Origin: Candidatus Poribacteria bacterium
Lineage (GTDB): Bacteria > Poribacteria > WGA-4E > WGA-3G
Length of the DNA stretch: 64,000 nt
Assembly: GCA_965261435.1 (NCBI GenBank)
Contig: CBDHDL010000021.1
Span: 142,872 to 206,871, forward strand
Direction of reading: 5' to 3'
The position numbers and the translations under genes are program-made. Positions 1 to 64,000 of this stretch are shown here, one piece after another (the first letter of the stretch is position 1; every line of letters starts with the position of its first letter). The notes under the pieces were generated by a model. The model made no database searches. It was not told the origin of the DNA and was given only the letters and a program-made list of their open reading frames with translations.

Positions 1-65
1 GTGTATCTTCATCTGGTATGCATGTTTTGATACGCTGCTATATACTGAAATTTTCTTATGTACAC

Positions 66-437
66 TTAAAAACTTTTGATTCTTTTTTTCTTGAGTGCTT
101 GATAATTATCTCCAGCTAAGATTGCAGCGATTTCCTTCTCATCACGTTTGGAACGTAGGTCTCTAATAGTCTCATTCTGTTCCTCTTGGATCTTAGCAAG
201 ATCACGATGCAATTGTTGCATCTGAAGTTTGAATAATTGAATTCTGTTTTGAAGACCTTCAAGTTCCTGTTGAATTGTTATTACTCGATTTTTTTTCTCA
301 TCTATTGTAGTTTCACTTTCTTTCTTCAACGTTGTATATAGGATGTAGTCTGGATGTTGTTTTACTTCTTCCTCAGATTTACCTTCTTCTTTCAGTTCAT
401 TAGCAATGGATTCTAATTTTTTCTTATTCTCTTCCAC
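66..437 (-). CDS. hypothetical coiled-coil protein
   Basis: 123-aa ORF with heptad-like charged repeats (KLESIANELKEEGK; QLHRDLAKIQEEQ), GTG start, no recognisable catalytic motif. A 51-aa ORF (approx. 455..610, minus) lies just upstream and is separated by a T7 homopolymer. Confidence 0.35.
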   Translation of the reverse strand: MEENKKKLESIANELKEEGKSEEEVKQHPDYILYTTLKKESETTIDEKKNRVITIQQELEGLQNRIQLFKLQMQQLHRDLAKIQEEQNETIRDLRSKRDEKEIAAILAGDNYQALKKKRIKSF

Positions 438-701
438 AAAACTTGTAAATTTGTCAATATCTGCTTCAAGGCTTGCTCAAGGTGCCTTTTTTTATTTCAA
501 TATGAGGAAGTAACATCCCAACTGCCATTTTGTACTGTTCGAATTTCGCTTCTTTGAATCTGATGAGAATATCATAAGCAGATTGTATCGTCTCAGTATT
601 AATTTTCTCACTTTTTACCATTTGATTATCTCCTATTGTCTGCTAAGTGTAAATTCATATAGATTTATGTCTTTAACTTGAGAATCCTCTTAAAACTTGT
701 G

Positions 702-1544
702 CTATTGTAGCGTTTCTTGTTCAGTAGACTCAACTTTAGGTTGAGTGGACAATGTCTGTGTATCTTCATCTGGTATTGTCGTTTGAGGTATTTCAATCTC
801 GGGGTTCTGTGTAGAGGTGCGTATCTGCTCATCAACCTTTTTAGCGAACGCAAGGCTTTCATCAAGTTCGGATCGTAGGCGAGAAAGTTCAGTTTCGTTA
901 CTATCAGGACTCAATGTTATTACACGTGCATATAATTGCGTTAGTTGTACTATTGTTTTCTCAACATCCGCGATGAGTTGTTCTCTGCGTTCCTGTAAGA
1001 CTCGTCTCACATTTATTAATTTGGAGTTTTTTGACTTTTCATACATACGGAGTGTATCTTTCAAGCACTGAACAGCCTGTGTAAAGAGTTCTGTTACCTT
1101 TCTTGTGATGTCAGCACTAACAGACAAAGGTAGAGACGCCATCCATCCAGCATCATTAACATCCTCTTGGAAGGATTGGTGTAGTGTACGTAGTTCTTCC
1201 AACATCTGCTCAGTTCTCATGTCACCATCTTTTTTCAATTGTAAGTGTAGCGCGTTTAGTTCCTCTTCTTGTTGATGTTGTGTCTCGTGAAGAAGTTCTT
1301 CATGCACGCGTTTTGCTATTTCGTCTGTCCCCGTTGTCCACTTCGTAATCAGACTACCAATTGGGATTGCGATTCCCACAACAGCACTTGCGAAGAGAAA
1401 GAAAATACTTGGTTGAAAATTGAATACCCAGGTCGCAAATGCTCCAATTGTTCCTGCAGCAAAAGGATAAATGACGAAAGGGTTATTTATATGATGATTC
1501 AGATATTTCTTCAGAAACGCTTTCCTATCAATCAACTTTCTCAC
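702..1544 (-). CDS. hypothetical membrane protein with coiled-coil C-terminal region
   Basis: 280 aa. The N-terminus has two hydrophobic helices (FVIYPFAAGTIGAFATWVF; IFFLFASAVVGIAIPIGSLI), followed by a long charged coiled-coil and an acidic tail. Confidence 0.45.
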   Translation of the reverse strand: MRKLIDRKAFLKKYLNHHINNPFVIYPFAAGTIGAFATWVFNFQPSIFFLFASAVVGIAIPIGSLITKWTTGTDEIAKRVHEELLHETQHQQEEELNALHLQLKKDGDMRTEQMLEELRTLHQSFQEDVNDAGWMASLPLSVSADITRKVTELFTQAVQCLKDTLRMYEKSKNSKLINVRRVLQERREQLIADVEKTIVQLTQLYARVITLSPDSNETELSRLRSELDESLAFAKKVDEQIRTSTQNPEIEIPQTTIPDEDTQTLSTQPKVESTEQETLQ

Positions 1545-1966
1545 CCTATAAAATGCGTAATTGTTACAATTTCAAGATTCTTTGAGTGTATGAGAATCAA
1601 TGTTGTTGGTATCGTGCATTGGTAAATTTAAAAGAAAGAAATCTCAGGTCAACTTATTCTCCATACTAATACGCCAAGAAATCACTGACACATCATATTG
1701 CTTTTCTATCTTATTTCTATATAATATTATCATATTGTAGCAATGTTTGTAAAGAGAATTAACAGGACTTCAAAATCTATTTTCAAAGTTCAATAAAGTA
1801 TAACAAAGGATGATGAAAAAATCAATGTGTTTGTGTCTTTCAACACTTCTCAATATTGAAATCATCTTTCTAATTTGGTATAATTGCCAAAAACCGAGAT
1901 TGCTTCTGAAACTTTGCAGAATTATTCTACCATTGCTTAGAATGACTAACCAAAATAGGGGGAAAG

Positions 1967-3514
1967 GTGACGTTTGATATTATTATTACTGGGGGGAGCA
2001 TCGTTGACGGAACTGGGAAACGAGACCCTTTTGTTGCAGATGTCGGTATACAATCCGATAGAATCACTGGGATAGGTAATCTTGAAAATGCAGAAACGAA
2101 CTGTCGCATATCTGCAAATGGATTGGTGGTGTGTCCTGGATTTGTGGATGTTCATGTGCATTCTGAGATTTCATTATTGGGAGGACGAGACCAACATGCA
2201 GCTGTGATGCAAGGGGTAACTACCCATCTTGCAGCACCCGATGGTTTTGGATGGGCACCACTTTCACCGAAGTTAGCACAGGAATTATGGCATTATACGC
2301 AATTTGCTTATGGTGATGATGAAGTGCCACTCAATTGGCAGACCCCTGATGAATATCTCAATATGTTTAATGATAGAATCCCTGCGAATCTTTATCCACA
2401 AGTCCCACACTGCGCTGTCCGTCTTGGTGCAATGGGATGGGATGCAAGACCCGCTACATCGGATGAACTGAAAACCATGGAACGTTCAACAAGAGCGTGG
2501 CTTGAAGCAGGGGCATGTTGTCTCTGTTTAGGCTTGGATTATCAACCCTCTGCAAATGCTGATTTAGATGAATTGGTCTACTTGTCCAAGGTTGCTGCAC
2601 GTTATGACGCAATATATGCTGCACATGTCCGCTACCAACTCATCGGTAGAAAGGCTGCTTGGCAGGAAACCGTAGAAATTGCAAAACAAGCCGATATACC
2701 TGTCCATATTTCACATGAACGGGTTGATGATGAAGTTGGTGCTATACTTGATCAGGTAGACCGTGAGGACATTGATCTGACATTTGAATCGTACCTTTAT
2801 CCTGCGGGTATGACACACCTTGCGATGTTGCTACCGATGGAATATCAGACTGGAACTCCTGAAGAGATGTTAGAGAATTTAGAGGATCCAGCTGTTCAAG
2901 CGAAGTCTCTTCCATATCTTCGCGAAAAATTGGGAGATGCCAATCAAATTATTGGCTATAACAGATCTGGAAGATACATCGGCATGTTACTCTTCCAAGC
3001 AGCGCAAGCTGAAGGTAAATCAAATGAAGAGTTTGCTTATGATTTCATTCGTGATGAAGCGGCAATTGAAACATCTATAATGCCGTGGTCTTCACCCGCA
3101 GAAGAAAATGAACGGATTCTAAACCGCACTGCAAGTCATCCCAGGATGATGATTGCCAGCGATGGCGTTTACAACATACCACATCCACATCCGAGAAGTT
3201 ATGGATGTTTTGTGCAGTATCTCGGAAAGTATGTAAGAGAAAAAAAGATTGTCTCGTTAAAAGAAGCAGTTTATAAGATGAGTGGTTTCCCCGCTGAACG
3301 ATTTCGGATCCATGATCGTGGTAAAATCGCTCAAGGACTTGCTGCGGACATTGTCATATTTGATCCAGAAACCGTTGCAGATCAATCTACTTGGTTTGAA
3401 CCGGTACAGCCACCAATAGGTGTAAATTGGGTATTTGTGAATGGGATACCTGTAATTGAAGATGGTGATGTCACTGATAGGTTGCCGGGGAAAGTTTTGC
3501 GTCATACAAGATAG
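1967..3514 (+). CDS. N-acyl-D-amino-acid deacylase (D-aminoacylase) family amidohydrolase
   Basis: N-terminal IIITGGSIVDGTG...ADVGIQSDRITGIG...GLVVCPGFVDVHVHSE matches the metal-binding HxH region of D-aminoacylases. 515 aa is typical for the family. Confidence 0.7.
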   Translation: MTFDIIITGGSIVDGTGKRDPFVADVGIQSDRITGIGNLENAETNCRISANGLVVCPGFVDVHVHSEISLLGGRDQHAAVMQGVTTHLAAPDGFGWAPLSPKLAQELWHYTQFAYGDDEVPLNWQTPDEYLNMFNDRIPANLYPQVPHCAVRLGAMGWDARPATSDELKTMERSTRAWLEAGACCLCLGLDYQPSANADLDELVYLSKVAARYDAIYAAHVRYQLIGRKAAWQETVEIAKQADIPVHISHERVDDEVGAILDQVDREDIDLTFESYLYPAGMTHLAMLLPMEYQTGTPEEMLENLEDPAVQAKSLPYLREKLGDANQIIGYNRSGRYIGMLLFQAAQAEGKSNEEFAYDFIRDEAAIETSIMPWSSPAEENERILNRTASHPRMMIASDGVYNIPHPHPRSYGCFVQYLGKYVREKKIVSLKEAVYKMSGFPAERFRIHDRGKIAQGLAADIVIFDPETVADQSTWFEPVQPPIGVNWVFVNGIPVIEDGDVTDRLPGKVLRHTR

Positions 3515-3528
3515 CGGAGACAAAATAT

Positions 3529-4971
3529 ATGGATAGGTATGACCTTACTATCATTGGTGGCGGGAGTGCGGGACTTGTGCTTGCAGTCGCGGGTGCTAAA
3601 CTCGGGAAAAAGACCGCACTGGTAGAAAAACATCGTCTTGGCGGAGATTGTCTCTGGACAGGATGCGTTCCTTCAAAAGCATTACTAAAGACCGCAAAAG
3701 TTGCTAATATCTTTAGACACGCAGATAAATATGGGATTCCTTCCATTGATGCAAAACCAGATTTTCAACGAGTCATGGACTATGTTCGCGGTACCCAGCA
3801 CTATATTGAAGAGGAACACGACAACCCCGAACGTTTCCGTGAAATGGGTGTTGATGTAATCTTTGGTGATGGATATTTTGAATCACGCAATACATTCGCT
3901 GTCAAGGACAGTGAAAATAATCAGTCAAGAGTACTGAATAGCAAGAAGTTTGTCATCAGTACAGGATCACGTCCACTGGTACCGAATATTCCTAATTTAG
4001 ATCACTGTGATTATTTGGACAGTGAAAATGTATGGGATTTGGAAGAACTACCACAACGGTTGTTAGTTGTCGGTGCCGGTCCAATCGGCATAGAATTAGG
4101 ACAAGCATTTCACCGACTCGGTTCAGCGGTGACGATAGTTCAGCGAAGTGACAGAATAATGAAAAAAGAGGATTCAGAGGTATCTGAAAGGGTGTTGGAG
4201 TATTTGCGTGCAGAAGGTATTGAAATCAGACTCAATATAGGAATTGATGGCGTTGAAAAACGCAATGATGAAATCGTTGCAACATTCGCTGGAACAAAAA
4301 ACGTTACCAACGAGGATAGACAAAAACGGACATTTGATAAGGTCCTGATTGCTATTGGACGCGCACCCAATATTGAGGGATTGGGGTTGGAAGATATCGG
4401 TGTTAGAACTGGCAAGAATGGAATTATCGTTAATAACAAACTTCAGACACATGTTAAGAACATATATGCTGCAGGCGATGTGATTGGACATTACCTATTT
4501 ACACATGTCGCGGCATTTCAAGCGCAATTGCTCATCAAAAACCTATTACTTCCTTTTAGCCAAAAGATCAACTATGCTGTTGTTCCTTGGACAACGTTCT
4601 GTGATCCTGAGGTGGCACGTTGCGGATTAACTGAGGAAGAAGCTCGTAAGAAATATGGTGATGTGGATGTTTTTAAACTGGATCAATCTGATGTTGATAG
4701 AGCGGTTGCTGAAGGTGAAACACTGGGGTTCACAAAAGTTATTACAAGCAAGTGGAGGGGTCGAATCTTAGGTGTTCATATAGTAGGTACAAATGCTGGC
4801 GAAGTCATTCATGAATATGTCTTGGCGATGCAGGAAGGTATACCTTTAAGAAAACTGAGTGGAATGATGCATGTGTATCCAACCTATTCTACCAGTGTAT
4901 TGCGGGTAGCAGCAAAGTGGTTGTCTGAAGGCACGTTAGTAAAATCTTTGAGAAAGTTGATAGGATCTTAA
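3529..4971 (+). CDS. class I pyridine nucleotide-disulfide oxidoreductase (dihydrolipoyl dehydrogenase / glutathione reductase family)
   Basis: FAD Rossmann motif IIGGGSAGLVLA; redox-active disulfide GGDCLWTGCVPSK (CxxxxC); second NAD(P) Rossmann motif VVGAGPIGIELG; C-terminal H-x-YPT interface motif (HVYPTYS). It sits 14 nt after the D-aminoacylase, probably in the same operon. Confidence 0.7.
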   Translation: MDRYDLTIIGGGSAGLVLAVAGAKLGKKTALVEKHRLGGDCLWTGCVPSKALLKTAKVANIFRHADKYGIPSIDAKPDFQRVMDYVRGTQHYIEEEHDNPERFREMGVDVIFGDGYFESRNTFAVKDSENNQSRVLNSKKFVISTGSRPLVPNIPNLDHCDYLDSENVWDLEELPQRLLVVGAGPIGIELGQAFHRLGSAVTIVQRSDRIMKKEDSEVSERVLEYLRAEGIEIRLNIGIDGVEKRNDEIVATFAGTKNVTNEDRQKRTFDKVLIAIGRAPNIEGLGLEDIGVRTGKNGIIVNNKLQTHVKNIYAAGDVIGHYLFTHVAAFQAQLLIKNLLLPFSQKINYAVVPWTTFCDPEVARCGLTEEEARKKYGDVDVFKLDQSDVDRAVAEGETLGFTKVITSKWRGRILGVHIVGTNAGEVIHEYVLAMQEGIPLRKLSGMMHVYPTYSTSVLRVAAKWLSEGTLVKSLRKLIGS

Positions 4972-5369
4972 ATAGGATTATATATCACGTCATTATGCTG
5001 ATGCTTCAACCAGTTTGAATCTGTGGTAAAAACACTACATTTTTGAACACATTATTCAGGAACAAATAGTATCTTCTTATTCAATTCAGGGATTAGATAT
5101 TTGGATTTTGGAATTGTGAAAAGAGTCGGAGACTACAACCTATATATAATGGTTGAGGTGTATCAGGGAATCTAACCTTACGCATACAAATTCGGTTGCC
5201 ACATGCGTAAATTTAAGATTGTAGCTCCGACTCACCTAAGGAGGCGTATATTCTATTTAGCAATTTTTATGCCAAGAGAAATGTTGTTTATAAGTGTCTT
5301 TGTCGTTATTTTTGCCTATTTTTTTGACATACTGATGAAAAATTGGACACTGAAGATTTTACTTCGCCT

Positions 5370-8300
5370 TTATTCTCGCTCAACTCTTTCAACAATCAAC
5401 GTAACACCAAGTAGACGGGCAATTTTTTCAAGCTCCCCTATTCTATCAACATTATCAAAACCGATCGTTCCTCTTACATAGAATTCATCTACTTTGATTC
5501 CTTTGGTTTTATAGCCAGTGAACGGTTTTCTTGATACGATGTTAGGACGAACTCGCATTACTTTTTCCAGACCTAACTTTTTAAGCACCTCAATATAAGT
5601 ATCGTTACTGCGATAGTGATGAATAACTGTTTTATCAGACATAGTAACTTTAAGGTTCGTAAATTTCCTAAGTCCTCTGCCTTTTTCATAAGGTTGATTA
5701 CTGCCATTAGGTTCTTCTCCCTTCTGTTCATCACTGCTATTTAACGCAGCTAATAGGTTCTTCTCCCTTCTGTTCATCACTTTTCCAATCTGTTCATCAT
5801 TCTCAATAGATTCATCACTCTCAATAGGTTCAGGAACAGAGTTTTCAACAATTTGGGATTGTTGCTGTGCGTAAAAACTCAAGATTGCTTTTATATCCAA
5901 CCAGTGTCTTTCCACAAAACGAATGCTTGCTTCTGTGTCTCCCAGTTTCAAGGGCACTTCAAATTCACCAGAATTATCCGCATTGATCAACTGATTTTTC
6001 AAGGTGTTCATTACTTCAGGAACCTGTTTAACATAAGTCGTATATTTAGGTGAGCACTCTGGACAGAGTGCCAAAAACTGTGCCGCGTACTCTTTTGTGA
6101 AGTGACCTTTTAACATTTCAACAGCGTCAAAGTAGTAATTCCCACCGTGATATTTAAAAGGCATTTTATCTTGACATATCTGACAAACAACTTGGCCGTC
6201 TTCATTTCTATATTGCTCAGTAAGCCAGGTTTTTGGATCAATTGAACCTGTTGAAGTGCGAACGCTTCTAACTTTTTTTTCATATTCTTGGTTCGGAGCA
6301 TTTTCCAACTCTGTGATCACAAGTTTTCTGCGTCTTTCAGGATCCCGTACAGACCTAACTGGAAAAGGGGTGTCTTGAGGTGTTTGTACGAATGCAATAC
6401 TATTATTGGATGGTGACTGAAGGAACGATTCAATTCTTGCTTTTGCCATTGGGGATGCCTCAATAATCTTGTTCAGAAAATCTATTGAGACATCAATTTC
6501 TTGCGAGATTGTCTCAATTATCCGTTTCCTACTCATTGGCATACCAAGTTTTTTTGCCAACTGTTCATTTCTTATAAATGAATCAGGTAGATCATCAATA
6601 CTAATTTCACTTGGCTTGTGCATGTTGCCATCTACATCAGGCAACCAATTGGTGTCAATTAATAACCTACCAAAAGAATCAGATATTTCTTCCTCATTAG
6701 TACTATTTTCATAGTTTTTCTTGCTTGATTTCTCTACAGTCCCTTTAATACAGTCAGCGTTGTAAACAGCGATTTGATTCCATATAAAAACGCTTTTCTC
6801 AGCAGTTAAATCGTTAAGTGCATGTTCTAATCCGTCTACTTCTATGTTTGGATCAAATCCATCAAGCCCTCTACTATGATTGCCATGATAGTTATGAATA
6901 GTAACATAACCTTGCATATCTTTTTCTTTTCTTACGACTCGCACGGAATTCATAACTCCCAATTCTTTAAATAATTCTTCTGCAGAGGGAGGATAAAAAT
7001 CAAGATTGACAAAGCCGTAAGATGGATTTCCTTTAAAATATAGACGTAGATTATCATTACCAAAATAGAGTTGATCAGGCATGAAGTAAATGTTTCTGTC
7101 TAAATCAGGTTTTTCGGCAAGGATGAAAGGAGTATCCTGAAGGGCATTCCTAAGTTGTCTTTTCTTTTCTTCCGAATCTGTATCGTATGCTTTTATAATT
7201 CTGTCAAAATCGCGTCTATGCTCGGAAAATAAAATTATACGTGAGTCCTCCTTGTATTTTGGCGGGATAGTCTCAATAATTTCTGCAACACTATCGTACT
7301 CCTGAACTCCTAATGTTTTTAAGAATTCGTAGGCATCCTTATCTTGTGAGATTTCAAATTTCACTATTGGTCGTGAAGCGTCTACGCTTGTGTCATCTGC
7401 CAAATAGGCAGTTGGCTGTGAACGTTCTTGAGGAGGACTTACGTGTATGCAATTTTGTAAGCGTAAGATAGGTTTGGTACGCAGAACGCTATCACTATCA
7501 CGCCACAACGCTGGTTGATCAGACAAAAATTTATAAAATCTAACGAACCATTCGTCATCTTGTATTGAAAGAAAGTTCACAGAGATTTTACGTCCAAACA
7601 TAGCAGGTGTTACTTCCTCAATTTCTAATAAGTGCATAACATATTGACGAAGAGCTGGAGTCCGATCTGGTGTGATTTCATTAGACAGCCATTTAAGTTC
7701 ATCATCATCAGGACGCGAAAATAACTGACCTAATTGTGTATAGGACAGTATATTTCTAACTGCATTAGAACGCGTGAGTACAGCATTTTGTGCTGATACA
7801 AAAGCATTAGCATCATTCGTAGGAAGAAATTGTTCCACCAGAAACAAGTCACGCACTATCGTAAAAATGTGATAGAACAAACTATCTTCTTCGTTCTCAA
7901 GATCATTCAGACGGTTAGCCAGGGCTTCCAAAAATTGTACTTTTAAAAGTTCTCTTTCTTTTAAAAGAGGTAATAAATCAGAAGCAACTGAATTGGCAAC
8001 GCATTTCATTAACCAGTGATTCCAAGGCACATCTTGGAGGTCTTCACGCGAACTTGGTAAAATAAAATCTGCGTTGATTAAAAATGGGAAATTTGTATCT
8101 GATCGGATGGGTAGATAGGCAAAAATCTTCCCGACTGCTTTAGAATTTTGATCCAATGGAAAAGCTACTGAAACATCACGTTTATCTATTCCCTCTCGTT
8201 TTTCGTGAGAAATATTTGAAGGTCTATCAAAACGTTTGGTACATACTAAAAATTTTTCTGTATTAGAGTAGGGAATGCCTTGTTTTTCGTCTTTAACTAT

Positions 8301-9011
8301 AATTTCCACTTCTGGTCCTGCAGAATTGTCTTTTAAAATGGTAAGATTGTCACCAGAATCCGTTTCAATGCGAATTTCTTGGAGCGTAGAAAGAAATAGA
8401 ATTACTTCTGGTTCAATATCTCGCAGCATCTCTTCAATTTCCTTGTACTTAAAATTGCCCTTTGTCAATGGGAGAATAATATGAGTTTCAGACAAGTCTA
8501 AACCGTCTGGAAACTTGTGAGTCCATTGCGGTACAATATACCCAAGTCCTGTTTCTTCATCAAACTTCGGTAAACTGAAATGGTAACCATTTGAAAAAAT
8601 ATGCGGGTTGTCCGTAACACGAAAAACAGATTTGAAACCGATTCCTTTTTCACCTATATACCCTTGATCTTTTATCTTAGTAGTTTCACCAACTGCACAA
8701 ATTGCCTCTACGTTGTCGCGGTTAAAGCCAGTTTCATTATTTTGAATAATTAATGCACCATTAGATCCTGAGGTAAAGGTTGGATCCGTTCTTGTTAACC
8801 GAAAGGAAATATAGGGAGGTTGAGGACTGTGCTTTTCATACGAATTGTCTTCAGCATTCTGGATCAACTCAAAAATAAAATGAATATCCTTATTATAAAG
8901 GTCATCTGCCAAAGTTTCGATTGAATTGTTTAAACTCGTTTTAAGTTTCTCACTTCCCTCATGAAAACCTGTCCTAATTTTCTGAATATGTTCAAATTGT
9001 TCACTTGACAA
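5370..9011 (-). CDS. large GHKL (sacsin/MORC-like Bergerat-fold) ATPase-domain protein, C-terminal Cys-rich region; candidate conflict-system component
   Basis: N-terminal Bergerat motifs: N-box FELIQNAEDN; G1-like region IIQNNETGFNRDNV; G2 box GEKGIGFKSVF. 1213 aa. A Cys cluster sits near the C-terminus (CQICQ...CPEC). An acidic low-complexity linker contains short DNA repeats. The start is 66 nt downstream of the SNF2 helicase stop on the same strand. Confidence 0.65.
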   Translation of the reverse strand: MSSEQFEHIQKIRTGFHEGSEKLKTSLNNSIETLADDLYNKDIHFIFELIQNAEDNSYEKHSPQPPYISFRLTRTDPTFTSGSNGALIIQNNETGFNRDNVEAICAVGETTKIKDQGYIGEKGIGFKSVFRVTDNPHIFSNGYHFSLPKFDEETGLGYIVPQWTHKFPDGLDLSETHIILPLTKGNFKYKEIEEMLRDIEPEVILFLSTLQEIRIETDSGDNLTILKDNSAGPEVEIIVKDEKQGIPYSNTEKFLVCTKRFDRPSNISHEKREGIDKRDVSVAFPLDQNSKAVGKIFAYLPIRSDTNFPFLINADFILPSSREDLQDVPWNHWLMKCVANSVASDLLPLLKERELLKVQFLEALANRLNDLENEEDSLFYHIFTIVRDLFLVEQFLPTNDANAFVSAQNAVLTRSNAVRNILSYTQLGQLFSRPDDDELKWLSNEITPDRTPALRQYVMHLLEIEEVTPAMFGRKISVNFLSIQDDEWFVRFYKFLSDQPALWRDSDSVLRTKPILRLQNCIHVSPPQERSQPTAYLADDTSVDASRPIVKFEISQDKDAYEFLKTLGVQEYDSVAEIIETIPPKYKEDSRIILFSEHRRDFDRIIKAYDTDSEEKKRQLRNALQDTPFILAEKPDLDRNIYFMPDQLYFGNDNLRLYFKGNPSYGFVNLDFYPPSAEELFKELGVMNSVRVVRKEKDMQGYVTIHNYHGNHSRGLDGFDPNIEVDGLEHALNDLTAEKSVFIWNQIAVYNADCIKGTVEKSSKKNYENSTNEEEISDSFGRLLIDTNWLPDVDGNMHKPSEISIDDLPDSFIRNEQLAKKLGMPMSRKRIIETISQEIDVSIDFLNKIIEASPMAKARIESFLQSPSNNSIAFVQTPQDTPFPVRSVRDPERRRKLVITELENAPNQEYEKKVRSVRTSTGSIDPKTWLTEQYRNEDGQVVCQICQDKMPFKYHGGNYYFDAVEMLKGHFTKEYAAQFLALCPECSPKYTTYVKQVPEVMNTLKNQLINADNSGEFEVPLKLGDTEASIRFVERHWLDIKAILSFYAQQQSQIVENSVPEPIESDESIENDEQIGKVMNRREKNLLAALNSSDEQKGEEPNGSNQPYEKGRGLRKFTNLKVTMSDKTVIHHYRSNDTYIEVLKKLGLEKVMRVRPNIVSRKPFTGYKTKGIKVDEFYVRGTIGFDNVDRIGELEKIARLLGVTLIVERVERE

Positions 9012-9076
9012 AATAAATTCCTCCTACTATCAATAATTTCCATTTAAGAAATAACTTGTCCTAAAATATAAGGAAA

Positions 9077-12000
9077 TCACATCACTGCTTCCACTTCCAA
9101 AACCCCGGATGCCACCAGTTCAGTCGTAATATCCGCCTTTTCTGTACCTTCTTCTAATTTCTGAATACGTCTATTGTATTCTGCCTCAGCATTGGCGAGC
9201 TGCTGGTGGCGCATCCGCTGAATGTTCGGGTCTGGCACCTTCTCAATTTGCATTTCAAGTAGCCTTATCCGTTTCTGATGACTCGTTGATAAGCTCTCCT
9301 TTTGATATTCAACAATTTCCCTGCTGTGTTCTCTATGCTTCTCACGTGCTGCAGTCCACATGGCATGGTGCTGTTCTTCCAATGCTTTCTGATCGGTTAA
9401 ACTCACCTCTTCACGTATATCGTTATCCTCAGCCGTTTCAAGCAAAGGACTAATATGCGGTGTCAACACCTCTGATGAGGTGATAGGCATAAAAACCCAA
9501 TCCTCTTTATTGCCGAGATACTCCCATTTGTAGATAGCAAATTGATAACGCCCCATGGGGACTTGATCGGTTCTAACTTTTAGTGTTGTAACGATCTCTC
9601 CTTCTGTGTCCAACGTCCTTGATGCCTGCTTTACCAATGGATGTATTGGCATAATGAACACAGCTTCAGGCTGCAGCTTTGCACTTTCCGCGTCAAATGT
9701 TATCGTTAGGTGCTGTTCAGTTCCCTTCAACCAATTCTCCCACTCGCGATAGACCTTTGTCCTCTCCCTTGGCAGTTGTTGAAAATCACGCAATAAAGTG
9801 TTTCGCGCATCTTCCGAAAGTCGGAGTGTTTTGAGGGATTTTTCACCGAGAATAAACTCCTGCTCTGTTGCGATTTTCCGCTGAAGATAACGCGTAACAA
9901 GTCGTTGGATTGATGTGGGAGTTAACCAATAACTGGATGCTTCTTCAACCTCTTTCTCCATCCCATGCTTGGGTAACGGATCACTGAAAAGGTCCAATTG
10001 TTGTGCTTCCAAGTTTTCTTGCTCTTGTAATAATCGAATTTCGTTATCTTCCAGCTGTTGTAACTTAGCTATTCTTTCCTCTTGGGTCAATTCAAAATCT
10101 TCGGCTATGTTTTGAAGTTCGGTTGTGATTTCTCCAAGAATTTTTTCACTACCACCCAATGCACTTTCAAATACACCGATACGTAGTAGACATCGTTCAT
10201 AGATATCCGCATCCACGGTGTCCGGCGTGATTAAATTGTAGATGGTAACGCTCTCACTCTCTTGGCCTCTCCTGTCAATACGTCCTATTCGTTGTTCAAT
10301 TTTCATCGGATTCCACGGCAGGTCGTAATTAACAATACAGTCGCAGAACTGGTAATCTAATCCCTCACATCCAACTTCAGAAAAAAGCATCAGGTCTATA
10401 CAATCGTTCTCAGTCCTTGATTTTTCAAATCGCTCGCTGAGTTGGCGGCGTTCTTCGTCTGGTACGCCGCCGTGGATCATCCCTACGCGAACTCCATCCG
10501 CTTTGAGATGCTTGTAAAGATATGCAAGTGTGTGTCGGAAACTGCTAAAAACCATGATTTTGTTATTGGTACGGTTTTCCCTTTCAAGAACGATTGTTTG
10601 GAGTTTCTGCAATTTCAAATCATCTGAATCAAGTTTTCCCACTTTTTCAAGAAGTGTTTGGATCTGTTCTTGGATTCGTGTTACAGTCTCTTGTGTCGGA
10701 ATTGCATCGGCAGCGTCAGCTTCGGTCCACTCAAGTTCATCAAATTGGCGTTTCAAAATACCTTCAATGAATGGTTCAAGTCCATAAAGACAACTTGCCA
10801 ACTGTCGTCGGAGTGTTGTCATCATGAAGTTAACACTCTTATCACCGTGAAGGCTGCGAAATATCTCTGCCTTTGTTTCAAGTAGCACTTCATGAATTTC
10901 TTCCTGTTTTGGTGTCAATGGAACTTCTATGGTTTGCGGCTTCCGAATGGTGAATTCACCGATATCGCGGCGGCGGGTTCTATTGATTATCCGTGAAAAT
11001 GTGTGGAGTGCTTCCATATCGGTGATAAGTTGTACGCGTTCTTTATCGGTGATCTGTCTGTTATCAAGCTGCTTTCTGATTCGTTTGAATTCGGGGTTTT
11101 TTTTGAAAATCGCTTGTCCCCATGCGGTTGCAGCTGCCTGATCAAGATTCTCCTTTACGTGCCGTTCCCAATCTATTTGTCGTGCGCGAGCTGCGTCCAC
11201 TGCTTGATTGATGAACGGATTCGGTTCCGCCATGTGCTCAAAACTTTCGTAATCCAAAACAAGATCAGGACGGAGAACATTTAGCAGTACGAACAAGTCA
11301 TGGTTGCCAAGCTGGATAGGTGTAGCGGTTAGAAAAACAGCTGCTTCCGCATTTTCGCAGAAAAACCGGACAGCTTCGTGGTTTGCAGTGGTTTGGTTTC
11401 GGATATGATGTGCTTCATCTACTATGACGAGATCAAAGTGAGGTGGCGGATCGAGGTCTGCAAGTCCTTTTCCTGTCCGCCGTTTGCGGCTACCGTCCGG
11501 ACCGTAAAGCCGTATTTTATCTAACAGTGAATAGGGGAGAATTGCTTTCTTATATTGCTCCGGCCATTCGCCATCCAGATGGGTTTCTTCAATACAATAT
11601 TTCAAAGTCTTTCCATCCAAATGCATAAAATCTTCATCAAACCTTTTCATTTCGCGCTGCCATTTTGCCTCTGCCACCAATGGACGCGGACATATAATTA
11701 GGACAGATCTGATGTCACCTCGTGCTTGTAATTCACGTAGAATTAAACCTGCCTCAATAGTTTTTCCTACGCCAACACTATCAGCAATTAGTAGTCTTGG
11801 TTGGTCAGACTTGATAAACTTCAAGACTGGTCGATACTGATAGGGAATAAAGTCAATCCGTGCGGTGTTGAGTGAATACAGAGTTGATAGAGCGGGGGAT
11901 TGGATTTGCAGCGCGGTGAGGTAGGCATGAAATCCTTCACATGAAAGTTGTAGAGACTCCTCTTCAGTTTCAACTTCAAGACGTAACTGAGATGCGAAAA

Positions 12001-12160
12001 AGGTTTGAACCTTATTGTTGACAAAAACTTTAACACTGTTTACCGGGTTGCCCGATATTATTTCAACAATTGCCCCGCGGATAGAAGGATCTGATTTCAG
12101 GTATACAATTTGACCTGGTGAAAACTCTATCGATTTAATATCGTTTGTTTCCATAAGCAT
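9077..12160 (-). CDS. SNF2-family (RapA/HepA-like) DEAH-box helicase
   Basis: Motif I LLIADSVGVGKTIEAG; motif II LVIVDEAHHIRN; motif III FLTATPIQ; a helicase-C region with the SNF2-type motif VI QRIGRIDRRGQ. 1027 aa. First gene of a two-gene minus-strand operon. Confidence 0.8.
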   Translation of the reverse strand: MLMETNDIKSIEFSPGQIVYLKSDPSIRGAIVEIISGNPVNSVKVFVNNKVQTFFASQLRLEVETEEESLQLSCEGFHAYLTALQIQSPALSTLYSLNTARIDFIPYQYRPVLKFIKSDQPRLLIADSVGVGKTIEAGLILRELQARGDIRSVLIICPRPLVAEAKWQREMKRFDEDFMHLDGKTLKYCIEETHLDGEWPEQYKKAILPYSLLDKIRLYGPDGSRKRRTGKGLADLDPPPHFDLVIVDEAHHIRNQTTANHEAVRFFCENAEAAVFLTATPIQLGNHDLFVLLNVLRPDLVLDYESFEHMAEPNPFINQAVDAARARQIDWERHVKENLDQAAATAWGQAIFKKNPEFKRIRKQLDNRQITDKERVQLITDMEALHTFSRIINRTRRRDIGEFTIRKPQTIEVPLTPKQEEIHEVLLETKAEIFRSLHGDKSVNFMMTTLRRQLASCLYGLEPFIEGILKRQFDELEWTEADAADAIPTQETVTRIQEQIQTLLEKVGKLDSDDLKLQKLQTIVLERENRTNNKIMVFSSFRHTLAYLYKHLKADGVRVGMIHGGVPDEERRQLSERFEKSRTENDCIDLMLFSEVGCEGLDYQFCDCIVNYDLPWNPMKIEQRIGRIDRRGQESESVTIYNLITPDTVDADIYERCLLRIGVFESALGGSEKILGEITTELQNIAEDFELTQEERIAKLQQLEDNEIRLLQEQENLEAQQLDLFSDPLPKHGMEKEVEEASSYWLTPTSIQRLVTRYLQRKIATEQEFILGEKSLKTLRLSEDARNTLLRDFQQLPRERTKVYREWENWLKGTEQHLTITFDAESAKLQPEAVFIMPIHPLVKQASRTLDTEGEIVTTLKVRTDQVPMGRYQFAIYKWEYLGNKEDWVFMPITSSEVLTPHISPLLETAEDNDIREEVSLTDQKALEEQHHAMWTAAREKHREHSREIVEYQKESLSTSHQKRIRLLEMQIEKVPDPNIQRMRHQQLANAEAEYNRRIQKLEEGTEKADITTELVASGVLEVEAVM

Positions 12161-12208
12161 TCCTCACATTTCAAATTATGGTTAACTATAGAAGTAATTC
12201 AAGAACAT

Positions 12209-12440
12209 ATCTCATAAATCATTTATATTAGGACTTATGCAAAATGACCAAATTTCACCTATTTTCACATGATTCAGGTATGTCAGAATACGCGTTTGGT
12301 ATTCTGAATTGGTTAGGAAACCGCACCTACCGGGGGAGTGCGTAAGTCCTATATATGTTGAATTCTGAGTTGTTTGTGATGTGTATTAGACTGATACAAC
12401 GGACAGGGAGACCCTGTCCCTACGAAAATAGGTTTTGCAT
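12209..12440. repeat. degenerate copy of a dispersed about 110-bp element ending in the hairpin GGACAGGG-aga-CCCTGTCC followed by TACGAA
   Basis: gaacatatctcataaatcatttata... at 12209 and gttgtttgtgatgtgtattagactgatacaacggacagggagaccctgtccctacgaaaa at 12373..12432 match the copies at 12693..12805 and 47968..48060. Confidence 0.55.
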
Positions 12441-12692
12441 ATCGGGTGGGGAAACCCCCTTCCTACGAACGGATCTGCTCATCATTTGAGTGTAGACAGA
12501 ACACTAATATGTTTACTTTATACATTATACATAACTATCATATTTCAGTCAATATTCAAAAAACATATTAAATGTCTTAGTATGATATTATAGGATATAA
12601 TATCATACATTCCGCAGTTGTTTAATCAGATTTTGAGTATTTTAGTGGGGGAAGTGCAGTATCAGGAACGGTCTTGCATGCTTTAGGTGTAG

Positions 12693-12805
12693 AACGTATC
12701 TCATAAATCATTTATATGGTGAGTTTTTTGTTGTTTGTGATGTGTAATAGACTGATACAACGGACAGGGAAACCCCGTCCCTACGAAAAACAGGTGCTTT
12801 AATCT
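12693..12805. repeat. second copy of the same dispersed element (GGACAGGG-N3-CCCNGTCC hairpin followed by TACGAA)
   Basis: gaacgtatctcataaatcatttatatggtgagttttttgttgtttgtgatgtgtaatagactgatacaacggacagggaaaccccgtccctacgaaaaacaggtgct is nearly identical to 47968..48060 plus 48248..48285. Confidence 0.6.
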
Positions 12806-13007
12806 TTATTAGGGACGAGATGTTTATTTTTCTATGCCGTTCCTACGGAACTCAAGAAAGGGGTGATAACGTTTTTCTATAAACATTTCGTCCCAAATGA
12901 AGTTAAAAAAAATAAGTCAGGTAATTGGGCGAGGTTAGGAAGAAATCAACGGTATGAATGCCATTTAGGCATTCCCCGCCTCGCCAGCAGAGTGGGGGTA
13001 ACTGCCT

Positions 13008-14462
13008 TCAACCCTTCACAACACCTATCGGACGCAAACGTGCGACTCGCCGTGAAAGTCCTGCTTCATCAACAACCCGGACTACTTCGTCGACATCTTT
13101 GTATGCTTCAGGTACCTCTTCCTGCAAGGTGCGTTTGCCTTCTGCGCGGACATAAATGCCTTTTTTCTCAAGGTCTTTCTGTATAGAACGTCCCTCAGTT
13201 AAGGCAATGGCTTTACGACGTGATAGCACTCTACCTGCGCCGTGACAGGTTGTCCCCCAAGTCTCTGCCATTGCACCAGGATTACCGACAAGTACATAAG
13301 ACGCAGTTCCCATATCACCCGGAATTAGTACCGGTTGACCAACTTTCTGATATTTTTCTGGGATCTCAGGATGTCCAGCTGGAAAAGCACGGGTTGCGCC
13401 TTTTCGGTGAATAAACAGCTCACGTTCCTCACCATCAACTTGATGTTTCTCGAATTTACCGATATTATGTGCGACATCGTATACGAGCTCCAATCCGAGT
13501 TCATCTTCTGTTGTATCAAAATACTTCATAAAGGTTTGGCGAACAAGGTGCATAATGCATTGTCGATTGTTCCATGCATAATTTGCACTACACGCCATAG
13601 CAGTGATGTAATCCTGACCTTCTGGGGAGTTGATTGGAGCGGACGCAAGTTGGCGATCAGGCAGGTTTATGCCGTATCTTTCTGTGACTTGAACCCAACT
13701 CTTTACGTGTTCATCGCAGATCTGATACCCGAATCCCCGTGAACCCGTATGGATCATGACACAGACATTTCCTACTTCCAATCCCATTGCCTCAGCCGCT
13801 TCCTGATAGAAGATACGGTCAACGACTTGTACCTCAAGAAAATGATTTCCTGAACCGAGTGTCCCGAGTTGGTTTTTCCCGCGTTCTAATGCGCGTTGAC
13901 TTGCGGCATCGGCACTTGCATGTTGTAGGATTCCTGTTGCTTCAGTGTATTTCAGATCATCTGGATGTCCGTATTCACGTTCAATTGCCCATTGCGCGCC
14001 TTTTTCTATCATGTATTTTTCTTCATTTAAGGATAGATTTATCTGTCCTCTTGAACCCACACCGCAAGGGACATTATCAAATAGTTCTCCGATGAGTCCT
14101 TTTGTTCTGCCTTGCAATTGTGTTGATTTTAGATTGGTTCTAATGAGTCGCACACCGCAGTTAATATCGTATCCAATACCACCTGGTGAAACAACCCCGT
14201 CAGCTTTTGGGTCGGTTGCTGCAACCCCACCGATGACAAAACCGTATCCCCAGTGTAAATCAGGCATAGCAAGTGAGTGTTTGACGATGCCGGGAAGATG
14301 TGCGACATTTGCGACCTGCTGCAATGCTTCATCACTTTTAGCTTGTTCAAGGAGTGCTTCGTTAGCATATATCATACCGTCCACACGCATGCCTTTCATA
14401 TAACTTTTTGGGATACGCCAACGGTAATCATCAATTTTTTGTAGTGTTACGTTTTGTGCCAT
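13008..14462 (-). CDS. rtcB: RNA-splicing ligase RtcB
   Basis: RtcB signatures GGIGYDINCGVRL and TTCHGAGRVLSRRKA. 484 aa. Confidence 0.9.
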   Translation of the reverse strand: MAQNVTLQKIDDYRWRIPKSYMKGMRVDGMIYANEALLEQAKSDEALQQVANVAHLPGIVKHSLAMPDLHWGYGFVIGGVAATDPKADGVVSPGGIGYDINCGVRLIRTNLKSTQLQGRTKGLIGELFDNVPCGVGSRGQINLSLNEEKYMIEKGAQWAIEREYGHPDDLKYTEATGILQHASADAASQRALERGKNQLGTLGSGNHFLEVQVVDRIFYQEAAEAMGLEVGNVCVMIHTGSRGFGYQICDEHVKSWVQVTERYGINLPDRQLASAPINSPEGQDYITAMACSANYAWNNRQCIMHLVRQTFMKYFDTTEDELGLELVYDVAHNIGKFEKHQVDGEERELFIHRKGATRAFPAGHPEIPEKYQKVGQPVLIPGDMGTASYVLVGNPGAMAETWGTTCHGAGRVLSRRKAIALTEGRSIQKDLEKKGIYVRAEGKRTLQEEVPEAYKDVDEVVRVVDEAGLSRRVARLRPIGVVKG

Positions 14463-14500
14463 GATAGTCCTTTCCGATGTGTTTGTTTATTTTATTCTTC

Positions 14501-15175
14501 TCACGCTTTTTGTGCCACCATACTTGCGAGGATCCCCAGGATCGTATCGCACTGGGATATATGATAGGCATTCATGTCAATGTAGAGTTTCTTTCCCTCC
14601 AATTTGAGGAAAAGCCAATTTATCCCGGATGTGATGGTTCCATAAATACAAGCGATGTTATTCCCTTCTTCAGCATTGAAACGTTGTGCAGCGACCATTT
14701 CTGCCACACACTGTCCTAATCCTACCAGAAAGTCATCCTTTTTCGCCTCAACAAGGAGGATGACTGGTGCCCTTAAAGAAAATTGACTTGGTGAAAGGCT
14801 TACCAAGAAATCGCAAACACCAGTAAGCCCTTCTTCAGCATTTACGTTAAAGTCGATCCCAGAAAAAAAACTGATGCGTCGTTCAAAGTGTTCCCTGAGC
14901 TCAACCAGAACATCTACAACAATAAGTTCTGATCTTGCTTTTTCAGTGTCAATAGCTAACGCTAAGGGGACATTTCGCTCCAACACCGAGGTGAGAAGTG
15001 TGCTTGGTGGTACAGGTTCTATATCGGCATAAATACCAGCAGCTTCTTCTGTTTTAAGGTTAAATGTTTTGCGTGCTTCCTCTAAGGTAAAATTGCTATA
15101 CGCCATGTAAGAGAATCTCCTTGGAAATAATTTACCAGTGTGAAAGGTCTTGCAACCCCGACGCACATCCAACAT
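14501..15175 (-). CDS. hypothetical protein with PD-(D/E)xK nuclease-like motifs
   Basis: IVVDVLVEL ... ILLVEAKKDD resembles the D ... E-x-K core of restriction-endonuclease-fold proteins. It lies immediately downstream of rtcB. The start may be the internal Met (MAYSNF...). Confidence 0.3.
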   Translation of the reverse strand: MLDVRRGCKTFHTGKLFPRRFSYMAYSNFTLEEARKTFNLKTEEAAGIYADIEPVPPSTLLTSVLERNVPLALAIDTEKARSELIVVDVLVELREHFERRISFFSGIDFNVNAEEGLTGVCDFLVSLSPSQFSLRAPVILLVEAKKDDFLVGLGQCVAEMVAAQRFNAEEGNNIACIYGTITSGINWLFLKLEGKKLYIDMNAYHISQCDTILGILASMVAQKA

Positions 15176-15305
15176 AAGTCAGAATGTTAGACCAGATGTT
15201 TATTATACAGCATTTTTCTGGAGAATGCAATATATCTGCTGAATCATAGATGACAGATTACGCGGACTTTGGTAAATGGAAGAGCAAAAATCTTCACCAC
15301 CTTCA

Positions 15306-16475
15306 TCATAGTGCTGATAGTTCAGGTAACTCCACCCACCTGCGTGATTTCCAAGATTCCATTCCTAATTCTGCTAACTGTACACCTTTCGCACCTTCAA
15401 GTAGTGTCCATGGGAACGGTTCATCTGCTACGACATGTTTGAGGAACAACTCCCACTGTGCTCTGAATGCATTTTCGTAAGTTTCCTGTTCCGGAACTTT
15501 AAGCCATCCATCAAAAAACTTGATCGGTTGTTCTATATCCGGATTCCAGACGGGACGCGGTGTTCCTGATAGTGGTTGTATCCAACAATCTCTTAAACCG
15601 ACAACTGCAGAACCGTTCAAACCATCTACGTGAATAGTTAATAGGTCATCTCTGCGTACTCGAACTGCCCATGAGGAGTTAAAATGTGCTATTATACCGT
15701 CTTCTAATTCAAAAGTTGCATAAGCTGCATCTTCTGCGGTGCATTGATACGGTTCTCCTGCTTCATCCCATCGTTGTGGTAGGTGTGTTGTAGCGATACA
15801 GGATACGCCTTTCACAGGACCGAATAGGTTGTCTAAGACATACCGCCAATGACTAAACATATCAAGAATAATCCCACCACCATCTTCTGAACGATAGTTC
15901 CAAGATGGTCGTTGTGTTGGTATAGCATCCCCTTGAAAGACCCAGTACCCAAACTCACCCCGGACAGCGATGATTTTTCCAAAAAAGTCAGCATCAATCA
16001 GTCGTTTCAGTTTCTGAATACCAGGTAACCAGAGTTTATCTTGGACGACTCCATTTTTGAGTCCAGCCTTTTCCGCGCGCTTATAAAGGTCATAAGCATC
16101 TTTTGTTGATGTCGCTGTCGGTTTTTCACAATATATGTGCTTGCCTGCTTTGATGGCGGCATTCACTGAATCAACTCTAAGTGAGGTAACCTGCGCATCA
16201 AAATAGACTGAATATGTATCATCCGCAAGTGCTGCCTTTAGGTCAGTACTCCATTTTTCAACACCGGTAGATTCAGACAATTTCTCTAATTTTGTCGGAT
16301 TTCTACCAACGAGAAATGGGTCAGGCATAATCACTTCACCATCACCGATTGGGATACCACCATCCTCTGCGATTGCTAAGAGTGATCGGATAAGGTGTTG
16401 GTTTGTACCCATCCTACCGGTAACTCCGTTCATGATGATTCCGACACGGTGTGTCTTCTGAGTATGGTTCGTCAT
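15306..16475 (-). CDS. Gfo/Idh/MocA family NAD(P)-dependent oxidoreductase
   Basis: N-terminal Rossmann region RVGIIMNGVTGRMG and the conserved KHIYCEKP motif. 389 aa. Confidence 0.8.
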   Translation of the reverse strand: MTNHTQKTHRVGIIMNGVTGRMGTNQHLIRSLLAIAEDGGIPIGDGEVIMPDPFLVGRNPTKLEKLSESTGVEKWSTDLKAALADDTYSVYFDAQVTSLRVDSVNAAIKAGKHIYCEKPTATSTKDAYDLYKRAEKAGLKNGVVQDKLWLPGIQKLKRLIDADFFGKIIAVRGEFGYWVFQGDAIPTQRPSWNYRSEDGGGIILDMFSHWRYVLDNLFGPVKGVSCIATTHLPQRWDEAGEPYQCTAEDAAYATFELEDGIIAHFNSSWAVRVRRDDLLTIHVDGLNGSAVVGLRDCWIQPLSGTPRPVWNPDIEQPIKFFDGWLKVPEQETYENAFRAQWELFLKHVVADEPFPWTLLEGAKGVQLAELGMESWKSRRWVELPELSAL

Positions 16476-16661
16476 TTAACTTCCTTTAATATCTGAAAAT
16501 GCAAGAATAGCACGTTATACCATTTCTATTAATTTTTCTCTCATTACCGCCTGTTTAGAAATGAAGCGGGGAACGGCACAATCTAACAGAATGTGCTACA
16601 ACAAAGCAACATTTTCAATTAGAAATGGTATTATTTGATAGGAGTTCTTATTGCACAATAT

Positions 16662-17165
16662 CTACGGTTTCGGTTTATCAGTACATTGTGGTGCAGCCCC
16701 TTTGGGTAAAGGTGGAACATCAATTCCTGCTTTTGGTAGTGTGCCGGCGAGTTCCTGTTTCCAATGGTCAACATCACCAGCAGGTCCGTAGCAGTAAACC
16801 ATCTTCATCGGCGTACTGCTTGTGTTTGTCAATTGGTGAAATACCCAGGAAGGAATAAAGACTGTTTGTCCAGATGAGATTGTCTGTTTTTCCTCACCAA
16901 GACACATCTCGCCTTCCCCTTCCACGATGAAGTAGATCTCTTCCTGTTCGTGGTTGTGCCAGGGTACCTGTCCACCATTGGGTTCCAAGACGACAAATCC
17001 CATACAGAATTCATCTATTTGGATAGGTGATGCACCTCCAACAAGATTTCTGGTTAATCTACGGGCAGGATATGTTCTGCCTTCCATTTCATTTACATCT
17101 GCGATTAACATTGTGTTATCCTTTCCAAGCAAATTTAATGAGACTCTATTCAAAAAGTTCAGCAA
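16662..17165 (-). CDS. cupin domain protein
   Basis: Cupin motifs PWHNHEQEEIYFIVEGEG and GQTVFIPSWVFHQ. Confidence 0.55.
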   Translation of the reverse strand: MLNFLNRVSLNLLGKDNTMLIADVNEMEGRTYPARRLTRNLVGGASPIQIDEFCMGFVVLEPNGGQVPWHNHEQEEIYFIVEGEGEMCLGEEKQTISSGQTVFIPSWVFHQLTNTSSTPMKMVYCYGPAGDVDHWKQELAGTLPKAGIDVPPLPKGAAPQCTDKPKP

Positions 17166-17264
17166 CTGAACAAGTAAATCCTTCTACTACATCTTCACCG
17201 CTGAGCGTATCATTTCGTGTAAGTGTTGTGATTTCTGTTTCTGAACGATAGACGGTCACTGTTT

Positions 17265-17741
17265 TTAATCGAGATTCAAGTACCCATACCAACTGTGTGC
17301 CTGCTTCAAGATATGCAAACACCTTTCTTGAATTTGATGAATCGTGTCAGTTGAAAATACTACCTCTACAGCAATATTTGGTGCGACATAGAATGACTTA
17401 TAATTGTAATCAGGAAGTCGCTCAGTTGAAATATAGGATAAATCTGGTATTAGTCCATATTCTCCAATTTTATATGCAGTGTATGGAAAATATATTCTTC
17501 CTATACTATTGTCACGAACATATTCACCTAAAAAGAAAGCAGTATTAGTACAAGCTCCTCCTAATTCCAATGTCTTTGGTTGCATATACACTAATTCTCC
17601 ATTAACATATTCATAACCCTCTAAGTCACTTTCAAGGAACTCCTCTAAGGTCATTACTGTCTTTCCAGGAGATAGGACATCTTGTTTGTAATGATAAATG
17701 TCTTGTGAATTCATGCATTTTCTCCAGTGTAAATTTGGCAT
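17265..17741 (-). CDS. Uma2 family (DUF820) putative endonuclease
   Basis: YEYVNGELVYMQP; GLIPDLSYIS; APNIAVEVVFSTD match the Uma2 PD-(D/E)xK pattern. The true start is probably the internal MTLEEF. Confidence 0.5.
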   Translation of the reverse strand: MPNLHWRKCMNSQDIYHYKQDVLSPGKTVMTLEEFLESDLEGYEYVNGELVYMQPKTLELGGACTNTAFFLGEYVRDNSIGRIYFPYTAYKIGEYGLIPDLSYISTERLPDYNYKSFYVAPNIAVEVVFSTDTIHQIQERCLHILKQAHSWYGYLNLD

Positions 17742-17825
17742 TTAGTTTATCTTCAATGTAATCATAATTTACCACATTATGCCGATATATTTCAACCGTT
17801 TTGTACTATAGAATGTATTCAAAAA

Positions 17826-17862
17826 GATAAGGCGTGAATGCGGAATGCACACACGCCTATTC
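17826..17862 (-). terminator. putative rho-independent terminator downstream of ppdK
   Basis: On the minus strand: AGGCGTG-loop-CACGCCT hairpin followed by TTATCTTTTT. Confidence 0.35.
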
Positions 17863-17883
17863 TGTGAAAAAACAAAATTATGA

Positions 17884-20532
17884 CTATGCCTTATCTTCAA
17901 TGGAAGCCTGTGCTGCTGCAAGACGCGCTATAGGTACACGGAACGGTGAACAGGATACATAATCAAAACCTAATCCATAACAGAACTTGACTGAATGCGG
18001 TTCTCCTCCATGCTCTCCACAGATTCCTACTTTTAAATCTGGTCGTTCAGATCGCCCTTTTTCACATCCAATTTCCAATAGTCTCCCAACACCTTCTTGG
18101 TCAAGCACTTGGAATGGATCGTATTCAAGGATTCCATCCTTGACATAGTCGTCAAGGAATTTTGCTGCATCATCACGACTCATACCAAATGTTGTTTGTG
18201 TCAAGTCGTTTGTCCCATAAGAGAAGAATTCTGCTTCTGCTGCGATTTTGTCTGCAGTTAGTGCAGCACGCGGGAGTTCAATCATTGTCCCTACGAGATA
18301 CTCAACACGAGTCCCTGTTTCCTTGAATACTTCTTCTCCTGTATCAACTACTACTTTCCGCTGCAATGAGAATTCGTTGATATGTCCGACAAGCGGGATC
18401 ATTATCTCAGGCAAAACTTTGATTCCGCGTTTAGCGACATCAACAGCGGCTTCAAAGATAGCACGCGCCTGCATCTCAGTTATTTCTGGATACACAATGC
18501 CCAATCGACATCCTCTATGTCCGAGCATAGGATTGAATTCGTGTAGTTCTTCAATCCGTTCACGAAGTTTCTGTGCATCAACATTGATTCTCTCTGAGAG
18601 ATCAAGGATTTCAGATTCATTCTTTGGTAAGAATTCATGCAATGGTGGATCAAGTGTGCGGATAGTTACTGGATATCCTTCCATCGCTTCAAAGATACCG
18701 ATAAAATCGGTTCTTTGGTGTGATAGTAATTTATTCAGTGCCTGTTTTCGTTCAAAAGTATCGTCTGCCAGTATCATTTCCCTGACAGCGTCAATTCCTG
18801 TTCCAAAGAACATATGTTCAGTGCGACAGAGTCCGATTCCTTCAGCCCCAAATTGTCTTGCATTTTTTGCATCTTCAGGTGTGTCAGCATTGGTTCGCAC
18901 GTTTAGTGTTCTTGCTTCGTCTGCCCATTCCATGAGCGTTCCAAATTGCCCACTCAGTTCGGGTTGAATCAATGACACTTGTCCTTTGAGAACATCCCCC
19001 GTAGAACCGTTTAGTGTAATAAAATCACCTTCTGCATATCTGTTTCCTCCTGCATAGAATTCCAATGCTTCTTCGTTTATAAAGACATCAGAACATCCAG
19101 CGACACAACATTTTCCCATCCCTCTTGCTACAACAGCGGCGTGACTTGTCATTCCACCTCGAGCGGTCAGAATACCTTCAGCTGCATCCATACCCCCAAT
19201 ATCTTCCGGTGATGTTTCTGAGCGAACTAGTATAACTTTCTCTCCTTTTGATGCCATTTCCTCTGCCCGAATAGCCGTAAAAACGACCTTACCAACAGCA
19301 GCACCTGGAGAAGCGGGTAATCCTTGTGCAATCACCTCGACAGAAGCATCAGGATCAACACTTGGATGTAACAATTGATCAAGATCGTTAGCGGGAACGC
19401 GTGTCAGAGCGGCTTCTTTCTCAATCAAACCTTCCTCAACCATCTCGACTGCTATTCTGACCGCTGCTTGACCTGTACGTTTTCCGTTTCTTGTCTGTAA
19501 CATATAGAGCGTACCGTCTTGAATTGTGAACTCTACATCTTGCATGTCACGGTAGTGCTTTTCAAGTCTCAAACCGATGTCAACTAATTCATTGTATACA
19601 TCTGGCAAAATGTTTCTCAATTCGGAGACTGGAAGGGGTGTGCGGATGCCAGCGACCACGTCTTCACCCTGCGCGTTAATGAGGAATTCACCGTAAAATT
19701 GGTTTGCGCCGGTCGAGGGGTTGCGTGTGAATGCAACTCCTGATCCAGAAGTTCCACCCATATTTCCGAATACCATTGCTTGGACATTAACAGCTGTGCG
19801 CCCGAGTTCTTCAGAAATATCGTTGAGACGGCGATAAGTAATCGCGCGTGGATTGCCTGAAGACTCAAAAACGGCATCCCGTGCCATATCTAACTGTTGA
19901 CGCGGGTTATCAGGAAAATCTCTTCCTGTGTGCTGTTTGACAGCATTCTTGAATTCATTGACAAGTGCGGCTAAATCGTCCGCTTCTAACTCAGTATCTA
20001 ATGTAACACCTTTAGTCTTTTTCTTTTCTTCAAGCAAATGCTCAAATTCATCGTGATCAACATCAAGTACAACGTTGCCGAACATCTGGACGAAGCGCCG
20101 GTATGAATCGTAAGCAAAACGTTCGTTTTCAGATTTAGTAATGAGTCCCTTCACGGCGTCATCATTTAAACCGAGGTTGAGAATAGTATCCATCATTCCC
20201 GGCATTGACACTGCAGCACCTGAGCGAACAGAAAGAAGAAGCGGGTTCTGAGTATCCCCGAATTTTGCGTCCAAGGCATTTTCTAATTTCTGTAAATTCT
20301 CTGTAATCTGTTGATCAAGACCACTGGGATATTTCTTTTCATTGTCATAGTAAAACTTACATACTTCAGTGGAGATAGTAAACCCTGGAGGCACAGGAAC
20401 GCCAAGATTTGTCATTTCAGCGAGATTTGCGCCTTTACCGCCAAGTAGTAATCGCATTGATGCGTCGCCTTCACCTTCACCTGCTCCAAAGAAGTAAACA
20501 TACTTCGGTAGTGTCATTAGATTTCTCCTCAA
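17884..20532 (-). CDS. ppdK: pyruvate, phosphate dikinase
   Basis: 882 aa. N-terminal VYFFGAGEGEGDASMRLLLGGKGANLAEM; PEP-utilising enzyme mobile domain GGMTSHAAVVARGMGKCCVAG; C-terminal TIM-barrel. Confidence 0.9.
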   Translation of the reverse strand: MRRNLMTLPKYVYFFGAGEGEGDASMRLLLGGKGANLAEMTNLGVPVPPGFTISTEVCKFYYDNEKKYPSGLDQQITENLQKLENALDAKFGDTQNPLLLSVRSGAAVSMPGMMDTILNLGLNDDAVKGLITKSENERFAYDSYRRFVQMFGNVVLDVDHDEFEHLLEEKKKTKGVTLDTELEADDLAALVNEFKNAVKQHTGRDFPDNPRQQLDMARDAVFESSGNPRAITYRRLNDISEELGRTAVNVQAMVFGNMGGTSGSGVAFTRNPSTGANQFYGEFLINAQGEDVVAGIRTPLPVSELRNILPDVYNELVDIGLRLEKHYRDMQDVEFTIQDGTLYMLQTRNGKRTGQAAVRIAVEMVEEGLIEKEAALTRVPANDLDQLLHPSVDPDASVEVIAQGLPASPGAAVGKVVFTAIRAEEMASKGEKVILVRSETSPEDIGGMDAAEGILTARGGMTSHAAVVARGMGKCCVAGCSDVFINEEALEFYAGGNRYAEGDFITLNGSTGDVLKGQVSLIQPELSGQFGTLMEWADEARTLNVRTNADTPEDAKNARQFGAEGIGLCRTEHMFFGTGIDAVREMILADDTFERKQALNKLLSHQRTDFIGIFEAMEGYPVTIRTLDPPLHEFLPKNESEILDLSERINVDAQKLRERIEELHEFNPMLGHRGCRLGIVYPEITEMQARAIFEAAVDVAKRGIKVLPEIMIPLVGHINEFSLQRKVVVDTGEEVFKETGTRVEYLVGTMIELPRAALTADKIAAEAEFFSYGTNDLTQTTFGMSRDDAAKFLDDYVKDGILEYDPFQVLDQEGVGRLLEIGCEKGRSERPDLKVGICGEHGGEPHSVKFCYGLGFDYVSCSPFRVPIARLAAAQASIEDKA

Positions 20533-20663
20533 TTGAGAGTTTGCAACAAAGATAGATATGCAATTATTGTGTCGTTTGTTCCATTAATGCTTCATCAAGA
20601 GCATCACGAAAATCATTTCATCCTTCTCCTAATAAAATTGTTTAGGCATCGGACAGTTTCCAA

Positions 20664-21023
20664 TTATCCTTGATTGTTAAACGCTGATATCCCGGGTGTT
20701 TTTCGGCTCTTCTGCAAATCCTCATATACAATTCGGGCGATATCGGGGCCAATCTTCTGGAGTTCTTCTTCCAATCCGGCCTCTTGAATAGGGACAGTAG
20801 CAACGAATGCGCCTTTATGTAGATCAATTGGGAAACCGTTTTCTTGTTCAACACCGTCGCGGGCATATCGAACCCGTGCCATGAAGAGCGGTCCATACTC
20901 TCCATCATAGTGGAGTTCTACCCGCAGCAATTCAATAGAATCAGGACCCGGCACGCGCCCAACGAGATCAAGGGTCTTAATTCTAAGGTCCATCTTATTA
21001 ACGTTGTCAACAATGTGTTTCAT
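20664..21023 (-). CDS. hypothetical protein (possible cognate partner of the upstream ART-like gene)
   Basis: 119-aa ORF 25 nt downstream of 21048..21638 on the same strand. No recognisable motifs. Confidence 0.3.
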   Translation of the reverse strand: MKHIVDNVNKMDLRIKTLDLVGRVPGPDSIELLRVELHYDGEYGPLFMARVRYARDGVEQENGFPIDLHKGAFVATVPIQEAGLEEELQKIGPDIARIVYEDLQKSRKTPGISAFNNQG

Positions 21024-21047
21024 GAGAGTATCTCCTCTTCATTCCGA

Positions 21048-21638
21048 TTATGACGGCTCAGGGTAAACATCAAAACTGTTTTTTACACAAGTTGCGGGAA
21101 TAATTCCGTGTGCAAGAATTTCTGCATCCCGCAATGCGCGCACAAGTGTCTCTAATTCGATTGTTAGGTTTGGCGAGCGTGGGGTGCCTTCACTTGAAGG
21201 TGGTTGCCTCGCGTGTTGTATTAGAAAATGTCCCATACGTCCGGGATCAACAATACCCAATAAGAAATCAGGCAACCCATCGTGTTGGTAGGGTGGTCCT
21301 GAATTTGTCGGAGACGGTAACATCTGTGCGACCTCCTTGACTGGATCCAGGAGATGCAATCCAAGTGGTAGCGGTTCGTGAATTTCAATTTCATGAACGT
21401 AGGCAGGATCCTCTGGGTTAGGCACCCTCTCGCTGCCTAACATTGCATAATGCCAAGCCACCGCGTAAGATCGCGTAAGAGAAATAAAAGGACTGTTCAC
21501 AGTGCTTCTGGCAATATGAAGCATCTGTCGAGTTATAGTAGGTGCCATTCCGGGGGACCTTGCAATAAATCCTTGTTCTATTGGATCGTTGAGATACCAA
21601 TATGTGTTAACACCTGCCCCACGATAGAATATCGCCAT
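21048..21638 (-). CDS. hypothetical protein with ADP-ribosyltransferase-like R / S-x-T-x-S / E-x-E motif arrangement (candidate toxin)
   Basis: MAIFYRGAG (aromatic-Arg); ISLTRS about 50 aa later; HEIEIHE (E-x-E) about 30 aa after that. The order and spacing resemble R-S-E class ARTs. This is pattern-based only. Confidence 0.3.
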   Translation of the reverse strand: MAIFYRGAGVNTYWYLNDPIEQGFIARSPGMAPTITRQMLHIARSTVNSPFISLTRSYAVAWHYAMLGSERVPNPEDPAYVHEIEIHEPLPLGLHLLDPVKEVAQMLPSPTNSGPPYQHDGLPDFLLGIVDPGRMGHFLIQHARQPPSSEGTPRSPNLTIELETLVRALRDAEILAHGIIPATCVKNSFDVYPEPS

Positions 21639-21922
21639 AAGTTCCTTTTAATCCTTCTCCTTTTCTCAAATGTGGATATGCCTTAAGTATATCTCTTGTT
21701 GGATAAAAGGTCAAGTGAAAACTCAACCGAGTATCAAGTCGTTCCAATCGGAAAATTGCTCTTGTTTCGGTGAGCAGTAATTTGATAAGGTCGTGGTCAA
21801 GTTGCCATGCGTGGTTTTGACTGCGGCGGTGAGGAGTTCGCCTGATTCGTCAGTAAATTCGGAATGGATTTTGAGGAGTGCGATCAGTTTTTCGTTGAAG
21901 TTTTGTTTTGACATAGAGATTA

Positions 21923-22222
21923 TTAACCATTACCGATCCATTTTAACGCCATACTAACTGAGAATATAATACCTCCTGTTAGGATTGCACCTAAAAACAA
22001 TTGAATCACTGCCATTTTGCCATTAAGTCCTGATATGCTTGTTTCAAGATCAGATATATTTTTTGACAGTTCTTTATGCTCTTTCCTGTTTTCTTCATCC
22101 ATTTTCTTCACATCAGTCTTTAATTCGTTCACATCAGTCTTTAATCCGTTCACATCAGCCTTTAATCCGTTTATATTATCTTCAAGTCTTTTCAGAATTT
22201 CAGTATTGAGTTCATTTGCCAT
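21923..22222 (-). CDS. XhlA-like coiled-coil protein with C-terminal transmembrane helix
   Basis: 99 aa. Tandem heptads LKADVNGLKTDVNELKTDV, then hydrophobic LFLGAILTGGIIFSVSMAL. Confidence 0.35.
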   Translation of the reverse strand: MANELNTEILKRLEDNINGLKADVNGLKTDVNELKTDVKKMDEENRKEHKELSKNISDLETSISGLNGKMAVIQLFLGAILTGGIIFSVSMALKWIGNG

Positions 22223-22403
22223 TGTTTCTCTCCTCGTATTATTTTAGGTCATGCAGAACTTGCGATACTCAACAAGATTAGTGTTCCAGTAACTACATGT
22301 CAGGTTTTTCGGAGGCTCTATCAACCTACAAACTTTGACATATTTAGCCCTTCTATATAGAATTCTATCCATTAGGTTCTTCATCATCTTCGGGTGTTTT
22401 GGG

Positions 22404-22790
22404 TTATATCTCTGGTTCCTCCGGAATCTCAAAATCAGGAACCTGTCCGTTTATTCTGCTTCTGATGACTGATACTACTTCTTTAAGTGAAGCTCGTGTT
22501 CGCCACCAACTTAACATAAGGTAACCGCCAAACATCGGACCTATTACGGTGATAATTGTAAATATTGTTTTTGCAAAATCCCATTTAAAATCTGCTGTTG
22601 CTAAAGCAGCTATACATGTCAACGCAATAGAAAATAGAAAGATCGCAAAATTGAATTGCAGCGTTCCTGCTGCTCCCTTTTCCAATAACTCTAATTCGTG
22701 CTCTTTGACTTCATATAAATCAACGGAGGCAACTCTTCCTCGTCTTACGGGAAGTTTATCTACATTTTGGGCAGAGTCGGGATTAGCCAT
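22404..22790 (-). CDS. hypothetical membrane protein (2 TM helices)
   Basis: FNFAIFLFSIALTCIAALATA and IFTIITVIGPMFGGYLMLSWW are hydrophobic segments. Translationally coupled to 22792..23061. Confidence 0.4.
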   Translation of the reverse strand: MANPDSAQNVDKLPVRRGRVASVDLYEVKEHELELLEKGAAGTLQFNFAIFLFSIALTCIAALATADFKWDFAKTIFTIITVIGPMFGGYLMLSWWRTRASLKEVVSVIRSRINGQVPDFEIPEEPEI

Positions 22791-22791
22791 T

Positions 22792-23061
22792 TTACAATCT
22801 TTCCTTTAGCCATTCATCATGTTTCGTTCCATAACTATTTATCCACGCAGAATATGTTCCAGAACGAATGACAAAAATTCTATCAGATTCAGAAACAGTA
22901 CTACCCAAGGAATCTCTGATTTGAACTGGAGTTTGATCAGAGACGATAGCCCAACAATTATCATGAATAGGGCAAAAAGTACCGTATGTTTTGAGTTTCT
23001 CTTTAAGAGCACTCTTTTTCAAATCATCAGCGACTTCAAAAGTAACAATATAAGTTGTCAT
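22792..23061 (-). CDS. hypothetical protein
   Basis: 89-aa ORF whose stop abuts the start of 22404..22790. No motif recognised. Confidence 0.3.
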   Translation of the reverse strand: MTTYIVTFEVADDLKKSALKEKLKTYGTFCPIHDNCWAIVSDQTPVQIRDSLGSTVSESDRIFVIRSGTYSAWINSYGTKHDEWLKERL

Positions 23062-23192
23062 TGTATTTTCCTGAATTCCGAATATTGAATCTCACACTTG
23101 GTCATAAATATATTAAGTTTATCATACCTCAGGGAAATGGTCAAAGGAAATGTGGAAAGAACCTACAAATTTGGCTTTAGGGTTTGCGTAGC

Positions 23193-23825
23193 TTACTCAG
23201 GAAATGTGACGCGATCATAAATTTCATGCAAGGGGAGTTCACATTCAACTGAAATAAGTGGTAGACGTTCTTCAATGTTTTGAAAATCGGTGAGAATCCA
23301 ATTGTTCTCTTGGCGACTGAAACGTTCAACGCAAATTTTGTCTTGGGCAACGAGGATATATTCCTGTAAAGATGACAGCTGTCGGTAGTGTCTAAATTTT
23401 TCGCCGCGATCATACACCTCGGTTGAAGGAGACAAAACTTCTACAAGAATAATTGGATTGAGAAGTATATCAAAGACGTCATCTTCAAAACGCGGTTCTT
23501 CACAGACGACAACGACATCAGGATAGAAATAGGATAAAGTGCTGGGTGTGCTAACCCGCATTTCGTTTGCATAGGTTTCGCATTCACTGCCTTTCAGGAG
23601 ATTGCGAAGTTCACCAGATATATTACTGGTAATAAGATTATGTGCTCGACTTGCCCCAGACATTGCGATTATTTTCCCATTAACGTACTCACTTCTAACT
23701 GTTTCTGCGTCAGGTATTGCTTTACGTTCTAAAGTGATGTATTCTTCGGGTGTAAGGTATGTTTGTGCTGCAGGAGTTGCCATAAACTCCTCCGGTAATT
23801 CATTAACTTGTGCTGAGGCAAGCAT
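23193..23825 (-). CDS. Uma2 family (DUF820) putative endonuclease
   Basis: EYVNGKIIAMSGAS; YPDVVVVCEEP; NPIILVEVLSPST are classic Uma2 motifs. Confidence 0.7.
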   Translation of the reverse strand: MLASAQVNELPEEFMATPAAQTYLTPEEYITLERKAIPDAETVRSEYVNGKIIAMSGASRAHNLITSNISGELRNLLKGSECETYANEMRVSTPSTLSYFYPDVVVVCEEPRFEDDVFDILLNPIILVEVLSPSTEVYDRGEKFRHYRQLSSLQEYILVAQDKICVERFSRQENNWILTDFQNIEERLPLISVECELPLHEIYDRVTFPE

Positions 23826-23862
23826 AATGACTTATATTTATTGTTATTCGGATGTTTTAGGA

Positions 23863-25224
23863 TTAGATTGAATATATCATTCTACTTGCTTCTTCAAATT
23901 CTGGTTTGAGGGGATCAGTTGAGAGATACAACTTTTGATAAGGTTCATATAGCTGGATGTAACTCCAGTTTACTCCACATAGGACTTTTCCATTATTGAC
24001 GAGTTTAATAAACCTTCCACGAAACTTCGCGCGTGTGTTTTCAGGTGGTGAATGCATCGCCTTCCGTATCTGTGAATCGTCTAATATCCTTTCTATCAGA
24101 CCACGTTTTTCTGCTTTATAGAATATGCTATTTTCTTGTCGAATATTGTGGTATTCCAGGTCCAACCTTTTCACCTCTGCCGAATCCCAGTTTAGTGAAC
24201 GGTGTTTAACATAGGTCTCAATACACTTTCGCTTGATGACCCAATCAAGTTCACGGTCTAATAGCATTGGGTCTTGTTCCAAGCGTTTCATAACATATTC
24301 CCATCGTGTCATCACCTCATCAGTTGTGGGGTCGGACTCGACCTGTTCAAGATACCTTTTTGCACATTCAAAGTATCGCCACTGAAGTTCAATAGCAGAA
24401 AGTCGTTTTCCGTTGTCTAATTCAATTAGTCTTTTGCAAGTAATGTCATCTGAAATCTCATGTATAGCTTGTACAGAATTCCGTAGTGCGAAGTGTTCGT
24501 TGATAAAGTGGTCTTCAATCATCCGAAGGATAATTCCAGTAGTCCCAACTTTCAAGAAAGTTGCGTATTCGGACATATTAGAATCTCCGACGATGACATG
24601 TAGTCGTCTATATTTTTCTCTATCAGCGTGTGGTTCATCACGTGTATTAATTATGCCGCGTGCGGTGGTAGTAGCGATTGATATTTCTTCTCTGATATGT
24701 TGTGCGCGTTGTGAGATTTCGTAGAAACCTTGATCACTTCGTTTGACTTTTCCCGCGCCAGTGTAAATTTGTCGGGTGACAAAAAAAGGAATGAGTTGTG
24801 AAGCGAGTTGCCTAAAACTAACCTTTTCACGTTCCATCAGATAGTTTTCATGACAACCGTAAGTATTTCCGACTGTATCTAAGTTGTTCTTAAAGATAGA
24901 GATTTTACCTCTAAAACCGTCCGCCTTCATGCGTCGTTCTGCAGTCGTCGCGAGTCGTGTAACGATGCGTTCTCCTGCTTTATCGTGTGCTACCAAATCA
25001 ATGACATCATCACATTCAGGTGTAGCATATTCAGGGTGACACCCGATATCTTGGTAGAATCTTGCCCCGTTTTCTAAAAACACGTCTGGATACATGCGTC
25101 CAGAGATTATTTCACGGAACAGATACATCACCACATTCTGAACGGTAAGTTTTTTCCCTCTATGCTTCTCTGGTGTACAAATAATACCGTATTCAGTTTC
25201 CAAGCCATAAATTCTACGATGCAT
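23863..25224 (-). CDS. pafA: Pup--protein ligase PafA
   Basis: N-terminal IYGLETEYGI. Carboxylate-amine ligase fold shared with the Dop paralog at 27057..28538. It is the shorter of the two (453 aa) and sits distal to pup, as in actinobacterial loci. Confidence 0.8.
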   Translation of the reverse strand: MHRRIYGLETEYGIICTPEKHRGKKLTVQNVVMYLFREIISGRMYPDVFLENGARFYQDIGCHPEYATPECDDVIDLVAHDKAGERIVTRLATTAERRMKADGFRGKISIFKNNLDTVGNTYGCHENYLMEREKVSFRQLASQLIPFFVTRQIYTGAGKVKRSDQGFYEISQRAQHIREEISIATTTARGIINTRDEPHADREKYRRLHVIVGDSNMSEYATFLKVGTTGIILRMIEDHFINEHFALRNSVQAIHEISDDITCKRLIELDNGKRLSAIELQWRYFECAKRYLEQVESDPTTDEVMTRWEYVMKRLEQDPMLLDRELDWVIKRKCIETYVKHRSLNWDSAEVKRLDLEYHNIRQENSIFYKAEKRGLIERILDDSQIRKAMHSPPENTRAKFRGRFIKLVNNGKVLCGVNWSYIQLYEPYQKLYLSTDPLKPEFEEASRMIYSI

Positions 25225-25924
25225 GGTTCAATATCTCAGTTATATCTTCTATAGAAAACCTGCGAAACTTCCGTCTGCCAGCAGTAGCATCCAAGCACGC
25301 AACTTCTATGGTTTGTGGCGTAATCTCATACGGTTCTGACTCTTCAGATTCAATTTTTTCAAAGGTTTGAGATGCAAGTTGTATTGCATCCGTTAAGTCT
25401 AAACCATCGGCATAGTTTTCTTGTAGAATCTCGACAATTGCCTCTGCTCTTCCACCGATAACAGCGTAATTATCCACTTCACGATATGTTCCATCAAAAT
25501 CGATGTAGTATATCTGGTGTCCTATTGATGCGTCTCCATCTACTTCACAGACGAGCAATTCAATTTCCAGTGGTTTTGCATCCCAAGCCTGTGAAATTGT
25601 CCCCATGTGCTGTGAATATATATTAGTCAACCACTTAGCAGTAACATCCTCTCTAAAGTAGGTGTAGCCTTTCACCTCTGCTTCACGGATTCCTGCGACA
25701 CGCAATGCCTCATACTCAGCAATTCGTCCTGTAGATGCAAGTGCGATTTTGTCGTATATTTCAGATATCTTATAGGTTGTTCTGCGTGGGTTCTCAGCCA
25801 CCATTAAGAGACCATTTTCATAAGCTAAGACAACGACCTCTTTTGCTTGCTCTATACCTCGACGGACAAAGTCTCTTTTATCTTCCCAAATCTGCTCAGG
25901 AGAAACATAATAGGGTGTTGACAT
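25214..25924 (-). CDS. prcA: 20S proteasome alpha subunit
   Basis: 236 aa with no propeptide. Immediately downstream of prcB. Family-like N-terminal region YVSPEQIWEDKRDFVRRGI. Confidence 0.8.
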   Translation of the reverse strand: MSTPYYVSPEQIWEDKRDFVRRGIEQAKEVVVLAYENGLLMVAENPRRTTYKISEIYDKIALASTGRIAEYEALRVAGIREAEVKGYTYFREDVTAKWLTNIYSQHMGTISQAWDAKPLEIELLVCEVDGDASIGHQIYYIDFDGTYREVDNYAVIGGRAEAIVEILQENYADGLDLTDAIQLASQTFEKIESEESEPYEITPQTIEVACLDATAGRRKFRRFSIEDITEILNHAS

Positions 25925-25968
25925 TAATACTCCATGAAAGTTCTACCGTTAACCTGTAACTATCAAAT

Positions 25969-26760
25969 CTAAGGTTGTTTTAATCGGGAAATTAACTCCC
26001 GGAACAATTCTGCAACGGTGTCAACTGGAATCTCAGATACACCTTCTTTTGTAATTGTTGTTAAGGATGGAAAGATATTTCTGATTAGGTCTGGACCGCC
26101 CGTTGCAATATCTTCATCAGCGGCATCCCAAAGTGCTTCAGCTACAGCTTCCAATGCGGATTCTTTTGACATCTCAGGTTGAAACGTCTTCTTAAGCGTT
26201 GAGCGTGCATCTTTCCCACCCGAACCGATAGCATAATAGGTGTCTTCTTCGTAACGTCCACCTAAAGCATCGTATTTAAAGATGCGACCTTTCTCAAGTC
26301 GGCGATCATATCCTGCAAAAATCGGTAAGACAATCAATCCTTGCATTGCTAAAGTTAGGTTTGATCTCACAAGTGTAGACAGATAATTGGCTTGTCCATC
26401 CAAGCTTAAGGACATACCTTCAATCTTTTCATAATATTCCACCTGAACTTGAAAAAGTTTAGCAGTTTCAATACAGGGTCCCGCTACCCCAGCGACTGCT
26501 ATTGCAGAATGTTGATCGATTTTATACACTTTCTGAATTCGTCGTTCCCCAACTTGATAACCTTCTGTAGCTTGACGGTCCCCTGCGATTATAACACCGT
26601 CGTTGTAGACAAGCGCGAGCACAGTGGTACCTTCCAATATATTGTTAGGTAGATTATCATTTATGTCGTTCAGCCGGTTCCAATCACCGACCTGATCGGG
26701 GTGTCGATCTTTTAATACTTGTAAAAAATCTGTCATTCCATATTCATGGAGTTTGAGCAA
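25969..26760 (-). CDS. prcB: 20S proteasome beta subunit (with propeptide)
   Basis: Propeptide followed by the catalytic N-terminal Thr context EG-TTVLALVYNDGVIIAGDRQ. Confidence 0.85.
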   Translation of the reverse strand: MLKLHEYGMTDFLQVLKDRHPDQVGDWNRLNDINDNLPNNILEGTTVLALVYNDGVIIAGDRQATEGYQVGERRIQKVYKIDQHSAIAVAGVAGPCIETAKLFQVQVEYYEKIEGMSLSLDGQANYLSTLVRSNLTLAMQGLIVLPIFAGYDRRLEKGRIFKYDALGGRYEEDTYYAIGSGGKDARSTLKKTFQPEMSKESALEAVAEALWDAADEDIATGGPDLIRNIFPSLTTITKEGVSEIPVDTVAELFRELISRLKQP

Positions 26761-26762
26761 TC

Positions 26763-26960
26763 CTACTGTCCTCCCCGCTGTATATAGTTTTCGACGAATT
26801 CCTCAGAATCTTCTTCTAAAATCTCATCGATTTCGTCAAGTAGTGCATCTAAGTCTTCGGTTAATTCGTCAACATTATCATTGAGTTCGGGATTAGGATA
26901 AATCTCCTCATTTTCTTTGATGGAGTTATCTTTGTATTCTTGCTGTTTTTCGCTTGGCAT
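26763..26960 (-). CDS. pup: prokaryotic ubiquitin-like protein Pup
   Basis: 65-aa acidic protein ending in ...FVENYIQRGGQ, the Pup C-terminal GGQ. It sits between dop and prcB, and its stop is 3 nt from the prcB start. Confidence 0.8.
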   Translation of the reverse strand: MPSEKQQEYKDNSIKENEEIYPNPELNDNVDELTEDLDALLDEIDEILEEDSEEFVENYIQRGGQ

Positions 26961-27056
26961 GTCGTGCTCCTTATTAGAATTACAGTTACGAAAACCTGTA
27001 TACCGATGTTATCTTACTTTGACAAGAGGGTTAAACATCTTTCAACAAGATTATTT

Positions 27057-28538
27057 TCAGTCATCACGAAGTTGGTTCACGAGTTCATCAACTGTACATG
27101 TACTAAGTAATTCACCGATTATTCTCTGTGTGCCGAAGTGAGGACGTTCCATCATAATTTTGTCAAAACCTGTAGGGCCGTTGAAAATAATAGAATTCCA
27201 ACTCACACTATGAATGTCATTTGGAAATTTACGTAGACAAGTACCTCTAAAATAGGCTCGTGTATCTAAAGGTGGATGCTGTATGGCATGGACAATTTCC
27301 TCATGAGATAATATACGTTCTACATGTCCATTTTTGAGCAGTCTTAGGTAAAGTCCTTTATCTGGACGCAAGTCATGATACTGTAGATCAAGCATTCGGA
27401 CGCGTGGGTCTGTCCATTCAAAACCGTGCCGTTCGATATACGCATCAATAAGTCTTTTCTTGATAATCCAATCTAAATATTTTCCTAAAGCCATCGGATC
27501 CGTTTGTAAATTCCCTAATACGAAATCCCATTTCTTCAAGAGATCATCTACAATAGGTGTTCTTTCTTCTCCGGATAAGTGTTTATGGGCGAGTTCAAGG
27601 TATTCACGTTGAATATTTATTGCTGTCAATTTGCGTCCATCTTTAAGTTCTAACTCATGTGTGCACTTTAAATCCCGCGAAACTGTTTTAATCGCTTTGA
27701 CTGGATCTTCTAAAGCAAATTTGTTACCGATGACACCTTTCTCAATCAATTGTAAGACAATTGCCGTGATTCCTACTTTCAAGTATATCGTAAATTCTGA
27801 CATGTTGGAATCTCCAACTATGACATGTAATCTCCGATAAAGTCTGGAATCCGCGTGGGGTTCATCTCGTGTATTTATCAATGGTCGTTCGACCATTGTG
27901 CTTAGACCGACTTCTTTCTCAAAGAAATCTGCACGTTGTGAAATCTGATAATCGGCATCGTCGGCTCCGTTTTCAGCACCGACCTTCCCACTGCCAGTTA
28001 TTATCTGTCGTGTTACTATAAAGGGTGTAAATCCATCAACAATATCCGTGAATTCCACCTTCCGCGACATCAAATAGTTTTCATGCGATCCGTAACTATG
28101 TCCTTTATAGTCTGTATTATTCTTATATATTATGATTTCTTGATTATCCAATAATAACTGTTCTGCTGCGAGTCTGCTAAGGTCTAAAATTAGCTCTCCT
28201 GCTTTTTCATATTTGACGAGATCGCGTGCATTTGAACATTCAGGCGTACAATATTCAGGATGTGCATGGTCAACGTAATATCGTCCGCCGTTTATTAATA
28301 TATCATTGATAACACTGTAGGTATCTTCCTCAACCACCGGTTTCTGACTAACATCAATGAAACCTCGTGCATCCATCAAAGGACTTTCTTGTGCATAATC
28401 CCACGATATACTGGGAATATTACGGCTTTTATATGCATTAACAACTAATGTTGATGCTGCAATTGGATCTTGTTCTCTTGCGTTTTTAACAGAAATACCA
28501 AATTCTGTTTCTGTTCCAATTATCGTTGGTGTTGACAT
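27057..28538 (-). CDS. dop: Pup deamidase/depupylase Dop
   Basis: N-terminal IIGTETEFGIS. 493 aa, longer than the PafA paralog, consistent with the Dop-loop insertion. Located between arc and pup. Confidence 0.8.
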   Translation of the reverse strand: MSTPTIIGTETEFGISVKNAREQDPIAASTLVVNAYKSRNIPSISWDYAQESPLMDARGFIDVSQKPVVEEDTYSVINDILINGGRYYVDHAHPEYCTPECSNARDLVKYEKAGELILDLSRLAAEQLLLDNQEIIIYKNNTDYKGHSYGSHENYLMSRKVEFTDIVDGFTPFIVTRQIITGSGKVGAENGADDADYQISQRADFFEKEVGLSTMVERPLINTRDEPHADSRLYRRLHVIVGDSNMSEFTIYLKVGITAIVLQLIEKGVIGNKFALEDPVKAIKTVSRDLKCTHELELKDGRKLTAINIQREYLELAHKHLSGEERTPIVDDLLKKWDFVLGNLQTDPMALGKYLDWIIKKRLIDAYIERHGFEWTDPRVRMLDLQYHDLRPDKGLYLRLLKNGHVERILSHEEIVHAIQHPPLDTRAYFRGTCLRKFPNDIHSVSWNSIIFNGPTGFDKIMMERPHFGTQRIIGELLSTCTVDELVNQLRDD

Positions 28539-28637
28539 ATTTCTTTGTGTCAGTCATTCAAATGTTTAGGCAAATGTTTAGGACAAAATTCCGTTGAAAA
28601 TCTAATCTAAAATACAATAGTATCATCAACTGATATT

Positions 28638-30434
28638 TTATAGGTATGATCCACCTTTGCTAACTCTAACTTCGGGTTTTCTGCGCGTTTCGGGTTCATT
28701 AATTAATGCTCGAATATTGACTATTTTTTCACCTTTTCTACCAGAAATCTTAGCCCAATCATCTGGGTTAGTTGTATTGGGAAGATCTTCATTTTCACGG
28801 TATTCTTCACGTATAGCAGTCTTTAGGTCATTTAAAGAGATACCTTTTTCCCTACCTTCAGAACTGATTAGGCGTTTAATTGCCATCTTCTTTGCCCGTG
28901 AAACTATGTTTCTAATCATCGCGCCACTAACAAAATCTTTGAAGAATAACGTTTCACGTTCGCCTCGTGTGTAGGTAACCTCAATAAATCGGTTATCATC
29001 TCTGGTTGCATACATTTCATCAGCAGCTTCAGAAATAAGGTGTTTGACAACATCTTCAGCATTACCGTCAAATTTTTCCCGTACTGCATCTGCAAGCGGT
29101 AGGTCAGGTGTAAGATAGATTCCAAATATATCTTTTGCGCCGTCAATGTTAGGACGATCAATCTTAATTTTAATGTCAAGCCTGCCGGGTCTTAATACAG
29201 CAGGGTCAAGAAGATCTTGCCTATTACTTGCTCCAATGACAATCACATCACGTAAGTTCTCAACGCCATCTATCTCAGCAAGGAATTGCGGCACTAAAGT
29301 TGACTCCATATCCGAGGATATTCCCATACCACGTGAACGAAATAACGAATCCATTTCATCAAAGAATATGACAACAGGAAATCCTTCTCTTGACTTATCC
29401 CGTGCTTTTTGAAATACTTCTCGAATTTTTCTTTCAGTTTCACCAACATACTTATTCAAAAGCTCAGGACCTTTAATGTTGATAAAATAGCCTCTAATGT
29501 CTTCCCTACCCGATTTTTGTCTGATGCGTTCTGCGAGACAATTTGCAACTGCCCTTGCGATCAGAGTCTTTCCACAACCTGGTGGGCCATAGAGCAATAC
29601 ACCTTTTGGGGGTGTGAGGTCAAATTCTTTATATTCTTCAGGGTATAGATAGGGCATTTCTATTGCGTCTCGAATCGCCTCAATCTGCGTGTCCAATCCA
29701 CCTATGTCAGCATAACTTATATCAGGTACTTCTTCGAGCAGTAAATCATCAAGTTCGCGCTTTGGAAGTTTCTCAAGAAGCATCCCGCTGCTATGATTCA
29801 ACAGAACGGTATCCCCTGTTTTTAGTGTTTCTTCTTTTAATGCGGATGAAACACGCACGACCTGTTCTTCATCGGTTCTCAGGCTTACAACAGCGCGTCC
29901 AGATTCAAGTACCTCCTTGATCTTTACCACATCTCCATGTTTTTCAGGAGGTTTAACTGCGACAACGTTCAGTCCACTATTAACGATTACTTCTTGCCCT
30001 ACATCAATCTGATCAGCTTTAATAGTTGGATCAAGATTAACTCTCCATTTCTTTCCACCGATGTCTACATCAATGGTATTATCATCATTAGTACCGAGAA
30101 AGATTCCGTAATTATTCGGAGGTGCACTGAGTTGTTTCACTTTCTCTTTTAATAGCTCAAGTTTCTCTCTTGCTTCTTGAAGTGTCCCGGTGAGTTTTCG
30201 ATTGCGTCTGTGTGCTTGCATTAATTCGCGTGTCATTTCATACAGGCGCGCATCAACATCTTCATCTGGTGAACTTCTGAGTTGTCTTCTTAGATCTGAG
30301 ACCTCGTTTTGAAGCATCTCAATTTGCCAATTTAGTTCTCGAACCATTTGAGGATAATCGATATTATCAGTTTCGATACCTTCAATATCGGAACTTTTCA
30401 ATAAGTCAGATGAAGTGTCTCTTTTAGTTGCCAT
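28638..30434 (-). CDS. arc: proteasome-associated AAA+ ATPase ARC/Mpa
   Basis: N-terminal coiled coil; Walker A GPPGCGKTLIARAVAN; Walker B VIFFDEMD; C-terminus ...GGSYL resembles the Mpa GQYL docking tail. Confidence 0.85.
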   Translation of the reverse strand: MATKRDTSSDLLKSSDIEGIETDNIDYPQMVRELNWQIEMLQNEVSDLRRQLRSSPDEDVDARLYEMTRELMQAHRRNRKLTGTLQEAREKLELLKEKVKQLSAPPNNYGIFLGTNDDNTIDVDIGGKKWRVNLDPTIKADQIDVGQEVIVNSGLNVVAVKPPEKHGDVVKIKEVLESGRAVVSLRTDEEQVVRVSSALKEETLKTGDTVLLNHSSGMLLEKLPKRELDDLLLEEVPDISYADIGGLDTQIEAIRDAIEMPYLYPEEYKEFDLTPPKGVLLYGPPGCGKTLIARAVANCLAERIRQKSGREDIRGYFINIKGPELLNKYVGETERKIREVFQKARDKSREGFPVVIFFDEMDSLFRSRGMGISSDMESTLVPQFLAEIDGVENLRDVIVIGASNRQDLLDPAVLRPGRLDIKIKIDRPNIDGAKDIFGIYLTPDLPLADAVREKFDGNAEDVVKHLISEAADEMYATRDDNRFIEVTYTRGERETLFFKDFVSGAMIRNIVSRAKKMAIKRLISSEGREKGISLNDLKTAIREEYRENEDLPNTTNPDDWAKISGRKGEKIVNIRALINEPETRRKPEVRVSKGGSYL

Positions 30435-30482
30435 ACAAAAAGTTCTCTCTTTCCATTGAAAAGATTGATGATAGGGTAAAAA

Positions 30483-30511
30483 AAGGTTGGATTTTTACGA
30501 TTCCAACCTTA
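30483..30511 (-). terminator. rho-independent terminator downstream of recA
   Basis: On the minus strand, the AAGGTTGGA-atcgtaaaaa-TCCAACCTT hairpin is followed by TTTTTTT. Confidence 0.55.
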
Positions 30512-30563
30512 GCACGTATAAGTATAGCATGTTGAAATATTTACTTCAAGAAAAACAAGCGTG

Positions 30564-31727
30564 TTAACTATTATTAGTATCTGATGTTGATGCATCAGTG
30601 TTTTCAAATTCCGTTTCTACTTCATCATCAACAACATCAACAGCAGGTATACTTCCTGCAGCGGATTCAGATTGCGCCATTGTACTCAGATTCTCACGTA
30701 TTTTCTTATCAAGTTCAGTTGCGATCTCAGGATTCTGTTCTAAATAGGTTTTCACATTATTGCGTCCTTGTCCAATCCGTTCATTGTTGTAAGAAAACCA
30801 TGAACCTCTTTTTTGAATGAATCCTGCTTCAACTGCGATATCTAAAAGGTTTCCTTCTATTGAGATACCTTTACCGAATGTTATATCAAACTCTGCTTCC
30901 CTGAATGGCGGTGCAACTTTATTCTTGACGACCTTGACAAGTACTCGATTTCCAAGAACATCTTGTCCTTCTTTTATCTGTGTAGCCCGTCGGATTTCCA
31001 ATCGCACAGAAGCATGAAACTTCAGCGCAAGTCCACCGGGTGTAGTATCTGGATTTCCAAACATGATTCCTATCTTCTGTCGGATTTGGTTTGTAAAAAT
31101 CACACAGGTTTTGGATTTGTTTGTTACGCCAGATAGTTTTCGTAGTGCTTTTGACATCAATCTTGGCAATAAACCGACATGTGCATCGCCCATTTCACCT
31201 TCCACTTCTGCTTGAGGTGTCAATGCAGCAACGGAGTCAATAATAACGACATCTATTGCCCCGCTTCGTATAAGGGTTTCTACAATCTCCAATGCTTGTT
31301 CACCGGCATCTGGCTGGGAAATTAATAGATTTTCCAGATTCACACCGATACTACGTGCATAGGTAGTGTCCAATGCGTGTTCAACATCTATAAATGCTGC
31401 GATGCCCCCCATTTTTTGTGCTTCAGCGACGACGTGCAGTGCTAATGTTGTTTTTCCTGTTCCTTCATGCCCAAAGACTTCAATGATTCTCCCACGAGGG
31501 ACGCCGCCGACACCTAACGCGAGGTCTAATGCAAGTGCACCGGTAGGAATAACTTCCACCGGAACAACTTCGTCGCCGGTCAGACGCATAATTGCCCCTT
31601 TACCATAAGCGCGTTCAACCTGAGATATGGCATCATCAACCGCCTTCTTTTTCTCTGCTGCGTTTTTCTGTTCTTCCGGACTAAGTTCATTGTCTAAACT
31701 GTTTTTGTCATCATTCGCCATTATCAA
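30564..31727 (-). CDS. recA: recombinase RecA
   Basis: [20 protein letters not shown] (Walker A). L1/L2 regions conserved. It has an about 20-aa N-terminal extension and an acidic C-terminal tail. Confidence 0.95.
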
Positions 31728-32303
31728 CTATCTCCTACTCAATTGAAATTTTTTAATAGGTGTGTATACCGATCCACTTGGGTGTAGTTTGCTTTTGACT
31801 AATACAATTTCATTTACTGTCAGCTTTGAATTTTGTAAGGTGTCATATTCCTCAAATATATCCTTAAAACCACTCAAATTCATAGGATTTCTTATTCTTG
31901 CCAGTGTAACATGTGGGTGAAATCGACTCTCGTTCTTAAAACCTAAGTGTACCATTTCAGTGTTAATTTCTTGACCTAATTCTGTTGTAGTCAATGTTCC
32001 TTGTTTTAATCCAATCCATAAGACGCGTGGTCGTGGTATGTTCGGAAATGCCCCTATACCACCAAAATTCAAAGGAAAAGGTTCATATTTTTTTGAAATA
32101 TATTCTATGGTATTGCCGATCTGAGAAATTCTATTCTGCTTTACATCACCAAGGAATTTCAAGGTCAAATGAAAGTTCCCCAATTTTGTCCAGGATGCAT
32201 TACTAATCCTTGACCTTAATGTAGTCTGTATCTCCTCAAAAATCTTTTGAATACTATGTGGTAACTCAATAGCAATAAAACACCGAATAGAGGAATCTCT
32301 CAT
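31728..32303 (-). CDS. thpR: RNA 2',3'-cyclic phosphodiesterase (2H family, ThpR/LigT)
   Basis: Two H-x-T-x motifs, HLTLKFLG and HVTLARI. 191 aa. Confidence 0.7.
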   Translation of the reverse strand: MRDSSIRCFIAIELPHSIQKIFEEIQTTLRSRISNASWTKLGNFHLTLKFLGDVKQNRISQIGNTIEYISKKYEPFPLNFGGIGAFPNIPRPRVLWIGLKQGTLTTTELGQEINTEMVHLGFKNESRFHPHVTLARIRNPMNLSGFKDIFEEYDTLQNSKLTVNEIVLVKSKLHPSGSVYTPIKKFQLSRR

Positions 32304-32333
32304 GACAATTTTATTAAAGAGTGCACGTTTTGC

Positions 32334-32921
32334 TTAAGTTGAAAATGCCTTTCGATTCCCGTATAGGAACTCAATTCCAGAGGTTACCGTTATTATGACT
32401 GGTAAATACATCATAAAATAGATGGGACCGTAAGGTTGAATAACCATTTCAGAATCGAGGTAGAATACCAATAAAAGTAAACTAATTGTTATTATACTAA
32501 GTTGGGTTACAGTTTTGTATTTTCCCCATTTATTAGCGGAAATTACATCCCCATCCTTAGCCACAACAATGATTCGGAATGTAGTTACTATTGTCTCCCG
32601 TCCGAGTATGACCAGCACCATCCAGATAGGAATAAGCCTTGCCCCATTTGCTAAGTGTTCATGTTGAAATAGATAGAAACTGATTAACGCTGCAGCTACA
32701 AGAATTTTATCCACGATGGAATCCATAAAGCTTCCAAACTCTGTTATCCCCTGCTTTCGTGCGATTTTCCCATCTAATAGGTCTGTTAACGCTGCTAACC
32801 CGAAACAGATAGCAGAAGGAAACATCATTTTTGCGCGAAAGAAGAATAGAAAAGGAACTGTTAGCAATAACCGTGAAAATGTTAGTAAATTTGCTAAACG
32901 TAAATATGGATGAGAACTCAT
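32334..32921 (-). CDS. pgsA: CDP-alcohol phosphatidyltransferase (CDP-diacylglycerol--glycerol-3-phosphate 3-phosphatidyltransferase-like)
   Basis: CDP-OH transferase motif DLLDGKIARKQG...GSFMDSIVDK and multiple TM helices. Confidence 0.7.
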   Translation of the reverse strand: MSSHPYLRLANLLTFSRLLLTVPFLFFFRAKMMFPSAICFGLAALTDLLDGKIARKQGITEFGSFMDSIVDKILVAAALISFYLFQHEHLANGARLIPIWMVLVILGRETIVTTFRIIVVAKDGDVISANKWGKYKTVTQLSIITISLLLLVFYLDSEMVIQPYGPIYFMMYLPVIITVTSGIEFLYGNRKAFST

Positions 32922-32927
32922 AAGTGT

Positions 32928-33686
32928 TTATTTTTCCGTAAAGTCAATCACCTCTGCATCTTCTGGAATTTTGAACTTAAATACATCTGCAGTTAACTGC
33001 TTATCTCGTTCAATCTTGGATAGCGTTGTTATTACACTCCTGCGGCTCTTATCAGAATATTCCATAACATATCCGAATTGGACGGGTAGCCAATCTTCTT
33101 CCTGGACCCAAATTTCAAGTGTTTCTTTTACCTGATCTTCATCAGGTGTTTCTTTTACAGTTGTATTTAGCAGATGTGGTTTTGGTGTCAATCTAATTTG
33201 AAACACGCCTTTAGCATTTGCGGCTTCATCGGGGACAAGTTCCATGTTCCAGTTTGATGACACATCTTCAAGAGATGCCCCGACACCAGGTAGTATCTCC
33301 CGTCGTTTTGAGGTATCCCATTTCTTTTTGTTGACTTGGTTGTATATTGGAACATAAGACCATGCGAAAGAACCATCTAAGACGATTACTTTTACGATCC
33401 GTTTCGGATCTTTTGGAGAGACATATTCCTTCCGTAGTAAGTTGGGTTTACCAAATGTGAAGTGTCCGCGTGCAACCCTTTCCTGTGCTTTAAATAGGGT
33501 CGTCTCCTCAAATTCAGCACTGAAATTTTTTGACTCAGTATAAGCGTTTTTGAAATTTTCAAATATTTCATCAACCGTATAGGTATGGGCATTGACACTA
33601 ATACCAAACATCAGTAATAACAGAATCAAAATACAGAAGTGATATTTCACAATGAATCTCCTATCATGTGAGCTGAGGGACGGCAT
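32928..33686 (-). CDS. LolA-like outer-membrane lipoprotein carrier/sorting family protein
   Basis: Signal peptide followed by a pattern reminiscent of the LolA fold. This is a weak motif-level call. Confidence 0.4.
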   Translation of the reverse strand: MPSLSSHDRRFIVKYHFCILILLLLMFGISVNAHTYTVDEIFENFKNAYTESKNFSAEFEETTLFKAQERVARGHFTFGKPNLLRKEYVSPKDPKRIVKVIVLDGSFAWSYVPIYNQVNKKKWDTSKRREILPGVGASLEDVSSNWNMELVPDEAANAKGVFQIRLTPKPHLLNTTVKETPDEDQVKETLEIWVQEEDWLPVQFGYVMEYSDKSRRSVITTLSKIERDKQLTADVFKFKIPEDAEVIDFTEK

Positions 33687-33724
33687 TTGTTAAGAAGATA
33701 GTATATCACACCCAATTTTGCATG

Positions 33725-34240
33725 TCAACGATATTTTTCCGATGTTTCCATCTGAACTGCTTTCTCAATATCTACGTCGGAAGTTAAAATACGCGTCCAA
33801 TCACTTAATTCTACTTCATGACCATCAGTATCATCCAAGGCAAAGTAGACAAGTGTTTCTAAAGTTTTAGACAACTGCGTATCACGAAAAAGTGCTTGGA
33901 ACCAGATACCGAAAAGTTTTAATGCCTCGGATGATTCTGAGAATACCCAAAAGATTACACGGCAGAAATCAAGTCCTTCGTCAACTGATTGGTGCGAAAT
34001 CCATACTTCAGAAGGAAAATCGTGAAAATGGGGTAGAAGATCAGCAATAATGACTGTTTTTTCATGATTCAAGTATGTAATCTCAGGAAAGATGTCTAAT
34101 TGGATAGAATATTTCTGTGCATAAAGTGTAGTTTCTTGAATTTTAGTGTTCATTATCACTCTCCAGTCGCAATATAACAGAATGTGGTACAAAGAACGCA
34201 AGCTAACAGAATGCCTCTTATTGGCGAGGGTGTTGTTCAA
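33725..34240 (-). CDS. hypothetical protein
   Basis: 171-aa ORF with no recognisable motif. Confidence 0.3.
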   Translation of the reverse strand: MNNTLANKRHSVSLRSLYHILLYCDWRVIMNTKIQETTLYAQKYSIQLDIFPEITYLNHEKTVIIADLLPHFHDFPSEVWISHQSVDEGLDFCRVIFWVFSESSEALKLFGIWFQALFRDTQLSKTLETLVYFALDDTDGHEVELSDWTRILTSDVDIEKAVQMETSEKYR

Positions 34241-34940
34241 AATAAGCCCAAAATATTATAGTTGTAAATTAGCAAAAATTGTCTTATTATAACTGTAATA
34301 CGATTTATGGTAGTGTGAGCGTTCACACTATATTGATTCTTAGCAAGTGCTACTTTTTAGGTGTGTCTTTTATCTAAAACTGTACCATCAAAAATGATAT
34401 GTCCGTTGTGGGTTTGATTCAGGTGCGGTTTAACACTTTCCCAGACACAACGGGGTAGTAAACGATCACTCTATATGCGTCAATTTAGTGAATTTCCCAG
34501 GCCGGTAGGTGCGATTTCCTAATCGCGCTGGATCCTTCGCGAAAACCTTTATGAACGCAATTCGCACAAAGCCGGTTCGGTTAGGAAACCGAACCTACCG
34601 ACCTGAAATTTATAGCGGGATTCTCCTTAAAGTGACGCTTACGGGGTGGTAAACGATCACCCGCAAAATAACGATTAATTTGATCATGACTGAACTGTTC
34701 ACAGTGATCCGTAAAATTGATTATAGCATAGTTGACAAGTGTAGTTAGTAGATATTGACAATAATTTACTGTTTTGTCAATACTTAACTAAAAATAAACG
34801 GAGATACTCCATCATAAGAGATTGTTTGAGATTGCTATTAAGTATTATATTAACCCAAGTCGCCGCCTTGTAGCATAATCTGTTAGATTGTGCCTGTGAG
34901 GGTGCAATCTAACAGTTTACGCTACGATATATTATGAAAA

Positions 34941-37900
34941 ATGGATTATTTTCTATTTAAGGAATTATTAATGTCTCATAGAAAATATGGAAGATGGTAT
35001 GTAACATTTTTACTTTTGTGTGTTTTTGTCCTCTATTCTATAAGTTATGCGGATGTGACTCCTGTTGCTGACCGCACGCCACAAGTGCGTGATGCGATTG
35101 TTGCTGCAGTACCGGGTGTGGATTCTGCAGCCGATGTGACTGCGGAGCATCTGTCAACGATGACGAGTCTTACCCTGCGTTTGTTAAAGATAACGTCGTT
35201 GGCATCAGGTGATTTTTCTGGGTTAACAGGTATGACTTCTCTGAACCTCTACGGGAACCAGCTCTCCAGTTTACCTGCTGGTATTTTTGAAGGGTTGACA
35301 TCTTTGACAACACTACGTTTAGGGAGAAACGCTGTGGATCCTCTCCCTTTGACTGTATCATTAGAAAAGGTTGCCGAAGGTGAGTTCAAGGCGGTTGTCC
35401 CTGCAGGAGCGACGTTTGATATTGTTTTACCGATCACTGTTGCAAATGGCAGTATCACGGGTGGTACGACAGCACTCACAATTTCTCAGGGTGGCACAGA
35501 GAGTAGCCTGTTTGAGGTAACACGCACCCCTGGTACAACAGGTGAAGTCACCGTTGATATTGGTACATTACCGAGTTTGCCTCGTAATCATTATGGTTAC
35601 GAACTTGTCAAATCCGATGCACTTCTCCTGACTATCATCGGTGGCATAAACACGGCACCTACTTTTGCTGAAGGCAATATCACTATACGTACCATTGCAG
35701 AAAATGTCTCGGTAGGCACGAACATCGGTGCGCCGATAACAGCCACGGATGTAGAGGATGACACACTGACTTGGACCCTCGGTGGCGTTGATGCCGATTC
35801 CTTTGAGATAAATAGTACAACAGGGCAGCTTAAGACCAAAGCACCGCTTGACTATGAAACCAAGCGTGTCTATTCGGTGTCCCTCACAGTTGCTGATGAA
35901 GAGCTATCCGATACGATAACGGTAATTATCAGCGTGATTGACGTAAGTGATACTGTTGTCGCTGCGGATGTTTTTCCTGTCGTTGACCGCACGCCACAAG
36001 TGCGTGATGCAATCGTGGCGGCGATCCCCACTGTGCGTGATGCAACCCAAGTAACCGCCACACACCTCGCAAGTATAACAAGTCTGAACCTGCGTAGCAA
36101 AGGTATTTCTGCACTGAAAATAGGTGATTTTTCTGGACTTGTCGCACTTACAAATCTCAATCTATTTGGGAATCAACTTTCCAGTCTACCCGTAGGCACT
36201 TTTGATGGTTTGGGGGCACTCACTACGCTCCGATTAGGTGGCAACGTTGTTGACCCACTCCCGTTGATCGTGTCTTTACAACAGGTCCGTGATAGCGAAT
36301 ATCGTGCGATAATACCTACTGGCGCGCCTTTCCCGATCCGCCTCCCGATTACCGTCACTGATAGTAGTATTAGCGGTGGGATAACATCTGTTGTGATCTC
36401 ACAAGGTAGGCGTCATAGTGCCCCATTTACCGTAGTCGGCACCTCCGCAAAAGTGTCTATCGGCATGTTGCCCGGAGTGCCGCGTAACCATTACGGGTAT
36501 GTGCTTGCACAATCCACCGTCAGCAGCCGCACCGAACAAGTGGCAACTGCGATTGCTGCTGCGATAGGTGTTAGCGATAGTCGTTCTGTGACCGAGATAG
36601 ACCTTGCTACGATAACAAGTCTCGATCTCTCAGGAACTTCTCTTACGACGCTCAAAACAGGCGATTTTGCGGATATGGTATCGTTGACAACACTCAACTT
36701 GTCAAACAATGCACTGACGTACCTACCGGCTGACATCTTTGATGACACACCGTCGCTGCGTTCCATTACTTTAGCCAATAACCAGCTTTCAAGTCTCCCT
36801 GTTGGATTGTTCACGGGGTTGTCGTTTCTGAGCACGGTTGACCTCAGTGGCAACGGCATCACAAGCTTATCAGATGGAACATTCAGTGAGTTATCTACGT
36901 TGACAACCCTCAATTTGTCCAACAACAAGATGTCTACGTTACCAGCTGGCATTTTTGAGGGGTTGACATCGTTGAATCAACTCTCATTAAGTGGGAATAC
37001 AGTGGATCCGTTGCAGATAGGTGTATCACTCCAGAAGGTAGGAATAAATCAGTTTAAAGCAGTCGCTCTCACAGGTGCGCCGTTTAATATCGTGTTGCCA
37101 CTCGAACGGATAAATGGCACGGTTCGCGGCGTGGCAACAACCATTCAGATACCGAAAGGCAGTGTGGAAAGCCAACCCTTGACAATGATCCGGATGCCCA
37201 ACACTATTGCAGCAGTTGAAGTAGATATAGTCAATGTGCCGCAGCTCCCCTCAAATCATAACGGGTACGCGCTTGTGAAATCTATGACTCGGCGGTTAGA
37301 AGTACTCCCGATCTTGAACTCGCCACCCGTGTTCACTGAAGGCACAAGCACGACTCGCAATATCGCAGAGAATACCGCAGCAGGCACAAACATCGGTGAT
37401 CCTGTTTCAGCGACAGATGTTGATGAAGACACGTTAACCTACCGGATCGGTGGTACAGATGCAGCCGCTTTCGCTATTGATACATCCTCCGGACAACTGC
37501 GAACAAGTGCAATCTTAGACTATGAAAACAAGAACTCTTATTCTATCACCGTCTCGGTTTCTGATGGCAATGGTGGAAGTGATAGCATTACCGTCACTAT
37601 CACTGTGACGGATGTTAGTGAAACTAAGATAACACCTGCGATTAGTGACCGCACACCACAGGTACGTGATGCCATCGTTGCTGCAGCCAGTGTTTCCTCC
37701 GCTGCTGATGTGAACGCAGCGCACCTCACAGCGATCAGAACTCTGGACCTTTTAGACCACTCCATCAGTTCCTTGAAAGCAGGTGATTTCAGTGGACTTA
37801 CCTCACTGATATGGATCGATCTGTCTTCCAATTCCATAAGTGATATATCTGCCCTTGAGGACTTGACTTCACTTGAAACGCTCCGTCTGTATGACAATTC

Positions 37901-39038
37901 CATAAGTGATATATCTGTCCTTTCAGGGTTGACTTCATTGACAACACTCAATCTGTCTGGTAATTCCATAGGTGATATATCTGCACTTTCAGGATTGACT
38001 TCACTGACAACGCTCAATCTGTCTATCAATTCCATAAGTGATATATCTGCACTTTCAGGGTTGACTTCACTGACAAGGCTCGGTCTCAGGGGTAATTCCA
38101 TTTCAGATTACGGACCGCTGCGCAGGCTACTCGCAGCAATTGAGGCAGCTGGTAATAGTTTATCACTTGATACTACTATCCCGCTTGTCGGAAACAACAA
38201 CGATGCCCCCATATTCACAGATGGCACCAGCACGACACGTTCTATCGTTGAAAATACTGGATCTGGTGTCAATATCGGTCCTGCGGTATCAGCAACCGAT
38301 GCGGATAACGATACACTCACATATACGCTCATTGGTACGGATGCGTCATCATTTAGCATTGTCAGTTCATCAGGACAGCTCCAAACAAAAGCATCCCTTG
38401 ACTATGAAAACAAAAACTCTTATTCTGTCACCATCTCTGTCTCTGATAGCAACGGTGGGACAGATAGCATTACCGTCACTATCAATGTTACGGATGTGAG
38501 TGAAACGACAATAACACTTGTCAGTGAACGAACATCACAGGTACGCGATGCTATTGTCGCCGCACTCCGTGGTGTTTCCTCCGCGGCGGATGTGACCGCA
38601 GCACACCTCACAACAATTACATCTTTGGACCTTTCAGACCAATCCATCAGTTCATTGAAACCAGGTGATTTCAGTGGACTTTCTTCACTGACAACGCTCC
38701 GTCTGTATGACAATTCCATAAGTGATATATCTGCACTTTCAGGGTTGACTTCACTGACAACGCTCAATCTGTCTGGCAATTCCATAAGTGACATATCTGC
38801 ACTTTCAGGGTTGACTTCACTGACAAGGCTCAATCTGTCTATCAATTCCATAAATGATATATCTGTCCTTTCAGGGTTGACTTCACTGACAAGGCTCAAT
38901 CTGTCTATCAATTCCATAAGTGATATATCTGCACTTTCAGGGTTGACTTCACTGACAAGGCTCGGTCTCAGGGGTAATTCCATTTCAGATTACGGACCGC
39001 TGCGCAGGCTACTCGCAGCACTTGAGGCAAGCTGGTAA
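34941..39038 (+). CDS. giant surface protein, segment 1 (signal peptide, Ig/cadherin-like repeats, LRR modules); open frame ends at a +1 frameshift
   Basis: Signal-like N-terminus. Repeated module RTPQVRDAIVAA...AADVTAAHL followed by LRRs (NSISDISALSGLTSLTTLNL). Cadherin-like repeats (LDYE.K..YS.TV.VSDG...D.ITVTI.VTDV). It stops at 39036 where ...LEAAGNSLSLDTTIP of every other module reads gcaAgctggtaa, with an extra A at about 39029. Confidence 0.7.
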   Translation: MDYFLFKELLMSHRKYGRWYVTFLLLCVFVLYSISYADVTPVADRTPQVRDAIVAAVPGVDSAADVTAEHLSTMTSLTLRLLKITSLASGDFSGLTGMTSLNLYGNQLSSLPAGIFEGLTSLTTLRLGRNAVDPLPLTVSLEKVAEGEFKAVVPAGATFDIVLPITVANGSITGGTTALTISQGGTESSLFEVTRTPGTTGEVTVDIGTLPSLPRNHYGYELVKSDALLLTIIGGINTAPTFAEGNITIRTIAENVSVGTNIGAPITATDVEDDTLTWTLGGVDADSFEINSTTGQLKTKAPLDYETKRVYSVSLTVADEELSDTITVIISVIDVSDTVVAADVFPVVDRTPQVRDAIVAAIPTVRDATQVTATHLASITSLNLRSKGISALKIGDFSGLVALTNLNLFGNQLSSLPVGTFDGLGALTTLRLGGNVVDPLPLIVSLQQVRDSEYRAIIPTGAPFPIRLPITVTDSSISGGITSVVISQGRRHSAPFTVVGTSAKVSIGMLPGVPRNHYGYVLAQSTVSSRTEQVATAIAAAIGVSDSRSVTEIDLATITSLDLSGTSLTTLKTGDFADMVSLTTLNLSNNALTYLPADIFDDTPSLRSITLANNQLSSLPVGLFTGLSFLSTVDLSGNGITSLSDGTFSELSTLTTLNLSNNKMSTLPAGIFEGLTSLNQLSLSGNTVDPLQIGVSLQKVGINQFKAVALTGAPFNIVLPLERINGTVRGVATTIQIPKGSVESQPLTMIRMPNTIAAVEVDIVNVPQLPSNHNGYALVKSMTRRLEVLPILNSPPVFTEGTSTTRNIAENTAAGTNIGDPVSATDVDEDTLTYRIGGTDAAAFAIDTSSGQLRTSAILDYENKNSYSITVSVSDGNGGSDSITVTITVTDVSETKITPAISDRTPQVRDAIVAAASVSSAADVNAAHLTAIRTLDLLDHSISSLKAGDFSGLTSLIWIDLSSNSISDISALEDLTSLETLRLYDNSISDISVLSGLTSLTTLNLSGNSIGDISALSGLTSLTTLNLSINSISDISALSGLTSLTRLGLRGNSISDYGPLRRLLAAIEAAGNSLSLDTTIPLVGNNNDAPIFTDGTSTTRSIVENTGSGVNIGPAVSATDADNDTLTYTLIGTDASSFSIVSSSGQLQTKASLDYENKNSYSVTISVSDSNGGTDSITVTINVTDVSETTITLVSERTSQVRDAIVAALRGVSSAADVTAAHLTTITSLDLSDQSISSLKPGDFSGLSSLTTLRLYDNSISDISALSGLTSLTTLNLSGNSISDISALSGLTSLTRLNLSINSINDISVLSGLTSLTRLNLSINSISDISALSGLTSLTRLGLRGNSISDYGPLRRLLAALEASW

Positions 39039-40986
39039 TAGTTTATCACTTGATACTACTATCCCACCTGTCCGCAGCAACAACAATGCCCCCGTATTCA
39101 CAGATGGCACGAGCACAACACGCTCTGTCGCGGAAAACAGTGGTTCTGGTGTCAATATCGGTTCTGTGGTATCAGCAACCGATGCGGATAACGATACACT
39201 TACATATACGCTCATTGGCACAGATGCGTCATCATTTAGCATTATCAGTTCATCAGGACAGCTCCAAACAAAAGCATCCCTTGACTATGAAAACAAAAAC
39301 TCTTATACAGTCACAGTGTCAGTTTCTGATGGCAACGGTGGGACAGATAGCATTACCGTCACTATCAATGTTACGGATGTTAGTGAAACGACGATAACAC
39401 TCGTCAGTGAAAGAACATCACAGGTGCGCGATGCTATTGTCGCCGCACTCCATGGTGTTTCCTCCGCGGCGGATGTGACCGCAGCACACCTCACAGCGAT
39501 TACATCTTTGGACCTTTCAGACCAATCCATCAGTTCATTGAAACCAGGTGATTTCAGTGAACTTACCTCACTGACAACGCTCAATCTGTCTTACAATTCC
39601 ATAGGTGATATATCTGCACTTGAGGACTTGACTTCACTGACAACGCTCAATCTGGCTGGCAATTCCATAAGTGATATATCTATCCTTTCAGGGTTAACTT
39701 CACTGACAAGGCTTAATCTGTCTATCAATTCCATAAGTGATATATCTGCCCTTGAGAACTTGACTTCACTGACAAGGCTCAATCTATCTGACAATTCCAT
39801 AAGTGATATATCTGCCCTTGAGAACTTGACTTCACTGACAAGGCTCGGTCTCAGGGGTAATTCCATTTCAGATTACGGACCGTTGCGCAGGCTCCTCGCA
39901 GCACTTGAGGCAGCTGGTAATAGTTTATCACTTGATACTACTATCCCGTCTGTCCGTAGCAACAACAATGCACCCGTATTCACAGATGGCACGAGTACAA
40001 CGCGCCACATCCCAGAAAACAGTGGTTCTGGTGTTAACATCGGTTCTGCGGTCTCAGCAACCGATGCGGATAACGATACACTCACATATACGCTCATTGG
40101 CACAGATGCGTCATCATTTAGCGTTGTCAGTTCATCAGGACAGCTCCAAACAAAAGCATCCCTTGACTATGAAAACAAAAACTCATATACAGTCACAGTG
40201 TCAGTTTCTGATGGAAAGAGTGGAACCGATAGCATTACCGTCACTATCAATGTTACGGATGTTAGTGATACGCCGCTAACATCTGACAGTGAGCGAACAC
40301 CGCAAGTGCGTGATGCCATCGTTGCTGCAGCCGGTGTAGCATCTGCGACTGATGTGACCACAACACACCTTGCAACGATTACATCTTTAGACCTTTCAAA
40401 CCTATCCATCGGTTCCTTGAAAGCAGGTGATTTCAGTGGACTTACCTCACTGACATGGCTCGATTTGTCTGACAATTCCATAAGTGATATATCTGCACTT
40501 GAGGACTTGACTTCACTTGAAACGCTCCATCTGTATGACAATTCCATAAGTGATATATCTGCACTCTCAGGGTTGACTTCACTGACAACGCTCAATCTGG
40601 CTGACAATTCCATAAGTGATATATCTGCGCTTGAGGACTTGACTTCACTGACAAAGCTCGGTCTCAGGGGTAATTCCATTTCAGATTACGGACCGTTGCG
40701 CAGGCTCCTCGCAGCACTTGAGGCAACTGGTAATAGTTTATCACTTGATACTACTATCCCGCCTGTCCGTAGCAACAACAATGCACCCGTATTCACAGAT
40801 GGCACGAGCACAACGCGTTTTGTCGTGGAGAACACTGGTTCTGGTGTTAACATCGGTTCTGCGGTATCAGCAACCGATGCGGATAACGATACACTTGCAT
40901 ATACGCTCATTGGCACGGATGCGTCCTCGTTTAGCATTGTCGGTTCATCCGGGCAGCTTGCTAACAAAAGCAACTTTGGATTATGA
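39022..40986 (+). CDS. same giant gene, segment 2 (cadherin-like plus LRR modules); ends at a second +1 frameshift
   Basis: Continues the about 880-bp module periodicity. The first residues of the ORF call are out of frame. It ends at 40986 where gggcagctTgctaac (extra T at about 40959) replaces the gggcagctgctaac of the following units. Confidence 0.65.
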   Translation: MRQAGNSLSLDTTIPPVRSNNNAPVFTDGTSTTRSVAENSGSGVNIGSVVSATDADNDTLTYTLIGTDASSFSIISSSGQLQTKASLDYENKNSYTVTVSVSDGNGGTDSITVTINVTDVSETTITLVSERTSQVRDAIVAALHGVSSAADVTAAHLTAITSLDLSDQSISSLKPGDFSELTSLTTLNLSYNSIGDISALEDLTSLTTLNLAGNSISDISILSGLTSLTRLNLSINSISDISALENLTSLTRLNLSDNSISDISALENLTSLTRLGLRGNSISDYGPLRRLLAALEAAGNSLSLDTTIPSVRSNNNAPVFTDGTSTTRHIPENSGSGVNIGSAVSATDADNDTLTYTLIGTDASSFSVVSSSGQLQTKASLDYENKNSYTVTVSVSDGKSGTDSITVTINVTDVSDTPLTSDSERTPQVRDAIVAAAGVASATDVTTTHLATITSLDLSNLSIGSLKAGDFSGLTSLTWLDLSDNSISDISALEDLTSLETLHLYDNSISDISALSGLTSLTTLNLADNSISDISALEDLTSLTKLGLRGNSISDYGPLRRLLAALEATGNSLSLDTTIPPVRSNNNAPVFTDGTSTTRFVVENTGSGVNIGSAVSATDADNDTLAYTLIGTDASSFSIVGSSGQLANKSNFGL

Positions 40987-43357
40987 GAAAAAAGTCCAGT
41001 ATTCTGTGACGGTGAAAGTTTCTGATGGAAAACTCACGGACACAATCACGGTTACTATCAATGTGACAGATGTGCAGGAGAACCGAGCCCCGCTATTTAG
41101 TGCTGACACAGCAACACGGTCTGTCGCAGAAAACACTGCTGCTGGACAAAACATCGGGGCTGCAATAACAGCAACAGACTCGGATAACGACAACTTGACC
41201 TATACTCTTGAGGGTACGGATGCGTCCTCGTTTAGCATTGTCAGTTCATCCGGGCAGCTGCTAACAAAAGCAACTTTGGATTATGAGAAAAAAGTCCAGT
41301 ATTCTGTGACGGTGAAAGTTTCTGATGGAAAACTCACGGACACAATCACGGTTACTATCAATGTGACAGATGTGCAGGAGAACCGAGCCCCGCTATTTAG
41401 TGCTGACACAGCAACACGGTCTGTCGCAGAAAACACTGCTGCTGGACAAAACATCGGGGCTGCAATAACAGCAACAGACTCGGATAACGACAACTTGACC
41501 TATACTCTTGAGGGTACGGATGCGTCCTCGTTTAGCATTGTCAGTTCATCCGGGCAGCTGCTAACAAAAGCAACTTTGAATTTTGAAAGCAAAAGCAGCT
41601 ATGAAGTGACGGTGTCTGTTTCTGATGGGAATGGCGGAAGTGATAGTATTACTGTCACTATCAATGTGGCGGATGTGAATGAGAACCAACCTGTATTTAG
41701 TGATGGCGCAAGCACGACGCGGTCTATCGCAGAAAACACTGTCGCAGGTCAAAACATCGGAGACCCAGTATCCGCAACGGATGCGGATACTGGTGATACG
41801 TTAACCTATAGTCTTGGCGGTACGGATGCGTCATCGTTTGATATTATTAGCACATCAGGACAACTTCAAACCAAAGTTGCTTTGGATTATGAGGGGTCGA
41901 AAAATTCCTATACCGTCACCGTGTCTGTCTCTGATGGTAAAGGTGGGACTGATAAGATTACCGTGTCCATCATCGTCACAGATGTAACCGAAACTACTAC
42001 GGCACCTCAGATACAGATTACACCTGTCGGGAAACGGACATCACAGGTGCGTGATGCGATTGTGGCTGACATCTCTGGTGTTTCCTCCGCGGAAGATGTG
42101 ACCGAAGCACACCTCACAACGATCACATCTTTGGACCTTTCAAACCAATCCATCAGTTCCTTGAAAGCAGGTGATTTCAGTGGACTGACTTCGCTGACAC
42201 ACCTCCGTCTGTATAACAATTCCATAAGTGATATATCGGCTCTTTCGGACTTGACTTCACTGACATGGCTCTTTCTGTCTAACAATTCCATAAGTGATAT
42301 ATCGGCTCTTTCAGGGTTGACTAAATTGACAAGGCTCACTCTGTATGACAATTCCGTAAGCGATATATCGGCTCTTTTGGACTTGACTTCACTGACATGG
42401 CTCCATCTGTATGACAATTCTATAAGTGATATATCGGCTCTTTCAGCCTTGACTGAATTGACATGGCTTGAACTGGGGGAGAATTCCATAAGTGATATAT
42501 CGGCTCTTTCAGCCTTGACAGACCTGAGATCGCTCAATCTGTATAACAATACCATAAGTGATATATCGGCTCTCTCGGGCATGACTAAAATGACAGACCT
42601 CTATCTGTCTAAAAATTCCATAAGTGATATATCGGCTCTCTCGGGCATGACTAAAATGACAACGCTCTATCTGTCTAACAATTCCATAAGTGATATATCG
42701 GACCTTGAAGACTTGACTAAATTGACAACGCTCTATCTGTCTAACAATTCCATAAGTGATATATCGGCTCTCTCGGGCATGACTAAAATGACATGGCTCT
42801 TTCTGTCTAACAATTCCATAAGTGATATATCGGACCTTGAAGACTTGACTAAATTGACAACGCTCTATCTGTCTAACAATTCCATAAGTGATATATCTGC
42901 CCTTGAAGACTTGACTAAATTGACATGGCTTCAACTGGATGGCAATTCCATTTCAGATTACGGACCGTTGGGCAGGCTCAAGGCAGCAATTGAAGCAGCC
43001 GGTAATAGTTTATCACTTGACATTACTATCCCAGCAGATGCTCCCTCACATGCCGCTGTTCCTAAGTCAACATCACTTTTACCCAACTTCCCCAACCCGT
43101 TCAACCCGGAAACGTGGATTCCGTATCAGTTAGCCAAACCCTCAGCGGTGACAATAACGATATTTGATGTCCGGGGACGTGTTGTGCGGACGTTGATTTT
43201 AGGCACTCAACCTTCGGGTATCTATAGAAGTCAAAGCAAGGCAGCCCATTGGGATGGTAAAAACGCGTTCGGGGAAAAGGTCGCAGGAGGAATGTATTTC
43301 TATAGGCTTACGGCAGGTGATTTTTCTGCCACACGCAAAATGTTAATTTTGAAGTGA
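40957..43357 (+). CDS. same giant gene, segment 3: cadherin-like repeats, LRR array and T9SS-type C-terminal sorting domain
   Basis: In-frame continuation LLTKATLDYEKKVQYSVTVKVSDG. The C-terminus NFPNPFNPETWIPYQL...VTITIFDVRGRVVRTL...GIYRSQSKAAHWDGKNAFGEKVAGGMYFYRLTAGDFSATRKMLILK matches the T9SS-type CTD. The listed ORF start at 40718 is an out-of-frame artefact. Confidence 0.7.
40981..41580. repeat. perfect 2 x 300-bp tandem duplication (one cadherin-like repeat unit) inside the giant gene
   Basis: 40981..41280 and 41281..41580 appear identical. The antisense ORFs 40981..41193 and 41281..41493 have identical 70-aa translations. Confidence 0.85.
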
Positions 43358-43411
43358 CTTTTGACAAAATGGGCAAATTTGAAATAGAATCAAACAATTA
43401 AAGGAGTTTAT

Positions 43412-45760
43412 GTGAAAACTTTAGGCAATAAATCAAAGAAAATTGGGCAAACCTTGATGATTCTTAGTTTTGCTTTTCTAATGTTAACAACAGTTCCTGT
43501 TATAGCGAATGAATTTGAAATCGGAACACAGTTCGGGATTTCCCGTTTTATTCCTGACAGCGAGGATTCTTCAACGACAAGTATTACCTTCACTCGGTTA
43601 CCAGCAGGAACACTTGTTGATATTGGGACATCTCCAACATCACTGTACGCGACGTTCTTTCTGGGCAAAAAATATGCGGTTGGGTCAGAATTCAGTTTTG
43701 GAGAAATGTCAGTGTCAGATGAGTCTTGGGCCGATGAGGATAACGCAAGCTTAATGACACTTCACCTTGGTGGTCGCGCATCATACTTTTTGTTTAGTCA
43801 TTCAGTATCTTCACCTTACGTATTCGGACAGATGGCTCGCACTATATTTATTGGTGATGCTAATTTCTTTTTTGAAGGTGACAACAACTCATCTCTTGCG
43901 AGTTTGGGGGGCGGTTTAGGGTATCAGTGGCGTATAGGCCCTGCTTTTGTGCTGCGGACAGAAGCACAGTATCAACGCGTGTTTGTTGTAGATGAAGATC
44001 AAAATGCAAATGAGTTCTCATTTATTATTGGCATCGGCACACGGTTCGGAGGCAATAACAACCCAGCAGAGGCAAAACTTGATCTCAATGACACAGAATT
44101 CACGCCTGTCAGTGCAAGAACACCACAGGTACGTGACGCGATTGTTGCTGCGGTGCCGGGTGTGAATAATGCTGATGCTGTGACCGCAGCACACCTCGCG
44201 GAGATTACATCTTTAGACCTTGCAGACCCATCCATCAGTTCCCTAAAAGCAGGTGATTTCAATGGACTTACCTCACTGACAGAACTCTTTCTGACTTCCA
44301 TAAGTGATATATCTGTACTTGAAGATTTGTCTTCACTGACAGAACTCAATTTGTGGAATAATTCCATAAGTGATATATCCGCACTTGAAAACCTAACAGC
44401 ACTGACAGATCTTTTTTTGTCTTCCAATTCCATAAGTGACATATCTGCGCTTGAGAACCTCACAGGACTGACAACGCTCGATCTGTCTTCCAGTACCGTA
44501 AGTGATATATCCGCCATTGAAAACCTAACAGCACTGGAATGGCTCAAGCTGGGTAACAGTTCCATCAGCGATATATCTGCGCTTCAAAACTTGACAGCAC
44601 TGAAAGAACTCTATCTGTCTTCCAGTACCATAAGTAATATATCCACACTTGAAAACCTAACAGCATTGGAATGGCTCGATTTGTCTTCCAATTCCATAAG
44701 TGATATATCTGCCCTTGAAAACATGACAGCACTAACATTTCTCGATCTGTCTTCCAATTCCATAAGTGATATATCCGCACTTGAAAACTTGACAGCACTG
44801 ACAATGCTCAATCTTTATGGTAACAACATCAAGGATATATCTGCGTTTGAGGACATGACTTCACTAACAGATCTCTATCTGAGTCACAATTCCATAAGTG
44901 ATATATCCGCACTTGAAAACTTGACAGCACTGAGAACACTCAATCTGGCTAAGAATTCCGTAAGTGATATATCTGCGCTTGAAAATCTCACAGCACTGAC
45001 AGAGCTCACTCTACCTGAAAGTTCCATAAATGATATATCTGCGCTTGAAAATCTCACAGCACTGACAACGCTCTATCTGGGTAGCAACGATATCAATGAT
45101 ATATCTACGCTTGAAAACTTGACAGCACTGACAGAACTCCATCTGTTTTCCAATTCCATAAGTGATATATCTGCGCTTGAAAACATGACCTTACTGAGAG
45201 AGCTGAATCTGGGGGGTAATTCCATAAGTGATATACCGTCTCTTGAAAACTTGACAGCACTGACAACGCTCTATCTGTGGGATAATTCCATAAGCGATAT
45301 ATCTGTGCTTGAAAACCTGACTTCACTGAGAACACTGAATATATATCGCAACGACATCAAGGATATATCTGGGCTTGAAAACCTGACCTTATTGAAAGAT
45401 CTCTATCTGAGTCACAATTCCATAAGTGATATATCCGCGCTTGAAAACTTGACAGTGCTAACAAGGTTGACTTTGCATCACAATGCTATCAGCGATGTAT
45501 CTGCGCTTGAAAACCTGAATGCACTGAAAATGCTCAAGCTGAGTCACAATTCCATCAAGGATATATCTGCACTTGAAAACCTGATTGCACTGACAGAGCT
45601 CAATCTGGATAATAATTCTATAAGTGATATATCCGCACTTGAAAATTTGACAGCATTGAAAAAGCTTGAACTGCGGAACAATCCGATTTCAGATTACGGA
45701 CCGCTTCGTAGACTCAAAGCAAAAAATCCAGGTATGCAGACTGATATTACTATTCCGTAG
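43412..45760 (+). CDS. paralogous LRR protein with N-terminal signal peptide and outer-membrane beta-barrel-like domain; C-terminal sorting domain lost
   Basis: GTG start 5 nt after AAGGAG. Signal MILSFAFLMLTTVPVIA. About 200-aa region of alternating hydrophobic strands ending ...FSFIIGIGTRFGG (OMP beta-barrel-like). Then the RTPQVRDAIVAAVPGV cap and about 25 LRRs (NSISDISALENLTAL). It ends ...TDITIP-TAG. Confidence 0.7.
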   Translation: MKTLGNKSKKIGQTLMILSFAFLMLTTVPVIANEFEIGTQFGISRFIPDSEDSSTTSITFTRLPAGTLVDIGTSPTSLYATFFLGKKYAVGSEFSFGEMSVSDESWADEDNASLMTLHLGGRASYFLFSHSVSSPYVFGQMARTIFIGDANFFFEGDNNSSLASLGGGLGYQWRIGPAFVLRTEAQYQRVFVVDEDQNANEFSFIIGIGTRFGGNNNPAEAKLDLNDTEFTPVSARTPQVRDAIVAAVPGVNNADAVTAAHLAEITSLDLADPSISSLKAGDFNGLTSLTELFLTSISDISVLEDLSSLTELNLWNNSISDISALENLTALTDLFLSSNSISDISALENLTGLTTLDLSSSTVSDISAIENLTALEWLKLGNSSISDISALQNLTALKELYLSSSTISNISTLENLTALEWLDLSSNSISDISALENMTALTFLDLSSNSISDISALENLTALTMLNLYGNNIKDISAFEDMTSLTDLYLSHNSISDISALENLTALRTLNLAKNSVSDISALENLTALTELTLPESSINDISALENLTALTTLYLGSNDINDISTLENLTALTELHLFSNSISDISALENMTLLRELNLGGNSISDIPSLENLTALTTLYLWDNSISDISVLENLTSLRTLNIYRNDIKDISGLENLTLLKDLYLSHNSISDISALENLTVLTRLTLHHNAISDVSALENLNALKMLKLSHNSIKDISALENLIALTELNLDNNSISDISALENLTALKKLELRNNPISDYGPLRRLKAKNPGMQTDITIP

Positions 45761-45829
45761 CAGTTTCTACTTCTGTACACGGAAGGTAGGGACTTTACTG
45801 CAACACGGAAGATGTTGATACTGAAGTAA
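45761..45829 (+). pseudogene. vestigial T9SS CTD tail, in frame after the TAG stop of the LRR paralog
   Basis: In-frame translation after the stop: QFLLLYTEGRDFTATRKMLILK-stop, versus FYRLTAGDFSATRKMLILK at the end of 40957..43357. Confidence 0.6.
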
Positions 45830-46138
45830 ACGCTACCAAACGGAAGGTAAAAACCATATATGAAAAAACTAACATTTGTCTTGCACATCTACACGAATTG
45901 GCGTCCCTTCAAAAGTATTTCTCTCAGCGCAGTGTGATTATCATCGCATTGGCGTGGTTGACAGGTGCAGGTCTGGTTGCATGAACTACCATTTTCTGTA
46001 ATGTTCAGTGAACAAGTTGCCGATGAACACGGTGCGGAAACGGATGACATCTTGTTATCAGTGTTCCGTGAACCGACATAATACCATTTCTATAAATTAT
46101 TGTGTCATTAGACTGTTATTATTGTAGTCATTTTTCAG

Positions 46139-46202
46139 GCCACAAACTGAAAGTTTGTGGTACAAAAAAGAGACATTTTCAAGAAGAAATGGTATAAGAT
46201 TG
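46139..46202. repeat. dispersed about 65-bp element with perfect hairpin CCACAAACT-gaa-AGTTTGTGG followed by TACAAAAAAGAGACATTTTCAAGAAGAAATGGTAT
   Basis: Second copy at 63404..63470 (about 85% identity, with compensatory hairpin). The 3' half alone recurs at 16585..16625 (aacattttcaattagaaatggtatta). This copy is about 75 bp upstream of apt. Confidence 0.6.
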
Positions 46203-46275
46203 GAGGAGGGATACCTTGTCCATTTCCAAGTATTTCTAAACGTTACAACAAAATACCGAGAGGTTTTACAATTTT

Positions 46276-46791
46276 ATGAACGATCTAACGAAGTTTATCC
46301 GAACGATACCTGATTTTCCGAAACAGGGTATTGCATTTAAAGACATTACACCACTTTTAGGGAATGCCTCTGTTTTCAACGCTGTAATTGAAGTCTACGC
46401 GAATCATTACAAAGATGCAGGAGTTGACGTAATTGTAGGTCCTGAAGCCAGAGGGTTCATTTTTGCATCTGCACTTGCATATCGGATGGGAACAGGCTTT
46501 GCTCCGGTTCGTAAAAAAGGAAAGTTACCTTATGACACATATCAAGTGACCTATGAACTGGAGTATGGCAAGGATACCCTCACTATTCATCAAGATGCTT
46601 TTCCAAAGGGGAGTCGCGTGCTGTTATGTGATGATCTCTTGGCTACTGGTGGCACACTTGCGGCAACGGTTGAACTTATTGAAAAACTGGACGGAGACAT
46701 TGTCGGTATTGCCCTCTTAATAGAACTAACGGAACTCAACGGACGAGAAAAGATCGGGAATTTACCAATCTTTTCTTTCTTTGAATTGTAG
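46276..46791 (+). CDS. apt: adenine phosphoribosyltransferase
   Basis: FPKQGIAFKDITPLL and the PRPP-binding motif VLLCDDLLATGGTLAA. 171 aa. Confidence 0.85.
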   Translation: MNDLTKFIRTIPDFPKQGIAFKDITPLLGNASVFNAVIEVYANHYKDAGVDVIVGPEARGFIFASALAYRMGTGFAPVRKKGKLPYDTYQVTYELEYGKDTLTIHQDAFPKGSRVLLCDDLLATGGTLAATVELIEKLDGDIVGIALLIELTELNGREKIGNLPIFSFFEL

Positions 46792-46802
46792 ATGCCCGAA
46801 TT

Positions 46803-47495
46803 TTGCCCTATAAGAAACGAAAACAGATGAAAGAAAGCCTACAAAACCTCATTGATATTATCATGAACCCGAAGGCAGCGTTTACTCGGCTAAAATCCGA
46901 GCCAAAGTGGGTGGTTGTTTTCATAATTTACTGTTTATTTTCTATCATTTTAGCGTGGGCACTCGTCCCATATACGCAGCAGCTCCTCGCTGTTCGCTCC
47001 GCAAATACCTTACCTCCTAACAAACAGCCTTCTGTTATATCTTCTGCGATATTTTCAATGAGTTACAGTTTCTTGATGACGATTTTGTTCAGTATCATTC
47101 TCACAACCTCAGTCGGATTGTGCAAGATAGCGAGTGCTGTAAAATTTAGACATATCTACGCAGCCCTTGTACATATTATGCTGATTCGCTCAATGACATT
47201 TTTCGTGAATGCGGGTCTGCTTCCAATTTTTAAAAATATTGAAGACATTCAATCCGTAATAGATACGAGAGCTATCCCAGGACTGCATCTGTTAGGAGGA
47301 CCCATTCAAAATCAACTTGTTCTGATGTTCCTCTCCTACATAAACCCCTTGGCTGTGTGGTATGTTTTTATCATAACAATCGGTATTCATATTTTTGCAG
47401 AAGTCAGCAAAGTTAAGGCATTGTGCGTAGCACTCATCATGTGGCTATTAAGAGTAAGTCTTGATGTAACATTTGTTGCGTTATTTTTATTGTAA
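46803..47495 (+). CDS. hypothetical polytopic membrane protein (Yip1-like?)
   Basis: 230 aa with about five hydrophobic helices. Family assignment is weak. Confidence 0.4.
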   Translation: MPYKKRKQMKESLQNLIDIIMNPKAAFTRLKSEPKWVVVFIIYCLFSIILAWALVPYTQQLLAVRSANTLPPNKQPSVISSAIFSMSYSFLMTILFSIILTTSVGLCKIASAVKFRHIYAALVHIMLIRSMTFFVNAGLLPIFKNIEDIQSVIDTRAIPGLHLLGGPIQNQLVLMFLSYINPLAVWYVFIITIGIHIFAEVSKVKALCVALIMWLLRVSLDVTFVALFLL

Positions 47496-47975
47496 TCCTT
47501 TATACATGATGCACTCAATGACCTATTTGAAAAACAAGAGTATCCGCGTATAGCGGATTAGCCATCAGAAAGAGAGAGCGAAGGACGAGTTGTTGAGTCT
47601 CATGACCGGAAACATTCACCTGGTTGTGTAAAGTTTTTGGCAAAGCATTGATTTTTTGCTTATGTTTGGTTTTGTTTACATAGCACTCCGCTGGAGTGCG
47701 GGCACTTGACATACATTTTTCTATAGACATAATGCTCCGCTGGAGCAAAAAGCGTTCTTGACAGGTAAGAGATATCCTCACGCCAGAGGCGTGATATGTC
47801 TATAGAACTCACAATGTCCAAAACCCCCACTCCAGCGGAGTGCTATGTCTTGGATCGAGCCGATAAGGAAACGCTGCCAAAATATTTACAGACCCGCAAC
47901 TTAGGTTAAAATAGACAAAGACATCTACACATGTTATAATATTTGATTGGAACTGTAGTCAATCTATACCAGAAC

Positions 47976-48325
47976 GTATCTCATAAATCATTTATATGGT
48001 GAGTTTTTTGTTGTTTGTGATGTATAACGGACAGGGAGACCCAGTCCCTACGAACAGAACGGACAGGGAAACCCAGTCCCTACGAACGGAACGGACAGGG
48101 AGACCACGCCCCTACGAACGGAACGGACAGGGAGACCCAGTCCCTACGAACAGAACGGACAGGGAAACCCAGTCCCTACGAACAAACGGACAGGGAGACC
48201 CAGTCCCTACGAACAAACGGACAGGGAAACCCAGTCCCTACGAACAAACGGACAGGGAAACCCAGTCCCTACGAAAAACAGGTGCTGTGATGAGAAATTT
48301 ATGGACAATTAGGTTTATGAGATAC
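47976..48325. repeat. about 350-bp element with 12-13-bp terminal inverted repeats (GTATCTCATAAA ... TTTATGAGATAC) containing the dispersed 110-bp element and a spacerless tandem array; it ends 17 nt before the metH ATG
   Basis: Left end 47976..47987 gtatctcataaa; right end 48314..48325 tttatgagatac. The interior matches 12693..12805. Confidence 0.55.
48026..48278. repeat. tandem array of eight 31-32-nt units AACGGACAGGGA(G/A)ACCCAGTCCCTACGAAC(A/G)(G/A), each containing an imperfect hairpin
   Basis: Units at 48026, 48058, 48090, 48122, 48154, 48186, 48217 and 48248. No spacers. The ORF 47996..48370 is just a translation of this array. Confidence 0.85.
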
Positions 48326-48341
48326 ACTCTAAATCTATATC

Positions 48342-51300
48342 ATGGAAGAGAATTTAGCGTTTATGGCTGATCCAGATCGAATTACACAGTTGAAACATGC
48401 ACTGTCAGAGCGGATTTTGGTGCTTGATGGTGCGATGGGTTCACTTATACAGACGTATCAACTCTCGGAAGCGGATTTTCGAGGTGAGACGTTCGCTGAT
48501 CATACTTCTGAACTCAAAGGTTATAATGACCTGTTATCTATCACGCAACCACAAATTATCAGAGAAATTCATAGCAGTTACTGTAACGCAGGTGCTGACA
48601 TACTCACAACTAACACCTTCACAAGCACGTCGGTGTCAATGGCAGACTATCAGCTTGAAGAATTTGCATATCAGGTCAACGTTTCAGCAGCCCAAATTGC
48701 TCGTGAAATAGCTGATGCTTGCTCAACAGTTGAAAAGACTCATTTCGTTGCAGGTAGCATGGGACCAACGAATCGAAGTTGTTCAATCTCTCCGGATGTA
48801 AACGATCCAGGTTACCGTAATATCACTTTTGCTGAACTCGTTTCTGCCTATACGACACAAGCTGAAGGCTTAATTGATGGCGGTGTGGATTTACTACTCG
48901 TTGAGACCGTTATGGACACACTAAATTGCAAAGCAGCACTTTTTGCAATTCAAACTCTAACAGAAAAACGTGGGATCAACATCCCGACTATCGTTTCATC
49001 AGACAGGAGTGGTGGCGGCGGAAGAAACCTGTCAGGACAAACAGTCGAAGCATTCTGGAATTCTATTCGACACGTAGACTTACTTGCTGTCGGTTTAAAC
49101 TGTGGTTTTGGAGCGAAGCAGATAAGACCCTTTCTTGTGGAGATGTCAAAGCTTGCAGACATTCCCATCATTTGTTATCCAAATGCGGGTCTACCCAATG
49201 AACTTGGTCACTATACTCAGACACCTGAAGAACTGGGTAACTGGATGCACGATTTCGCTCGCAACGGATTCGTCAATATCGTAGGTAGTTGTTGTGGTAG
49301 TCAACCTGAGCATATAGAAGCGATTGTCAAGGTCGCGGCAGCGTATCCACCCCGTCAACTCCAATCACAAAAACCTGCCTGCAGACTCAGCGGTTTAGAG
49401 GCATTCAATATTACACCGGAATCCCTCTTTGTAAACGTTGGCGAAAGAACAAATGTCACAGGTTCACGAAGATTTGCATCACTCATCAAGAAGGAAGATT
49501 ATGAAACAGCATTAGAAGTCGCTCGTGATCAAGTCGAAAACGGTGCACAACTGATCGATATTAATATGGATGCGGGTCTGTTAGATGCCAAAACTGCCAT
49601 AGTCAAGTTCATAAATCTCATCGCTGCAGAACCAGATATAAGCCGTGTTCCTATTATGATAGATTCCAGTAAATGGGAAGTAATTGATGCAGGTTTACAA
49701 TGTATACAAGGAAAAGGTGTCGTCAACTCAATTAGTTTGAAAGAGGGTGAGGACGATTTCTTAGATAAAGCACGAAGTATTAGACATTACGGCGCTGCTG
49801 TCATTGTAATGGCGTTTGATGAAAAAGGACAAGCCGATACGCTTCAACGCAAAGTAGAAATTTGTCAAAGAGCGTATCAATTGTTAATAGAAGAAGTTGA
49901 TTTCCCCCCTGAAGACATTATCTTTGATCCTAATATCTTCGCGATAGCAACAGGGATTGATGAGCATAATGAATATGCGCTTGCTTTTATAGATGCATGC
50001 AAGCAGATCAAAGAGACTTGTCCGCACGCCTTAGTCAGTGGAGGCGTCAGTAACGTTTCCTTTGCCTTTCGCGGTAACGATACAGTTCGCGAAGCGATGC
50101 ACGCAGCGTTTCTTTACCATGCGATCAATGCTGGTATGGATATGGGGATCGTAAATGCTGGACAACTTGCTGTCTATGACGACATCCCTAAACCCCTCTT
50201 AGATTCTGTAGAAGATGTATTATTTAATCGACGAAAAGATGCAACAGACCGACTCGTTAATTTGGCAGAAACATTGCATGGTACAAAAAAGAAGAAACGT
50301 GTTGATAAAGAATGGCGGAAGCTCTCCGTTGAAGATCGGTTAAGTCACGCCCTCGTAGAAGGTGTCACTGAACACATCGTGGAAGATACTGAGGAAGCAA
50401 GATTAAAATACAAGCGTCCGATACAGGTAATTGAAGGTCCTCTGATGTTCGGAATGGACAGAGTCGGTGAGTTGTTCGGAGACGGTAAGATGTTCCTACC
50501 TCAAGTTATCAAAAGCGCACAGGTAATGAAACGCGCTGTTGCACATTTAATTCCATTTATTGAAAAGGAGCAATCTGAAGGAGAAATCAAATCAAGAGGG
50601 AAATTAGTCATGGCAACAGTGAAAGGTGATGTCCATGACATTGGGAAGAACATCGTTGGTGTGGTCCTTGGTTGTAACAACTATGAAATCATTGACCTTG
50701 GGGTCATGGTAGCTGCAGAAGATATATTGGAAACAGCACGCAAAGAAGATGCTGATATAATTGGTTTAAGTGGTCTAATTACACCTTCATTGGATGAGAT
50801 GGTTCATGTTGCAAAGGAGATGGAAAGAGAAGGTTTCAGTATTCCACTCCTCATTGGTGGTGCCACTACATCAAAAATACATACAGCTATTAAGATTGAA
50901 CCTGAATACAATGGGGCAACGATACACGTCAAAGATGCATCCCGCAGTGTTGGTGTCGTTCGCAACTTACTGAGCAATGAAAACCGACAAACAATAGTCA
51001 ACCAGACACGTGAAGAATATGAAGGAATTCGTAAGAAGCGAGCCAAAACGCAACAACGAACCAATCTTTTACCATTTGGAACAGCACAGCAACGCAAACT
51101 AAGACTTGATTGGCAAGACTACAATCCAGATAAACCGAGAATGACAGGAGTCAAGGTTTATGAGGATTTTCCGCTTGAAGAACTTGTCACCTATATTGAT
51201 TGGACACCTTTTTTCACTACTTGGGAAATGAAAGGAAAATATCCTAAAATATTGGATGATTCAAAGATAGGTCCAAAGGCACAAGAACTGTATAAAGATG

Positions 51301-52034
51301 CAAATAAATTATTAGATGATATTATCAGTTATAAGAAGATTTCCGCCAAAGGGGTTATAGGAATCTTCCCAGCTAATTCTGTTGGTGAAGACATAGAAAT
51401 ATATAATGAAGACAGAACAGCAGTCATCGCAACAATTCATCACTTACGGCAACAGACAGAACAACCATTCTCAAGACCAAATCTGAGTCTTGCAGATTTC
51501 ATAGCGCCAAAAAACACATCAATACCTGATCATATAGGTGCATTCGCAGTGACAACAGGTATTGGTGTACCTGAACTTTGTAATGAATTTGAAGAGAATC
51601 ATGACGACTACAACAGCATTATGACCAAAGCAATCGCAGACCGTTTAGCAGAAGCCTTCGCAGAATATATGCACAAGCATGTGAGGAGAGAATTATGGGG
51701 TTACGCTGGTCATGAGGAATTGGAAAACGAAGAACTCATTGCGGAAAAATATAGAGGTATCAGACCCGCCCCAGGTTATCCAGCATGTCCAGATCACAAT
51801 CAGAAACGAGTATTGTTTCGTCTATTGAATGCGACTGAAAATACCGATATCTCACTCACTGAGAGTCTTGCCATGTTTCCAGCTGCTTCAGTGAGTGGTT
51901 GGTATTTTTCACATCCGGAATCAAGATACTTTAGCATTGCCAGAATTGGAGAGGATCAAATTGCAAGTTATGCCAAACGATCAGAAATGGATTTGGACAC
52001 TGCAAGACGCTGGTTAAGACCTTTATTGCTGTAA
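48342..52034 (+). CDS. metH: cobalamin-dependent methionine synthase
   Basis: 1230 aa. N-terminal [15 protein letters not shown] (Hcy domain), pterin-binding domain, B12-binding domain and C-terminal activation domain. An alternative start, MADPDR at 48363, is preceded by GAAGAG. Confidence 0.9.
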
Positions 52035-52051
52035 AGGAAATAAAAAACAGG

Positions 52052-52082
52052 GAAGCTATAATAGATAACTTCCCTGTCCTGC
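52052..52082 (-). terminator. rho-independent terminator for the minus-strand VOC gene array (between metH and the first VOC gene)
   Basis: On the minus strand, CAGGGAAG-ttatctattatag-CTTCCCTG is followed by TTTTTT. Confidence 0.5.
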
Positions 52083-52148
52083 CAACCTGATATGCCAAGC
52101 AATTATGTGTATGTATTAGTATGAATATGAAAGTATATGCATGACAAT

Positions 52149-52511
52149 CTATTGTTGGTGTAAACCCAAGATATTTCCACTTGGATCAATAAACATAGCA
52201 AAAGACCCCATGTTATTAGGTATTTCTTGGGGTGGGATAAGTATTTTACCGCCGTTACTTTCAACGTTCTTAACTGCTGCGTGCAGATCGTCAACGGATA
52301 TATAAAAAGTGACCTGGTTTGTATACGGCATTTCATCTGTAGTTGGGAAGATGTGTCCTTTTATTCCTTCTTCTGAACCAGTATCACAGAAATAGACTCC
52401 ACTGTTTTCTGGTGAAATCTCCCAACCAAATATTGATCCGTAAAACTCACAGAGTTCATCAGCGTTTTTACCTGCTATTTCAAACCACATGACTGGATTA
52501 CTCATTGACAA
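52149..52511 (-). CDS. VOC (glyoxalase / bleomycin-resistance-like) family protein, paralog 1 of 5
   Basis: MSNPVMWFEIAGKNADELCEFYGSIFGWEI ... VESNGGKILIPPQEIPNNMGSFAMFIDPSGNILGLHQ. 120 aa. Confidence 0.6.
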   Translation of the reverse strand: MSMSNPVMWFEIAGKNADELCEFYGSIFGWEISPENSGVYFCDTGSEEGIKGHIFPTTDEMPYTNQVTFYISVDDLHAAVKNVESNGGKILIPPQEIPNNMGSFAMFIDPSGNILGLHQQ

Positions 52512-52572
52512 TAACTCCTTTTTGTTTTTACATGTATGACTATTGGTTAGTCCATATTAAAATCGTTGTGTC

Positions 52573-52660
52573 TATCATGTCCAAATCAACGTCAAATGCG
52601 CGTTTGGCATTTGACGGGTTTCGCTTCGCTCTACCCGACCTACAAGTTAAGTATTGACTA
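52573..52660. repeat. dispersed about 90-bp element: CCAAATCAACGTCAAATGCGCGTTTGGCATTTGACG hairpin plus GTTTCGCTTCGCTCTACCCGACCTACAAGTTAAGTATTGAC
   Basis: Near-identical partial copy at 63880..63930 and a diverged copy at 63520..63610. All are intergenic. Confidence 0.7.
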
Positions 52661-52682
52661 AAGAGGGTATGTATACCGTTTT

Positions 52683-53075
52683 CTATTTTTGATGTAACCC
52701 GATAACATTTCCACTCGGATCACTGAACATTGCAATTGCCCCCAATCCATCAGGAAGTTCTTGCGGTGTTACAAGTGTCTTTCCGCCGCTGTTTTCAATT
52801 TTATTGAGTGTTTCATGCAGGTCTTCTACCTGTATGAATATAGAAATGCGATTTTCAAAGTCAGTATTATCAGGCAATGGATAGATGTGTCCTCTAATTC
52901 CTTGGTCAGGTAAAGGTTCTGGAGTTGGATCAATCACCAAGATGTCATTAGGATAGTGTGATGTGCTCCATTTGAAGGGTAGAATTATCCATTCATCATA
53001 TAAGGAAGAATAAAAGTCTTGTAAGGATTCACCATCCTTACCCGCGATTTCAAAAAACATTACAGGATTACCCAT
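52683..53075 (-). CDS. VOC family protein, paralog 2 of 5
   Basis: MGNPVMFFEIAGKDGESLQDFYSSLY ... GGKTLVTPQELPDGLGAIAMFSDPSGNVIGLHQ. The start is taken at the internal Met (53075) rather than the 155-aa ORF start at 53150, which overlaps paralog 3. Confidence 0.55.
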   Translation of the reverse strand: MGNPVMFFEIAGKDGESLQDFYSSLYDEWIILPFKWSTSHYPNDILVIDPTPEPLPDQGIRGHIYPLPDNTDFENRISIFIQVEDLHETLNKIENSGGKTLVTPQELPDGLGAIAMFSDPSGNVIGLHQK

Positions 53076-53478
53076 TGTGTAAGTCTCCTTTTCTCTGATT
53101 TGAGTCATATAATCCAATTCGATTTCCACTGGGGTCAAGGAACATTCCAATCATTTCACCTTTTTCAGATACAACAGTAGGAGGCATCAGTATCTTACCA
53201 CCAAGGATCACAAGTTTATCAACCGTAGCCTGTATATTTTCAACAGTAACATAGATAGTTACACTGTTTCCAAAAGGAACACCTTCAACTAATTGCATTT
53301 CATCGTTTGGAGGGTATATGTGTCCTTCAATACCTTTAGCATCTTCAGAACCTGTCTCAAACCAATAGAATCCTTCCTCATAAGAATGCATCTCCCAATC
53401 AAACACATCACTATAAAATTCACTTAATGCCTTACTTTCTTCAGAAGCAATTTCAATGTTAGTAACTGGATTAGACAT
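53068..53478 (-). CDS. VOC family protein, paralog 3 of 5
   Basis: MSNPVTNIEIASEESKALSEFYSDVFDWEM ... GGKILMPPTVVSEKGEMIGMFLDPSGNRIGLY. Confidence 0.55.
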   Translation of the reverse strand: MSNPVTNIEIASEESKALSEFYSDVFDWEMHSYEEGFYWFETGSEDAKGIEGHIYPPNDEMQLVEGVPFGNSVTIYVTVENIQATVDKLVILGGKILMPPTVVSEKGEMIGMFLDPSGNRIGLYDSNQRKGDLHNG

Positions 53479-53492
53479 TTCCTTCTCCCAAT

Positions 53493-53864
53493 TTAAGAAG
53501 TTTGCAATCTACGCTGCAGCAGTCCAATACTATTTCCGCTTGGATCATTGAACAATGCATAATGGCTTGAATTACCGGGAATTTCTTGGGGTGGTATAAT
53601 TATTTCTCCACCGAGGTTCTCTGCTTTCTTAAGACATGCATGAATATCATCAACTTGGACATAAATTAAAATAAGGTTTTTAAAGTTCATCTTATCGGTT
53701 GTTTCAAATAGATGCCCTTCTATCCCTTTGTCGGTTTCTGGATCAGCTATATATAATTCGTCATCTAATGGAAATATGTTCCATCCGAATACTGCACTAT
53801 AGAAGCCGATCTGTTTTTTGAGATTCTGTCCACCTATTTCAAAATGTAAAACAGGACTGCTCAT
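53493..53864 (-). CDS. VOC family protein, paralog 4 of 5
   Basis: MSSPVLHFEIGGQNLKKQIGFYSAVFGWNI ... GGEIIIPPQEIPGNSSHYALFNDPSGNSIGL. Confidence 0.6.
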   Translation of the reverse strand: MSSPVLHFEIGGQNLKKQIGFYSAVFGWNIFPLDDELYIADPETDKGIEGHLFETTDKMNFKNLILIYVQVDDIHACLKKAENLGGEIIIPPQEIPGNSSHYALFNDPSGNSIGLLQRRLQTS

Positions 53865-53917
53865 AGTTCACTCCATCCAAAGTGTGTAATTTAGAGTAAT
53901 AAATTGGTTGAAATACA

Positions 53918-54277
53918 TTACTTAGATTGGAACAGACCAAGACAATTACCACTTGGGTCAAGAAACATAGCAAACAGATCATCACCATCAGGGATAGGCA
54001 TGGGTCCCATAATTACCTTACCACCATGATTTTCAACCTTTTTGGCAGATTTTTCAATGTCACTTACCTCAATGTAAAAGGTAACATGGTTTGTTATTGG
54101 CATCTCTTCGGTTGTCTGGACAATATGTCCATTAATGCCTTCTTGAGACCCCGTATTGACGGTATTACCACACTCATCATCTTGATTGATTTCCCATTGG
54201 AACAGTGAACTATAGAAATCGATTAGGTTATCCTCTTTTTTGCCTGCGATTTCAAATATCGTTACAGGGTTTCCCAT
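53918..54277 (-). CDS. VOC family protein, paralog 5 of 5
   Basis: MGNPVTIFEIAGKKEDNLIDFYSSLFQWEI ... GGKVIMGPMPIPDGDDLFAMFLDPSGNCLGLFQ. Confidence 0.6.
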   Translation of the reverse strand: MGNPVTIFEIAGKKEDNLIDFYSSLFQWEINQDDECGNTVNTGSQEGINGHIVQTTEEMPITNHVTFYIEVSDIEKSAKKVENHGGKVIMGPMPIPDGDDLFAMFLDPSGNCLGLFQSK

Positions 54278-54509
54278 TTTTTACTCCATCTTTCTCATTT
54301 ATGATATAGTGCATAGTCCATCTTAAACTTGTAGGTGGGTAGATGTTTTTTACATTGATTTTTCCACCACATTAAAATACGCTTATATTTAGCAATCGTT
54401 GCATTGAATTCAATAGAAAATCACTGTATTTTCCTTACATTTTTTCTGTTGTTATTTTGCGGTATATTCTATATAATTGTGTTCAAGTAAATATTGGTGA
54501 AACATAAAC

Positions 54510-55400
54510 ATGCAAACATCACATAAATATCTTGACCCAGTTGCTCTTTCACGTATAGGCGGCATGGAACTCGTTGCGCGACTCGTGGTAGAGGGGTTTG
54601 TTACCGGACTACACAAAAGTCCATATCAAGGATTCAGTGTTGAATTCGCTGAGCATAGACAGTACATGCCTGGCGATGAGATTCGTTATATTGATTGGAA
54701 AGTGTTCGGCAAGTCAGATAGGTTTTATGTTAAAAAGTTTGAAGAGGAAACAAACTTACGCGCATACATCCTGCTTGATACAAGTGCATCAATGAGCTAC
54801 AAACACAGTGACGATGTCCTTACGAAGTTTGAATACGGGTGTTATCTTGCAGCGACACTAACCTATCTCATGTTGAAACAGCGTGACTCAGTTGGTTTAG
54901 CACTTTTTGATACTGATATTAATCAATACATCCCACCGAGAGGCGCAGCAACTCATCTACGTGCAATCATGAATGCATTGGAGAATGCTACGCCAGGTGA
55001 GGAGACTAAGTTAAGTAGTCTATTTCACGAACTTGCTAAACGTATAGTCAGACGCGGTTTGGTCATTGTAATCTCAGATCTTCTTGATGAACCATCACAA
55101 GTAATTTCTGCCCTTAAGCATCTGCGTCATCAAAAACATGAAGTGATTGTTTTCCACCTCCTTGACAACGCAGAACTCACCTTCCCATATAAGGGATCAG
55201 TCATTTTCCGTGACATGGAAACTGGACAGACATTATCAACGCAAGCGGACTCACTTAAATCTGCATATCTTGAAAAGCTTAACCAGTTCATTCAAAGTTA
55301 CCGACGCGGGTGTGGATCAAGCCAAATAGACTATGTGCAAATGGATACTCAAACCCCGTTTGATCATGCCTTATCGGCATACCTCTCTCGACGTAAATAG
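54510..55400 (+). CDS. DUF58 domain protein (vWA-like, normally a MoxR-ATPase partner)
   Basis: QGFSVEFAEHRQYMPGDEIRYIDWKVFGKSDRFYVKKFEEETNLRAYILLDTSASM is the DUF58 signature. Confidence 0.75.
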   Translation: MQTSHKYLDPVALSRIGGMELVARLVVEGFVTGLHKSPYQGFSVEFAEHRQYMPGDEIRYIDWKVFGKSDRFYVKKFEEETNLRAYILLDTSASMSYKHSDDVLTKFEYGCYLAATLTYLMLKQRDSVGLALFDTDINQYIPPRGAATHLRAIMNALENATPGEETKLSSLFHELAKRIVRRGLVIVISDLLDEPSQVISALKHLRHQKHEVIVFHLLDNAELTFPYKGSVIFRDMETGQTLSTQADSLKSAYLEKLNQFIQSYRRGCGSSQIDYVQMDTQTPFDHALSAYLSRRK

Positions 55401-55431
55401 TTGCCGAAATATAAAATCAAAGGTTTTGTAA

Positions 55432-55989
55432 ATGCGAATTCTGATCACTTTCTTTATTTTTGGATCACTCTTTGTTTTTGCTTGTTCTGAAGAGATGGAT
55501 AAACCGGAAGTTCCTATAATAGATACATCTTTGGAAAAAGCTAAAGCAGCAATGGCAAGAGTTACAGAGAGAAGAATTGAAGCTCACCAGAAGGCTAAAG
55601 AAACTGGTGACTACTCGACATTATTTGAAATTTCTGACCAGATATTGGAAGAAGAACTCGGTTTTGATACTGATTACTTTAATGATGAAATACGTGTTGC
55701 CTATGAAGAAGCACGGGGTGAACTCCAAAATGATGGCAAGTTAGAACTTGAAGATTCAGACAGATATCTGAAATTTATAACAACATACTTTAAGAAACTT
55801 TCTTGGGAGATGGAAACAACAGGTGGAGAATTTCTGTTTGAGTTTCTAAGTGCCTATGATGAAATCGTAACGGAGTATGTAAGACTCACCTATCGATTTC
55901 CTACGCTTAGTAAGGAAAGGTTGCTTGAAGAATTAAAGAAATCCGTTCTGAAAAAGAAGATAGATATACAGTATCCTGAAGGATTTTGA
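55432..55989 (+). CDS. hypothetical lipoprotein
   Basis: Signal peptide with lipobox-like FVFAC. Acidic, coiled-coil-rich. It overlaps the next gene by 4 nt. Confidence 0.4.
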   Translation: MRILITFFIFGSLFVFACSEEMDKPEVPIIDTSLEKAKAAMARVTERRIEAHQKAKETGDYSTLFEISDQILEEELGFDTDYFNDEIRVAYEEARGELQNDGKLELEDSDRYLKFITTYFKKLSWEMETTGGEFLFEFLSAYDEIVTEYVRLTYRFPTLSKERLLEELKKSVLKKKIDIQYPEGF

Positions 55990-57200
55990 TGTCATTTTCG
56001 GTAAATGAAGGTAGTATCAACCTATTGGAAGAGTTTATGAAAACATACCGTATAGCCATTTTAGGATGTAGAGGACGTGGCACTACTGCTGCTCGTGCCT
56101 ATAATGCACATCCGCGAACAGAGATCGTGGGACTGTGTGATTTAATAGAAGAGAGACGCAATGCGTTAGGAAAGGAAGTCAATGTAAGTGCACGTTATGA
56201 TGATCTTGATGAGATGATTCAAGATACTTCACCTGACATCGTAGCCATTCCTACAGCGACTGAGTTGCATTACGATTTATCTATGAGAGTCTTAGATCAC
56301 GGTGTAAACATTGAAGTAGAAAAGCCGATGTGCGTAGACCTTATACAAGCTGATGCTGTCATCACTAAAGCCGAAGAGCAAAGCGTTCAGGTCGCCGTTC
56401 ATCATCAAGGTAGAGTCGGAGCATCTCACCGAGCTATTGCAGCTGCTTTTGACGCAGGTAAGATTGGTGATTTACGCTATATGTATGGTAGTGGTAAAGG
56501 TTACTATGGTGGATACGGTTTGATGAATATAGGCACACACATGCTCAATAACATGCTCCATTTTGGGAAGCGATGTGAGAGTGTCTTTGCACAACTAACA
56601 ACAGGTGGAAAACCTATAACAACTGCTGATGTAGTGCCATCACCCAGTGGAATGGGAACAATCGCTGGTGAATACATCACAGCTACCATGCAGTATGAAG
56701 GCAATGTTACAGGTACGCTGCTACAACACCGATTTGGTAAGATGGACACTAATGCATATACGATGGAACTCTTTGGAACTGAAGGAAGATTATTTTGGTC
56801 AAGTAATAGTGCGTGGTACTTACCGACTCCCCATTATATCCCAGATGGCACACTTGACAAATGGGAATCATTAGATTTAATCTATCCTGAACATTACGAT
56901 AAAAAAAGCAGTGCATCAATAGATGATTATTGGTTTGTTGAGGAATATGTCAATGCATTAGATGAGAAAAGACCCCACACGTGTAGCGGTTATGAAGGAA
57001 GACACATTATTGAAATGATGATGGGTATATTTGAATCTGCAGCTTACGAAAGCAGAGTAGATTTACCTCAAGAAGATAGAAGACATCCGTTATTGAGATG
57101 GCGAGAGGCGTTTGGACTAAAACCGCCTGAAGAGATGCCGCGGGGTTATGGTGAATGGTTAGGATTGGAATCCAGTCGGATAAATAAATTTAAATCGTAA
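55986..57200 (+). CDS. Gfo/Idh/MocA family oxidoreductase
   Basis: YRIAILGCRGRGTTAARAY Rossmann region and the EKPMC motif. 404 aa. Confidence 0.75.
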   Translation: MMSFSVNEGSINLLEEFMKTYRIAILGCRGRGTTAARAYNAHPRTEIVGLCDLIEERRNALGKEVNVSARYDDLDEMIQDTSPDIVAIPTATELHYDLSMRVLDHGVNIEVEKPMCVDLIQADAVITKAEEQSVQVAVHHQGRVGASHRAIAAAFDAGKIGDLRYMYGSGKGYYGGYGLMNIGTHMLNNMLHFGKRCESVFAQLTTGGKPITTADVVPSPSGMGTIAGEYITATMQYEGNVTGTLLQHRFGKMDTNAYTMELFGTEGRLFWSSNSAWYLPTPHYIPDGTLDKWESLDLIYPEHYDKKSSASIDDYWFVEEYVNALDEKRPHTCSGYEGRHIIEMMMGIFESAAYESRVDLPQEDRRHPLLRWREAFGLKPPEEMPRGYGEWLGLESSRINKFKS

Positions 57201-57209
57201 AGTAAGATT

Positions 57210-58184
57210 TCAGTTTTTTGCAGCATATATCTGAGATATAATACGATTTGTTCGCAAACCTGATTCACCTGTAACTCGAATAGGTTCACCCGTTCTGATA
57301 TGATTGACGAAATCCTCAACTATGCCTGTATGGGTATGTGTTAAAGGTGTTTGGTGCAAATCTACCAGTCCATCCGATTTAGTTTCAAGTGTCAGTTTCC
57401 CTGAATTTAGCGGTGAACAACGTAGACATCCGGTGGTACCATATACCTCTACATCGTCAATTCCGATTCCGATGTTCCAGTTTATATTCGCGACAGCGTG
57501 CGTGCCACTTTCAAAACGGAGTGTAAAAACAGCTGAATCATCCACTGGTATATCTTGATGTATAGTCTCAGCATAACCCGTTGCAGATTCAATGTTTCCC
57601 ATCAGGTATTCAAGCAGACTGATTCGATGACTTCCAATGTCCATTAGGACACCACCCCCACTTATCCCTGGGTTTATCCGCCAATTTTTCAAATCAGGAC
57701 GGTTTGGATTGTAGTAAGCGGTGCAGTTGACGCGAGCAAGTACCACGTCACCAATTGCGCGTTCATCCATCAGTGCTTTCATTTTGACGATATTTGGAAA
57801 GAAGTTTCTGTAGTAAGCAACCATCAAGGTAACACCAGTATCTTTGCAAGCATCTACCATGCGTTGACACTCTTCAACAGTGATCGCCATCGGTTTTTCA
57901 CAGAGAATATGTTTGCCAGCGTGTGCGGCTTGAATTGTCTGTTCACAGTGCAGATAAGGAAGGGTTGCTATGTAAACTGCATTAACCTCCTCATCTGCCA
58001 GGAGTTGATCTACATCAGTATAGTAACGTTTTGCACCGTGTCTTTTAGCAAAATCCTCTGCTTTCGCACGATCACGGCGCATCACAGCAATAAGTTCAGA
58101 GTCTTCAACTGTATATAGTGGTGGTCCACCTTTATGCTCAGCGACATTACCACAACCGATGATACCCCATCTCAGTGTTGCCAT
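57210..58184 (-). CDS. Gfo/Idh/MocA family oxidoreductase
   Basis: LRWGIIGCGNVAEHKGGP and HILCEKPMA. 324 aa. Confidence 0.8.
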   Translation of the reverse strand: MATLRWGIIGCGNVAEHKGGPPLYTVEDSELIAVMRRDRAKAEDFAKRHGAKRYYTDVDQLLADEEVNAVYIATLPYLHCEQTIQAAHAGKHILCEKPMAITVEECQRMVDACKDTGVTLMVAYYRNFFPNIVKMKALMDERAIGDVVLARVNCTAYYNPNRPDLKNWRINPGISGGGVLMDIGSHRISLLEYLMGNIESATGYAETIHQDIPVDDSAVFTLRFESGTHAVANINWNIGIGIDDVEVYGTTGCLRCSPLNSGKLTLETKSDGLVDLHQTPLTHTHTGIVEDFVNHIRTGEPIRVTGESGLRTNRIISQIYAAKN

Positions 58185-58359
58185 AAATTGTGTCCTATAG
58201 TATTGTTATAACAAAAAATGATAGAAGTCAGAGGATATTATACTTGAGAGAATTAGAATTCCACCACCCCCTTGCTGATACAGATGATGGATTACGTGCT
58301 TTTGAGTTGAAGGAACATGATGGGTATGTATTGTGTTGTGGGAAGATGACGTGAGTGAT

Positions 58360-60846
58360 TTAGTGCAATCTATTTGATGCTGGTTCATGTTTTACCGGTT
58401 TTACACATCGAAATCCAATGGTGGGACTTGTACAATCAGGCGAATTTGTAACAATACGAAAAGTGACTCGAATGCCGTTTTTGGAACTAGCCCAAGATCC
58501 TCCGCGCACTACACGACCAGTTACAATATTTCTATAGTTTTTTACAATGCTATTGATACTACCTCCGGATATAGGATTTAGTTCAGGAGATATTGTATAA
58601 AAACTACCGTTATAGTCATCAAGACAATACTCAGAAACATTCCCGTATAGATCATATAAACCATAAGGATTAGAGGCATATTTACCAACAGCTGTTGTAC
58701 TCCCCACTAAAAAGTTATAATTTACATCTGAAGTCTGAGGTAGATTTATAGATTGATTATTCATTCTCCCACGTGCAGCTTTCTCCCATTCTGCTTCTGT
58801 TGGTAGTCGTTTTCCTTTCCAATTGGCATATGCCATGGCTGCATACCAACTCACATAAACTATAGGGTGATTTCCTTTACCTATTGGATAATTGTTACCA
58901 TTCCAATGGTGCAAATATTTGCCATCATGATATTTGCGCAAAATCAGATCTTTGCGCCAATTTTGATGTGAATCAATGAATTTTTTGTATTCCGAATTAG
59001 TTACCTCATAAATGTCTATGTAGAATGCATCTAAATAAACTGAATGTTCTGGTCTTTCATCCCTAAATGCATTTTGATCAGTTGCGCTGCTTCCCATTCG
59101 AAATTCACCAGCAGGTATCAGTACCATCCTTAAGTTGTTATTAATTCTTGGTGAGCTAATACGCGTGTCTTGTAACACTGATTGATTATCAGAGTTCCTA
59201 ATAGATCTAAAAGTGGAAGTTAACCGTTTTATTTCTGCATTTTTCTCGCTGAGTTGAGATTTCAGCTTGTTGTTTTCATTGGTTAATGTCCTTTGATTTT
59301 TTTTCGATGTTTCTACACTTGCTGTAAGCTGCTGAATTTCAGTACTTTGATTTTTCTGACTAAGTTTTAGTCTATCGATTTCAAGTAAAGCGGAATTCTT
59401 CTTATCCATCTGAAACACAAAGGCTATAATGCAACAGACCGAGACTAAGGCTAATAGACCTATGCTGTATTCTTTTATTTTAAATGGGGGTTTTGATGAC
59501 AAAGTATGTGCTGGTTTAGTATGGGTTGGTTGATCGGTAGAATCTTGTTCTTGAGTTGAATTAGCATCTGTAGAGGCATGTATAGAAGTGACTTCTGAAG
59601 TCTTAATAGTTTTCAACAACTGTTTTGCAGGTTGGTAGTGTGGATCAATTCTTAACGCATCACTAATTGCACTATTTGCCTTGTTAATTTCACCCAATTT
59701 AAAATGGGTTAGTCCTAACCCGTAATGTGCTTCTTTATAGTCTGGATCTTGACTGATTGCGTATCCAAATGCAACTATCGCTTCAGTAAATCTCTTAGTG
59801 TGGAGATTAGCAAGGCCAAAACCATAAATAGCGCGCTTATAATTGCAATCTATAGATACGGCCTTCTGGAATTCTATAAGTGCTTCAGTATACTGTTTGT
59901 TGCTTAAAAGTATAAAACCGGAATCTGTATGTGAATTAACATCGGGCATTGGTAGTATATCTTCTAAGGGATGTAATTGATCAATGGAAGTCTTACCACA
60001 ATAATCTTTTAGAGTTGTTGCTAACTGACGAATTTCAGAGGATAATTTGTTAAGTTCTTGAAATATCTCCGATTGGTTTGGATTCTTAAAATCCTCCTTT
60101 GTGAATAGCAAGCCTTTTTCAGTCTTATCTTTAAACTTATCCCACAATTCAGGTCTTTCAGATAAACTAAGAAAAGACAAATATATCACTAACTCAGAAA
60201 AATAATCCATTTTCTCGTTGCATTGATCAGTTCTTAGAGGATGTTGATATTCTGGAAGTCCTGGAGTTGGACTTTTTTGGCCTTGAAGATTAGGTACAAA
60301 GAGACTGTCATAATCAATTAGTTTGATTGTTATATTTTTTCCATTTCTTGTTAGTAGTATATTCCCATCTTGCAGATCACCATGGGATATCTGATTTACA
60401 TGTAGACACTCAAACATTTTCCTAAATTCATCTGCTACTATGGCAAAGATACCAGTATCATTGAGATTCTGATCAACAAATGCGCGCAACAAATCACCAT
60501 CTGTCCATTCCATACGAGTGATCGGCCATTTCTTACCGTTGATTAGGATTCCTTCTTGTACATATTCAAAATCAACGAAGTATGGTAGATTAACTTGTTT
60601 AAGGTATCTATCAATTTTTTCATAACGATTCTTTGAATCACCAATGTCTTTATTCCAGCACCGCAACGCGTATTTACTGTGCGCGATATCAATAGGAAAA
60701 ACAGTTGAAAAACCACCAGTGTATACAAGTAATTGATTTGTCGAATTCTTCTTGGATTTACCTCCTTTAAGTAACGGATCTAGCAAGCAAACATCTGGAT
60801 ATCCACCGACAGCTTGTACATAATCCGCTGGAGTTGGCCAAAGCAT
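58360..60846 (-). CDS. transmembrane protein-kinase-like / TPR / FGE-sulfatase-domain fusion protein
   Basis: N-terminal kinase-like motifs (HGDLQDGNILL; IDYDSLF); three to four TPRs; Ser/Thr-rich linker; TM helix LLALVSVCCIIAFVF; coiled coil. C-terminal FGE/SUMF1-type domain (RMGSS...RDERPEHSVYLDAFYID.YEVTN.EY..F...; YVSWYAAMAYANWKGKRLPTEAEWEKAARG; YGLYDLYGNVSEY; RVVRGGSWAS) that lacks the catalytic Cys pair. Confidence 0.7.
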   Translation of the reverse strand: MLWPTPADYVQAVGGYPDVCLLDPLLKGGKSKKNSTNQLLVYTGGFSTVFPIDIAHSKYALRCWNKDIGDSKNRYEKIDRYLKQVNLPYFVDFEYVQEGILINGKKWPITRMEWTDGDLLRAFVDQNLNDTGIFAIVADEFRKMFECLHVNQISHGDLQDGNILLTRNGKNITIKLIDYDSLFVPNLQGQKSPTPGLPEYQHPLRTDQCNEKMDYFSELVIYLSFLSLSERPELWDKFKDKTEKGLLFTKEDFKNPNQSEIFQELNKLSSEIRQLATTLKDYCGKTSIDQLHPLEDILPMPDVNSHTDSGFILLSNKQYTEALIEFQKAVSIDCNYKRAIYGFGLANLHTKRFTEAIVAFGYAISQDPDYKEAHYGLGLTHFKLGEINKANSAISDALRIDPHYQPAKQLLKTIKTSEVTSIHASTDANSTQEQDSTDQPTHTKPAHTLSSKPPFKIKEYSIGLLALVSVCCIIAFVFQMDKKNSALLEIDRLKLSQKNQSTEIQQLTASVETSKKNQRTLTNENNKLKSQLSEKNAEIKRLTSTFRSIRNSDNQSVLQDTRISSPRINNNLRMVLIPAGEFRMGSSATDQNAFRDERPEHSVYLDAFYIDIYEVTNSEYKKFIDSHQNWRKDLILRKYHDGKYLHHWNGNNYPIGKGNHPIVYVSWYAAMAYANWKGKRLPTEAEWEKAARGRMNNQSINLPQTSDVNYNFLVGSTTAVGKYASNPYGLYDLYGNVSEYCLDDYNGSFYTISPELNPISGGSINSIVKNYRNIVTGRVVRGGSWASSKNGIRVTFRIVTNSPDCTSPTIGFRCVKPVKHEPASNRLH

Positions 60847-60865
60847 AATTACTCCTAAATTCTTA

Positions 60866-61795
60866 CTAATTCTTATTCAACAATACTATTACAAGTATTA
60901 CAAATCCTACTATAAAACCGAAAACACCTGCAAGAAAAGCCCAGAATATGAAACTAATTAATTTTGAAATTGTCTGACTATCTTCATTTGGAATATTATT
61001 TACACCTTCATGGTCATCCGAAATTTCACATTCTTCAATAGAAATCACCATTAATGTAACATCGTCATTGACTAAGCGCAACTCATCGTTACGTGCTTGT
61101 TCAACAAAGTATTCAAATTGTTCTTGTTGTTCTAAATTTGTTAATTTATCAATAATAGGACTTAGCCCTTTTGCTTCGTAGTTTTGTAAAATCCATTTTG
61201 ATAAGGCATCTGTTGCTAAGATAAGAATATCACCAGGGATGATTGTACCATTTTCTTTTCTCGGTGGACCTCCGACAGGATTGTCCTTTGGAAAACTAGC
61301 AAAACTGTCAGGCCTATATGGGAAATCATCTGACTTTTTTAATGGAAAACTGATGCATTTGGAATTCCTTAGATGAAATAGACAACTGTCTCCTATAATT
61401 AAAGCGTCCCATTCACTCCTTTCACGGTTGAATTCAATTCCAATAAAAGTAGAGAGTGCAGATTCATGTTGAGATAGACGATCAACAAGAATATATGACT
61501 TGGATTCTTGGACGATTTTAGATACTAATTCTATCCATTCTTGTTGAATAGGTTTTATCCATTCTTTCCAATTTTTTTCATTCAGTGTCAGGTTTTCATC
61601 TTTTTTGTTACAATAATATTTAACTAAAAGCTCTGCCCATTCTTTTGGAAAGAAAGATAATGTAGCACCATCCGCAACTGCAAAACGACCATTCTCTTCG
61701 TTAAGACCGTAATCGTCTTGACAGTCATCTATGGTTTCCCCTTTTTTATGGGTTTTGAAATGACTAACCTTTAATTTATTCATTAGATAATCCAT
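60866..61795 (-). CDS. PP2C-like protein phosphatase with C-terminal membrane anchor
   Basis: Metal-binding Asp contexts FAVADGAT, IIGDSCLFHL and LILATDALS fit PP2C motif order. The C-terminal hydrophobic helix is FIFWAFLAGVFGFIVGFVILVIVLL. Confidence 0.5.
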   Translation of the reverse strand: MDYLMNKLKVSHFKTHKKGETIDDCQDDYGLNEENGRFAVADGATLSFFPKEWAELLVKYYCNKKDENLTLNEKNWKEWIKPIQQEWIELVSKIVQESKSYILVDRLSQHESALSTFIGIEFNRERSEWDALIIGDSCLFHLRNSKCISFPLKKSDDFPYRPDSFASFPKDNPVGGPPRKENGTIIPGDILILATDALSKWILQNYEAKGLSPIIDKLTNLEQQEQFEYFVEQARNDELRLVNDDVTLMVISIEECEISDDHEGVNNIPNEDSQTISKLISFIFWAFLAGVFGFIVGFVILVIVLLNKN

Positions 61796-61892
61796 TCTTT
61801 ATTCATTATAACACTTATTAAAAAGAACATGAAAAATACGACCATGCAAGGTCTTACAACAAGCCAATAAAACCGGACCAAGACAAACTAAT

Positions 61893-62711
61893 CTATTTAG
61901 TGACTTTTACAAGAGATCCTGGTGAGCCAAATTCAATGATCCGACTGGTCAGAGCTTCATCTGCGTTATACGCGAAGCACCGAGCACCTGGCTGGGGAGC
62001 AAAACCGTGTTCACGGGCACTTGGAAATAAAGATTCAGGTAAAACACTCGAAATACTAAAAAGAAACTCAGCAGATGGATTATCAGAAAACTGTGAGTTA
62101 TCATATTGAAATTCCACTGGGTTGTCAGAATTTGCAATATGGATGTTATAGACTAATACATTTCCATCTGTGGTTTGGAGATTCATTATCGTTCTTGCTG
62201 CATCACCTGCTAAATCTGGATAGGTTGCTTCACCATCTGTGACGTTTATTATCACAGGTGGAAAACTGTCAGGCCAGTCAGCAATCCAATCATTGACAAT
62301 CTTTGAAGCCCTTTCAAATGCTTCATGCATTGGAGTTCCTCCACTTGCGCGAGGGAGTAACCATATTGGCAATTCTACATCTACTTCAACAACGCCGCCT
62401 GCACCATCTGGTATTTTTTTTGTAACTGCCTTTACTTCAATTGGTGAATTATAGACATCATCTATCATTCCTTCCACTACGGTATCAACGTTTTCACCAT
62501 AACTAATCACACTTACAAAGCATCGCGGTCTATACTCCGGACCTACTTGACACTTTAAAGCAAGATTAAAAATTGCACGATTGACTATTAATGTAGCTTG
62601 TTCTAATTTCAATCCAGTTTGCCAATCTTCATTCATAGACCACGACTGATCTACTAAAATAACAATACAACCTGGATTTGATGTTCCTATAGGGAGATTA
62701 CTATAAGCCAT
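61893..62711 (-). CDS. vWA domain protein (TerY-like)
   Basis: MIDAS motifs VILVDQSWSM, SGGTPM and NVTDGEAT. 272 aa. First gene of a vWA / phosphatase / kinase triad. Confidence 0.7.
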   Translation of the reverse strand: MAYSNLPIGTSNPGCIVILVDQSWSMNEDWQTGLKLEQATLIVNRAIFNLALKCQVGPEYRPRCFVSVISYGENVDTVVEGMIDDVYNSPIEVKAVTKKIPDGAGGVVEVDVELPIWLLPRASGGTPMHEAFERASKIVNDWIADWPDSFPPVIINVTDGEATYPDLAGDAARTIMNLQTTDGNVLVYNIHIANSDNPVEFQYDNSQFSDNPSAEFLFSISSVLPESLFPSAREHGFAPQPGARCFAYNADEALTSRIIEFGSPGSLVKVTK

Positions 62712-63119
62712 TCAACCCTCCTATTACTATGAATATGTTTAACACAATACCTTCGCCAAAAATGGACAGTTTTTCATAAGCCAATCAACTTTGAAAAACC
62801 ATTCAATGTGCAGGTGGAGCAGAAAACTACTTTTATCCACATCCTGTTTAGAATACACTAAGTTTAGAACCTTTACACCTCAAGACAGTCAAATGTTTGT
62901 TGAAGTATTTACATGATTAAAATGCTTCTGCTAAAACATGAAACTATTCTAATTCATTAAAATCCTTGAACATCACGGATCGTCGGGTGGTATCCAACAC
63001 ATATCCATTCAACGCAAACTTAGATAATTGGCGAAGTTATTGATAAATGTACTACAACTATAACGAGTTGTGTTAGTTAACTATTTGTTTGTATCCTTTT
63101 CACACAGATGGACTTAATG

Positions 63120-63210
63120 TTATAAACATATCGTCCCTACGGGACTGAAGAGAGGGTATTCTACGTTTTTCTATAAACATATCGTCCCTACGGGACTGAA
63201 GAACCTATCT
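63120..63210. repeat. two direct copies of a 35-bp palindrome-containing unit (CTATAAACATATCGTCCCTACGGGACTGAAGAGA) about 50 bp apart
   Basis: The core GTCCCTACGGGAC is a perfect hairpin. The units are separated by only about 15 bp. Confidence 0.8.
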
Positions 63211-63627
63211 TTCATAAGGAAAACACACTGAATATTGGACACATGTGAAAACATGTTGTACAATAAGTTATTTAGCAGAAGTCGTAACTATAATAATGCA
63301 TATATTCATATTATGCAATAACTATTTTTATATGTTGCTTTATGTTTAATATCTTAATATTAACTTTACAATACGAAAAAAATACCGTAGTTATTCTATA
63401 GGACACAAACTGGGAGTTTGTGGTACAAAAAAGAAACATTTTCAATTAGAAAATGTCAATAAGATACCAGTAAACACTGCGGTGAATCTTTCTATGTTTA
63501 TGGTCAATGTGAGTGCGCGTATGGCATTCGTCCAAATCAACGTCAAATACGCGTTTGGTATATGGTGGGTATCGCTCACGCTCTACCTATAAGTGTAAAC
63601 TTAAGGAATTTTCTATGTCAGAAATCC

Positions 63628-63810
63628 TCTCCAGTCCCGTAGGGACGCTATGTTTATAGTTAAACGTTATACAACCCCTCTTTAGTCCCGTAGGGACGAT
63701 ATGTGTAGTAGTTCATCCTGATATAAACATATCGTCCCTACGGGACTGAAGAGAGGTGAGGGTATACATTTTTCTATAAACATATCGTCCCTACGGGACT
63801 GAAGAGAAGA
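63628..63810. repeat. cluster of four more copies of the same unit, two inverted then two direct
   Basis: Inverted copies at about 63629..63660 and 63677..63708; direct copies at 63722..63757 and 63771..63808; the period is 48-53 bp. Confidence 0.8.
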
Positions 63811-64000
63811 CAATCCCAATAACTATAAGGGTTCGAAATGATTCATAGAAACATCAAAATTCTCTTAAATTGACACCTATAGGTTTCGCTTCGCTCTACC
63901 CGACCTACAAGTTAAGTATTGACAGAACACTAATGTGAACCTGAACTGTCGAATTTCCTGATCGCATCATCAATTGCTTTTCTGTATGCAGCTCTGGCTA

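Follow-up and report, generated by a model that had tools for sequence, protein, structure and literature searches.

A REP-like box-plus-hairpin repeat family of Candidatus Poribacteria, its miniature transposon shells and a putative cognate TnpA-Y1 transposase

Repeat units in the window

Six exact copies of the core GTCCCTACGGGAC are found between positions 63133 and 63799 of the window (the whole 64-kb stretch of DNA that was analysed), the expectation obtained from shuffles of the window being 0.00. Four copies are on the + strand (63133, 63184, 63734 and 63787) and two on the - strand (63634 and 63685), so that the count of a sequence-only reading of this DNA (six units in less than 700 bp, two inverted and four direct) is exact. 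Each core belongs to a unit of 31-35 nt, referred to as U, which contains the 13-nt palindrome GTCCC-TAC-GGGAC. The consensus consists of a box (C)TATAAACAT, separated by about three variable bases from a small hairpin (5-bp stem, 3-nt loop), and of a TRAAGA tail. The units are not evenly packed with gaps of about 15 bp, as that reading had it. They form three direct doublets, A (63121-63202; +,+), B (63628-63709; -,-) and C (63722-63805; +,+), with a start-to-start period of 51-53 nt inside each doublet and a gap of about 430 nt from A to B. Unit A1 (63121..63151, +; nhmmer E ~1e-13) includes the box TATAAACAT, ATC, the hairpin GTCCC-TAC-GGGAC and the tail TGAAGA. Unit A2 (63172..63202, +; nhmmer) starts 51 nt after A1 and pairs with it as doublet A. 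The outer inverted unit B1 (63628..63658, -), the inner direct unit C1 (63722..63752, +) and the outer direct unit C2 (63775..63805, +) were found both by their exact core and by nhmmer; the inner inverted unit B2 (63679..63709, -) has a degenerate box, TACACATAT.

A degenerate (-,+,+) remnant of the same family lies at 12810..12894 (+). It includes an inverted fragment (TAGGGACGAGATGTTTAT), a variant unit with GTTCCTACGGAAC and a truncated unit (TATAAACATTTCGTCCC). The hairpin variant reported earlier is thus real and keeps its stem, but its position is 12839-12851 and not 12848-12862. The variant unit (GTTCC/GGAAC, TCAAGA tail) is seen again in many loci. The family is represented by two loci in the 64-kb window. 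The 63-kb repeat region contains no ORF longer than 48 aa and no tRNA or tmRNA, and no Rfam family was found there at gathering score. The cyanobacterial marker HIP1 (GCGATCGC) has 0 sites in the window.

The array upstream of metH (gene identity confirmed by Pfam) had been assigned with U to one superfamily dominating the intergenic space. It is a separate GTAG-type REP family, distinct from U, and two U loci in 64 kb do not amount to dominance. The array (48024..48275, +) consists of 8 tandem GTAG-type REP units of 31-32 nt, which read GTAG followed by GGACWGGG-TCT-CCCTGTCC on the - strand. The 9-mer GTCCCTACG, on which the grouping relied, is indeed present there, in seven of the eight units (the unit near 48108 reads GCCCCTACG), with a different structural role. 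The metH units use it in an 8-bp hairpin (GGACAGGG/CCCWGTCC), as the 3′ arm, together with the CTAC tail; in the 63-kb U units it makes up the loop and the 5′ arm of the 5-bp hairpin. Both singletons with this 9-mer exist (metH-type units at 12398-12426 and 12759-12787), the 9-mer being at 12416 and 12777 rather than at 12429 and 12788. The metH-type REP pattern is absent from all 109 loci searched (109/109). The intergenic regions that U occupies also hold other, unrelated families of small repeats, at least four in number. In Poribacteria, small mobile elements (at least six, nested) make the intergenic DNA a mosaic; this bears on MAG assembly, annotation and strain typing.

Miniature transposons around the units

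Doublet A is included in a P-type miniature transposon of 223 nt (63063..63285, +), delimited by alignment with 7 related copies. Its terminal inverted repeats (TIRs) are about 45 nt long (ACGAGTTGTGTTAGTTAACT... and ...AGTTATTTAGCAGAAGTCGT) and it is flanked by a 7-bp target duplication, AACTATA (left, 63056..63062; right, 63286..63292). A census gave 16 distinct P-type elements carrying 0, 1, 2 or 4 U units; in about 11 of them the two 7-bp flanks match exactly or at 6/7 positions.

The (-,-,+,+) quad made by doublets B and C is enclosed in a T-type miniature transposon of 288-292 nt (63589..63880) with inverted ends of 15-17 nt, (AT)AAGTGTAAACTTAAG and CTTAAATTGACACCT(AT). The left flanking direct repeat, GGGTATCGCTCACGCTCTACCT (63567..63588, +), is itself REP-like; the right one is AGGTTTCGCTTCGCTCTACCC (63881..63901, +). 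These flanks have diverged in the window (about 16/21 identical). In the T-type family, 23 of 34 elements have direct repeats with at least 16/20 identical positions, compared with 3.4% of mismatched pairs. A clean pair of empty and filled T-type sites is provided by loci L039 and L078, and locus L026 has an element that the orthologous intergenic region of the window (28546-28639) does not have. The T-type element folds as one long hairpin (-70 kcal/mol as DNA, z = -13). Many T-box shells do not carry U, and some have other cargo (e.g. window 34475-34640).

Both shell types have the features of bacterial MITEs: TIRs, target duplications, non-coding content and many copies. An autonomous T-type element was searched for and not found. 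Two T-boxes that lie 4.8 kb from each other in L001 have ordinary genes between them, and the ten ORFs examined beside lone T-boxes either are ordinary genes or lack a Pfam match. The T-type element appears to duplicate about 21 bp of an often palindromic target, a length unmatched among the transposon families compared. The IS1202 family makes long target duplications of 15-17 and 27-28 bp (bioRxiv 10.1101/2022.12.17.520857), different from the ~21 bp of the T type. An IS1202 origin was rejected because the T-type TIRs do not have the initial TGT, so that this family is a precedent for long duplications only.

The U family across genomes and the adjoining Y1 gene

The exact U 24-mer occurs in more than 107 stretches of 8 kb and in at least 30 assemblies; among the matches listed, all are Candidatus Poribacteria MAGs. 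It is identical in at least 30 species-level Candidatus Poribacteria genomes. For Poribacteria, the family provides a lineage-specific marker. The units occur in other Poribacteria genomes, and the 63-kb region that holds them is non-coding. Poribacteria are uncultured sponge symbionts. No paper linking them to REP, MITE or IS200 repeats was found in the literature searched.

Neighbouring units are either in the same orientation (++ or --, at 49-53 nt) or in the order -+; the order +- never occurs within 150 nt. A cluster has at most one switch of orientation, the units on one side of it being direct, and 32 (-,-,+,+) quads were counted. The clusters are extragenic: 8 of 149 lie inside ORFs of at least 120 aa, although such ORFs make up 77% of the DNA. 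The former classification as REP/BIME-like is thus retained for the repetitive extragenic palindrome and abandoned for the BIME, in which regularly spaced REPs alternate; U units are direct within a side.

Selection on the stem structure, proposed earlier from the variant hairpin, is supported by a comparison of aligned units. With units picked by box and tail only, 22 double-change cells are found in the stem versus 2.8 +/- 1.5 in shuffles, none of 500 shuffles being as high. Double changes affect four of the five pairs, 96.2% of the stem cells are paired and 9 alternative perfectly complementary stems exist. These sequence data support selection for complementarity. On its own, the U hairpin has little stability (-4.2 kcal/mol as DNA, z = -1.2). 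The same symmetric stem changes would be given by the palindromic site of a dimeric protein binding double-stranded DNA.

A Y1 transposase gene (tnpA) encoding a protein of 155-158 aa is bracketed by U units in all ten contexts examined (L070, L108, L109, L110, L112, L113, L114, L116, L117 and L118), four contigs not labelled Poribacteria being included among them. The polarity is the same in 10/10 contexts, (-)n gene (+)n, the units upstream of the gene being inverted and those downstream of it direct. The stems found at tnpA are lineage-specific (GTCCC, GTTCC, GCTCC, GCCCC, GCACC, ACCCC and ACTCC). In L108, L112-L114 and L116-L118, the flanking units are without any shell. These contexts include contigs not labelled Poribacteria, where the stems have diverged while the box and the polarity are kept.

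The bracketed protein has a Pfam Y1_Tnp score of 104 bits and reaches 88 bits with NCBIfam transpos_IS200 (cut-off 55), compared with 32.9 bits for REP_Tyr_transpos (cut-off 80). It has an intact HUH motif (PDHIHI) and an intact Tyr motif (YIKNQ). Among solved structures, the ISDra2 and IS608 TnpA are the nearest, and at E < 0.01 the E. coli RAYT was not among the PDB matches. The signature of TnpA-Y1 subclass 1.2 (DHIH, WQ, YIxNQ..HH) was read in P0001, P0011, P0015, P0030, P0083 and P0119, with RH instead of HH in P0001. The protein has the features that define subclass 1.2, the assignment being made from motifs compared with the published table and from length. A strict RAYT identity was rejected, as its Y motif is Y---Q--HH and not Y---NP and its score is below the NCBIfam RAYT cut-off. 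The IS200-like or RAYT-type tnpA that the sequence-only reading had proposed to look for thus exists in relatives, as a Y1 gene bracketed by U units, but is not a strict RAYT.

No Y1 gene was detected in the window by tblastn (queries: E. coli RAYT, IS200 and IS608 sequences, and the L070 and L042 proteins), and the U copies of the window are therefore non-autonomous. Most of the TnpA clusters occur on 1-3 recorded contigs each, which hints at the low copy number per genome that characterises subclass 1.2. The tnpA neighbourhoods are mostly non-syntenic across the Poribacteria contexts, so that the gene unit may itself move; one direct comparison of the proteins flanking tnpA (L070 versus L109) showed no homology. 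In two contigs not labelled Poribacteria tnpA adjoins carA, consistent with the low mobility that subclass 1.2 is reported to have (PMC6006769).

Probable nature of the U units

U units are probably REP-like non-autonomous copies for which TnpA-Y1 1.2 is the likely cognate enzyme, the copies in the window having been delivered by shells. The association with the enzyme is positional. By analogy with the IS608 and ISDra2 TnpA and with the E. coli TnpA-REP, the enzyme would recognise the small hairpin and the flanking box on single-stranded DNA; it could cut and rejoin at U, whereby arrays of units would be created and maintained. The (-,-,+,+) quad would be a REPtron-like arrangement minus the gene, tnpA presumably having been lost. 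Each of the two clusters of the window is the cargo of a different miniature transposon with TIRs; the P-type shell has the 7-bp target duplication and the T-type shell one of ~21 bp. Since the clusters are shell cargo, their copies were most probably delivered by shell transposition, with other putative transposases, and the immediate spread of the units in the window need not involve the Y1 enzyme.

The units could instead be passive inner sequences of the P- and T-type elements, spread by TIR-recognising transposases, with tnpA adjacency resulting from insertion of such elements or fragments of them beside or around the gene rather than from a substrate relationship. Such a reading agrees with the enclosure of both window clusters in TIR-bounded shells with target duplications and with the presence of both T-box ends at fixed distances in about half of the mixed-orientation U clusters. 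It also agrees with the P-type right arm that follows the (+) units beside tnpA in L070 and with the T-type element that abuts tnpA in L110. It is nevertheless unlikely, given the T-box shells with quite different cargo or without U, the shell-less units flanking tnpA in seven contexts, among them contigs not labelled Poribacteria where box and polarity are kept despite diverged stems, and the (-)n gene (+)n polarity in every context. Still less probable is conservation by function rather than mobility, as host-selected sites (binding of a nucleoid or regulatory protein, RNA stabiliser or terminator). The identity of the 24-mer between species-level genomes, the fixed 51-nt spacing (about five helical turns), the preserved symmetry of the stem and the binding of IHF, gyrase and Pol I by classical REPs and BIMEs (PMC2817692) are in its favour. 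However, the orientation of the flanking genes is unbiased (tandem 64, convergent 21, divergent 19), no T-run follows the hairpin, other small elements interrupt U units in 33 cases with no apparent loss, and orthologous intergenic regions differ by presence or absence.

A structured small RNA, a ribozyme or a degenerate CRISPR-like array is very improbable. The long hairpin formed by the quad is very stable, and the quad has sub-threshold Rfam matches to microRNA-precursor models (E < 1), which reflect only this hairpin, but the best of them scores 35 bits versus a gathering score of 110. The absence of a CRISPR array, asserted earlier, is confirmed by the mixed orientations, the 16-19-nt spacers, compared with about 25-40 nt in CRISPR arrays, and the absence of leader or cas context; in addition, no side has more than two units, and the spacers are shared with other copies. 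A hammerhead reading of ACTGAAGAG, made by eye, was rejected (neither stem I nor the cleavage triplet fits; Rfam negative).

Among domesticated transposases that maintain a population of tiny repeats, the REP/RAYT system is the best known. As REP-like copies with a Y1 enzyme, U units share with the REP/REPIN and RAYT REPtrons of E. coli and Pseudomonas (Nunvar 2010, PMC2817692; Bertels & Rainey 2011, PMC3116915) short extragenic palindromes found in many copies (typically more than 100 per genome for REPs; for U, more than 107 stretches of 8 kb over at least 30 assemblies). They also share the inverted orientation of the units on both sides of one Y1/HUH gene, stems that co-vary with the enzyme lineage and, as in REPINs, gene-less inverted groups that form long hairpins. 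A REPIN, two inverted REPs with a short spacer that form one hairpin, replicates as a unit; the quads, which recur 32 times, may do so too, but most sit inside T-box shells with target duplications. Unlike REPtrons, U has a stem of only 5 bp, its most conserved part is the unpaired 5′ box TATAAACAT, each side carries its units as direct doublets of 51-nt period, and the associated enzyme lacks the Y---NP of RAYTs. The unpaired 5′ foot GT[AG]G of the GTAG-REPs (Di Nocera 2013, Nunvar 2010) is present in the metH-type units and in the L042 REPs and missing in U; the complementary strand of U has its GTAG across loop and 3′ arm (AGTCCC-GTA-GGGAC), not at the foot. CGTC-REPs (unpaired CGTC, 8-9-bp stem, 4-5-nt loop, CCA-like tail; Di Nocera 2013) were rejected, as the GTC of U lies in the 5-bp stem; the lengths of stem, loop and tail also differ. 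Taken together, these comparisons suggest that U and TnpA-Y1 1.2 form a variant of the REP/REPtron kind.

Subclass 1.2 was described mainly from Cyanobacteria and Bacteroidetes, generally with no terminal hairpins, and with no REP association or associated repeat listed; it is close to IS200 transposases, yet not IS-like (Quentin et al. 2018, PMC6006769). Having been described without an associated DNA element, it had an open role. The protein found here is similar to it in length (~150 aa), DH[IV]H, WQ, Y---Q--HH and the conserved C-terminal extension. It differs from the published members in that all ten genes are bracketed by a box-plus-hairpin whose units are dispersed in Poribacteria genomes. 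The atypical REPtrons of subclass 2.6 and class 3 likewise have flanking repeats without a GT[AG]G foot and with weak structure; their detection had to be manual and their copies are dispersed in the genome (PMC6006769). These are other protein classes (2.6, Y---NP; class 3, CnGA foot) and their repeats have no evident similarity to U. IS200/IS605 elements (IS608, ISDra2) are the closest by structure and HMM, with small subterminal hairpins on single-stranded DNA and neither TIRs nor target duplications. In these, one strand carries both end hairpins and the IS is multicopy as a whole, whereas here the flanks are inverted and short repeats are dispersed.

A broader account is put forward tentatively. 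The box-plus-hairpin might be the missing substrate of the orphan subclass 1.2, constituting a third REPtron kind (neither GTAG nor CGTC) that extends beyond Poribacteria and has been captured by two miniature transposons, in a nested ecosystem of hairpin-seeking elements together with a loop-targeting K element. The role of subclass 1.2 becomes directly testable, as a conserved candidate substrate of 31 nt is easily synthesised.

Extragenic repeat units with a covarying stem

The core of the REP-like repeat unit U (conserved 5′ box, short variable stretch, 5-bp hairpin, TRAAGA tail), GTCCCTACGGGAC, is found six times in the window, always within 63133-63799. The mixed orientation proposed by the sequence-only reading is confirmed (four copies on the + strand and two on the − strand; 0.00 expected from shuffles). 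The evenly and tightly packed array proposed there is not: sequence reading and a repeat finder both give three direct doublets, A (63121-63202; +,+), B (63628-63709; −,−) and C (63722-63805; +,+), with starts 51-53 nt apart within a doublet and a gap of about 430 nt between A and B. Doublets A and B form 94-nt inverted arms (81% complementary); B and C together form a (−,−,+,+) cluster, or quad. No ORF of more than 48 aa, no tRNA and no match to an Rfam family were found in this region at about 63 kb.

The units do occur elsewhere, as anticipated. In a collection of species-representative genomes, an exact 24-mer of U matched more than 107 stretches of 8 kb; all of the matches listed belong to Candidatus Poribacteria MAGs (at least 30 assemblies). 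The window and 107 loci include 338 cores with at most two mismatches; the conserved part is TTCTATAAACATATCGTCCCTACGGGACTRAAGA. Neighbouring units are arranged as ++ or −− at 49-53 nt, or as −+ mostly at 49 or 35 nt; the order +− within 150 nt was never seen in this set. The quad is the most frequent cluster (32 copies); doublets and singles come next. The clusters are extragenic: ORFs of at least 120 aa make up 77% of the DNA but contain just 8 of the 149 clusters. No bias for convergent, divergent or tandem flanking gene pairs was found.

For analysis of the stem, units were chosen solely by their 5′ box and 3′ tail. A perfect 5-bp stem is present in 155 of 177 distinct segments; besides GTCCC/GGGAC, nine other perfectly complementary stems were found (including GTTCC/GGAAC, GCCCC/GGGGC, GCTCC/GGAGC, GCACC/GGTGC and ACTCC/GGAGT). 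Among 89 distinct units, 96.2% of stem cells are paired, changes on both sides affect four of the five pairs, and 22 cells carry a double change, versus 2.8 ± 1.5 after shuffling (none of 500 shuffles as high). Pairing collapses in slid registers. As judged from these comparisons, the stem is under selection for complementarity, and the compensatory-change argument of the earlier reading holds; the variant GTTCCTACGGAAC that it cited does exist, at 12839-12851 instead of 12848..12862, as part of a degenerate (−,+,+) remnant. Binding of a protein dimer to a palindromic site would likewise produce symmetric changes, so that the U hairpin itself is putative. On its own, the hairpin has little stability (−4.2 kcal/mol as DNA, z = −1.2); the fold of the whole quad-bearing element reaches −70 kcal/mol (z = −13).

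A Y1 transposase gene bracketed by U units

The sequence-only reading related the clusters to IS200-like RAYT transposases, and this is partly supported. No tnpA homologue is found in the window. Among the loci of related genomes, tblastn revealed an IS200-like ORF (157 aa) in L070; it fits exactly between a (−,−) doublet and a set of three (+) units. Its product matches Pfam Y1_Tnp (104 bits) and NCBIfam transpos_IS200 (88 bits; cut-off 55); its score for the RAYT model, NCBIfam REP_Tyr_transpos, is below the cut-off (32.9 versus 80 bits). The closest solved structures are those of ISDra2 TnpA and IS608 TnpA. This arrangement (inverted units upstream of tnpA, direct ones downstream) is also found in L108, L109, L110, L112 and L113, and likewise in four contigs without a Poribacteria label (L114, L116, L117 and L118), i.e. 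in all ten contexts examined. The box (C)TATAAAYAT is common to all ten; stems and loops vary by lineage. The quad thus corresponds to this structure minus the gene.

The encoded proteins carry the motifs PDHIHI, WQ and YI[KR]NQE.HH, with intact HUH and Tyr motifs; by sequence, this set matches the signature published for TnpA-Y1 subclass 1.2. According to Quentin et al. (PMC6006769), members of this subclass are relatives of IS200 transposases but low-copy and not IS-like, and generally lack terminal hairpins; their table gives no REP association, in contrast to the constant U flanks observed here. In both L117 and L118, tnpA adjoins carA, a position that would suit a resident gene rather than a hopping one. 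Neighbouring genes differ between the Poribacteria contexts, and one direct comparison detected no homology between flanking proteins.

By analogy with IS608/ISDra2 TnpA and E. coli TnpA-REP, TnpA 1.2 would bind the U hairpin and box on single-stranded DNA, then cut and join there; quads may have arisen through loss of tnpA. REP-like repeats with a Y1 enzyme are a known kind. What is new is the partner, a subclass earlier without a DNA partner and linked to U by positional association, the conserved unpaired box with a 5-bp stem, in direct doublets on each side and lacking a GTAG foot, and the nesting of U in two miniature transposon (MITE) shells, of which one duplicates about 21 bp. None of the papers searched links Poribacteria to such repeats.

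The tnpA unit of L109 (2790-3590) carries terminal inverted repeats of its own, 36 nt long (TTTATTTSCTTGGGTRTTTCTT...TGTGTAG). Half a U unit borders it on each side (…AGTCCCGTAGGG on one, CCCTACGGGACT… on the other), as if it replaced the inner boxes of a quad; its right side continues into a T-type right half.

Miniature transposon shells and insertions in U units

Alignment of the 32 quads and their flanks showed inverted ends, (AT)AGGYGTCAAYTTAAG, conserved outside the U units, and direct repeats of about 21 nt beyond them (T-type shell). These direct flanks are at least 16/20 identical in 23 of 34 elements, versus 3.4% of mismatched pairs. The target duplication (about 21-22 bp) is often palindromic and REP-like, of the form GGT..N15..ACC (noted in L004, L022, L028, L040, L041, L055, L064, L068, L078, L096 and L100). 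Presence/absence polymorphism is observed: GYGTTAAACGGACATTATACC is found once in L039 and twice, around the element, in L078. Contig L026 is 78-79% identical to window 25145-30558, so that the window almost certainly comes from a poribacterium; an intergenic region that holds a T-type element in L026 measures just 93 nt in the window. The window element at 63589-63880 encloses quad B + C, with diverged flanks (63567-63588 and 63881-63901; about 16/21 identical). Many T-type elements carry cargo other than U, such as two inverted GTAG-type hairpins (GTAGGTGCGATTTCCTAATCGCGC and its partner) at window 34475-34640; the 20-nt direct repeat flanking this element, GGGGTRGTAAACGATCAC..., is itself palindromic. 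Long target duplications have a precedent in the IS1202 family (27-28, 15-17 or 5-6 bp; bioRxiv 10.1101/2022.12.17.520857), whose ends, unlike those of T-type, start with TGT; no transposon family with duplications of about 21-22 bp was found.

The second shell, P-type, contains doublet A (window 63063-63285; terminal inverted repeats of about 45 nt) and is flanked by a perfect 7-bp duplication, AACTATA. Sixteen distinct P-type elements, with 0, 1, 2 or 4 U units, were found; in about 11, the two copies of the 7-bp duplication match exactly or at 6/7 positions. In L070, the P-type right arm is also found after the (+) units beside tnpA. No autonomous partner was found for either shell. The six U copies of the window probably arrived with their T-type and P-type shells.

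The P-type right arm (window 63235-63265; L070 1785-1815) includes a good outward-facing sigma-70-like promoter, TTGGAC-18-TACAAT. In L070, an 820-aa secreted protein probably starts about 40 nt downstream of this promoter; the window copy has no ORF after it.

A 34-nt hairpin element, K (CAAATCAACGCCAAATGCGCGTTTGGCATTTGTC), splits 33 U units exactly between GTCCCTAC and GGGAC, without target duplication (e.g. L070 1676-1740; L078; L048 5271-6288). The loop of one K-type element often holds another, and insertion looks aimed at hairpin loops; the 33 split units hint that the U loop is accessible as single-stranded DNA. A K-related sequence, CAAATCAACGTCAAATACGCGTTTGGTAT, is found at window 63528-63556.

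The metH array and other repeats of the window

The sequence-only reading placed U and the array upstream of metH (identity confirmed by Pfam) in one superfamily, on the basis of a 9-mer, GTCCCTACG, said to be present in every metH unit and two singletons. The 9-mer is present in both singletons and in seven of the eight 31-32-nt tandem units. The 9-mer is used differently in the two hairpins, and a single superfamily is not shown. On the − strand of the metH-type unit, GTAG directly precedes an 8-bp stem (GGACWGGG / CCCTGTCC), features of a classical GTAG-type REP as defined in PMC3733652. This unit was found in none of 109 loci examined. Chance sharing of the 9-mer is unlikely; it could reflect either common descent or a shared CTAC/GTAG recognition element.

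A canonical REPtron is found in a poribacterium (L042 6778-7695). Its RAYT-like gene, a 256-aa ORF with NHYH and YIHYNP motifs as in TnpA-Y1 subclass 2.8, is enclosed by GTAG REPs, GTAGTAGGGCAATTCATTGCCCG, two on each side in inverted orientation. The REPs end in the same ...CCCTAC(TAC)GAACA tail as the metH-type units, for which membership of a canonical RAYT system is therefore plausible.

The metH-type units lie in a larger repeated element (window 12690-12800 and 47970-48290; also 12208-12218). Its leader is 60 nt long (GAACGTATCTCATAAATCATTTATATGGTGAGTTTTTTGTTGTTTGTGATGT) and its common end is CTACGAAAAACAGGTGCT; with one unit in one copy and eight in the other, unit number varies like a VNTR.

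The spacer at 62.9-63.9 kb is a repeat mosaic throughout. It includes a copy, without left end, of a small family (63387-63465, 46081-46195 and 16517-16631) with inverted ends ATACCATTTCT / AGAAATGGTAT and core CACAAACTGNNAGTTTGTGGTACAAAAAAGAAACATTTTCAA. Next to it (60866-62711, − strand) lie adjacent genes for a vWA-like protein and a weak PP2C-like phosphatase that has a C-terminal membrane anchor (both Pfam matches under the gathering cut-off). The bulk of the repeated DNA of the window consists of long coding repeats at 35000-45700 (many copies of units of about 0.5-1 kb).
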